A stretch of DNA of 64,000 nucleotides, from NCBI GenBank assembly GCA_030141605.1, contig JAQGDQ010000632.1:1-64000 (forward strand). Reading direction: 5' to 3'. The first letter of the stretch is position 1, and every line of letters starts with the position of its first letter. This stretch comes from Tubiluchus corallicola (Eukaryota > Animalia > Priapulida). This document shows, piece by piece, positions 1-64,000 of the stretch. Both the position numbers and the translations under genes were made by a program. Under the pieces are notes generated by a model. It saw only the letters and a list, made by a program, of their open reading frames with translations. It was not told the DNA's origin and made no database searches.

Positions 1-660
1 AAAGTCAACTATGTCTACTCAACATGTAAAGTCAACTATGTCAACTCAACGTGTAAAAGTCAACTATGTCTACTCAACATGTAAAGTGAACTATGTCAAC
101 TCAACATGTAAAGTCAACTATGTCAACTCAACATGTAAAAGTCAACTATGTCAACTCAACATGTAAAGTCAACTATGTCAACTCAACATGTAAAAGTCAA
201 CTATGTCAACTCAACATGTAAAAGTCAACTATGTCTACTCAACATGTAAAGTCAACTATGTCAACTCAACATGTAAAAGTCAACTATGTCTACTCAACAT
301 GTAAAGTGAACTATGTCAACTCAACATGTAAAGTCAACTATATCAACTCAACATGTAAAAGTCAACTATGTCAACTCAACATGTAAAGTCAACTATGTCA
401 ACTCAACATGTAAAAGTCAACTATGTCAACTCAACATGTAAAAGTCAACTATGTCTACTCAACATGTAAAGTCAACTATGTCAACTCAACGTGTAAAAGT
501 CAACTATGTCTACTCAACATGTAAAGTGAACTATGTCAACTCAACATGTAAAGTCAACTATATCAACTCAACATGTAAAAGTCAACTATGTCAACTCAAC
601 ATGTAAAGTCAACTATGTCAACTCAACATATAAAGTCAACTATGTCAACTCAACATGTAA
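1..660. repeat. Minisatellite, 27-28 bp unit (aaagtcaactatgtcaactcaacatgt), about 24 copies, truncated at window start
   Basis: Directly visible tandem iteration with an aaag/aaaag length variant and a tcaac/tctac variant. Confidence 0.97.
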
Positions 661-1647
661 AGCCAACTGGTCCAACTCTTTGGAATAAAATTAAAACAGA
701 AATTAAACAAGCTCAGTCTCTCTACAATAATAAAAGAAATTCAAAGATTACTTATTTTCGTGTTACTGAGCACAAACAATATTTTTTAAAGCAATATACT
801 ACGAAGTTACAAAGTGACAGCATTCCAATGAGACAAAACTTATTAGCACATATGATTTAATTTACTTTTGTATACCGCTATAGAGGACAGTTTTAGCTCT
901 ACTAACCCATCCAACCTGTTCTCGCATTCAACTTCCCTCTAACCATTAATACTTCCGGTCTTTCGTTTGCTTAACCTTTTCCATTCCTCTGTCAGAATGC
1001 ACAAAGTCCTCTTTAATTCTGGCAGGCAAACGAAATATTATTTAATATGTGAACTGTCTAGAAATTGAATATTTTGGGAGTAGACTTTGTAAAAGTATTT
1101 TGTTTGAAATGGAAATAAATATTACAATTACAATAACTATATACAAGGACGGAAAAGCAGTTCACGGCCCTCTGATGACCCAGCTACGTTGTTTTAGGTG
1201 CCCTTTCATCAAGTGCTTGCGTTGCCTTGGTGGCAACATCCACTTTGTATTTACTCCTCCACTTGAAAATGTTTAAGGAGAACATGATCATCATCAGCCA
1301 TTCACGTGACTTGCTGTGAGGTTAATTAAGGTTCTTCAAAGGATGAATGCAAGAAATGATTTTTCCAAGAAAATTTTGATGTAGCACTTAAACTCCATAT
1401 GAACCGCTAGTTTGAATATTATAACTTTACCCTTTCCTGACGTAATTTAGAGTTGCCACTGAGGAAAAAAGACATTTCAAGGAAGCCAAATATCAATTAC
1501 TTCCACTGACAAGCATGAAAAACTTAAACAAACACAATTCAACCAAACAAAAGCTCTCCAGACGTTTATTGGCTGGTGTACTCTGGCTTTAATATGAAAG
1601 AGCTTCTGCCAAGACGTTCAAAGACGTTTACAGATCAACTTCTTGAT

Positions 1648-3826
1648 GAGAATAAGCAAAAACCTTGAAGAACAATGCTTGGCTAAATGCTTAGTAAGCA
1701 GATCCTGGCTCTCACTTGAGTAAATATGATACACACGAGAATAAGCAAAAACCTTGAAGAACAATGCTTGGCAAAATGCTTAGGTAAGCACACCCTGACT
1801 CTCACTGAGTAAATATGATACACACGAGAATAAGCAAAAACCTTGAAGAACAATGCTTGGCTAAATGCTTAGGTAAGCTGACTCTGGCTCTCACTTGAGT
1901 AAATATGATACACACGAGAATAAGCAAAAACCTTGAAGAACAATGCTTGGCTAAATGCTTAGTAAGCAGATCCTGGCTCTCACTTGAGTAAATATGATAC
2001 ACACGAGAATAAGCAAAAACCTTGAAGAACAATGCTTGGCAAAATGCTTAGGTAAGCACACCCTGACTCTCACTGAGTAAATATGATACACACGAGAATA
2101 AGCAAAAACCTTGAAGAACAATGCTTGGCTAAATGCTTAGCTAAGCTGACTCTGGCTCTCACTTGAGTAAATATGATACACACGAGAATAAGCAAAAACC
2201 TTGAAGAACAATACTTGGCAAAATGCTTAGTAAGCACACCCTGGCTCTCACTTGAGTAAATATGATACACACGAGAATAAGCAAAAACCTTGAAGAACAA
2301 TGCTTGGCAAAATGCTTAGGTAAGCTGACCCTGACTCTCACTGAGTAAATATGATACACACGAGAATAAGCAAAAACCTTGAAGAACAATGCTTGGCTAA
2401 ATGCTTAGGTAAGCTGACCCTGGCTCTCACTTGAGTAAATATGATACACACGAGAATAAGCAAAAACCTTGAAGAACAATACTTGGCAAAATGCTTAGTA
2501 AGCACACCCTGGCTCTCACTTGAGTAAATATGATACACACGAGAATAAGCAAAAACCTTGAAGAACAATGCTTGGCAAAATGCTTAGGTAAGCTGACCCT
2601 GACTCTCACTTGAGTAAATATGATACACACGAGAATAAGCAAAAACCTTGAAGAACAATACTTGGCAAAATGCTTAGGTAAGCTGACCCTGACTCTCACT
2701 TGAGTAAATATGATACACACGAGAATAAGCAAAAACCTTGAAGAACAATACTTGGCTAAATGCTTAGGTAAGCTGACCCTGGCTCTCACTGAGTAAATAT
2801 GATACACACGAGAATAAGCAAAAACCTTGAAGAACAATGCTTGGCAAAATGCTTAGTAAGCACACCCTGGCTCTCACTTGAGTAAATATGATACACACGA
2901 GAATAAGCAAAAACCCTGAAGAACAATACTTGGCTAAATGCTTAGGTAAGCACACCCTGGCTCTCACTTGAGTAAATATGATACACACGAGAATAAGCAA
3001 AAACCCTGAAGAACAATGCTTGGCAAAATGCTTAGGTAAGCTGACCCTGACTCTCACTGAGTAAATATGATACACACGAGAATAAGCAAAAACCTTGAAG
3101 AACAATACTTGGCAAAATGCTTAGTAAGCACACCCTGACTCTCACTGAGTAAATATGATACACACGAGAATAAGCAAAAACCCTGAAGAACAATGCTTGG
3201 CAAAATGCTTAGGTAAGCTGACCCTGACTCTCACTGAGTAAATATGATACACACGAGAATAAGCAAAAACCTTGAAGAACAATGCTTGGCAAAATGCTTA
3301 GTAAGCACACCCTGGCTCTCACTTGAGTAAATATGATACACACGAGAATAAGCAAAAACCCTGAAGAACAATACTTGGCTAAATGCTTAGTAAGCACACC
3401 CTGGCTCTCACTTGAGTAAATATGATACACACGAGAATAAGCAAAAACCCTGAAGAACAATACTTGGCTAAATGCTTAGTAAGCACACCCTGGCTCTCAC
3501 TTGAGTAAATATGATACACACGAGAATAAGCAAAAACCCTGAAGAACAATACTTGGCTAAATGCTTAGTAAGCACACCCTGGCTCTCACTTGAGTAAATA
3601 TGATACACACGAGAATAAGCAAAAACCCTGAAGAACAATACTTGGCTAAATGCTTAGTAAGCACACTCTGACTCTCACTGAGTAAATATGATACACACGA
3701 GAATAAGCAAAAACCCTGAAGAACAATACTTGGCTAAATGCTTAGTAAGCACAACTTGACTCTCACTGAGTAAATATGATACACCCGAGAATAAGCAAAA
3801 ACTGTGAAAAACAATGCTTGGCTAAA
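1648..3826. repeat. Tandem satellite, 89-90 bp unit, about 24 copies
   Basis: gagaataagcaaaaaccttgaagaacaa recurs about every 89 bp; this explains the repeated MFFKVFAYSRV ORFs. Confidence 0.97.
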
Positions 3827-4051
3827 TGCATCCATCCATCCATCCATCCATCCATCCATCCATCCATCCATCCATCCATCCATCCATCCATCCATCCATC
3901 CATCCATGCATGCATGCATGCATGCATGCATGCATGCATGCATACATACATACATACATACATACATACATACATACATACATACATACATACATACATA
4001 CATACATACATACATACATACATACATACATACATACATACATACATACAT

Positions 4052-4086
<35 letters not shown>

Positions 4087-4090
4087 GCCA
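3827..4090. repeat. Compound tetranucleotide microsatellite (CATC)n(CATG)n(CATA)n(CAGA)n
   Basis: Directly visible; followed by a GA-rich tract to about 4250. Confidence 0.98.
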
Positions 4091-5271
4091 GACAGAGAGT
4101 GAGAAAGGAAAAACGAGAGAGAGAGAGAGATGGGAAGAGAAGGAGATGCAAAGAGAGAGAGAGAGAAAAAAAGAAAAGAAAAGAAATAGAGAGTATGAAA
4201 GAATGTTGAAAAGAAAACAGGGAAGAAACAACAGAACAAAAACAGGCAAGATATGCACATGACAGGATTACAAGTTTAGCTATAGCTGCGGGATAGAGGA
4301 AAATCTATCCCTCGAAGGAGAGCAGCTTCAAGGCACCGCTTTAATTACTGTTTATTCCAGCATCTCATATTTGCCCAGTCTGTTGGCATTGAGAAAAGTA
4401 GCCGCGGGACAGTTTACTTAAAGGAAAGCGTCACTTTCCGATGTTTGAATAATCGCCGGTCATCTTCGAATCTCGCCGCACGCAGACGTCAGCCATCTTG
4501 TTCCATTTTTATTTGAATGCAACGCAAACACGCACTATTTGAGTACATTAGATAAAAATTTAGTAAATTTAATCAAATGCCTTTCGGGCAAGAAGCAGTA
4601 TGGTTATATACACTAACTAGAAACTCCCAACGCGTGTGCGTCGTGTTTTTCCTCTAAACTAACCCAACCAGTCAACAAACGAAAGGTAACACAAAATGGG
4701 AAGGTGCAGGTCTTAGAAGGAGTGCTGTTCGGCATTCTGCAATATTCAGAAGTATAACCTGCATAACGTAGGTGGTTATGACGGGACCGGAACCCGCTTA
4801 ATAACGCTAGTCTTCTTGGTCGAGAAAGTGAACAGGCATCACATGTTCAGATGTAATGTACGCTGCTGTTGGAAGTAAATAACTAGGACCAGTACAGCGA
4901 ATGGAAGCACCCTAAGTGAGTACTGAACTCGTTGGTCATCCACCTGTTCACTGACTAGTCTAGGCAATGTTTAACTTCGGTTGGTAAGCATACACCGTAA
5001 GCAACGTGCTATTCCTCTTAGTTATCAATTCCTCGCTCTAGATGTGTTTGAGATCACGAAAGGAAAAACACAGGCCCACGGGCCACAGCACAGATATTAC
5101 AGTGCTCAGCTGCATTTGCACGAAAAAACCAGCTAAACGAAGAAAAACTCGAAATCGAATCGATTTTTCATTTTTCGAACTTGAACCGAATAGAATTGAA
5201 TTTGCTCATTTACGTCGAGTAAAGTCAAAGGTTTCTGAGGACTCATTTTCGTTTTTTATTACTAGTACTTC

Positions 5272-5673
5272 GTGTACAACACCGAAACGTGGGGTATGAC
5301 TGCAACTCGTGAAACACAAACAGATGTGTCCCATAGAGGTCTACCCAGAAAAATTTTACAAATAAAATGGCCATACATCATTTCAAATCAGCAGCTGTAT
5401 ATCAGAACCAAAGAATATTGGAGTACTAAAATCAGAATCAGAAGGCCAAGATGGATAGGGCACTTAATGAGATTGCCAGAAACAGCACCAGCATTAAACA
5501 AAGCACTGAAACTTATTAAACCACCTGCAGGCAAACAAAAAATAACTTGGAAATCAAGAATTAATAAAGATTTGCAACAGCTGAGACTAAACCTAACAAT
5601 AGCGCCACAGGAGTTGAAGATTTTAGCTGCAGACAGAAAACAGTGCGGTGTTCTAATAAATGATAGAGGCTGA
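5272..5673 (+). mobile_element. 5'-truncated, degenerate non-LTR retrotransposon fragment (RTE-like RT C-terminal region)
   Basis: YNTETWGMT...RKILQIKWPYIISNQQLY...RPRWIGHLMR resembles the post-RT motif of RTE-clade LINEs (YGxETW...LRRIL.I.W...ISN.EL...RLRW.GH..R). Confidence 0.75.
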
Positions 5674-6884
5674 ATGTCTACAAAAGATGGTTAGAGCAAC
5701 AGAAAAGGAAGAATTAAAGCACTCTTAGAACGTCCAAACTAGTGACATGACAGTGGTAAAAACTGATGAAACCAGGTAGTCATCGTGCTCAGATTAATCG
5801 TGAACAGCAAGCAGAACTAAGTCGTTAACTCGGGGTAAGAATCCATCAGACAGTACAGAATAAGAGAACTTGTAAAAGAGTGTAAGTGAAAAAAGTTACA
5901 AAACTTCATACTGTCTTCCCTAAAAGCCAAACGAAACGTGCATTCCCCCCCCCCCAGCAAAAATCAAATATGGAAAACCGCAGTACAAAAAAAACAATGT
6001 ACACAAAACATCAAGGCCACTGGACCTTCTTATAAGACGAACAATGTCATATGGCCTTCATGTTCTTCACATTACAGGTGAGTTTGTGTCAATATGTCAC
6101 CTCTAGTATGCGGCCTAGCCCTTTGTTTATTTTTCTGTATTTGGCCCTCAGTAAAAAACTTTGGACACCCTTATCATATGCCGTCTTAACGCATATCTGA
6201 AAACACTAAGTCTCTAATGAAGCACATACATCAGCACGTCTGACTATGATCATTTAGATACAGCATTGTATGGCATGCTATTATTCTGTTGTTCATCCTG
6301 GCAAACCATGTGCAGTGAACTGAAATATTCAATTTTTGCATGAAGACGCAACGAAGGGATATAAACGTATAAAACTTAACGTTACGTCACAAGTTTTACA
6401 GCTTTAACGAGCACATTCAGCGTCACGGTGTTTTCTACTGTGCACAGTTAAGGGAACAATTTACAGCAAATTAAAGCATAATTTCACTGCCGTTGATTCT
6501 CTTGTTGCCGCCCAAAATTGGATTACAGGCATTTCTGCAACAGAAGCTGGTAAATTAAAGGCAACACTCTGCTATTTGTTTGTTGCCTAGCGACCGGTAG
6601 GTGAAGTATATAATTATCATTGAGAGAAAACAGGTAAATGTTTCAAAGTTGGGTTTTTTCCAAAAGATCAATTCTGCGAGAACTTGTACTACGTTTTTCA
6701 TGAATAAGTGCAAACGCGATGATTCAATATCCAGCATGAAACACAAACCAAATAATGGTTAATCGAGCTTTAAATCCCATTACTGGGAGTCGAACTCAGG
6801 TCTTTCTTTATTGAAAATAGGAATTGAGCACAAATCCTTCTGAACTGCTGCAGTCAAACGTTCTGATTTGAAAAGGTCCTGGCT

Positions 6885-7937
6885 TCAAGTCTTGAGCTAA
6901 GGAACTTTTGTCAACCCAATCATTAGAACTCTTCTAGGCATAACTTACTTTGCCTCAAGTCTTGAGCTAAGGAACTTTTGTCAACCCCATCATTAGAACT
7001 CTTCTAGGCATAACTTACTTTGCCTCAAGTCTTGAGCTAAGGAACTTTTGTCAACCCCATCATTAGAAGTCTTCTAGGCATAACCTACTTTGCCTCAAGT
7101 CTTGAGCTAAGGAACTTTTGTTAACCCCATCATTAGAACTCTTCCAGGCATAACCTACTTTGCCTCAAGTCTTGAATTAAGGAACTTTTGTCAACCCAAT
7201 CATTAGAACTCTTCCAGGCATAACCTACTTTGCCTCAAGTCTTGAGCTAAGGAACTTTTGTCAACCCAATCATTAGAACTCTTCTAGGCATAACCTACTT
7301 TGCCTCAAGTCTTGAATTAAGGAACTTTTGTTAACCCAATCATTAGAACTCTTCCAGGCATAACCTACTTTGCCTCAAGTCTTGAGCTAAGGAACTTTTG
7401 TTAACCCCATCATTAGAAGTCTTCTAGGCATAACCTACTTTGCCTCTAGTCTTGAGTCAAGGAACTTTTGTCAACCCAGTCATTAGAACTCTTCCAGGTA
7501 TAACCTACTTTGCCTCAAGTCTTGAGCTAAGGAACTTTTGTCAACCCAATCATTAGAACTCTCTTACGCATAACTTACTTTGCCTCAAGTCTTGAATTAA
7601 GGAACTTTTGTCAACCCAATCATTAGAACTCTTCTAGGCATAACTTACTTTGCCTCAAGTCTTGAGCTAAGGAACTTTTGTCAACCCAATCATTAGAACT
7701 CTTCTAGGCATAACCTACTTTGCTTCAAGTCTTGAGTCAAGGAACTTTTGTCAACCCAATCATTAGAACTCTTCCAGGCATAACTTACTTTGCCTCAAGT
7801 CTTGAGTCAAGGATCTTTTGTCAACCCCATCATTAGAACTCTTCCAGGCATGACTTACTTTGCCTCAAGTCTTGAGTCAAGGATCTTTTGTCAACCCAAT
7901 CATTAGAACTCTTCTAGGCATAACTTACTTTGCCTCA
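6885..7937. repeat. Tandem repeat, 70 bp unit, about 15 copies
   Basis: cttgagctaaggaacttttgtcaaccc at 6891, 6961, 7031 and onward. Confidence 0.97.
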
Positions 7938-10282
7938 GCTGGGAGCTGGAAGGGCAATTAGCCTGGCACCACTTTTGATCTGTTGTATTGAAGAAACATC
8001 AATTCTGCTGGGAAAGCCAAAGGATACAACACGCCTGACTATGTTTTTTTACGAAAACACAGCTGACTTTCTGGCAATTTGACAAAAGTTGTGTTCTTTT
8101 AAGAGACGGGCTAAGAGGCAATCTCGATCACGGTGCGCAGACATTTCGACACAGACATTTGGACACAAGGCTATTTCGACACACACAGGTAATTCGGACA
8201 CGAGATTATTTCGACACAGGCAATTTAATACACAAGGTGATTTGAACACATAGATCTCATTAACATTTGCATATCACATATTGTCACAAGTAACACAAAC
8301 TCTCTAGCTGTGCCACTTCTCCCTGGTACAAATCATCTTTCCATTGCCAAAGCTAACTGACAATAGAAATTCAAGCAGTACACCCAAATGCCTATTATAG
8401 GCTATTTTTAAAGTAAGTGACATTAGTATGTATGAATATAAGGTAGAAATAACTGTACAAATAAGTCATTTATTATATTATTACTGCTCAAGCACCTTGA
8501 AGCACCTAAACGTGTCTCATTTAAGTCAAGATGATATTAGTCAGTAGCAATTATAGTTAAAAACATGGAGGTGTGTGTAGTAAGTACATTTTTAGCAATG
8601 TAATCAATATGCCTTCAGTTAAGTGAAACGCGGGTTTAACACATGCACAAGAACTAAACAACTGTCTATTCATGCAAAAAACATTTAGACACGAAGTGAG
8701 ATCATTTTTTACGATTTGGCGGAAAATTAGTCTTAACCAAAATCGTCTCGTGCACACTGGCAGCATGTCGAAAATTCTGGGTAAAAATGAATAAGGCACG
8801 TTTGATTGAAGAGCTCTTACCAAGTTTAATCAGTGAAAATGCTTTTTCCAGAAAAAACGTTAGCATTAGCCCACCACAAAACTAGATACGAAATACCTGT
8901 CGAGTAAGTGGAAAGTTCCACTCAAACTCAGCAAACGTGACTTATTAAATACATACACCTCATGGTTGCAGCATTGATGACGAACTTTCAAGATTTCCCA
9001 TATTGACGCTAAACTAGTAATTAGCATGGAGACTGCGGGCGTATAGATACGACATCCGCAATGGTTTATGATTGTGAATAAGCGAGCGGGTCGTATTTTA
9101 ATGCACAATTTCCGTAATTCACTCGAATTTTTAGTTGTTTGTGCAAAAAGTTTACCCAATTTCAAACACGATCTTTTTGTTCTGCCATAATATGATTTGG
9201 GTTTGGTGAATGAGGGTTGCTGTGGTGGGTGTGATATAATGGGGTATGTGGTGTGGGTGGTGGTGTTGTGAGCACTATTGTTGTGCGTTTACAACCAAAA
9301 TTCTTCTGCGAACTTTAGCTGGTAATTATTACTGTCTAATGATTATAAATCCTAGCTTCATGCAAAAAAGTTTTATTTTTTTAATAATGGGTTACATTGG
9401 CAAGCATAATTTTTGCCTGCAATTCTGCGCATACCCGGATTTCCAAAGTTCACATAAATCCGCGGATTTCCACACTTGCGGATAAATCAGAAAGTGGTAT
9501 CCGCTCATCTCTGCTGATTAGTGATTAGAGCACAGTACAAACGCTGTTATTTTCCAAAAAGACATCTGCAAATCAATTGGCAATGACATAAACACACGAA
9601 GCTGATTTCATCAGCCGTTCCTTTGATGCAGTTCTTTCAACAGTTGAAAACGTTTTCACGACGTCAGTCAATCCATTTCGGTCATAAAATGTGGGACGAT
9701 ATCTCCGGATCCGTGCTTTTTGTAAAGTGAATACGTAAAACCGGTCACATAAAACGCGCATCAAAAGACAATCATGCGTCTTGGTATTGAATACCGAAAA
9801 TGGGGTCAAAATGGAAACCGTCATTGATAGTCTTTTTGAGATAAATGATTGGAACATTTAAACAATTTAAAACAACCAAAGATAGGAGCTCCCATTCCTT
9901 TATTTCCTCACGTAAGCTTGATTACAAGGAAACAAAGTGAAGGATAAGAAAGAATGACTCGGAAAGGAATTCATGAATGCAAATACTGGTAAAATTTGTT
10001 AAACTAAACTGATGCAAGTCATAGAAACACACAAGGGAGTCGTCGCTAGGAGACCTGGATTAATCAACGCCAACGGCAAAGGCAAACCATGTCTTATAAT
10101 ATGACAGTTTGTGAGAAGCAAATCGAACTGTGCCGGCTGATCCAATGGCCCAAGATATTTTCGCCACCTTTTCAAATTCTGTCAAAACCATTATCAATAA
10201 AACACTAATTATTACCGACAAAACACTACTGACCTGGTGTCTTCTATATCAAATGGCAAAATTTATTCTCCCCCTTCTTCAG

Positions 10283-10720
10283 TTAAAGGAAAACTGGACC
10301 CAATCTTAAACTATAGCTCAAAACGATTTATCCTATAATATCTTGAAAGGAAACATGCTATTTTTTCAAGAATAACTTACACACAAAGAATGATTACCTC
10401 AGAAACGCAATTTTGCGTTCAAGCGGTTAGTTCCGCGAGGTAAATTTGTCGAGTTTTGTATATCACAGTAAATGTTGTATAGCAACACTCTAACTTCAAT
10501 TGTCGTTTTCGTGGAATGTTTGTGCCGTTGAAAATTATGTTCACTTGTGACGTCATTACTAGTTGGGCTCGCCCGCCACTGATTAATTTTTTACCTATTC
10601 ATTAATTATCATAAACGCTTTGGCATTATTATAGGTGACAAATTATATACTTTTTACCGTACTTCAAAATGTAGGTAGGATATGAAAAATCATCCCGCTT
10701 TATTTTAAATGCTACACAAT
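10283..10720 (+). mobile_element. Dispersed repeat copy 1; TTAA-AG terminus, possibly a non-autonomous Kolobok-like DNA transposon end
   Basis: ttaaaggaaaactggacccaatcttaaactatagctcaaaac aligns by eye with 21457 onward and with the reverse complement of 53220-53727. Confidence 0.6.
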
Positions 10721-11069
10721 AACAATAATATTCAATTCAAGTTTTTATTGTGTCATCTTTTCAAATTCTGTCCTATTTCCGGCAAAACGCCGGCCCGGAA
10801 CACGACTGTTCAGAGAAATGACTGTAATGATCAGAAAAATGAATTGGGACTCTTAATCAGAGCGACCTGGAAAATCAATTAAAAGCGTGCTCCCAACACG
10901 AAGCAGTCGTGCGTAACATACGGAACTCAGAAAACGCTTTAGCGACGAAAACCGGACAGGAAGACACATGGAAGTGAAGCAGTTTCTTGCATGTTACATT
11001 TAAATTAAGGTATTCGCTATAAATTTTGCACATTTCTTCGCATGCACGAATAAATCAAGTTAACATACG

Positions 11070-11815
11070 GCCACGGAAGAACGAAAAGACATGCAATTTT
11101 CTACATCAGTTTATTAACCCGCACACGGCAGTCTGGAATCTGCACGTAGTAATAGAGACAATGCTGGCTCGCATTTGCACTTTAAGTTAAAGGGGAACAA
11201 TAGGGAATTTTAAACAATATACCAAAGAACTTTCCATGCAAAGTTGTATTACTTTGCCACGGAAGAACGAAAAGACATGCAATTTTCTACATCAGTTTAT
11301 TAACCCGCACACGGCAGTCTGGAATCTGCACGTAGTAATAGAGACAATGCTGGCTCGCATTTGCACTTTAAGTTAAAGGGGAACAATAGGGAATTTTAAA
11401 CAATATACCAAAGAACTTTCCATGCAAAGTTGTATTACTTTGCCACGGAAGAACGAAAAGACATGCAATTTTCTACATCAGCTTATTAACCCGCACACGG
11501 CAGTCTGGAATCTGCACGTAGTAATAGAGACAATGCTGGCTCGCATTTGCACTTTAAGTTAAAGGGGAACAATAGGGAATTTTAAACAATATACCAAAGA
11601 ACTTTCCATGCAAAGTTGTATTACTTTGCCACGGAAGAACGAAAAGACATGCAATTTTCTACATCAGTTTATTAACCCGCACACGGCAGTCTGGAATCTG
11701 CACGTAGTAATAGAGACAATGCTGGCTCGCATTTGCACTTTAAGTTAAAGGGGAACAATAGGGAATTTTAAACCATATACCAAAGAACTTTCCATGCAAA
11801 GTTGTATTACTTTGC
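11070..11815. repeat. Tandem repeat, 186 bp unit, 4 nearly identical copies
   Basis: gccacggaagaacgaaaagac at 11070, 11256, 11442 and 11628. Confidence 0.97.
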
Positions 11816-13264
11816 AATACGCGCTTACATGATTCAAAGAGTTATGTAATTGGAAAAGAAATTTCCTTCTAATGTAAAATATTCACGCTGCCTGGTAAAA
11901 CGGTTATTGTATCGCCATCCCAGTGTGCACCACTTGTTCACCTAAAAGATACTGTTGATCTTATTTGACAACATAAGGTAAATTAAATTTTTGTTTAGTT
12001 AGCGAAGAGTGCGCTACGGAGTTTCTGATTAATTTTTCAAATCTAAGCAATATTATCAAAATTTGTTTCAAAGGACTAGCCGTTAAAGTGGCTGCGCATA
12101 ACGGTCATCATTGAAGTTTTAATTTACAAGTTTTATACAGCATTAAGACAGCATGTAAGTGACATAAAATTTCAAGGCGAATTAATTAAGGTTTATTTAC
12201 GAAGGGTGTTTCTTGTACTTTGAAGGACAAGAAAAGAGGCACCTGAAGCAAGTTTCAGAAAAATCGCCTTAAAAAATTATACTACTTTACAGGAATTCTA
12301 TGCGTACTCGCGTTGAAAGGAATTTTCGTTTGTTTTCATTTTAAATCTCCCGCAGTATTGTGCCGACCGCGCCATTACCTGACGTCACTACGCCAGGTAA
12401 ATCAAGGGAAGAAGAGGCAATGTTAAATTATGATCCAAAAAACTTTCTGTGCAAATCTGTATTACTTAGCATTTCACTTACCTGGAAAGACTTATCTAAC
12501 TAGACTAATAATTTGAAATGTTTGTGCCAATAGGTAAAATGTCGCTGAATTACCCTCGAGGTTGCGCCACTCACTAGCCAAAAATGTATTTTTAATCTTA
12601 TTGACAAGATACAGTAATTAAAAATTATACTTAATAAGCAACATGTACGCTACGAATGCTCTGATCATTTTTTCGAACTTTACTTAATGTTATCAAAACT
12701 TGTTTCAAACGACCTACCATTAAAATGGCTGCGCCTAACGGTCACGCGGAAGTTTAAATTTCCACGTTTTATACAGCGTTACGACCGATGCAGGCCGTGC
12801 ATACGAAAAGGTAGTATGTAAGTGGTATAAGATTTCGAGACGAATTTTTCAAGCTTTATGTAAGTAAAGGGTTTTCTTGTGCTTTAAGCCAACAGCTCTC
12901 AACAATTAGGCCTTGCCTTCCTAGTCGAAAGATCGCAAGTTCAATACTCACACTAACTGGTTTCATACTGATTTTTGCATTAACTCTGGTGACTAAGTCA
13001 TTCAAAAACGCTTGTTTGTTACTAGATGTACGCGTATGTTACATACAATACGATGTTTACTATCCATTGTTTACAAGTTTGCTTTTCTGAGTTTTTCTCT
13101 TTGTTTTGTTTCTTTCATTATGAGCATACTAGCAAATAATTTATGCCAGAGGGAATGTTATTCTAATAACAACATGTACCGTGAGTAACTGGTCATGACA
13201 GCTTGCAAATATATTTTTATGATCTTTAATTTGTTTAACAAATTGTTTGTTTGTTTGCACCTAC

Positions 13265-13377
13265 CGTCCGTGCTCAGTCCTGGACTTGAAGTAAACTTCG
13301 CTACGTCCACTATCTTTACAGCAAATGTCTGGCCTGATTCCTTGTGAATGCATTTCCGCACCACACTGAAAGGTCCC
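13265..13377 (-). CDS. CASK: CASK/LIN-2 coding exon 2 (CaM-kinase-like domain N-lobe), 113 bp
   Basis: Translates (K)[37 protein letters not shown], the CASK signature. Flanked by acceptor ttgtttcag and donor GTAGGT; phase-compatible with the 28686-28744 exon. Confidence 0.96.
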
Positions 13378-13849
13378 CTGAAACAAGTAATAATGAAATA
13401 ATGTCAACTAACAAATAACGCGATTTTGAAAAATGCAAATGAATCAACCGACAATACTTAATTAAGATAAGCAGTCTTCGTATATGAACTTCAACGCAAA
13501 ATAGTTTAAAAAATTAAGTTTTTGGCAAGCGCCACAAGTGGCAACGTCGCTAAACTAGGTTCACGATTCTGAGAGAAACACATTTATAACATTCCGTTGT
13601 AAACAAGTGTGTAAATGGACTAAATGAAAAACGTATCAAGTCAAGACCCGTCCCGAACTTTGACAAGCTGTAACCAGTCGCAGCCTGCGTGACAGGGCGT
13701 CTTGGTAAGCTTGGTTGATCTAATGACTGATTAGCAATTACGTGTTCATTTAATATGAAGGCTGACTGTATAACTACTTCCCACCCATCTCAATCTGCTT
13801 GCTGCCCAAAGGCGGGTAGACAGATTCGCTGACTGGCTATCTTATTGTT

Positions 13850-14045
13850 TACCCACTGACAGACTGACTGACCGATCAGCTTACTGAGTACAAATAAATG
13901 ACCGACAAACAAAGGAACGAATGAGTGAGGAAATAAACTGATGAATGAATAACTAAACAGAAGAATAAACAAAAGAACACAAGAATGAATAAATGAACGA
14001 TAAAAATGATAATTGAATGAATTATTGAATGAGCTATTGAATGAG
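13850..14045. repeat. Degenerate mixed tetranucleotide low-complexity tract (GACT/AAAC/GAAT)
   Basis: Directly visible. Confidence 0.75.
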
Positions 14046-14768
14046 TGTGGGCAGAGATGATGATAGCATTTCAAAATCTGAATGAAAACAGGTCCTATCG
14101 TTGTGCGACTACTGTAAGTCATACTGCTACATAAGACATGAATTACGTAAGAAAATATCTGCTCTCGGGCACAAGAATGAAATTGGATTATTGAGAAGAA
14201 GAGCACAAACTTGAAGAAAATTACAAGAGAATGCGCGCGCAGCTTTCGCACCACTGCAAACGTTGTCCATTCTCTCAACAGCTGCTCGTGAAATCTTGGA
14301 AAATCCTTTCTGTGAATTACAGCACTCAAATGAAGCTCGTGACGAAGTAGGCACGTTGTGGGCAAGTTGAACAAACGGCAGTGGCGCGAGCAGATGTACA
14401 CTTTTTAATAGAACCAACGTGACGTCAGTTTGCTGCTCCAGAATAGTGATCATAATTAGTATAAATGGTTCCAATGCAACTTCTTACACTTACAAAAAGT
14501 TTTACTGTAAAAGTTTTTGCCACTGTAGTCGAGGTGCCAAATAAAAAGGACTTATGTCGAGAACTACGCCAGTCTGGCATATCTCGAGTTAAAGTGTTTT
14601 TTACCCTGTTTGCATGGATCTGCTCTTGCAAACTGGTTCTTGAATGTAAACGTAATGTTAAATTTGCATCGTAATCAATTACCCATGTACATGTCATTCA
14701 AGTCTATAGTTTTAACTGGCATCCTGCCCAATTGACCATGTAATTAGCAGAATTAGGCTTCTTTCAAT

Positions 14769-14772
<4 letters not shown>

Positions 14773-14843
<71 letters not shown>
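14773..14843. repeat. (CT)n microsatellite
   Basis: Directly visible. Confidence 0.98.
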
Positions 14844-14844
<1 letters not shown>

Positions 14845-14889
14845 CCTATATATTGTTTCTCTGGCTTTTCCAATCTACTAAATTATACT

Positions 14890-15576
14890 TTGTGTCTTCC
14901 ACCGTTAGACATTGAACTAAATGTAATTGTGGTTAAATCTTGTCTTAAGACGTTACGTCAGAGCGCTGATGATTTAGTAAAACAACAGATTCTGCGGTAT
15001 GGTAGTGCACGTCTGACAGGAAGACATATTTATAAAAATATTATGTATACAAATGTGCAGACTGTGAGAAACTTTTTAAAATTTGTCTGGAATGAAAACT
15101 TTCGTAATACAGATCTTGAACAAATTCCTGAAAATATGTTAATTTATACCAAACGTCAAATTACAGATTATGTTTCTTATACCTGGGCAACTAAATATAG
15201 GCATGTTATGCAATTTCGAGGAGATAATGTTGAAATACAGAATATAAAATGTACACCCTTAAATTTGCCGCTTGGAAATAATGAAAGGAAAATAGAATCC
15301 ATTGCCATGTCCTTTTTAACTGGCCAGGGGAATTTTAACAGCTTTTTGTATAGACTTAATATGTGTGATACTAGTTTATGTACATGTGGAGAAGAAGAGC
15401 AAACTCCTCAGCACATTTTATTCAGATGTAATAAAATAGATAATGCAAAAAGAATGCCGTTCATGGAAATAGCTGATGCCAATTATACACGTAATATTAT
15501 GCTTCAATCTGATAAAAATTTAATAATGGCTTTCACTAACCTGATCAGGGACAATTTTATACTAAGTAACTGTTAA
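14890..15576 (+). mobile_element. 5'-truncated non-LTR retrotransposon 3' fragment with CCHC zinc knuckle
   Basis: LPPLDI motif, FLTGQG.F..FLYR, and CTCGEEEQTPQHILFRC (CxC-x8-H-x4-C), typical of LINE ORF2 C-termini. Confidence 0.8.
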
Positions 15577-15970
15577 TTTAGGCCCGCTCCAGTATAAAAA
15601 AAATAAATTATGTAGTTGTGTAAAGTTAATTTGTTTGTACAATACTTGTGATTCGTTTGAAATTATATCTAATTTAAGTATAAAATGTTATTCGTTGTAC
15701 ACAGTGTGAAACTGGATTTAAAAGATTTGTTATGTGAAAATGTAATTTGTTGATCTGAGCCTGCAAAAAGAGGCACCTTCGTGTATATATATTCACTTCT
15801 TTAATACTCTCTCTATTATTTATATATATATATATATCAGAAATATATATTGGTGCCGAAATCCGCTTTCGGCTTGATTTTATGTTTCGGGTGGTAAAAT
15901 TAGGCGTTCTCGACAACTTAGATAACAGCAAGCTCATTTTTATAAAAAAATAACTAGCTCTAAAAGAGAA

Positions 15971-16080
15971 TAGAGAAACAGATCCCTGTATGTTTTTTCA
16001 GGTGTAGTACAAAGAGAAACAGACCACCCTGTATGTTCTTTTCAGGTGTAGTACAAAGAGAAACAGACCAGCCTCTGTAT
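15971..16080. repeat. Short tandem duplication, about 43 bp unit, 2-3 copies
   Basis: agagaaacaga...ccctgtatgt...ttcaggtgtagtaca is repeated. Confidence 0.8.
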
Positions 16081-16905
16081 TTCTTGTCGTCTATAATACA
16101 ACTGACGTCTATTTTCTTGCTGATCTTCTTCTACATGAAAAATATAATTTACATATAAACAACCTTAGAGTCAAATGAGGACGAGGCTTCTTGCATAGTA
16201 GTTGAACATCTAAAGAGAGAACTAGGATCACGTCTTTATTTCCAAAAATATCTAAGTTTGCAAGACAGATGAAGCAACAGACTAACCAAACAACAGATAA
16301 ACAAATATTCCGAATTCTGATCGCTTTGATTACGTTTTATCAGATTTTGAAAAGAACAAAAAGAAGAATTCTGCTTAACCCCTTCGCATTTCTTTCCTCG
16401 TAAAAGTTGTTGCCTACAGTTAACCGTTTCCATTTTTAGACGCCTCGGTCGGTTCAGTGCCTCATCACAGTGGATATCCCTGACGATGCGTTACTTCCGG
16501 TCACATTTACAAACATAAGCAGACCCTGGATGTTGGCTTCCTGTGTGGAGAACAGTATTTAAAAAAGAAACGCAACTGCTAGTATACTCTGCCCTAGAAA
16601 ATTAAAGTAACAAATGAGCTGGCGTTTTTCTGTCAGTGTTTTCATGACTGGCATTATGTTACATTGATTTACTGACTGCTTCGAGCCATCTCAAATCAAA
16701 CGGTGCGCATGTCCTGCTGCCCTCCATAAACATGACTTTTTACTTATTGACAACAAAGCCAGAACGCATACCAAATGGGTGAAAGTGCGCTAAGCACGTC
16801 CAGTCGTCCACGTTCATCACTAGCTTTGAGCTGCAGGAAAAAGATTCATAGCCACGGTTTATCCTCAAATAAATACTCCGGATTTTTACTGACTAAAATC
16901 ACCAT

Positions 16906-17281
16906 CAGTGCCGGATTACGACCTTTTGGGGCCCCTGGACTGATGAAATTATGCCCCCTCCCTCAAGATGGTGCATCATTCTAACTTGCCCGCATCCTGA
17001 TTTTTTATTCGTTACAAATATTTTGTTACACGTGATATATTTTGACGACATTTACGTAGCTTGAACTAAGCTTATTGCAATTTTTTAAATAAACTAGAAT
17101 AGCAATCTTTTGTTTGTAAATAAAATATTCTTTAAGAAATACGACTATTTCACTATTTATTGCAAACCAAACTTTCAACACAATCGTAGTGAAAAAACAG
17201 CTTTATACCAAATGTTACCAAAGCCTGAGGTCCCCCAGCTTAAAGGGCCTAGACTGCAGCCTAAAGGATAATCCGTCCTTG
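16906..17281. mobile_element. Degenerate hAT-like MITE, about 376 bp
   Basis: Left end CAGTGCCGGATTA, right end TAATCCGTCCTTG (imperfect inverted pair); flanks atcaccat/gtcatcgt match 5/8; a related end fragment lies at about 52425-52458 on the minus strand. Confidence 0.5.
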
Positions 17282-18837
17282 GTCATCGTGCACTGCCACG
17301 ATATCCTTAAATGACGTTGACGGGACCTTCGTGGAATCTTCCACACAAAAGCATAGCAATGGTGAATCTAGACATCTATATAAACCTAGACGAATTGTTA
17401 AAAGTGTGAACAGCGACTTTCCAGTGAGAATAATAATTACGAATACCAGCGCCATTTTCATATTAAGTGGTCACCTATCCAAGTGTTGACTGAGAAATTC
17501 AGGATGCGATTGACTGATGCAAGTTCAGGAATTACAGTTATTATTAGATCGCATGACGGCAGCCTTCCGCTTTGGTAACTGTCGGTCAAAAACGATGGCA
17601 AAATGCCTACTTTACGCACAAAAGTATGACACATGCAAATTTCTAATCTTGCTAATTGAAGAGCCTGAATGAAGCACCATAGCGCAATAATAATAACATG
17701 ACATATTCCGCTTTGATGCCAATCTTTGCATATGAGAATGAGAAGTGCAGGTACGTGTACAGTAACGTGAGAATCTATTTGCACAGCCAGGTAAACCCAG
17801 CATGCACTTTGAAGCATGCACTAAAACATGAGACTTGGGTAAACAAAAGGTGCGCAGCAGCTACAGCTATCACTTGAAATCCGCTCGAGCATACTCAAGT
17901 TAAGCGAAGAGCCGAATCGTAGTTAGCCAAATTGCTTATTGTGACTCACACACGATGGTAGGACAAAAAGATGTGTGACTATTACGCTGAATAATCGGTA
18001 ATACCTTTAGTGCAACACTAAAAGCTAAAAAACGCCTAGATTCAGAGAAAAAAGATCAAAGCACCATCTTTGTTCTGGAGCAGTCTTTATGGACTTCTTT
18101 AGTGGCAAATATTTCTTTCAAAATAGAAACGGACTGAACCTTTCGTTTCTTTCTAGCATCAAACTTTGTTGCTAATTACTGCCAAAAGAAACATTCCCCA
18201 TAGCCAAATAAGTGCTCAGCGCCAAGTCAGGTAGTACCAAGTTCAGTTAGTTAGTGGATGCATGGCCAGTAGGAAAACTTGTTCTGGGCAGTTTCATCAG
18301 ATTCCCCCAAGGTATTTACCTCGTCGAAGGATACATACGCAAGCGAACGCAATTAAAACACTTGTGACTTATATTAGAGAATTATCTTGATAATAGGTTC
18401 TAGTACTGCTACAAACCATCTGCATTAAGCACCCCTGCAAACCGAGATGTGGACTGTAGATGCTACTTTGAAGAATGCCAAACGCACCAATTTAAAAATC
18501 ACTATTTCAATGTTACCAAGTTCAGTTTGATGAGGTGACAGAAAACAGTAGCAGCAATAAACAGCTGTCACAGAACGAGCATGAAATAATATCAAGAGAC
18601 TGCTATTCTACTGATGCTGAAACATTAATGACACACTCACTCGTTGCTGGTCAATAATAGATGTCCATAAAATCAACTAGGAGGAGGTAAATTTTAATAA
18701 AGCATGAAGCGTTTGAAGTTTAAAGGACAGCCAAATGTCTCCACATTAATGCTACTCGCGTGGTCACAGAGACGGTACGTGTGTTTCATTCGGCCCACAC
18801 TACGTGGTTTGTGTGGACCTGTGCAAACTACCTCAGC

Positions 18838-19100
18838 AAAGGGTTACTGCAAAGTCAGCACAAAGTTGCAAGGTTAACACAGGGCTACTGCAAGGTTAAC
18901 ACATGGCTACTGCAAAGTCAGCACAAAGTTGCAAGGTTAACACAGGGAACACAGGGCTACTGCAAGGTCAATGCAGGGCTACTGCAAGGCCAACACAAGG
19001 CTACTGCTAGGTCAATGCAAGGCTACTACAAGGTAAACGCATGGCTACTGCAAGGTAAACGCATGGCTACGGCAAGATAAACACAGGGCTACTGCAAGAC
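18838..19100. repeat. Degenerate minisatellite, about 20 bp unit (ggctactgcaaggt.aacac)
   Basis: ggctactgcaag recurs about 10 times. Confidence 0.85.
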
Positions 19101-19939
19101 ATGAAATGACCACACTTGCAAGCGTGGTTGGAATCGGCCGAGCACAACCTCGCACAAACCAAGCAACGACTAGTACCTATCACCGCATCAGGCTGACAAA
19201 AAAACTTTTTTGTTGGCAACTCACAAACCGGCTGATTCAATTATATTAGTGCAACCGAATAAAGCTTGACAGGATTATGGCACATTGGAACAAATCAATA
19301 GATAGCTAGAGCGGTTGCCTTGCATTGATACACGAACTGCCCCACGTCTGTAGCATGGCAAGCGCTCTGATGAAACCACTGAATAGCCAAAGCGTTGCTT
19401 AATCATAGTGTCATCCACACACAAAGATCTGCAGCTCAGATATGCTGCCGTAGCAAAATAGGATTCAAATGAGCTGTCCAGTATCATTAAATCCCTTCTA
19501 GAGCTGGTGCACAGTTAAGAGAGAGCTTTCATTAACTTGCATAAAATGAAACCTCTCCTGTCCAAAGTCAAAACAAGCAAAAGGAGCAAGTGAGCCAGTT
19601 TCACGGATCTACGAATTTGAAGGCATTCACAACTTTATCCCACTGTTTTAAATGAAACTGCTAATTGCGCGGTGACGACATATATACTTCAAATTAAATC
19701 ACCACAGCTACATGTATATACCCATAGTTTAGCACTGATTACAAAAAAATAATTAATGAGCAGTTTGAAATGGGGCCTGTATTTTCCATCTGATCTGGAT
19801 ATACACAGCCTTCGACCTAAAGGGTTCTCTGCCACCTCACGAATTAGCGAGAAAACGCCCATTAAGATTCCTTTTAAAAGAGCTTACAGGCTCGTGATTT
19901 CTATGTAAACGATCGAATTTAAACAAAATTGATCTAACC

Positions 19940-20275
19940 AAACCCTACTATCTTACATTAGCTTCCCTTACACTACCGTGGTCTAACTTACACTCCCTGT
20001 CTTATCTTACTTTACGTTACCTAAACTTACCCTACCCTATTCTACACTGATCTATCCCAAAATACCTTGTCCACCTCATCTTGAGTTGCCTTATGATATT
20101 TTACCTTAAATTACCTCGTCCTATCTTATTCTATGGTACCTTACCCTATCCCATCTTACTTAAACTTATGTTGCCTTACATTACCCTACCCTATCTTGCC
20201 TTACCTTAAACTACCCATCCTACTTTACTTTACCTTACCTTACTCTACTCTACATTACCTTATCTTATCTTAGTA
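19940..20275. repeat. Degenerate pentanucleotide tract (CTTAC/CCTAT)
   Basis: Directly visible. Confidence 0.8.
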
Positions 20276-21456
20276 ACATTTGTGAATTCAATAAATGAGA
20301 TTGCTAAGGTACTCCAGCACTGGCACTGCTACACACGTGTTACAACACACATGCAATATTTCAAAATTAGTTTAAAACGTAGAAAATATCTTCTAGCATG
20401 AATTTCAGCGTTTTTAAAAGTGGTGGACTTTACCATGTAACAACAACGTTCACACGGGACAAAACGCTGTTATGAATGCAAACACCGATCGTTTGTTCAA
20501 CGCTGTTTTTCAAGTGAAATCTCAAGCTGTCTACTTTAGAATTCTTGGCGTTTTTCTCGGCCGGCCATTCTTTATGCTTAGCTGAATTAACCTTCGACAA
20601 GGACTTGTAAGAGAATTCATCAATGTTCAGAGAAGAAACTTCACCCGAGCACTAAGGAGTAACTCCATTATTTTGTTGTGCATAAATTATTTGCGGTGAA
20701 ATTCTCGACAACGCTTTTATTTATTATTTATCTAATTTTAGATAGCGTAATGGAATGTGATACAAAAATCATTTGCACTCGACGAATCAACAAACACACG
20801 CGGAAACTAGTGAGAATTGCTTCCGGCAAGGCGATTTATATGCCAGCGTCCGTGTCCAAACTGTCGTCGCTCATCACTGTCGCTCAAATGCCAGCTCAAG
20901 CTGTTACAGTCACCTGTGGACTAATGTATACTTATACTTATTAGTCAATGATGACAAAATGGCTATGTCCAAATTGTAACGTCCAGTTGGACAAGGATTG
21001 CTGATATTCACTGGTCACTTACCAATGTGACCAATGATTTACCAATTTATTCATGTAAAATTACTAATGTTCAAATCTTTTCTTAAAACTTATTTTTACG
21101 AAGAAGGTTTTTTAAATTAATTAAAAATTTAATATTGACTTAAAGTACTGATTTCTAGTGATTTTTATATACATGTATTACGATTTTAGCTTTATCTATG
21201 TTAGTCAATTGTGTATGTACTGTTTAAGTGTTAGGATTTATGTACGTAAAATGCATTTGTCCACTTTAAGTTAATGCATTTTAAATGTCCAATAAATTAT
21301 TATTATCAATCGTCTGTGCGTGCTGTGAACTTCAATATATCAGTCTCAGCTAGGTACTATCCAAGAACCAGTCTAATCTTAAATTTGTCAGAGAAAATTT
21401 GGACTCGCAGATGTAATAAGGTGTCAATTTACAATCCTGATTCCCAGTGCTCATAC

Positions 21457-22055
21457 TTAAAGCAAAACCAGGGCCAATCTTAAACTGTAGGTCAAAACAA
21501 TCTAGTCTTTAAAATATTGAAAGGAAACATATTATTTTTTCAAAAATGACTTACGTGAAAGAATTATTACCACACAAACACAATTTTGCCGTCGTGCCAC
21601 TAGTTCTTCGCTGTTATATGCATTTCGCCCTTCGCTATTTAGACAGGCACAGCGCCTGCATTTCGGAAATGCATCAAAAAAATAAGTGCTGTACCTCGCA
21701 GTTCAGATGTGTTCGACGGCTTATGTGTGAACACAGCAGTAATTTGAAATTTGAATTTTTATCTTAAACTTGCCTAGTTTTAGTACAACACACTGAATAT
21801 TTTACAGTAGCACTGTACTTCAATTTTCACTTTCGCAAACGCGCAAAAGGCTCGTGGAATATTTTGCTGTTGAAAATTATATTAGTTTGTGATGTCGTCA
21901 AAAGTTGGGCTCGCTCTTCGTTAATTAAGATTTTAATCTATTATTTAATTACCAGAAACGCTTTTGCAGTATCAAATGTGTTAAAATGTTTACTTTTTAT
22001 CGGACCTGAAAATATGGTAGTATATAAAAAAATTATCTTGTCTTCATTTAAAAGA
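21457..22055 (+). mobile_element. Dispersed repeat copy 2, same family as 10283
   Basis: Shares ttaaagcaaaaccagggccaatcttaaactgtaggtcaaaac and gttgaaaattat...ttgtga.gtc...agttgggctcgc with copy 1. Confidence 0.65.
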
Positions 22056-25000
22056 ACGCATAACTACGTTACCAAACAGAAAGATGTTACATGAGGTAAG
22101 AAACCATATCTAAGCTAAACTCAAAAAGAGCTTTAATAGAGGAATTCTTTTAACATAAGTCTCAGCATCAAGAAGGTGTAGAGCTTGGAGCTCATGGGGA
22201 ACTTAAACCTTTCACGTGTCAACACAGCTGTCTACTAAGTGTATGTAAACCTTTTTATTCTTTTATTCTGGAGAAAGCCCAAATTGATTTATCCCGTATA
22301 TATATATACAGTAGCCGAATGTAAAGCAAACCACCAGTATAACGTGTATTATATCAGCTGCTGGAACACACACTGCATATAATTGCTTAATTCGATCAGA
22401 TCAGGAAAATGGGTCTAAACGTGTATCGATTATACGAAACGCGCCAGCTTGTGTGTGAAAGAGCTGAAACTGTAGTCATGAAATCGCTTAATCATAGTTT
22501 GCCCTGCTTATGTAAGCTTTAATTAAAAAGTGGGCGTGGCCAGCTTGATCGAATTTATGTGGTACCGAGCGCCGACGGAATACATTTGGAAGAGCAACTG
22601 AAGAGTTAATTATCCCAGTGAGATTTAAAGTGCTTTGTATTTGAAAGGAAGCAGAAAGACAAAATATAGAGAAGCTGATAAACAGAGCTTCTTAATCAAG
22701 TAAAGCCTAGGGATTGTCGTTACAGAACAATGAACAATGGAAAACTAGTTTATTGTTCGTCTTCTGTTCATGATGTTCTATTCCCTTTTACAGGATTACG
22801 CAACTAACGGGAACGATTAGAAATTCAGTGTTCTGTAACCAGTTACTGAACGTTTAAAGTTATTTTTCAAAAATAAAAATTAAGAATCATGGGAATCGAA
22901 TCACATAAAAGAAATGGAATAAAAGCCAAAAGTGCATTACCATACATTAAGCGACATCCCAGTTTATGAATTTATTGACGATCCAGCAAATTACAATACA
23001 TACATTACAAGTGGATGCCAGAAAAAAACGACACACACAGAATCCTGCACATGCGGTATAATAACATGCAGATGCGGAACAACAACAATAATAATAAACA
23101 GTATTTACAACAGTTAAATGTTACATTTATATATATATATATATATATATATAGATACTAATTACATTTATAGGCTATGAAAATAAAAAGTGAAAATTTA
23201 GAATATAACTTTTACACTAAGACGCTCTTAGCTTCCCATCCTTGGCGTTTTTAACAGGTAATATTATAAACGAACTCGATGCACTGCTTAAATCGAAAGT
23301 GAACTGTATTGCATTGATAAACGAGTTCCGTTAATATTACTGCATAACTGCCACATTGGTCACAAGTGGCTGATAGATAGGTTAAATACTGTGGCGAGTA
23401 CAATAATACATCATTCCTACAAATACATCAATGGCTACAACAGATACCACAGTTAGGAGTGTAATATTCTGTAATGGTAACATATTACCATCAACTCCAT
23501 GATGACATACTTAAATAGTATGCTAAGTAAAGCAAGGAAAAAATTTAGGAGACCTAATTACTCGCAGCCTTAATCACCTCCCATCCACCTAAATGTCTCA
23601 AGTCAAAAGGGTAATGAAAAACGCAAAGACAAACTGTCGAGGTATCATAGAAAAGTAACGTTATATGTAACAGCAGCGGTTTAAGGAGAATCCCTGGTAA
23701 AGAAAATGCAGTATAATTCAGTATATCAAAATAATGTGGTATAACGTATAGCTTTTGTGAAGAAAGTAACTTCCTTTAATACTAGTTGTTCTACAACATT
23801 TTAAAATCTATCAGCCAAAAGAAGTTCTAGTTAACCAGTGGGGCGTGTACATAATTGGATATCAAAGCTGTGCTTCGTTTACTGCCAACCCGTGTGACGC
23901 ACACGCTGGTCATTTTTCTGAGGCAACGACCCATAAAACTCCTTCAATCCAAAATCAATACGTCAGTGGCCGTGAGTGACTGGACGTGTTAAGTTTCGTG
24001 ACTATCAAAAGAAGCCATTATATACAGGCTACTGTGAAGCATGCAGAAGCCAAATTTTGCCCAACGTGCATGTATATAACAGTCAGCTAAATGTGTAGAT
24101 TACTAACTTCGTGCCAAGTCTATTGACTTGGTGGCCCCTAGTGTACGCCCCTTGACAAGTTAAAATCAATTACAGAATGCCAGCTACAACATCAAACGCC
24201 ACACTAATGGTCGGCTTCAACGACGGTACTTACAAGAAGCCACACACGCGATGTATGCCGACGACACACGTATGCTAGATAACAGAACTGTGTTTCAAAG
24301 AAGTTCCACAAACTAAAAATCAGCAAGGTCTCCGGTTTCGCAAAGACGAGCTGGCAAATTGGCCTCGTACGTACACAAACGAGAACTTGAACTCAACATC
24401 TGTCAACAATTGCCATGAAGTCCAATTGCTGATATGAAAACTAAAGACCGACCTCTGGTCTCCACATTGTTCCAATGCCACAGCTGCTGAGCTAAATCAC
24501 CACCTCTACTATTGTGTCCAGTGATATACAGCCAAACATTCAAAATGCCAATTACCTAAAGCCATGAAAATTCATTATCTGAACTACTGTTATAAACATA
24601 CGCCCAGTTGACATTCAGTGCATGTACCTGTGTACAGCATGTTCACATTTTAATAAATTACCAAGCAGTAGCAACCAGAAGTATGTTTTTAGATAATTAA
24701 ATTACGTCCCGATAAATAAAGCGAATTTCATGACGACTGCACACAAACGAGCACCAAACAGAGACAGCTTAACTGCTAGAGACAGTTTTACTTAATTATG
24801 CAAGAGTTAAAATCTTGCTAAACTGCTGCAAAGGTTTATTTAGAGGATGCTTAATAGTTTTTTGTAGATGTAAATACACGTAGTTCTCAGTTTAAACAGT
24901 TTCTATCAAGGAATTGTAGCATAACACGTGCGTTTCGTCAAGCTGTTTAAAAATTCTGTCCTAGTAAATAGCAATTTTTATAGTTCCCTCTGCCGTTGCT

Positions 25001-26668
25001 GAGAAAGAGTTTATTAAGTGTGAAATTGCTCAAATCCACACCCAGCACCTGCACTCTAAGAAAGATGTGGCAAATCGCACCACGAATTCTTTCTAGAAAT
25101 CTTCTGCCCATAGCAACCACGCCGCCCGCAAATTTCTTTCACAAATTACACGGCCGCCGAGAACAAATTGCGGTGCCGCCGCGGGCGCTACCTAGAATTA
25201 TGCAATTTTATAGTCGCACTGACATTTATTCAATTAGGTAAAAATAGCAATATTTCTTGCTTCGACGACGGATGGTATTTCGCAAATGTTTTAGCGGAAC
25301 GAGTTTTCTGATCGGCTACCTTCACGATCAACTTTTCTACACCCAAGCGTTAGTAAAATCTGACTGGATGCAACACTGTATGTACTAAAATGCAGTCTAC
25401 TGATAAACTATTCGTTTGTTCGAATGTTCGTTCACTTGTTTGTTTATTTGCATGTTTGTTTGTTTGCCCGTCTGTTTGTTCGGTTATCTGTGTTTCGGCT
25501 GTTGTTAGTCTTTACATGATTTTTTCGCCATGAGCCAATATTTTTCGGATTCTATCATTGATTCATTCACTCGTACTTTGTTCATTGGTGTATTCATTAA
25601 TTTAGCTTGTCTCCAGACATTAGGTAATTTTTTAATTTCTTATCTGATTGCAAGGCTGGTCCAATGGGTATTTGTTCATTTATTCAATAATTCATACAGT
25701 GCGTAGTTCCCTCCTATACGTGGGTGCATTTCTTGAAAGTTATTTCAACTTGCCATGGTATTAGATCAGTTCTTGATATTTCAGGTTACTGATTACCTGC
25801 CAGACATTGTCTGATTCTAATTCCATATTCTTCTTCCGACTATCACCTTTACTCTTTTTCCCAGGCACGGCAAGGGAGTGAAACCACCTACGAAAGTCAA
25901 CAGTTCAGCTTGGCATTCTCAACTTGTCCACGAGTGCCATTAAGATGCTCCACAGCATGTTGATGGAGGTAGGGTGTGGCGCCCCTACCTTGAGGAGCTG
26001 GGCGATGTTTCTACCTGTTTTACTATGCACTACTATAGACTATTTTTAATTTGCACTGGATGAAGTTTCAAGCTAGCAGGACGAATTTCACAAGCCGAGA
26101 GCACAGCCATGTATTAGAGCCTTCAATTTAATTTAAAGAAGAATTCTCTTGTTGCGGAATTTGCTTATTACAACATTTCCACAAGGTATTTTACCTAACT
26201 TTGCAGATAATTTTAAAGCGTTCAATAATGGATGATCAATAATCAGTACAAAGGGTGAATAGTAACTATTATTGTGTGACACTATTATTTAGTTTGGACA
26301 CGATTTTATAACTATAATCTAACTAATGTCAGGCTGAATTTAATAAAGGATTAGGCAAATTTTTCAGGGTTGAATATTCGTACACTGCAAGCAGAATTAC
26401 AGCTGAATTTTAAAGTGCTAGAAAGAAAGTGTTTTTATAGTACCAGGTGTCGTACAATGAAAGTAAACAATTCTGTTGCAGTTAATATTTGAAACAGTTA
26501 CATACACTTGAATTCTTTGATATGGATCAAGATGGAGAGACAAGCTATTTGTACATTTTATTTAACTTTGTAATTAGTCCTTGTAAAAACTGATGTGTAG
26601 TTTGTAGTTTTCATTTTTATATACTTGTATTTTATGCTATATGGTCAAGAAGTCTGAAATAAAGGTGT

Positions 26669-26862
<194 letters not shown>

Positions 26863-28685
26863 AACAACAGGGCTAAAGCTAAACTTGCTACACAGCCTGA
26901 TTCGTTCCCTGACAAAGTCAGAACTTTCAAGCACTTACAGCAAGATCAATGGTGCTACAAATACCATGCAACGTCCCTTGCAGCAGCATCCACTTGAAAA
27001 AATGTACAAGATGAACAATCCAGCCTCCAGTGGGAATCAAAGTTACACAGGTCAGGTGACAAACGCAAAGTCAATAGTTGCTTGTGAAGTTATCAATGCA
27101 GTTGACACAGCACAAGAAATGGAAAATCAAAGGCACGTTATGCGTAGGCCGCGCAGAAGAAACATTTAAACGCGATAATGGAAAAAAAACAGATAGAGTT
27201 GATTCTTGCAGCAGTTCTCCACATGGCAATGAAAACATATCTTGATGAAATAACCCAAAACAATTAAATCAAAATTTGTTTCAATGGCTTAGATATCATA
27301 CCTAGAAGTGCTCCCCCCTCCCAATCAGCAAACTCTCTCAAACAGGGTGCCTGCAATTAAGTAATATATAACGATGTGAAAGAAAACTGATTTTGTAAAA
27401 AAATACCAAAACATCTATGGACCGTTTGCATCTAAAAATAAAAATTTACGAATATAACCCATGCAACTTATGTGAACAATTCAGTGAATGTATCAATACG
27501 ATGCCAGAAAAAATCACTAACATTCATAACAACAGGTACACGGCTAATGTCGAAAACTAGGTGCTCACCTTATCATAGAAATACTACTTATAGAGTACTT
27601 ATGTTATGTAGCAAGTATAAAAGGTCTCGATGAGTCCTTGCTGACAAGTTATCAGTTATCACAAGTAGAAATAAATGTATTTTTTAACATTTTAATGTTA
27701 ATAATTCTTATTTAATCTGTTTCTTATACTTTCCACTCTGTATTGTAAAAAATCAAAACTCAATGAAGAGCTCTTGGAGATATAAGTCGTGACACCATTC
27801 CAATTGAGCAACAAATGTGAATCGCAACAATACTGTCCATTAAAGGCTCTCAAAACTTTTAAGATACAATAATTTCCTGGTACTTCCTGATACAACTTAG
27901 TTATATAGTAAAGATGAACTGAGATTCGCCATACTTTTCCTATCTACTTTAGGTTGAAATGGTCACAAAAGTCAACAATCCAGAGTTATCTGACAATTTG
28001 AATAAATAGCAAAAATGTCTAGCTTCTTGTCAACAAGAACTGGCCTAGCCAGCACTTGTTCATTCTCTTTTGTAAATGAAACCCGCTTTATTAAACGATT
28101 GTTTAGACTCAATCTCATTTTAATTTACTGTCCAAAATATACATTTTCTTGCCTATAAAGTTTAGTATGGTAATTGTTTCTTATATTTGAATAATTAGCT
28201 TAGAATGTTAATTAATGGCAACCGAACACAGCTATTGCTTACGTCAGAAACTAACCACAGTTTGTGCAATGGCAGGCATCTCCTTTGCACGTCAAGCACG
28301 TCTGCGTAAGTGTTACTGCTTAAACGCATGACGTCACGAAAATGGGTTCTACGTCATATGACGCCAGAAACTAACACTACAGTTGATGATCATGGTTAAC
28401 GCGGTACCGCCTTCTATTTATCGGCCACGAGAATGTGACAAAAAGGCCCCACTGCCAATCTTAGTAGATTCACTGAGTCACGCGTAGCTTACTTACTTAC
28501 TTACTTACTTTGAAAGTTTAACAAAATTTAAGTATCTGAGGTAATTATTATTTAATCTGAGCTTTGATTTAAAAAAAACTATTGTAGTTTTCAATATTTT
28601 AGAACATACTTTATTCTGAACTAATGTTTGCACAATCATACGGTTTTTCTTTAAAGAAATGCATTTTAAACAATTTTCTACTCAC

Positions 28686-28744
28686 TTTGCAATGACTTCA
28701 TATAAGTCATAGACGTCATCAAACAGTACTTCTTCGTCTCCCAT
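28686..28744 (-). CDS. CASK: CASK/LIN-2 first coding exon, 59 coding bp (too short for the ORF track)
   Basis: Reverse complement reads cagcaacATG GGA GAC GAA GAA GTA CTG TTT GAT GAC GTC TAT GAC TTA TAT GAA GTC ATT GCA AA|GTGAGT = MGDEEVLFDDVYDLYEVIA(K), matching the CASK N-terminus ([20 protein letters not shown]); splices in frame to 13377. Confidence 0.95.
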
Positions 28745-40750: not shown

Positions 40751-43278
40751 TGGGCGATTTCAACCTTGATATTTTAGCTACAAACACACTGGCATACAAA
40801 ACATACACAGAGCTTTTAAAACAATATAATGTCCACATACTTAACAACAATAAACCTACTCGAATTTCTAAAACATCAGCCACAGTAATCGACCATTTCA
40901 TTTCGAATAGTAACAATAATTTCGTAGCATATGATACTTTCCCGTGTGATTATTCGGATCATCATTTCACAATATTAGTAGATAAAATGACCCCACAGCA
41001 TAATAATAACCAAAATTCAGTCTGGCATTTAATGAGAGACTACGCCCAATACAACAAACATTCATACTTAATCGACTTAGCAAAAATGAACTGGACCTCC
41101 ATATATATGACTGATAAAATGGATACACAAGTTAATATTCTGACATATAATGTCGAATATTGCCTTAATGTACATGCACCATATAAAAACGTAAAGCAAA
41201 TCCCACAACAAAGCAAACTCAATAACGAAAGTACCTGGACAACACCTGAACTTGACAAACTAAGAATAGCGAAAAACAGAATGTATAATATATGGGAAAA
41301 GAACAAAACTAAAAACAATCATAACAATTATAAAAAAATGAGAAATCAATTTAATAATCTTAATAAATGCTTGAAAAATAAACATATACAACAACAATGT
41401 AAAAACGCAACAAATACCAAAGAAAAATGGAAAATTATTAACAATGTAATAAATAAATGCCGTAACAAACTAACGCGTGTTGACGAAATTAAGATCAACA
41501 ACACTGTTATTACAAAACCCAAAGATATTGCCAATGCGCTAAATGCAATATTCCTGAATCTTGGAAATTTTAAGGGAGTGGCTTCTCATATTAACAATAA
41601 TATAATTAATAAATTAAAAAACAAATCGTCTAACACAGTATTCTCATTCAAAAGCGTCACAGTAAAAGAAATTAACGACATATTAAATAACCTAAGTTCC
41701 AACAAAGGGAGTGGACCATCAGATATTCCTATCAAAATTCTAAAAGATAGCGCATCTGTAATAGCCCCGCATATGACTTACATTGCTAATCAGATAATTA
41801 TGAGAGGCGAATTTCCAACGGTATGTAAAATGGCAAACGTGACTCCAATCCATAAAAAAGATCCAAAATGTGGTCCCATGAATTATCGCCCAATTTCCGT
41901 AATCCATTGTTTCGGCAAAGTTTGGGAAAGGGTAATTTATGATCAGATAAATTCATATGTAAATAAACATGAACTTTTATCAAAACATCAGTTTGGCTTC
42001 CGTAAACACCATTCAACCATTGACGCCTTAATACACACAACAGAAAATTGGAGACATAGTTTAGACAACAAGCAATACATTTTAGCAGCATTTTTGGATT
42101 TAAGTAAAGCTTTCGATAGCATTAATCACGAACTACTTTACGATAATTTAAAACAAATCGGATTAGATTCGATATCGTTAAAACTGATACAAAATTATCT
42201 CAAAGATAGACAACAACGAGTAAAGTTAGATACAACCAACTTTTCTGACTGGGCCACGTTAAACAGAGGTATACCGCAAGGAACACTACTAGGTCCGTTA
42301 TTATTTTGCCTATATATAAACAACATATCCAGTGTATTAAAACACTCACAAATAACGCAATACACTGATGACACTACAATCTACATAGCCCATGAAAATG
42401 TCCAAACTGCAAAAAATTATTTAGAAGAAGATATAAAAAATATAAATATGGCATTTAGTCATTACAAGCTAAAAATGAATAATGACAAAACAGAATTCAT
42501 GATACTGTCACCCTCATTAAATACTAATGATGCATCATCAACCACTTTGACAATAGATAATGCTGTAATCAAACAAACTAACAATGTTACACTCCTGGGC
42601 ATACAAGTAGACAATAATCTTTCATGGGATGATCACTTTAATAACATATACACAAAAATGGCATCTAGCACATCATATCTCCGACAAGTTAAAGGGCAAC
42701 TAACAAAGGAAACTAAAACACTAATATATAAAACTTTAGTTCTACCACACTTCTTATATGGATGTACACTACTTCAAAAAACCAAAAGAGAAAATTACTT
42801 AAAATTAAATCTCCTTCAAAACTATGCGTTGAGATTGATAGCTGGGTACTCATACAAACACAAGGCAGGTAGACAAAAATTCAAAGCTTCAACAACTAAC
42901 CTGAGAAAAACTTTAAAATTCCCAATCATTGAAGCACACAAAGAATATTTTACTCTGCTTTTTATATTTAAATACATTAACAACATCAGCAAACCATTCC
43001 AGAATAACAGATTTACCTTTCTTCCAAATCCTATCGTTAATTCCAGAACAAGCAATCTAAAACAAATTAGGACAAATACCCACTATGGAACGAACTCTGT
43101 AATCAAACAAGCAATTTTACTTTGGAATTCTTTACCATTACAGGTTAAACAAATCAAGTCCCTATCAGCATTTAAAACAAAATTAAAATCACTAATATTA
43201 ACCAGATATGAAATACCATCACACCAGTACGACAACATACACACTAATTCCGAATTCATATACCCACGGCCATATTAA
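40750..43278 (+). CDS. LINE ORF2 3' part (rest of APE plus reverse transcriptase), offset from the 5' part by a 1-nt frameshift
   Basis: GDFN, PTR...IDH and SDH (APE); NYRPIS, QFGFR, FLDLSKAFD, GIPQGTLLGPLLF, YTDD and LLGI (RT). Confidence 0.92.
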   Translation: MGDFNLDILATNTLAYKTYTELLKQYNVHILNNNKPTRISKTSATVIDHFISNSNNNFVAYDTFPCDYSDHHFTILVDKMTPQHNNNQNSVWHLMRDYAQYNKHSYLIDLAKMNWTSIYMTDKMDTQVNILTYNVEYCLNVHAPYKNVKQIPQQSKLNNESTWTTPELDKLRIAKNRMYNIWEKNKTKNNHNNYKKMRNQFNNLNKCLKNKHIQQQCKNATNTKEKWKIINNVINKCRNKLTRVDEIKINNTVITKPKDIANALNAIFLNLGNFKGVASHINNNIINKLKNKSSNTVFSFKSVTVKEINDILNNLSSNKGSGPSDIPIKILKDSASVIAPHMTYIANQIIMRGEFPTVCKMANVTPIHKKDPKCGPMNYRPISVIHCFGKVWERVIYDQINSYVNKHELLSKHQFGFRKHHSTIDALIHTTENWRHSLDNKQYILAAFLDLSKAFDSINHELLYDNLKQIGLDSISLKLIQNYLKDRQQRVKLDTTNFSDWATLNRGIPQGTLLGPLLFCLYINNISSVLKHSQITQYTDDTTIYIAHENVQTAKNYLEEDIKNINMAFSHYKLKMNNDKTEFMILSPSLNTNDASSTTLTIDNAVIKQTNNVTLLGIQVDNNLSWDDHFNNIYTKMASSTSYLRQVKGQLTKETKTLIYKTLVLPHFLYGCTLLQKTKRENYLKLNLLQNYALRLIAGYSYKHKAGRQKFKASTTNLRKTLKFPIIEAHKEYFTLLFIFKYINNISKPFQNNRFTFLPNPIVNSRTSNLKQIRTNTHYGTNSVIKQAILLWNSLPLQVKQIKSLSAFKTKLKSLILTRYEIPSHQYDNIHTNSEFIYPRPY

Positions 43279-43504
43279 TTAAATCATAGTTTTTCTTTTA
43301 TATTTTTTTGTGTATAGTTGTAAATATGTTTGATTTTATTCGTCATTACTGCACAGTAGTTTAGATTGCACTGACGCATTTGCCTTCAGTAGTGTAAGTT
43401 TTTATTAACTAACACTGATTGATTATCTCTATAAAGTTTTTATCAGTGATTATCAATGTTTTTAATGGCAAATAAAGATTATATATATATATATATATAT
43501 ATAA

Positions 43505-43800
43505 AAAAAATGGCGACTTGACCACTCGGCGCCACAGTCGCCACGTAATTACAGAAAGACTCTTATCAATTATACCCTAATGTTACTGTGAAACGAGATT
43601 GCGAATACTATCGTTGATAATTAGTAGTACTAAAGAGCGATAAGCTTGTGTAAACGGGTTTAAACTTGGAAATACTCTAAACTGATACCAATAATGGCGG
43701 CCAAGAGGTTCAGGTGCAATACCGGATTGCTGAAATCTTGTACTCCGTAGCCGGTAACGTAGTGACGACGTAAAAGCGAAAATTGAATACTCTAAATTGG
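43505..43800. promoter_or_regulatory. Candidate promoter-like segment
   Basis: Locally CpG-richer, with two YY1-like AATGGCG motifs (about 43509 and 43693), located between the divergent CASK and LAR-family genes; inference only. Confidence 0.25.
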
Positions 43801-44264
43801 CAGTTTCTGAATAATTCTGGCAGACTTCTCTACCACGTTCCCATACTGGTTGAGATTACGCGACAAATGCTATACTAAAATACGCAAATGCCTGTTTATC
43901 TATTCAATCACGGAACCATTACATACATATACCTTTACTTTTCACACACCAGTAAGCTATAGATTCGTTAAAGGCAGAGCCATTACAATGTAGGTATTGA
44001 GGGTGAAAATAAACGGCATTTCGTCGTCGTTCCACTACTCTCCCCTATAGATAATTGTTGGTCCCCAACCATTAATGCATGAAATACTGCACTTGTCTCC
44101 ACAGAAAAGTATCAGTTTTGCCTTAATTGTGCTAATGTTTTTCAAAATTCGATCTTCATAAATGAGAAACTGCGAAATTGGGTTACGTAAATAACGGATA
44201 TTGGTACTTCTCTGATTACTAAATCTTTATTCGTTCTTGTTTTACTTTGTTGTTCGTTTCTCTG

Positions 44265-44520
44265 CTCGTTCACTCATTCATTCATTCGTTCATTCATTCG
44301 CTCATTCATTCATTTCTTCACTCATTTATTCATTTATTCATAGATGCATTTATTCACTTATTCACTTGTTTGCTTATTTATTTATTTATCTCTGTCTGTC
44401 TGTCTGTCTGTTTGTTTGTCTGTCTGTCTGTTCGTCCGTCCCTCCGTCTGTCCGTCCGTCCGCCTGCCTGCCTCCCGGTCTAATACGTTTGCTTATTCGA
44501 TTGCATTTATTTATTTATCT
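44265..44520. repeat. Degenerate compound microsatellite (TTCA/TTTA/TCTG/TCCG)
   Basis: Directly visible. Confidence 0.85.
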
Positions 44521-45083
44521 CATCTGGTATCTGCCTCTAATCAGCCGCGTTCACACTTCTGTGATCCATCCTTACATTTTCCTAAAGCTGCGACCGTTGT
44601 GATATTAAAGTGGTACCACCTTATGCTTCTAGTTCCTGCATACTGTGTCACTGCATTATTCATAATATTACTTCTTTATTAGCATAACAACATTGATATC
44701 ACCAAATGCTGAAATTATTATTGGTTAGTGCAGTCAGCTATTCTAAACCTTGCAATTAACTTTTGATGTTCCTAATTTACAGCAGCTCCAAACTTGCAGC
44801 AAAGATTTCAGGACGTAGGGTGCTTGAAAGTTCATTCGCTAAGTTCTGATTTGATCTGCTTACGTTTCTCAGCCTCCATGCCGGCAAACTTTTGCTTACA
44901 CTAGATACGATTACATGTTTTTGCTGTTTGACTCAACTGTGCTAGTAAATTAATGGGTGCCATTTTTAAACCTGAACCAATTCTGAAGGAGCAAATATGC
45001 GAAAATGTCTTTAGCCAGGCAGTTTTAGTGTTTTCACGTTTTGAGGCCCGGCTTCGCGAGTTTCACGAGGAGCACAAGCAGCT

Positions 45084-45259
45084 GTGAGTATCAATTCAAG
45101 TACCTCTTTTTGTGTTTTCATGTTCTTTCTGGTTTATGTACTGCTGTTATTCTGGACTGCGAGGTTTCTGGAAAGAAAGTGAAACTTGTTTGGTATCAGT
45201 AATGCTTGCTGTACGAAATATTTGTACTGAACGTTTCTATTGTTTTTTTCTTTTTTCAG
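45084..45259 (+). other. Probable 5'-UTR intron of the three-Ig gene
   Basis: GTGAGT donor at 45084; long polypyrimidine tract and CAG acceptor ending at 45259, 8 nt before the ATG. The acceptor is more secure than the donor. Confidence 0.6.
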
Positions 45260-45267
45260 GGTACGTT

Positions 45268-46290
45268 ATGAAGCAAACATTGAGTGCTGCAGTGGTAGTT
45301 CTCTTGTTGTTGGTTGTATGTACACGTGCAAAAGAGAAGCCACAGTTCACGCGATCCCTGGTGGACGTGACAAGTGTAGAAGCAGGAATTGTCTACTTTT
45401 TCTGCGAAGCCAATGGCGACCCACCGCCAGTGTTCACTTGGTTCAAGAGAGGAAACTTGATTAAAGCAAACACCAGTCGTCGATTTACCGTCACTTCTAC
45501 TAGAACTGGAAGTGTCTTGACGATTGATCCTGCGAAGGCGAAACGAGACGAGACCCAATATTCCTGCAAAGCAGAAAACGAAGTCGGCACTGCAGAGAGT
45601 CGTGCTTCTTTGAAAATATATGGTCGTAGCCAAATTCCGGCGGGATTTCCCAGGTTAACCCAACGGCCCCAAACAAAGGCTGTTGAAGGGGGTAGACAGG
45701 TCGTACTGGTTTGCGAGGCAACTGGCGATCCACCACCCACTGTCATATGGCTGCATAATCATGCCTTGGTTGATACCAGCGATCCAAGGATTTCAATACT
45801 CCGTGTCGGATCGCTTCATATAACAGACAGCCAGAAATCAGATGAGGGGAAATATTCATGCATTGCGACAAACTCAGTAGGAACTGCGACGTCTTATCCA
45901 TCAAGTCTGTACGTCAAAGAAAGGAGGAAGACAATGATTCCTAGTATCACACTTCCGTCAGTGTTGGAGGTACCTCAAGGAGGTGATGTGAATCTGACCT
46001 GTGCAACAGAAGGAATCGCCCAGCTACATTTTAGTTGGTTTTTGGGAAATCAAAAGGAATCACTCGAAGAAGAAGCGAGTATTATTGGTAGGGAGAACGT
46101 ACTGGAGTTGCTAAATGTCACAGAGCCTGCAAATTACACTTGCTTTGCCACCAATGCTGTTGGCGCTGCATGGTCAAGTGTTTTAGTAACTGTTGATGTT
46201 GCAGATGCCTCAAACAGAATAACATTTGGTGGAGTTAATATCGCAGGAATTCTTATTATAACAGCCCTGTTGCAGAAGATCATATTGTAG
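45268..46290 (+). CDS. LAR-paralogous three-Ig cell-surface protein, 340 aa, with signal peptide and putative GPI signal; single coding exon
   Basis: Signal MKQTLSAAVVVLLLLVVCTRA; three Cys-paired Ig domains collinear with Ig1-3 of the 56245 gene (FFCEAxGDP, GSVLxIDP...KRDET, PAGFP, DEGKYxCIAxNSVG, GRxNVLxLxN, ANYTC); hydrophobic C-terminus; AATAAA at 46552. Confidence 0.9.
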   Translation: MKQTLSAAVVVLLLLVVCTRAKEKPQFTRSLVDVTSVEAGIVYFFCEANGDPPPVFTWFKRGNLIKANTSRRFTVTSTRTGSVLTIDPAKAKRDETQYSCKAENEVGTAESRASLKIYGRSQIPAGFPRLTQRPQTKAVEGGRQVVLVCEATGDPPPTVIWLHNHALVDTSDPRISILRVGSLHITDSQKSDEGKYSCIATNSVGTATSYPSSLYVKERRKTMIPSITLPSVLEVPQGGDVNLTCATEGIAQLHFSWFLGNQKESLEEEASIIGRENVLELLNVTEPANYTCFATNAVGAAWSSVLVTVDVADASNRITFGGVNIAGILIITALLQKIIL

Positions 46291-47819
46291 ACTTACCGAA
46301 AAACCGTGATGATGACGTTCGATAGTTGAGATAGTTTTGCGTTTGTTAGTTAAGGAGAAAAGCGACGATAACTAAGATTTAGACTCAATAGACATTATTC
46401 AATGAGAGAATGACGACAATGTACGTACATTTGATAAAGCTGAAATGCACAGTCCTATGTAGTCATGACCAAGAGGCCCCAGTATATTTGGCCATAATTG
46501 CATGGTCGCGGCATCGGCGGCAATTTGATGCAGTAGAAACAGTTACTAAATAATAAAGTTTGCATTAATTTTAAAAACCAAAGTAAAGAACGAACAAAAT
46601 GCCTATAGTTTGACGAACGAGTCTTTTTGTGAGTAGGTCTTTATTCGTTATAATTGTTTGCGTTCAGCAGCCAAGGATTCACGGTTGTGCTGATGTGTGA
46701 GTCACATCATAATCATGTTACCTCTGTTATCCACGTTAGTATTACTGATGGTAAAGTATTTTCATCATTGTGTACATCGAGTAAATTACATGATTTATTT
46801 TGATTATAACATACTGTAGCAAAGTTACCATGTTGATTTACTGACTTCACACCAGCAGATAGCGTAAACGACTCAAGAATTACAAAATTTGTTTTGGTCG
46901 TTACCCAGTCATTAGCGAAGTTGAATCCAAGTATCAAGCTGTTCACTTGTTAATGGTTTATTTTTCAAACAGTTAGTCAGGCAGAGCTTGAATGCTTAAT
47001 GATTATTTTTAAAGGATTTTACAATAACAAAATACGTATTTTATTATTTCTTAAACACTTAAGAGGGTTTCGCTTAAAGGTGTGGTTGACCCACACAGAA
47101 TCATAGTCACATGCTCAAATTACAGCGTTGGCCATGGCTGCAGTGACAACGGCGGTATTCACAAAAACAACAACAGTAGCAGCAGGGCAATAAAAACAAC
47201 AACAGCAGCAATAATAGCACTAGCAGTAACGATGATGACAGTGACGACAATGATGGTTATGGCGACAATGAAGGTGGTCACTCCAGTGAACGATGACAAC
47301 TGCAACACAGGTGCAGTGAAAGAGTGCAGCAACAACAATAGCAGCAACAGCCCTAGCAAGAAGAACAAATTAAAACTGTAATAATGATGAGCAAAGTACG
47401 TTGAAAAAAACTACGATATTTTAATAAAAATTATTTTAGTTTTGGGAAATAATTTATGTGTAATGCAGTATGCGTTCAACAGAGAAAATAAACAATGTAG
47501 ATTAATAAATGGATGGGTGACAACAGGGAAAATTGCTTCTATGTATATTCATCAAACGTACTATCTTAGCTATTTTTCACCAACTATGATCGAGACTTGT
47601 TCAGTGTTTTCTCAAATGAGCACTTTTGATAGCAAAATGAGTGCCAGTCATTCGCACTAGTCATTCTATGCCACTGAGTCCTGAATCTGCTTGTGGAGTA
47701 CCAAAGCACATCAGTTATCACACAAACTTATTTTACATACTAAACAGTTTTACTGCTAATGATACCCACTCGTTACTGGAGACAATAAAGTGAGTGCTTT
47801 TTATTGTCTGCCGGATAAT

Positions 47820-48650
47820 AGATAATAAATTAATAATGAGTTTTATTGAAAAGTCATATCATAGCAGCAATGACTGAATACAACGTGTGAATGCAGCAAA
47901 AATACAGAGAAGAGAGTCAAAAGACACTTAAACAACAGAATATAAAATATAATTATGTAAGAGGCACAAAATTATATAAGAAACAAATGAGACAAATGAC
48001 TACACGAAGTCACTAAAGCGGTTTAAGACTAACTGTGACAATATATATATTACTAAGATATTAATTAGATATCATTATATCTAATTAAGAAAGTACTTTA
48101 GCATTACTTTTAATTTTTCTAATATGCTGATAGTAACATGCATTGCTGAACGTTTGTAAAGTACTGTCTGAAATTTAGGCTAATTAAAAGAGCGAGGAAT
48201 ACAATTGTTTACACTAATATGGGAAGGAGGAAGCAAGACTTAGTGCCTGTGACACTGAATAATGTTAGGAGCAAAATTACATGTTAATGTTTGTCTATGA
48301 TTTTGCATTGTAAACAGGTAAGTTTATGTTAAGCATCCAAAAAGCAAAATCTTTGCCGAAAATTATGCGACTAATTGTTTTTTAATTTTTTTTCAATACA
48401 GGAAATTTAGTCGAGCTCCAAATAAAAGAAGCATACTCCAAGGCAAGACGAATATAAGTTGCGAAGACACGAGCTGGGTTTAATGTAGAAGCTCTATATC
48501 TTTTTATCACAGAAGCCACTAAAATTCGTTTACCTGTTTTAGCAGTAATCTTTTCGATTTGTTTATCCCACTTCAGATTATTTTGAAGTTCGACACCCAA
48601 TAACTTTGTAAGATTTTTAACAGACAACTCATCACCGTTAATTATTATAG
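47820..48650 (-). mobile_element. 5'-truncated, degenerate L2/CR1-type LINE fragment
   Basis: KLLGVELQNNLKWDKQI...YIRLALEYASFIWS is the RT thumb region; aataaa and an AT-rich simple tail near 47845-47820 on the minus strand. Confidence 0.75.
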
Positions 48651-48959
48651 CTGAGGGGGGGGCAGATCTGCATGGATTAGTTCGAAAGTCAAAATGCGCG
48701 ACACCACACCATAATATTCAGTGAAATCTCTGTAAACCAAAAAATACGTGTTCGACATAATACTGTCGTAAACTTAAAAAATCGGCACAGTGCACTTTGG
48801 CACCATGTCGCGAACTTGTAAAAGTGTCTAGTTATTTGGACTATATGGACACTTTATCATATCCCTGATAAGAATCGATTAGCTCATAAAGTAATACAAT
48901 ACCAATAATAAGAAATGATAGGAATCGGTCATGGCTAATGATTTGCAATTGATAGCTAA

Positions 48960-49420
48960 AAACTCTATGTAGATGTATTAACAGCTCGGAAAAAAATCAG
49001 AATGGAAGAAAAGTGCTAAAAATCGATAGTATTATGAAATACATAAACTCAAAGTACCACCTGAAAGTAATAGATGGCACAAAGCTAAGATTTTCGCAAA
49101 ATACAGTATAGAAATGTGAAACCTAAATTCAGCAGAGTAGCTAGAAAATCTATTGTATATGAACATGTCAGAAGTCAGATATAATGATAGAAATAAGTAC
49201 ATAATATATTACGTCCAATGTGTAAAAGAGAGAATGACACAACTGAACACTTGTTTGAATGTGAGGAAAACAAGCGAAGAATATTCGATGAGATTAAAGT
49301 GTCGGTAGATGATATATTTAGCAACAACATGTAACAAAATGTAACAAAATACGAAAATATGTTGAAATTATTATGTATGATGAAGCACAAACAAATTAGT
49401 GAAGACATGAAGAGAAGTCG
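48960..49420 (+). mobile_element. Degenerate LINE 3' remnant with zinc-knuckle trace (boundaries approximate)
   Basis: 49212-49265 translates RPMCKRENDTTEHLFECE, a CCHC knuckle with the first Cys lost; its downstream ~70 bp recur at about 51429-51496. Confidence 0.55.
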
Positions 49421-51545
49421 TCATCAATACAAAAAGAAACATGAAAGTACGATGCCAGAATATAGTGAAACTTGATCTCGCAAATCAAGAAGAGTTTGCT
49501 CATCTATTGATGAACTGGATATAGTGGAATCACAAGGATCACATAGGAACATAGATTTCGACGTAAGCGTAGCGGGCGTGCGGGGTGCTCTTGAATTAGA
49601 ATCCATTTCCTGGAACAGGAAAGTCGCTATTGCGCTTGATTGCTTTGCAGGAGGAGTATGAAGAATGGTGGTGATTCAGAGTTCGGAATTTCAGACCACC
49701 TCGAATAAGTCGTTATAACTTGTCGTTATTTCAGCTAGACGAAGTAGAACTACTTGATTCTAAAGTAGAATTCGGAGGTGAGGACTTAACCTTTTTTTTT
49801 GCTAGAAGTAGTAGGGCTAGTAATTAGAATGATCATTATCGATGTTCTTGCACTGCAAATTTGCATTCGCAAATCGCAGGTTGGAAGTCAGATGTTTAAT
49901 TATTTACTTAAGAAGATGATTATTTATGATGAAGTTTCAAACACCACGACATAAGATGTGTATATGAGTATTAAATAAACTAATATTCATATTTTAACTG
50001 GCCAGGATTGTCTCAGAAGTAAAAATAAATCTTATTTTCGTGAAAAAACGTCGAAGAAACAAACAAAACATATCCGCAAGTTGGTGCCTCGGTTAACTTG
50101 ATTATATCTGAGACTTTTGAGTAACATAAGATACATGGTTTATTTTAATTTATAATTATGTTATGTATGATTTATTAAATTTAACTTTAATTAAATAAGT
50201 TTTAGCATGATGAATTTTATCTTAAGTTGTTATTTACACAACAATTTATACTATATGTCTATAGTATGAATATCATTCAATTTCATGATAATTTGTTTTT
50301 TTTAATCTTCCTATATTATGTTATTCCAAGAGCATGTCAGCTTGATTTAAATAGCTAGCAATGTTATATGAATGCATGATGCCATTCTTTAACATCTTAA
50401 TTGAGTCATGTCATTAAACGTTACGTGTATAATATCATATTACACCAAGTTTTGTTATTATTATTGTGATAATTCATTTTTTCTTCACCTTGGCAATTTT
50501 TTTAACTGAGTTATATATGCTAATTAAGTGAATACTTTAATAATATAAAAAGTAATCCTTTAATTTTGCTTGCCTGCTTGATATGAAATAATCAAACTAG
50601 TTTCACATTGCAAGGTTCTTCTTTGTCGTCAGCTTATTTTGTTATTATTTATATACGTATTAGCATAAAGTAACTGTTTTTTTCTGCTTGTTGCTATACT
50701 GACTCATCTGATAATTTAATTATAAATTAAAATTACATATATATGATGAGTTTAAAGATATTAATAATAATAATATTACAGCTAATTTCTCAGAAAATGT
50801 AAATATTATTATTAGTATTGTATTATGTTATCTATGTATATTAGTAATAATAATATTTACATTTTCTGAGAAATTTATTTTTAATATTATTATTGAGAAA
50901 ATGCTTAAATACTTAGGCGATATTTACAATTTAACCTGCATGTAGAATGATACAGTATTGCTATGCATAAGTGTCTCATTTTCACACTTAGTATTACTGT
51001 TTTGACTTGCTTTATAACGTTTGTTTGGTTTCGTGAACTATTATTGGATGATATTAATTATTTTAATTTGCATGATGTTTGCATGGTAATCTAGTGTGTG
51101 TTTTTTGCTTTGTTAAATCACCATTAAATTTAATTATTGGTCTGAATTATAATTAAGTTTTAAATTATTGTACTCATTATATTAATTTGTAGACAGTTTG
51201 GCACTATCCAGTTGTTAACTATTCAAAAACCGATAACGTATGTTTGCTGCCACCCCTTCCGATCCACTTTGTTCATAAGTTGTATTTATTCATGTTGTTG
51301 TTTGGGACAAAAATTAATAATTTAATTTTCTTTGAAAACTTATCCAGCTGCTTATATGGATAGGCTGGTAGCCTCGTACCGATACGATATTCAACTGCTT
51401 AAAAATAGATAAATAGATAGTTAAAATGAAAATATGTTGAAATAATTATGTATGATGAAGCACAAACAAATTAGTGAAGACGTGAAGAGAAGTCGTAATC
51501 TCCCTATTGAACACAATAATGAATGAACAGTCCAATACCGTAAAG

Positions 51546-52024
51546 CAGGGGTGTGCAAATTGCGGCCCGCAGAGAGAACTTGTGCGGCCCGCGAAGAGAT
51601 TTGTCAACCTAATGAAAGTGCGGCCCGGGAGATTAATAGAGTGTATCCAGCTGAAGTCCGCGCCACGATCCCAAAGATAGTGCGGGTAGTTTTTTCCACT
51701 AGATCGGATGGCATTAACCCTTACAAGACGGTTGTAGCTTAATGTCACTGTACTACACAGACTGTGTGATACACATTACTAATATGCATTGTAATGAAAT
51801 TACCACTATCTGTCCTGAAAGTAGAAATATATGGTTTGTAATATAAATTTTAATAACTTCTAAAATAGTTTTTTGAGTGTAGTAGTAATGATGTACGCAG
51901 GTCAGATGCAAAAAAATCGTTATAAGGCCTTTCTGTACTTGGCTCCTTGATCAAACTGCCTCTGGCCAGGAATTGCAAGAAAGTTTAATGTAGCCCGGCT
52001 AGTCAGATAATTTGCACACCCCTG
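51546..52024. mobile_element. hAT-superfamily (Charlie-like) MITE, 479 bp
   Basis: Perfect 16-bp TIRs CAGGGGTGTGCAAATT / AATTTGCACACCCCTG; 8-bp TSD ccgtaaag / ccataaag (7/8); subterminal GCGGCCCG repeats. Confidence 0.92.
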
Positions 52025-53129
52025 CCATAAAGTGTACACTCTACGGCTGCAACTTGAATTGCTTCACCTAGTCTTTATCAACACATGTGCCATTGTATGG
52101 TCAAGCGTGCATGATATATACCCTCGACTCAGTTTATCACAGTACTCGTACACTTTGGCATTACGCATTAAAGATATTGTGATATATTGTTATATGTGTG
52201 CCAATATTTGTCAATTTGATTTGCAATAAATAATAAAGTAGTGGCATTTCTTAAAGAATGTCTTTGTTGACAAACAATGAATAGCTGTTATAGTTTAGTT
52301 AAAGAATTTGTAATAAATTTGCTTCAAGCTGTGCAAATGTCGTAAAAACATATCACGAGTAAAAAATATTCGCGGCCAGTGCAGTTAGATGGTGGTTCAG
52401 TTGGGGGGGGGCATAATTTCATTAGCTTAGAGGCCCCAAAAAGTCATAATCTGGCCCTAGTTATTCTGGCACGATAGATTTTTTCTGCTAGTGAAGTACT
52501 TGAATCCATCAGTAGTTACGTCAATCAATAATATTGTCTTATAATAATAGCATTGCCATTGACATACTTTCGCCCCTGCTATAAGGTAGCCAAATTTTGA
52601 ATAGAATTACCTGTTGATTAACTTTATGGTAATTTAACTAATCCCATCTTAAAAAACAAACAAGTTGACAAAAAAATCATTTACGTTACTTGCATTATAT
52701 ATATAAAGTACCGTTGTAAGCCACTGATGCACACTGGGATTGTCTGACATCGTGGTAGTATCACAAATTCTTTTCTCTAACTTCAGTTTTTAAATAAGAA
52801 TGCTGCTAGCTGATATAATTTTGTTTTGAGATTTTTTAAAACATACTTCAAAATTTGCAAGTGTTTTCCTTTCAAATATTTAAAAGTATCTTTGGTTAGC
52901 ATTTAAATTCTTTACGGCAAGAACAATATCAGCTTTTCCCAACTTATGACAACCCATTTATAATAAATTTTATTACATTTTTATTAGAAAAATCCAGTGT
53001 TTCTAGTGGGCTGTTTATGAAACATCTAGCCAATTTTTTTTTGAAGATTGCGCAGAAGTGCTATGTCCTTATGGAATGTTAGAAAATTATAGTGCCATAT
53101 ATAATCTTATACCCAACAGGCTTAAAAGA

Positions 53130-53727
53130 AGACAGGATGATTTTGCATATACCACCCCATTTTCAAATCGATAAAAAGTATACATTTTAACACCAATAAT
53201 ACTACAAAAGGGCTTCTGATAATTAAATAATAGATTAAAATCTTAATTAATGACAGGGAGCCAAACTAGTGATGACATCACAAACTGACATAATTTTCAG
53301 CAGCAAAAATATTCCACAAGTGTGTTCCATGTGTTTGCGAAAACAAAAATTGAAATACAGTGCTACTGTAAGGTATTCAGTGTGTTGTACTAAAACTAGG
53401 CAAGTTTTAAGATGAAATTTCAAATTTACGCTCATGCATGAAGTGTGGAACGTGTGTTCATCACAAACTAACACATTTTAACTGAGTGGTACAGCACCTG
53501 TTTTTGTGCAATGGGCTTTCGAAATACAGGCGCTAGTGGTCACTTAACTAGCAAATGGCGAAATGCATGTATCAGTAAAGAAGTAGTGGCACGAACATGA
53601 AATGTTTGTGTGGTATTAATTCTTTCACGTAAGTAATTTTTGAAAAAACAGTTTGTTTCCTTTCAATATTTAAAGAGTATAGATTGTTTTGACCTACAGT
53701 TTAAGATTGGGTCCCGCTTTGCTGTAA
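53130..53727 (-). mobile_element. Dispersed repeat copy 3, inverted relative to 10283 and 21457
   Basis: gacctacagtttaagattgg and aattaaataatagattaaaatcttaattaa are reverse complements of segments at 21478-21493 and 21921-21950. Confidence 0.7.
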
Positions 53728-53795
53728 GTCTTTCACACGCTTCAAATTTCAGTTCTCACGCATTCCTCAACTTCACACCCAAGGTTGCAAAATCG

Positions 53796-53950
53796 ACTGG
53801 CTTCCTTTGCCATCAGCATCAAGGGTGACAAAATCACCTGGCTGACTTTGCCATCAGCATCAAAGGTGACAACGTCACCAGGCTTCCTTTGCCATTTATA
53901 AGCGTCGAGTCTGCCAAAGTCACCTGGCTTCCTTTGCCATTTATAAGCAT
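53796..53950. repeat. Degenerate short tandem repeat (ctggcttcctttgccat core), 4 copies
   Basis: Directly visible. Confidence 0.75.
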
Positions 53951-56244
53951 AATGGTGAAACAGTTAATAATGCAACTTTCATTAATATGGAGCGTTCATG
54001 CATCTCACGATGTGTGTATTAAGCATTTCTGGTGCCGTAACAATAAGAAATCTCAGTAGTACCCACAAATTGCCTTATTTTTTAATTTTTGCCTTACTTT
54101 GATATTTTGATTTTGACACCAAAAATTTATGTTGCATTAATTTGCACACTGGACACCTGCCAAGGGCAACATGATCCCTAGGCTTTCTACATTTTATACT
54201 CATTTTTGCATGAAGTGGTTGGTAGGTCTCCAGTTGGCCATTTTTTGTTGTTCCTTTTACAATAACTGAATAGTCTTTCAACTGTTTGTGGTGTGCTGAT
54301 ATTGATACAAACATCTTTATTGCGAAGATCGTGTATTATCTTCGTTTAAAATATGCATTGTCTTTGTACAAAATTTTCATACATTTCCAAATAATCTTCT
54401 AAAAAAATCTTGTCCTCTTATCATTACATGTGCAAAGTTTCAGTGGAAACTTCGCTTATGGTTTGATAAGAATGTATAGGGCTAGTGGGACAGCAAGGAC
54501 AAGATCGATATTGATTTAACGTTCATTCAATATCCATTTTTTTCAACAACATATCCTTATTCTGATAAAGTAGGAAATGTCAAATTATGAACAGACAATT
54601 GCATGGTTTCTAAGTTTGACGTATGCTAACAATTTGTCCTGATCAGTAAGCATATTTTACACTTCACGTTTAGCTCTTGTATTCCGGTTTAGTCGTAAGT
54701 ATAGTTCTCTGCATAGTGAAGTGCTGCTCAATGTTCGGAAGCTGTTTGGTGACATTTAGACACACAGCTCTTAACATATTCTAACATACAAGCAGACTTT
54801 GTTTGCCCTATGTTTTTCTCGTCTGCTATTCAGTTTCTGTTTTGCTAAATGAGGTTTGTAATTTGAACTCCTGTCTGTCAGGCAAAGTTTACGAATTATC
54901 AGAATGTAACTAAAAGATTGTGAAATAGCAATTGCTATTGTTTCATTTTAGTTTTGCGGAAAGAGCCATATTCTACTGAAATTTGAAATCTCTAGACCTA
55001 CTATGCTGTTCTGATCTGAACTTCGTAAACCAGGCATTTTACAAACTTAAACCTTCATGCTGACACGAAATTTCGTAACACAAATACACAGTCAAATTAG
55101 TGAATTCCAGAAGGCGTGGAGCCTCTTAACTGGCTTCATCATAACACTGGCAACGTACACTTTTGTGTAGCCTGGCTTCTGTGACCATGTGTAAAATTTG
55201 TGATGTCTGTGGGAGCTTTAAGAGTTTGGTTGGATGTTTATACAGCTGAATTCAACAAACGCTGCTCTGTTTTCAATACACATCCAAAAGCACATTTCTG
55301 CATGCCTGGTTGGCGGGCAATCTAAATAAAGGTTTTACGCACTGGTAGTAATTTATTACTACGGCAATCAGAAAAACATGGCTTCTGCTGTATGGCATTT
55401 TATGAAAAGATTAAATTCGAATTGGTGATGGTAATAAAAACTTGTGAGACTTGGTTAATGAACTTCCTGTGTTTAGTTTTTGAGGAATCCGAAGATTTGG
55501 TTTTTGCACTAACATTAGCACTATGCTTCGCCTTTGGCAGTTATTACATTATGGTGTACATCTGTAAGTGTCAGTACTAGTGTATGCAGTGGTGTGATAT
55601 TAATGTTCACGTGCCTATTAATGCTTCTAAGAATTAGTTTTGTTGTCATCTTGGCCAAGCCGAAACATGAATAGTAAATATGAAGACGAAATATATTATG
55701 TAGTTGAAATGATTATCAACTTTTGTCATTTGATACAAAGTATTTCATTCTGTATTGTGCACTAGAGTACATACATATTTGTTATTTTTTTAGTTTAATA
55801 TTTGTAACAGAAATGAATATACAGCCACGATCCATTAACCTTGGGGTATTCCTAAAATTATTGAGAACATTGCATTTTTTAAATTGTCATGTAGCTGTCT
55901 TGCAGTTTAAAAGTGGGAAAACGTTCATCATTGGTGTTCAGGTTTTTAGGAACTGCGACTCTGGGGACAAATTTGTTGTGGCAAATTAGTCGACAATTTA
56001 ACAGTGTAGAGTGCAGATTCTCGTTTACTTTAATGTGTTTTCGTATAAGTTGTAGGCATGTATGCATGCACTGCCTCTTTCTGTGCAGGAGCACAGCATT
56101 AGATTTGCTTGGATAAACTCTATGATTTTTGTTTTTAAATTTCTCTTTGATTATTGTTTCAGGTGCTGATATACTGGATAAACACTACAAACACGAACAA
56201 CTTCAGGGCTGTGTAGAATGCTTTAATTGAATCATCCTGTGGCC

Positions 56245-59200
56245 ATGAAAGGTGCTATATCATCACTGTGCGTGCTACTTGTAGCATTTCCACATGTCAT
56301 TTCAAGAGATGCACCTGAAATAACACGTCCCCTGGAAAATTTGTTTGCCATGGACGGAGGTGTCATCAATTTTTTCTGCGAAGCCAGTGGCGATCCCCTG
56401 CCGACGTTCAGTTGGTTCAAAAACGGCAAGCCGATTAATGCCGTCGCTCATCGTCACATGACGATGTCAATGCCGGGCGGCAGTGTCCTTAGAATTGACC
56501 CCGTGAATATGAAGCGAGATGAGACAAAATACACGTGTCGTGCAAGAAACGAAGTCGGTGACGATGCCGAGAGTCAGGCCACGCTGAAGGTCTATGATCA
56601 GAATCAACTCCCTGCAGGGTTCCCAGTAATTACTCGTCATCCACAATTGAAAGCCGTTGAAAAAGACAGGAATGCTATGATGATGTGTGAAGCGACAGGA
56701 GAGCCACAACCATCAACCACCTGGCTGAAGGATTTGATTCCGGTCAATATGAGCAATCCCAGGTATTCCATTGTGTCCCAAGGTTCCCTGCAGATAATCA
56801 GTACTAAGATAGAAGACGAGGGCAAATACGAATGCATTGCACATAATTCGGTGGGAGCCGTGTCGTCTTATCCAGCTAAACTTTATGTTAGGGTGCGCAG
56901 AGTCCCCCCTCATTTTACCATTTCTCCAGAGAACATTGAAGTATCACCTAGAAGCGATGCAAATTTAACTTGCGTAGCAGTTGGCTCACCGATGCCATAT
57001 GTCAAGTGGCTATTAGACGGAGAGGAGCTAGGTGACCGTGACTCCGTGCCAGTGGGTAGGAACGTGCTGATCCTCACTAATATTAAACAATCAGCTAATT
57101 ATACTTGCGTTGCAACCTCCGATCTTGGTTCAATTGAAGTCGTTGCTAGCGTAACTGTAAAAGCTGTTCCAAAGCCACCTACTGATCTTTGGGTTTCGGA
57201 CATTACGTCAACATCCGTTAAATTATCTTGGGTTACTCCTTCTGAGGAAAATGTAAGCAGTTACATCATTAGGTATAGCACTTCAAGCAGTAGTGACCGA
57301 GACAGGAATATAACAGGTATCACAGATAACAGTTACATAATCTCACAACTTGGCGCTTACACAGAGTACACATTTGAAGTTTTGTCAGTAAACAATGCTG
57401 GTAGTGGTTCACCAAGTGAACCAGTTACGGCAAGAACGGGAGAACTCTCGCCGGCAAGTGAACCGTTGCAAGTCACTGCGCATCCAATTAGTTCAAACAG
57501 TATCCTGGTACAATGGAGAGAGCCGCTAATGCCTAATGGGCACATCAAAGGCTACAAAGTATTCTATACAGATGATAGAACTTTGCCTATGAGTTTATGG
57601 CAAGATGAAGATGTGAAATCTGGTCTCTTGATAACCATTGGTAAGTTGAAGCCTCAGCACACATACACTATTGCTGTACTTGCATATAATAGTGTCGGTA
57701 CTGGGCCACCTAGCTCACCGATACAAGTAAGAACAGAGCAAGGTGTGCCGACAGAACCCGTTGGTTTGACAGGTCGTTCGCTTTCTCCTACTACAATAGA
57801 ACTTACATGGCAGCCTCCGCATCATGCTGCTGAAAATATAGACCAGTATGAGTTATACTATAATGGTTCCACATCTGATAAAGAAAATCACATTAGAATT
57901 CAGCCAACGACTTCGTACACCTTGCGTGATCTTATTCCCAATACTATGTACGTAATTAGGTTAGCAGCTCGTTCTCGTCGGGGTGAGGGCATCAGTACGC
58001 AGCCAGTCCAGGTTAAGACGGTCGAATTCATACCTGGTGCACCTCCTAGTGACGTACAGGCGAGGGCAGTTGATGCAAGAAGCATCATTGTAATGTGGAA
58101 GCCACCAGTTCAAAACTTACAAAATGGCGAAATAACTAAATATCATATTATTTATATTCCATCAGCAAAAATTGAAACGGGGCAAGAAAAAACAGTGGAA
58201 ACTGTCGGTAGCCAGTTCTCCAAATCTGTACTTTCCCATATAATAGATGGGCTTGAAAAATGGACAGAATATACAGTTTGGATGTATGCCAGTACAGTAG
58301 TTGGTGATGGCCCACGTTCCGAGCCAGTTATGGTGCGAACATTAGAAGCAATTCCTGGAGAACCAAGGAGGATTCGTTTAGCAGCAGTAAATTCAACTAC
58401 CGTGAAGGTAGAGTGGCGACCTCCACTGAATGCAGAAAGAAATGGTATAATTCAGGGTTACAATATTCACATCCAAAAACTAGATTCACTAAATGGCAAT
58501 CCTGTTGACATGCCTATGGTGGAAAGTGTTTCTGATGGCACAAAAGAAGAATTCTTCGTGACAGGACTAGTACCTGATAGCAGCTACAGCATTCAAGTAG
58601 CTGCTTACACACGTCCAGGTGATGGCCCGAGAAGCAAAGCCAAGACAATAAAGATGCCTGGACAACCCCCAGATCCACCGCATCTTGATGTTAAACTGAA
58701 GTCAAGTAATAGCATGTTGAACGCTTTGGTGGAGTTTAGTAAACCAGAAACGACGTATGGGACTCTTGTGAGTTACCATATTACATATGGAAAAGAGGAT
58801 CAAGAACCATTTGAAACTCTCGATGTGACAGCTGACAGTAACGTGCGTACACAGCGTCAGACCATTTACGATTTGGAGAAAAATTCTGTATACGAATTTA
58901 AAGTTTCTGCAAGCAACAGCTTTGGGACTAGCAAGGAGGCAGTGAAGAAACTGATGATTCCTGATGGTGTCACAAATAATTCTCCCCAGAATGTAGTTTA
59001 CAAAATGGTGGCATATGATACTGCCCGACTTTCTTGGGATGCTCCTATAACTGAAGATGAAAATATCTCTTTGTACAGCATTGAATTTTCTAATGTTGGT
59101 CATCCCAAGGATAAAATTACCAGAAATGTAACAGATAATTTTATAATAATCGATGGTCTTGAGCCAGATAATGAGTATTCATTTATGGTGCAAGCATATG

Positions 59201-61995
59201 TGTTACATTTTCCGGGACCATGGAGCAAAATATTGCACATACAAACACCAAGAGATGATTCTCTGAAGGCTCCACAATTGTCTTCCATTTCAGCAATTTC
59301 AACAAATTCAGTAGAAGTTGTGTGGACTCCTCTAAACTCTTCCTCCGTTACAAGATACATTGTTTATTACACCGGTGAAGTTGTTGATGACTTTAGCAAG
59401 TGGCACAAGAAAAATATAGATGGAGCTAAAGAATCTGTGCTCATTATTGACAGACTTATGCCTAGAGTGACCTACGCATTTCGTATTTGTGCAACATCGG
59501 AGACTAGTGTTGGATTGCTATCTGAACCGTCATTCGTTTTTACTGATACCACAGTTAGAAAGCCAATACCTACTGTAGGTAAAGCAGCAATAAATGTGCC
59601 AGAATTTCATCAGAAGACGACAAATAACACCATTGAGGTTAAGTTATTTAAGGCAGCAGATGAAAATGGTGCAATCAACCATTACTTTATCATTGTTGTA
59701 CCTGCTCAAGAAAATAGAAGTGATCCTGAGGACATTCCCACATCGGAGCTCATGTATTATTCTAAGAATGTAAGCAATAATGGCCTGAAATATGTTCCAG
59801 ACAATGTAGCTTATATTGCTGCAAAATTTGATGTAGACAAATACCCAGAGTATTTCGAAATTGGTGATGGTTTTCACTATAATAACTTTTATAATAAGCC
59901 TCTGCAAGTTGGCTTGAAATACACAGTATTTGTTCGTGCTGTAATAGAATCACCTGGGGAAGAATTAGAGTTGTCTAGCCCATTTTCTGAAACTTTTGGG
60001 CTCAAGCTAGACGATGGTACAACAATATTAGAGGTTCCTGATGACAAAACCATGCAAATTGCTGGCCCGATAATTGGAGTTTTGCTGTTTATTATTATTG
60101 CAGTACTTTTAGTGTTCTTGTATAAACGAGTTAAGCAAAACAAATTAAAATTACCAACCTCAAGTAATTTAGTGTATGCCGATCTTCCTTCTCATATGGA
60201 TCCAGTTGAAATGAGGCGACTTAATTTTCAAACTCCAGGAATGATAAAGCATCCTCCTATCCCAATATCTGAATTGGCTGCTACCATAGAGTTGCTAAAG
60301 GAAAACGACAATGAAAGATTTTCACAGGAGTATGAGTCTATCGAAACTGGCCAACAATTTACCTGGGAACATTCAAATATGGAATATAATAAGCATAAGA
60401 ACCGTTACGCTAATGTAATTGCTTATGATCACTCTCGGGTTGTTCTCTTGCCTGTTGAGGGAGAACTAGGCAGTGACTATATAAATGCCAATTTTTGTGA
60501 CGGCTACAGAAAAAAGAATGCTTACATTTCCACCCAGGGTCCACTGCCTAACACTTTTGGAGACTTTTGGCGAATGATATGGGAGCAAAAAACATATAGT
60601 ATTGTAATGATGACAAAACTTGAAGAGAGAACCCGTATAAAATGTGATCAGTACTGGCCAATCAGGGGAACAGAAACTTACGGTCCAATGCAAGTCACTA
60701 TTATTGAAGTGACAGAGTTGGCTACTTACACGATACGTACTTTTATCTTATCAAGAGCAGACTCTCCTGAAAAACGAGAAGTGCGCCAGTTTCAGTTCAC
60801 TGCTTGGCCTGATCATGGTGTACCAGAATACCCTACTCCTGTCCTGGCATTGTTGAAACGAGTCCGAGCAATGACACCCTCAGATTCTGGGCCAGTAGTG
60901 GTTCATTGTAGTGCCGGTGTTGGTAGAACTGGTGCATTTATCATCATCGATGCCATGCTGGAACGTATCAGACATGACAGGACGGTGGATATTTACGGCC
61001 ATGTAACATGTTTACGTGCACAACGTAACTACATGGTTCAAACTGAGGATCAATACATTTTCATACATGAAGCTCTCTTAGAAGCTGTGACAAGTGGAAA
61101 CACAGAAGTTCCTGCTAGGAGCCTTTATGGTCATTTACAAAAATTGACGCAACCGGAGCCAGGAGAAAACGTTACGGGCATGGAATTTGAATTTAAAAAA
61201 TTAGCCAATATGAAAGTGCATTCTTCAAGATTTGTTAGTGCTAACTTACCAGTGAATAAGTTCAAGAATAGACTTGTCAACATACTTCCATTTGAAAGCG
61301 CTAGAGTCAACCTTCAGCCGATCAGAGGTGTAGAGGGTTCGGATTACATTAATGCTAGCTGGATTGATGGTTACAGATACAAAAATGCATACATTGCCAC
61401 GCAGGGACCGTTGCCAGACACAACTGAAGATTTTTGGAGAATGTTGTGGGAGAATAACTGTACCATTGTTGTCATGCTCACAAAATTAAAGGAAATGGGA
61501 AGGGAGAAGTGCTACCAGTACTGGCCAAGCTCTCGGTCTGCTCGATATCAGTACTTTGTTGTTGATCCTGTTGGAGAATACAACATGCCACAGTATATAC
61601 TTAGGGAATTCAAGGTCACAGATGCCAGAGACGGCGAGTCGCACATGGTCCGGCAGTTCCAGTTTACAGACTGGCCAGAACAAGGTGTGCCCAAATCTGG
61701 TGAAGGCTTTATCGACTTCATTGGTCAAGTCCACAAAACAAAAGATCAATTTGGCCAAGATGGACCAATCGCCATTCACTGTAGTGCAGGAGTTGGAAGA
61801 ACTGGAGTGTTCATTACACTGAGCATTGTTCTGGAGCGAATGCGGTACGAGGGCGTTGTCGACATGTTTCAGACAGTTAAAATGTTACGCACTCTTCGCC
61901 CGTGCATGGTTCAGACAGAAGAGCAGTACCAGTTTTGTTACAAAGCAGCTTTGGAATATCTGGGCTCGTTTGATCACCTCATGATAAATTCATGA
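56245..61995 (+). CDS. Lar: LAR-type (type IIa; PTPRF/PTPRD/PTPRS, Dlar family) receptor protein tyrosine phosphatase, about 1916 aa, intronless CDS
   Basis: Signal peptide from ggccATG 56245; 3 Ig; 8 FN3 plus a membrane-proximal FN-like domain; TM IAGPIIGVLLFIIIAVLLVFLY; DPVEMRRLNFQTPGM juxtamembrane motif; D1 with KNRY/WPD/HCSAGVGR/QTEDQY; D2 with KNRL/WPE/HCSAGVGR; ends LEYLGSFDH; splice acceptor at 56162. Confidence 0.98.
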   Translation: MKGAISSLCVLLVAFPHVISRDAPEITRPLENLFAMDGGVINFFCEASGDPLPTFSWFKNGKPINAVAHRHMTMSMPGGSVLRIDPVNMKRDETKYTCRARNEVGDDAESQATLKVYDQNQLPAGFPVITRHPQLKAVEKDRNAMMMCEATGEPQPSTTWLKDLIPVNMSNPRYSIVSQGSLQIISTKIEDEGKYECIAHNSVGAVSSYPAKLYVRVRRVPPHFTISPENIEVSPRSDANLTCVAVGSPMPYVKWLLDGEELGDRDSVPVGRNVLILTNIKQSANYTCVATSDLGSIEVVASVTVKAVPKPPTDLWVSDITSTSVKLSWVTPSEENVSSYIIRYSTSSSSDRDRNITGITDNSYIISQLGAYTEYTFEVLSVNNAGSGSPSEPVTARTGELSPASEPLQVTAHPISSNSILVQWREPLMPNGHIKGYKVFYTDDRTLPMSLWQDEDVKSGLLITIGKLKPQHTYTIAVLAYNSVGTGPPSSPIQVRTEQGVPTEPVGLTGRSLSPTTIELTWQPPHHAAENIDQYELYYNGSTSDKENHIRIQPTTSYTLRDLIPNTMYVIRLAARSRRGEGISTQPVQVKTVEFIPGAPPSDVQARAVDARSIIVMWKPPVQNLQNGEITKYHIIYIPSAKIETGQEKTVETVGSQFSKSVLSHIIDGLEKWTEYTVWMYASTVVGDGPRSEPVMVRTLEAIPGEPRRIRLAAVNSTTVKVEWRPPLNAERNGIIQGYNIHIQKLDSLNGNPVDMPMVESVSDGTKEEFFVTGLVPDSSYSIQVAAYTRPGDGPRSKAKTIKMPGQPPDPPHLDVKLKSSNSMLNALVEFSKPETTYGTLVSYHITYGKEDQEPFETLDVTADSNVRTQRQTIYDLEKNSVYEFKVSASNSFGTSKEAVKKLMIPDGVTNNSPQNVVYKMVAYDTARLSWDAPITEDENISLYSIEFSNVGHPKDKITRNVTDNFIIIDGLEPDNEYSFMVQAYVLHFPGPWSKILHIQTPRDDSLKAPQLSSISAISTNSVEVVWTPLNSSSVTRYIVYYTGEVVDDFSKWHKKNIDGAKESVLIIDRLMPRVTYAFRICATSETSVGLLSEPSFVFTDTTVRKPIPTVGKAAINVPEFHQKTTNNTIEVKLFKAADENGAINHYFIIVVPAQENRSDPEDIPTSELMYYSKNVSNNGLKYVPDNVAYIAAKFDVDKYPEYFEIGDGFHYNNFYNKPLQVGLKYTVFVRAVIESPGEELELSSPFSETFGLKLDDGTTILEVPDDKTMQIAGPIIGVLLFIIIAVLLVFLYKRVKQNKLKLPTSSNLVYADLPSHMDPVEMRRLNFQTPGMIKHPPIPISELAATIELLKENDNERFSQEYESIETGQQFTWEHSNMEYNKHKNRYANVIAYDHSRVVLLPVEGELGSDYINANFCDGYRKKNAYISTQGPLPNTFGDFWRMIWEQKTYSIVMMTKLEERTRIKCDQYWPIRGTETYGPMQVTIIEVTELATYTIRTFILSRADSPEKREVRQFQFTAWPDHGVPEYPTPVLALLKRVRAMTPSDSGPVVVHCSAGVGRTGAFIIIDAMLERIRHDRTVDIYGHVTCLRAQRNYMVQTEDQYIFIHEALLEAVTSGNTEVPARSLYGHLQKLTQPEPGENVTGMEFEFKKLANMKVHSSRFVSANLPVNKFKNRLVNILPFESARVNLQPIRGVEGSDYINASWIDGYRYKNAYIATQGPLPDTTEDFWRMLWENNCTIVVMLTKLKEMGREKCYQYWPSSRSARYQYFVVDPVGEYNMPQYILREFKVTDARDGESHMVRQFQFTDWPEQGVPKSGEGFIDFIGQVHKTKDQFGQDGPIAIHCSAGVGRTGVFITLSIVLERMRYEGVVDMFQTVKMLRTLRPCMVQTEEQYQFCYKAALEYLGSFDHLMINS

Positions 61996-63971
61996 TGTAG
62001 TAATGTCATAAGTACATGTGTTCTGAAAAAGAATTGCTTCTCATTTTCACAAAGTGTGTTGTGTGTGTGTTTAGCTTTAGTATTTTAATGATACCCATTT
62101 ATCCCACCTATACAGGGAGGTTTGTTATCGTCAGACATATTAATTTGAGGTGTAAATGACATAGTTCTTACAACTAAGATAAACATTTTAAGAGCAAGTG
62201 CACACGTGTATGTGGGTAAATTGCTTATTTTCATAATAACAAAAATAAATGCTGACCTTTCTAAGAAGTTATAACTGTATCTGGGCTTATGAAATGGATT
62301 CTTGCTTTTGCACTGCTTTTTATCAGCTCTTTACATTATTTAGACAAAATTTATTTTCGTATGGTAAGTTTTACGTTGCTAGATCACTATTAACTGCATA
62401 TTCGTGCTACTAATATATTATTGTGCTATTTGTACTGCATTATAATTCTTAATTATGCTATATTAATTGTACAATGTAATTTTTAGCTTTGAAATTGTCG
62501 AAATTCTTTCAATATGGTGCCAATGCATGTAGTATTACTCTTTTGCTTGCTTGCCAAACTAGTGTCTTGTGAGAAAGAACAAGTTTTGTATTTCACATTC
62601 AGTGCACATATCATTTTCTTATGTGATGTGAATTTATTGGGTTGCTAGGGTAGCTAAGGGAGTATGGTTCACACAACGTGTAAATATGTCATTTTTTTGT
62701 ATAACGTCCTGATTATTTGTAGTGATTTTTGTCTGTGGCTGTTGATGCAACACTTGAAGCGTTGCATCACTGTGTTGTACCATATACAGCTGCTGAATCT
62801 ATTATTTGTTGTGATTCTCTCAATTTGTACAATTTGGTAATTGGCACTATTTGGTAGGTTGTATACAGTTGTTTCATTGTTTTTATGTCTGGGTAATGCA
62901 TACTACAAAATCTACTTGTACAGTTGCACTGTGTATTTTAAGGAGATTAGCTATGAAATGGGGGTTTTCCTGTATTTTTTGTAACAATCAAAGTAGAATA
63001 TTGTTCTGTAAAGATATGTTTTTCTGATTTGTTTATATCTTATTTTTTCATATTATTATTACAGACATTGTGCTGTTTTCTATATTTATGTATTATACAT
63101 ATTTTTCATTTTTACTTTTGATTTTGGTTGTTAATCGTTGATTTTCAACCTTGATGCTTGTATGCTTGCTTAATTTTTGATGAATGAATCAAATGTGTGC
63201 CCTGCATTTATCTGTTACTCATGTGGCGTGTACAATGTCCCTGTAGAAGCTTAGTACAATTGTCCAGTTATGACAAATGTCCATTTAGTGTAGAAATTGG
63301 TGTTCTTTAATCCAATTTGTAGCGATTTGTTGCGCAAAATAATTTCTTTCATCTTATTCTCTGTCTGTAGCTCATTTAGTACTTCTCCTTGTTGGTGATT
63401 TGCTAATCACTGCCAATTAATTAAATCTATTTATGTCTTTGAAGTATTACTGTACAGTAGCTAAAATGTGCTTCACAGTTTCTGTGATTGGTAACCACAA
63501 TGCGTTTGGATTTAATTTGCATTACATTATTATTATTCTATCCTTTGGCACTCTGTATTACAGATCATGAAGGTAAGTACTCTGCCACTCTACTGTCATT
63601 TTTGTAGTCTTGAAGACTGTCAGTGCTATCATCTGATATTACAACCTGTGTGAGCAAGTAGTCTGCTACTGACTGTCATTTTTGTAGTCTTGAAGATTGT
63701 CAGTGCTGTCATCTGATTTTACAACTCGTGAAAGCAAGTACTCTGCTACTGACTGTCATTTTTGTAGTCTTGAAGACTGCAGTGCTGTCATCTGGTTTTA
63801 CAGTTTGTCGTTTTATTTCATTGTGCCTTTATCGAATCTAAATAGTATTAATATGTGCTTTTGGATTTGATCCATTCCAGTATACGTCCGTCTACTGTGC
63901 CTTTTTATAATGAACCACAGATCAAACAGCCGTGCCATTATATTTTATGTACTTATATGTATAAAAATAAA
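61996..63971 (+). other. Probable long U-rich 3' UTR of Lar
   Basis: Strong T skew on the plus strand; AATAAA candidates near 62244 and 63966; true end unknown. Confidence 0.45.
63575..63802. repeat. Tandem repeat, about 80 bp unit, 3 copies
   Basis: actgtcatttttgtagtcttgaaga.tg(t)cagtgct occurs three times. Confidence 0.88.
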
Positions 63972-64000
63972 CAGGCATTTGCTATTAATTTTATGGTTTT

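Follow-up and report, generated by a model that had tools for sequence, protein, structure and literature searches.

A LAR-derived gene with three immunoglobulin domains and a GPI-signal-like tail upstream of full-length LAR in Tubiluchus corallicola

Introduction

Proteoglycans control LAR-family signalling by clustering or dispersing the receptor. In a 64,000-nucleotide stretch of DNA from the priapulid Tubiluchus corallicola (hereafter the window), a complete LAR gene is accompanied by a short open reading frame that resembles only the ligand-binding head of the receptor, Ig1-3. This raises the question whether a phosphatase-less LAR head has become a gene of its own and, if so, what its product does beside the receptor. 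The earlier note on this DNA had described the frame as a probably GPI-anchored mini-LAR and a candidate decoy or co-receptor.

Results

Gene structure

The mini-LAR frame (45268..46290, forward strand, as are all features below) is intact and translates into 340 amino acids followed by a stop. It encodes a signal peptide, three Ig domains, which Pfam assigns to the I-set, and a 29-residue tail. The signal peptide (residues 1-21, 45268..45330) is predicted by pattern, with a basic start and a hydrophobic core of Kyte-Doolittle value 3.68 across 11 residues. Ig1 spans about residues 22-119 (45331..45624) according to Pfam, the structural model and site comparison, and Ig2 about residues 120-217 (45625..45918) according to the model and Foldseek. 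The hinge between Ig2 and Ig3 and Ig3 itself (about residues 218-311, 45919..46200) are far from all LARs in sequence comparison. The new tail with the stop codon (46201..46290) is GPI-signal-like by pattern and hydropathy, and homology to LAR was undetected in it. The first AATAAA 3' of the stop (46552..46557) is a candidate polyadenylation signal by sequence pattern.

Full-length LAR (56245..61995), the parent or sister gene, follows after 9,954 bases on the same strand, which agrees with the distance of about 10 kb given earlier. It is one open frame of 1916 residues, free of introns across 5.75 kb of coding sequence, and contains three Ig domains, eight FN3 domains, a membrane helix and two PTP domains (Pfam). 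BLASTP aligns mini-LAR with the head of its neighbour collinearly through Ig1-3, with 140 identities in 303 positions (46%, E 7e-82). Despite this divergence the frame and all six Ig cysteines are kept, C46, C100, C149, C198, C245 and C292 of mini-LAR corresponding to C45, C98, C148, C197, C243 and C288 of LAR. The earlier description of an intact frame with a signal peptide and collinear Ig domains is therefore borne out. Its two junctions, VTVKAVPKPP where LAR enters its first FN3 domain and VTVDVADAS-NRITFGG in mini-LAR, are both exact.

The mini-LAR ATG is only 8 bases past a polypyrimidine tract with a strong 3' splice acceptor (45242..45259, by sequence pattern), a feature absent from the earlier note. 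Mini-LAR therefore probably has a non-coding first exon, for which a weak candidate donor was found by sequence pattern at 45084. We rejected an upstream in-frame ATG (45136) as the start codon, because it lies 5' of the acceptor in the presumed intron and would bury the signal peptide. At the other end of the gene, splicing onward to membrane or phosphatase sequence, a possibility that had been raised before, left no sign. The last 150 coding bases contain no usable donor: all 11 GT sites score -2.3 or lower on a donor matrix, on which the best donor in the intergenic stretch reaches 8.8. LAR has its own splice acceptor about 80 bases 5' of its ATG, with stops in all three frames between the two. 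The mini-LAR frame lacks a phosphatase or cytoplasmic domain, as had been claimed, and tblastn revealed no LAR remnant (FN3 or PTP) between the genes.

Several other features surround the two genes. Strong splice donors at 48318 and 49778 may belong to non-coding first exons of LAR, and an acceptor-like site follows the first of them after about 84 bases. Short repeats in very high copy number, with a summed contig depth of more than 10,000 in X1 (a sequencing run described below), lie between the genes at 51500-54100. A near-intact non-LTR retrotransposon (37708-43278) ends about 2 kb upstream of mini-LAR; its frames, read by eye, are ORF1-like, followed by endonuclease-like and reverse-transcriptase-like sequence.

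Homology between mini-LAR and LAR stops at the Ig3/FN1 boundary. The motif at the end of Ig3 was found in 15 metagenome loci (23 of 31 examined); in 13 of the 15, similarity to LAR stops at this point, as by an intron, and in two it continues into FN3. The breakpoint of mini-LAR therefore matches an old exon boundary. Most other LAR loci examined are interrupted at the end of Ig3, unlike the intronless LAR of the window. One locus, L001, runs uninterrupted from Ig1 to FN3-1, indicating that intron loss has occurred elsewhere too.

Origin from LAR

The 14 best PDB sequence matches to mini-LAR are heads of PTPdelta and PTPsigma, both type IIa receptor phosphatases (RPTPs), the best with 214 bits. 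The best match outside the RPTPs is Robo2, with 180 bits across four stretches, and no IgLON was present among the best 60 of 232 PDB matches. A LAR alignment of 9 rows was the basis of an AlphaFold model with a pLDDT of 80.9 overall (mostly above 90 in Ig1-2, 63-86 in Ig3 and about 50 in the tail). In Foldseek comparisons the modelled Ig1-2 fit LAR, PTPsigma, PTPdelta and Dlar with an rmsd of 1.3-2.4 A, against about 18 A or more for titin, Robo and contactin, a fit that depends on the alignment because the model leans on LAR sequences. Ig1-2 are thus predicted to take the V-shape of LAR.

In Ig1, mini-LAR is 51% identical to its neighbour as against 32-40% to 18 other LAR heads. A phylogeny of Ig1-3, proposed in the earlier note, places the two as sisters among the LARs when calculated without outgroups (SH-aLRT 97.9/bootstrap 91), whereas a free tree with distant outgroups places mini-LAR outside all LARs with weak support (73.4/80). 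Among three constrained trees, pairing with the neighbour was best (AU 0.82); the placement outside the LARs was unrejected (AU p 0.21), and grouping with the short fish genes described below was rejected (AU p 0.002). These trees use the simple LG+G4 model, which is susceptible to artefacts from long branches, with fast search for the constrained ones; 11 of 36 rows were dropped as redundant or gappy, and the set is free of IgLON sequences. The branch of mini-LAR measures 0.83, that of its neighbour 0.31. The LAR of the window itself falls outside the sampled spiralian, chelicerate and chordate LARs. We interpret mini-LAR as a tandem duplicate that is specific to its lineage and sits on a long branch. 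The PDB matches, the fit of the Ig1-2 model and the outgroup-free tree uphold the view that it is a derivative of LAR; that it is separately encoded is supported as well.

Neurotrimin, LSAMP, OPCML and lachesin (three Ig domains) are among the neighbours of mini-LAR in the ESM Atlas, at 0.93-0.94. Descent from the IgLON/Wirin group was rejected, the best sequence and fold matches being type IIa RPTPs, and the resemblance is one of layout, not of descent.

Age and selection

Only 15 of 54 fourfold sites are identical between mini-LAR and its neighbour, and the three codon positions are 62, 66 and 37% identical. Judged by these figures the duplicate is old, its synonymous sites saturated while the frame survived. 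For an estimate of dN/dS we used a sequencing run of a relative (X2; 13 million letters, only guessed to be RNA) that is about 8-9% diverged in coding DNA. A 268-base contig of X2 covers 45310-45500 of mini-LAR with 17 differences, of which the 12 listed comprise seven synonymous and five non-synonymous changes; by manual reading, its loose end of 30 letters contributes four more synonymous changes and one in-frame 3-base insertion. Uncorrected, dN/dS comes to 0.26 (p 0.02) for the aligned part; adding the loose end lowers it to 0.17 (p 0.0006; 11 synonymous, 5 non-synonymous). Should the five unlisted changes all be non-synonymous, these values would rise to 0.52 (p 0.14) and 0.33 (p 0.011), respectively. 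A control piece of LAR gave 0.07, or 0.17 in the worst case (17 of 21 differences listed). The ratios for mini-LAR are above those of LAR, indicating a gene that is constrained, but less so than the receptor. The estimate spans about 220 bases of Ig1, with the tail outside, and over this part the substitution pattern shows purifying selection at a dN/dS of about 0.17-0.33.

A second run, X1, covers all 30 bins of the window, non-coding and repeat DNA included, and therefore behaves as DNA, perhaps that of the sample from which the window itself comes. Its 850-base contig differs from the window at two positions, both non-synonymous: A91P (45538) and G205E (45881), the latter at a conserved residue. 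Among the X2 pieces listed (8 of 10), five fall in coding sequence and three in a high-copy repeat. This pattern fits a transcriptome; transcription of mini-LAR is only hinted at.

A tail resembling a GPI signal

A GPI signal is described as four regions: it opens with a polar linker, followed by small residues, then a spacer some 7 residues long, and closes with a hydrophobic end (PMC5054108). The mini-LAR tail has small residues at 312-316 (candidate cleavage site), a spacer at 317-322 and a hydrophobic end at 323-340, as had been noted before. The small-residue cluster is 26-28 residues from the C-terminus. The linker is given as unstructured and about 10 residues long before the cleavage site, with many exceptions (PMC5054108). 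It is absent if mini-LAR is cut at 312-315, because the modelled last strand of Ig3 runs to residue 312; it is present if the cut is at G321, and then the spacer is missing. The best 19-residue hydropathy of the tail is 1.98, compared with 3.11 for the membrane helix of LAR. Residues 318-335 nevertheless form a mostly apolar run of 18 residues between R317 and K337, with N324 inside, and predictors mix up GPI signals and membrane helices (PMC10084454).

To judge how easily such a tail arises, we applied a tail rule to stop-terminated 29-residue read-throughs from real non-coding DNA of the window, of which 3 of 652 passed in the strict and 6 of 652 in the looser form; among simulated read-throughs, 16 and 104 per 100,000 passed, respectively. 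The rule is ad hoc, with thresholds partly taken from the observed tail. The earlier view of a tail typical of GPI signals thus stands as far as small residues, spacer and hydrophobic end are concerned, a combination expected in less than 1% of cases by chance. It is weakened by the missing polar linker and by the alternative of a marginal helix. From these features we consider mini-LAR probably GPI-anchored; a marginal membrane helix or secretion takes up most of the remaining probability.

The source of the tail was sought within LAR. Origin from the membrane helix was rejected, as 635 of 1000 shuffles score as high, and so was origin from the first FN3 domain (369 of 1000 shuffles as high; 61 of 200 at the DNA level). 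An ESM Atlas search with the tail alone gave no usable match. The tail was probably derived from intron or flanking DNA.

The ligand-binding head

The glycosaminoglycan site of PTPsigma comprises K67, K68, K70, K71, R96 and R99 (PMC4239663); that of Dlar, which binds heparan sulfate, is likewise in Ig1 (bioRxiv 2020.11.03.367540). In Ig1 of mini-LAR four of the six positions are basic (K60, R61, K90, R93) and N63 and L64 stand in place of K70 and K71. More basic residues are nearby, and the domain has a net charge of +4. The neighbouring LAR keeps three of the six positions, and its Ig1, at -1, has the lowest net charge of 12 heads compared. This difference favours a proteoglycan-binding tether or decoy, and charge-based sugar binding by Ig1 of mini-LAR is plausible. 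Dlar Ig1-2 are reported to pull down three proteoglycans (PMC9140312), soluble Ig1-2 to be effective as a decoy (PMC13664785), and shed LAR ectodomains are proposed competitors (PMC8711739).

Ig3 has taken a different course. Its identity to LARs is 31-41%, compared with 52-67% for the neighbour; the hinge has retained an RR within otherwise rewritten sequence, and the conserved Ig3 core motif is rewritten too. Slitrk, SALM and IL1RAPL1 dock on Ig2, hinge and Ig3 (PMC6078854), and since these docking regions are remodelled in mini-LAR, protein-ligand mimicry is unlikely. The earlier assumption that Ig1-3 would bind the ligands of LAR is therefore weakened for trans-synaptic partners, while sugar binding remains predicted from the mostly kept basic Ig1.

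Relatives in other organisms

A metagenome scan with mini-LAR gave no relatives in 46 pattern matches; with the head of the neighbour, 31 loci of 36-70% identity were found, with no close relative among them. Both proteins of the window are absent from a collection with 15 billion entries. A single-sequence homologue search with mini-LAR found four proteins only, and a search of representative proteins was dominated by long multi-Ig proteins. A profile search among proteins of 156-595 residues, in which 7,992 best-word candidates were scored, gave at least 101 matches, of which 16 have their C-terminus no more than 50 residues from the Ig3 motif. In none of the 101 is Ig3 followed by a hydrophobic tail. 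Ten have a hydrophobic C-terminus; nine of these are without the Ig3 motif, and in the tenth it is the strand of Ig3 itself.

The search did reveal PTPRF-like gene models restricted to Ig1-3 in several species of cichlids (P0289, P0377, P0378) and tunas (P0290, P0389, P0393), all from automatic annotation, and in addition P0384; some are also present on short Logan contigs. Their identity to full PTPRFs is 75-83%, compared with 91-96% among the full PTPRFs themselves; they are therefore diverged, fast-evolving paralogues, probably secreted in view of their short polar tails, although they could be split annotations. Like mini-LAR they have a signal peptide and Ig1-3, end at the Ig3/FN1 boundary and are diverged. 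Unlike it they have short polar tails and an unremodelled Ig3, and their origin is independent. The earlier note, whose author knew of no described dedicated gene of this kind, must be qualified accordingly: it holds for GPI-type paralogues, as we found no GPI-anchored or dedicated Ig-only LAR paralogue in the literature searched (few subscription papers) or in the available portions of three reviews (PMC8711739, PMC12598525, PMC10084454), but not for gene models such as those of the fishes.

LAR Ig modules also occur in other contexts. Amphioxus-like mosaics (P0158, P0166, P0265) combine them with other extracellular repeat domains in the absence of a phosphatase. A protein of the nemertean Tubulanus (P0007), named hemicentin-1-like, consists of tandem LAR Ig1-3 repeats that are 51% identical to the LAR head of the window. 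Short forms of mammalian PTPRF (P0315, P0318, P0335, in clusters of 9-25 members) end after Ig2, and their read-through tails, of moderate hydrophobicity, resemble one another between species.

Discussion

Which role would account for these properties? With some reserve, and at somewhat less than even confidence, we favour an old, intact, partial tandem duplicate of LAR that has a GPI-type tail and serves as a tethered, proteoglycan-binding buffer of LAR signalling. Mini-LAR would enter the ER and exchange its tail for a GPI anchor near residues 312-315. At the cell surface the V-shaped Ig1-2 would capture heparan or chondroitin sulfate chains of proteoglycans and elicit no signal. By sequestering or concentrating proteoglycans beside LAR, the protein would alter LAR clustering, and the remodelled Ig3 would be mainly a stalk. 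Paired decoys are expected to stay similar to their receptor (PMC2832619); the 46% identity and the saturated synonymous sites, which do not show such a pattern, argue against this interpretation. A division of labour, in which the sugar site of the neighbour has eroded and a GPI-anchored mini-LAR captures proteoglycans and presents them as a co-receptor, would also be compatible with the charges of the two Ig1 domains, but we consider it unlikely.

A doubtful but serious contender is that mini-LAR has left the LAR pathway altogether and works on its own in adhesion or recognition, having converged on IgLONs and lachesin with their three Ig domains and GPI anchor. The low identity of Ig3 to LARs, the rewritten hinge and core motif and the Atlas neighbours fit this proposal, as does the fact that the two genes have not been homogenised, whereas the basic patch of Ig1 and the still LAR-like sequence and predicted shape of Ig1-2 do not. 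That the protein is real but not GPI-linked, being held by a marginal single membrane helix with a cytosolic end of 3-5 residues or secreted like the fish paralogues, appears rather unlikely. The charge-bounded apolar run, the lack of a polar linker and the confusion of the two signal types by predictors (PMC10084454) speak for it; the low hydropathy compared with the LAR helix, N324 within the run and the position of the small-residue cluster speak against it.

It is improbable that mini-LAR is a formerly functional duplicate now drifting into decay, with an incidental tail. Both X1 differences change the protein, the branch is long and the gene is without confirmed RNA, but frame, signal peptide, cysteines and acceptor have stayed intact while synonymous sites became saturated, and the X2 contig shows a synonymous excess and a frame-keeping insertion. 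The least probable proposal, to which we give hardly any weight, is an alternative exon of the LAR locus that shares a non-coding first exon with LAR or is spliced onward to membrane or phosphatase sequence. Both coding exons are on the same strand with an acceptor just 5' of the ATG, so that a shared upstream exon is possible; the protein would be unchanged even then. Onward splicing is opposed by the poor terminal GT sites, the stops ahead of the LAR ATG and the lack of FN3 or PTP remnants between the genes.

If the less likely division of labour between the two genes were real, mini-LAR and the secreted fish paralogues would together make Ig1-3-only LAR modulators a recurrent class, so far undescribed, that originates at the exon boundary between Ig3 and FN1. 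A tethered LAR head with a dedicated gene under selection would be the natural counterpart of shed, small-isoform or engineered head-only competitors, and an example of a receptor phosphatase that has converged on the layout of IgLONs. Through the fish paralogues the broader idea can be tested in animals convenient for the laboratory. The impact is reduced in that the gene is lineage-restricted and many truncated, GPI-anchored receptor paralogues are already known.

Mini-LAR shares with the type IIa RPTPs (LAR/PTPRF, PTPsigma, PTPdelta, Dlar) the signal peptide, the order of Ig1-3, the V-shaped Ig1-2 (predicted in mini-LAR), the basic Ig1 and the dibasic hinge. It differs in its remodelled Ig3 and new hydrophobic tail and in the absence of FN3 domains, membrane helix and PTP domains, and is therefore LAR-derived yet not an RPTP. 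T-cadherin and NCAM-120 are GPI-anchored, non-signalling members of transmembrane receptor families. [quoted passage not shown] IgLONs, lachesin and DIPs (the Wirin family; PMC10084454) are alike by convergence, mini-LAR being tied to LAR by sequence, tree and fold. Like mini-LAR, the LAR ectodomains released by shedding, the small ectodomain isoform of PTPRF and engineered Ig1-2 of PTPsigma are phosphatase-less ligand-binding heads, for which competition with the receptor is described as proposed or shown (PMC8711739, PMC4239663, PMC13664785). Unlike mini-LAR, which has a gene of its own, shares 46% identity with its neighbour and is probably tethered, these heads are soluble, identical to the receptor, and either engineered or products of the receptor gene itself.

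Follow-up and report, generated by a model that had tools for sequence, protein, structure and literature searches.

An intact LAR-type receptor tyrosine phosphatase gene with its whole coding sequence in a single exon: evidence for loss of coding introns

The LAR family of receptor tyrosine phosphatases is a standard example of proteins in which mini-exon splicing determines the choice of binding partner; in vertebrates, mini-exons A to D and the skipping of FN3 domains tune ligand binding, according to the accessible portions of three studies (PMC8711739, PMC12598525, PMC2120354). A LAR-type gene in the window analyzed here (one continuous stretch of 64,000 nucleotides) carries no coding intron, unlike the known type IIa RPTPs, and raises the questions of whether this structure is genuine, whether it arose by intron loss and, if so, by which route. 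The window contains the following features:

56245-61995, plus strand: LAR-type receptor phosphatase with a single coding exon (frame, Pfam, hydropathy; contigs over 56245-61400)
61996-64000, plus strand: LAR 3' flank or 3' UTR, with AATAAA at 62244 and 63966 (sequence)
56140-56162, plus strand: candidate LAR splice acceptor, cis or trans (sequence; TGTTTCAG common to the CASK exon 2 acceptor)
45268-46290, plus strand: short intronless paralogue of LAR, 340 aa (signal peptide, LAR-type Ig1-3, GPI-like tail; no FN3, no phosphatase)
45086-45259, plus strand: candidate intron in the 5' UTR of the short paralogue (donor GTGAGT; acceptor AG after a strong pyrimidine tract, 8 nt ahead of the ATG)
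37708-43278, plus strand: LINE-like retrotransposon, ORF1 and a reverse-transcriptase frame with one frame change near 40750 (frames, Pfam)
28686-28744, minus strand: first coding exon of CASK, 59 nt (sequence)
13265-13377, minus strand: second coding exon of CASK, 113 nt (exon 2 frame matches CASK, E = 2e-15)
1-668, 1648-3829, 6885-7937, 32234-33440 and 34460-35331: minisatellite arrays with periods 27, 89, 70, 31 and 58, respectively

The LAR-type gene is one stop-free frame of 1916 codons (5751 nt), for which the probability of occurrence by chance is approx. 1e-51 at the base composition of the window. Pfam assigned three Ig (I-set) stretches, then eight FN3 stretches and, in the cytoplasmic part, two Y_phosphatase stretches (D1 and D2) to the encoded protein; hydropathy analysis placed a signal peptide at the N-terminus and a single membrane helix at aa ~1270-1295 (hydropathy peak at aa 1267-1298), and a juxtamembrane domain separates the FN3 stretches from this helix. 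The type IIa RPTPs (i.e., PTPRF, PTPRD, PTPRS and Drosophila Lar) have the same domain order, and the part of PMC8711739 available to us likewise describes LAR receptors with three Ig domains, eight FN3 domains, a membrane helix, D1 and D2. Among the 120 matches listed, all were named Lar, PTPRF, PTPRD or PTPRS or were unnamed PTPs. The best ectodomain matches showed 41-43% identity, while over Ig1-3 the closest match reached ~56% (homologue and representative searches); D1 identity was 71-78% with all but one of 17 homologues, the exception being a model without part of D1. The D1 catalytic motifs, which the first-pass annotation had described as intact, were all located (KNRY at 1385, WPD within 1517-1527, HCSAGVGRTG within 1553-1563 and QTEDQY at 1599). 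D2, as read from the translation, carries KNRL and WPE substitutions, which match the type IIa pattern. The encoded form lacks mini-exons A and B. In the Ig1 basic loop (window 56413-56460), KNGKP is found at the place of KKGKK in two vertebrate rows; this loop binds heparan sulfate, and binding by the KNGKP form may be weaker.

A frame of this kind could conceal an intron without stop codons. In an alignment with 7 homologues (aa 1-1782), however, the longest insertion private to the window protein was 6 aa, which indicates that no stop-free intron is read through in the LAR frame; a hidden in-frame intron was thus rejected. The frame could also be an assembly artefact (i.e., cDNA or collapsed sequence built into the genome), a possibility that had been raised together with the original observation. 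Contigs of four public runs were compared with window positions 44501-61400, which hold the first 5156 of the 5751 LAR coding bases. Contigs of run X1 (DNA by guess) extend over 53746-56702, 56743-60816 and 61003-61400, covering 4930 of the 5156 coding bases compared, and two contigs of X3, which comes from a separate study, bridge both X1 gaps (56537-56829 and 60787-61118). No intron was found over these first 5156 bases in X1 and X3. Moreover, the X1 contig starting at 53746 is continuous from 2.5 kb of upstream non-coding DNA into the LAR coding sequence, and contig depth over the LAR ectodomain (164-194) is on a par with the single-copy flanks (175-203), so that there is no second ectodomain at 80% identity or more. 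X1 may be the sample from which the window was assembled, and the contig comparison stops 595 coding bases before the end of the gene; its three LAR contigs show 12 letter differences from the window, so that X1 is at least another haplotype, yet it shows the same unbroken sequence. We thus regard an artefact as very unlikely. The claim that the whole 5.75 kb coding sequence lies in one exon holds. The X3 contig at 60787-61118 (record 16) is 622 nt long and aligned over just 332 nt.

Splice sites in homologues bear on whether the single exon is derived. Exon edges were inferred from proteins rather than read from genes, using within-species isoform differences (7 groups and a crinoid), the ends of partial gene models and alignment gaps. 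Among the ends of 98 partial gene models were aa 306-307 (21 models), aa 400-402 (21), aa 592-595 (18), aa 499-500 (4) and aa 701 (2); gaps were read from 158 of 307 long proteins, aligned over the cytoplasmic part. Approximately 17 splice or exon-edge sites were inferred within LAR, and the window gene has none of them, as LAR homology is unbroken across every mapped site. Five of these sites occur in two phyla, i.e., the edges at aa ~179 and ~765 (vertebrates and crinoid), at aa 1294 (vertebrates and scorpion) and at aa 1332 and 1364 (vertebrates and Trichinella); the remaining sites are partly weaker, resting on 1-2 gene models. Sixteen of the 17 sites are flanked on both sides by 31 or more letters of an X1 contig, and one is located beyond the compared stretch. 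As vertebrate, echinoderm, arthropod and nematode homologues share sites that are missing here, these comparisons support loss, and not primitive absence, of the LAR coding introns, in line with the initial proposal that introns had been lost relative to multi-exon homologues. The loss would be an old one, since contigs of X5 (DNA by guess, mostly ~10% diverged in coding DNA) cross the sites at aa 701 and 1505 unbroken, which places loss there before the split from that relative, and since the 46%-identical short paralogue is intronless too.

With regard to mechanism, we tentatively favor, at a probability of roughly 45%, a loss in place. LAR mRNA would have been reverse-transcribed and the cDNA would have recombined with the resident gene, with conversion starting at the 3' end, reaching the first coding exon and sparing just a likely 5'-UTR intron; the introns would have been removed at the original site of the gene, in a single long tract or a small number of them. 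Both the precise loss of all coding introns and an acceptor before the start are expected if the gene recombined with a long cDNA. The available sections of PMC3488318 describe cDNA-mediated intron loss as 3'-biased and precise, taking neighbouring introns and sparing the 5'-most, and call direct evidence for it scant. The window gene resembles such cases in the precise removal and in an apparently kept 5'-most non-coding intron (represented by a motif only). It differs from them in that the tract comprises the entire 5.75-kb coding sequence, beside a gene with 15-kb introns.

The acceptor-like sequence ttattgtttcAG ends at 56162, 82 nt upstream of the LAR ATG, and its last 8 letters, TGTTTCAG, are the same as those of the CASK exon 2 acceptor. 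The first-pass annotation had reported a 5'-UTR acceptor at this position; an acceptor-like motif is indeed present, but it fails the strict polypyrimidine pattern. A search for strong donors by strict pattern found none near LAR, the one match being at 48318. An acceptor-like site precedes the ATG in all three genes of the window, which fits 5'-UTR introns or spliced-leader trans-splicing; the CASK site is at 28795 (minus strand), 50 nt upstream of its ATG. For LAR and the short paralogue, a site in this position corresponds to the pattern of 3'-biased cDNA recombination outlined in the accessible text of PMC3488318. Upstream of LAR, window positions 51269-54088 consist of very high-copy repeats, with a summed depth of up to 860,000 as compared to ~180 for single-copy sequence. 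The observed/expected CpG ratio is ~0.6-1.1 at 43-52 kb and down to 0.4-0.8 over LAR, and the CpG profile did not pinpoint a promoter. Two YY1-like ATGGCG motifs, at 43507 and 43691, fall in a region of higher CpG content that precedes the short paralogue; this region could serve as promoter for either or both of the genes on the plus strand.

The genome contains a second LAR-type D1 locus elsewhere, as a separate X1 contig over the start of D1 has single-copy depth (192.9). All 9 of its listed differences are synonymous, and 7 of these letters are shared by X3 and 5 by X5 and X6. Judged by the distances to the end of the piece, the alignment has no break between 60257 (or an earlier position) and 60445, and this second locus thus seems likewise to be without the aa 1364 intron. 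The existence of this locus speaks against loss in place, as does the 5' acceptor being just a motif. In a genome with 15-kb introns, moreover, one conversion must remove a very large span, which favors retroposition or stepwise loss.

It is quite conceivable, although we would lean against it, that LAR is a retrogene, i.e., that a full-length LAR mRNA was inserted beside CASK by LINE machinery, gained a promoter and a 5'-UTR intron at the new site and then replaced its parent or coexists with it. Every coding intron is gone over a gene-long tract, and insertion would presumably be easier than in-place deletion in a long-intron gene. The second D1 locus could be the parent, but its piece at 60257-60445 seems to lack the aa 1364 intron, unlike what an intron-bearing parent should show. 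Retrocopies of at least 6 kb with an intact start are rare. No A-run of 7 or more bases is present in the 2 kb 3' of LAR (61996-64000), though an old copy is expected to have lost its poly(A). A LINE is located 13 kb upstream of LAR, between CASK and the LAR pair; this LINE-like element is near-complete and ends with AATAAA and a TA run, and its ORF1 has a weak GDSL-esterase match (E = 6e-4, below the cut-off). It attests to reverse transcriptase genes in the genome but does not show that LAR was acted on by this particular copy. The human genes listed in the study of orphan retrogenes reportedly encode far shorter proteins. Orphan retrogenes under strong purifying selection are known (25 human cases), and these are likewise intronless intact copies of genes that are multi-exon in other animals, as set out in the portion of that study at hand (PMC3548309).

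The CASK gene provides the only comparison within the window. Both coding exons that had been noted (59 and 113 bp, split by a 15 kb intron) were located; the intron between them is 15,308 nt, which shows that the genome has long introns. These exon sizes match those of human CASK exons 1 and 2. A third CASK exon was not found in the remaining 13 kb of the window. CASK is a weak control for LAR being exceptional in this genome, because it is a single, partial neighbour and its visible introns are the first ones, which 3'-biased loss would spare. A stepwise loss of introns throughout the lineage, with LAR in the tail of the distribution and the surviving introns grown long, would agree with a window that shows just 5'-most introns (i.e., CASK introns 1-2 and UTR introns). 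In quick trees, LAR forms a long branch that falls in none of the well-supported arthropod, deuterostome and trochozoan groups, and its grouping with ecdysozoans has a support of 51; these trees contain no non-LAR outgroup and no named cnidarian, xenacoelomorph, gnathiferan, priapulid or flatworm rows. Acoelomorphs, one candidate lineage outside these groups, have few exons, with a mean of 3.2-6.3 per gene, and in ZO1, Eya and Kirrel their exons are fewer or longer, according to the available part of PMC10565955. Chaetognaths were considered as a further candidate, and LAR is not mentioned in the accessible text on either group (PMC10565955, PMC12460157). CASK, however, keeps its small exons, and the absence of a third exon from the 13 kb downstream of the second indicates that a second long intron was kept; independent loss of at least 17 sites, including the 5'-most coding ones, is improbable unless loss was extreme. 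Overall, we consider lineage-wide stepwise loss unlikely. Loss in place, retroposition and lineage-wide loss can overlap, and all of them may involve reverse transcriptase. Of the initial proposal of retroposition or cDNA-mediated loss of all coding introns, the loss itself stands, and a role of cDNA in it appears the likeliest explanation.

The short paralogue is a second intronless gene, as the first-pass annotation had stated; it has one coding frame (45268-46290), and one X1 contig spans it with zero differences. Translation probably starts at 45268, 8 nt after a strong acceptor at 45259, rather than at the ORF start at 45136. The tail, in which we read a GPI signal by eye and from hydropathy, comprises a small-residue site (D313-A314-S315), a spacer and a 16-residue hydrophobic C-terminus, with no cytoplasmic part; the protein is thus predicted to be a GPI-anchored, phosphatase-free form of LAR Ig1-3. 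Like LAR, it is without the mini-exon A site. A signal peptide, three Ig domains and a hydrophobic C-terminus are also found in IgLON/Lachesin-type GPI proteins, and the nearest Atlas clusters are neurotrimin, LSAMP, OPCML and lachesin (0.93-0.94); by sequence, on the other hand, the paralogue is LAR Ig1-3, and the likeness to IgLON/Lachesin is one of architecture alone. Its best solved match is PTPRD (E = 2e-62). A search for matches of near length yielded one with E at or below 1e-30, namely a fragment of a snail gene model, and no LAR fragment besides the short paralogue was found in window 1-56200.

The short paralogue is closest to the window LAR (46%, 256 bits; others at most 45%, next 230 bits), and the two pair in the tree with a support of 40. 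The acceptor just before the ATG in both genes fits a partial duplication at the DNA level after intron loss. Conversely, homology of the short paralogue ends at the Ig3/FN1 exon edge, where 21 of the 98 partial gene models end, which also fits a short splice form that was fixed separately; a truncated, secreted form of rat LAR arises via a retained intron, as reported in the available part of PMC2120354. The proposal that intron loss preceded the duplication is hence plausible but unproven, with the closest relationship and shared acceptor on one side and the support of 40 and the Ig3/FN1 end on the other.

LAR function appears likely to have been kept, as 8 of the 13 allelic differences listed among the best-supported rows are synonymous, none is a stop, and pieces of X6 cover both genes. 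The pieces of X6 (RNA by guess, from a relative) map to LAR, to the short paralogue and otherwise mainly to repeats, which is a hint of expression of the two genes, short of proof. Among the 15 of 254 X6 joints that were listed, no joint was at the LAR or short-paralogue acceptor. For the short paralogue, both of the 2 listed allelic differences change a residue.

If LAR acts as it does elsewhere, its Ig and FN3 domains would bind surface ligands, D1 would dephosphorylate tyrosine and D2 would serve as a scaffold. As the gene has no coding intron, mini-exons A-D and FN3 skipping cannot occur in it, and the mini-exon code must be either dispensable there or replaced by paralogues. With LAR limited to the form without mini-exons, any variety in the ectodomain has to come from paralogues, for example from the neighbouring Ig1-3 protein with its predicted GPI anchor or from the second D1 locus. 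A bolder reading, which we think improbable, is that the lineage swapped the LAR splice code for a small intronless family in which each old form is one coding exon, with neighbours possibly sharing a 5' leader exon. The fixed forms would then be the full-length receptor, a second D1-bearing receptor and a form with Ig1-3 only; the latter, GPI-anchored, would be a phosphatase-free decoy or ligand, and the lineage would provide a natural test of whether LAR microexon control is needed for the wiring of nervous systems.

A search for descriptions of an intronless LAR, or of LAR intron evolution, found none in the literature covered, outside which most subscription papers fall. Both cDNA-mediated loss and orphan retrogenes are already known, and the scale seen here is unusual; what stands out is total intron loss in a gene with a mini-exon code, together with a predicted GPI-anchored derivative. 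LAR represents a large, clean case for asking whether cDNA can remove the introns of a whole gene, and this case would become ordinary if the lineage is intron-poor throughout.

Two further observations concern the relatives. X5 and X6 share the species label of X1, yet their divergence from the window amounts to ~10% in the coding DNA of the ectodomain and to 2-4% in the listed PTP pieces; this divergence under one label possibly reflects cryptic species. Gene models of amphioxus (P0272 and P0277) and of a horseshoe crab (P0244) contain repeated LAR Ig1-3 blocks and no phosphatase, with the amphioxus blocks joined to unrelated domains, which suggests that other lineages, too, have put the LAR Ig module to new use.
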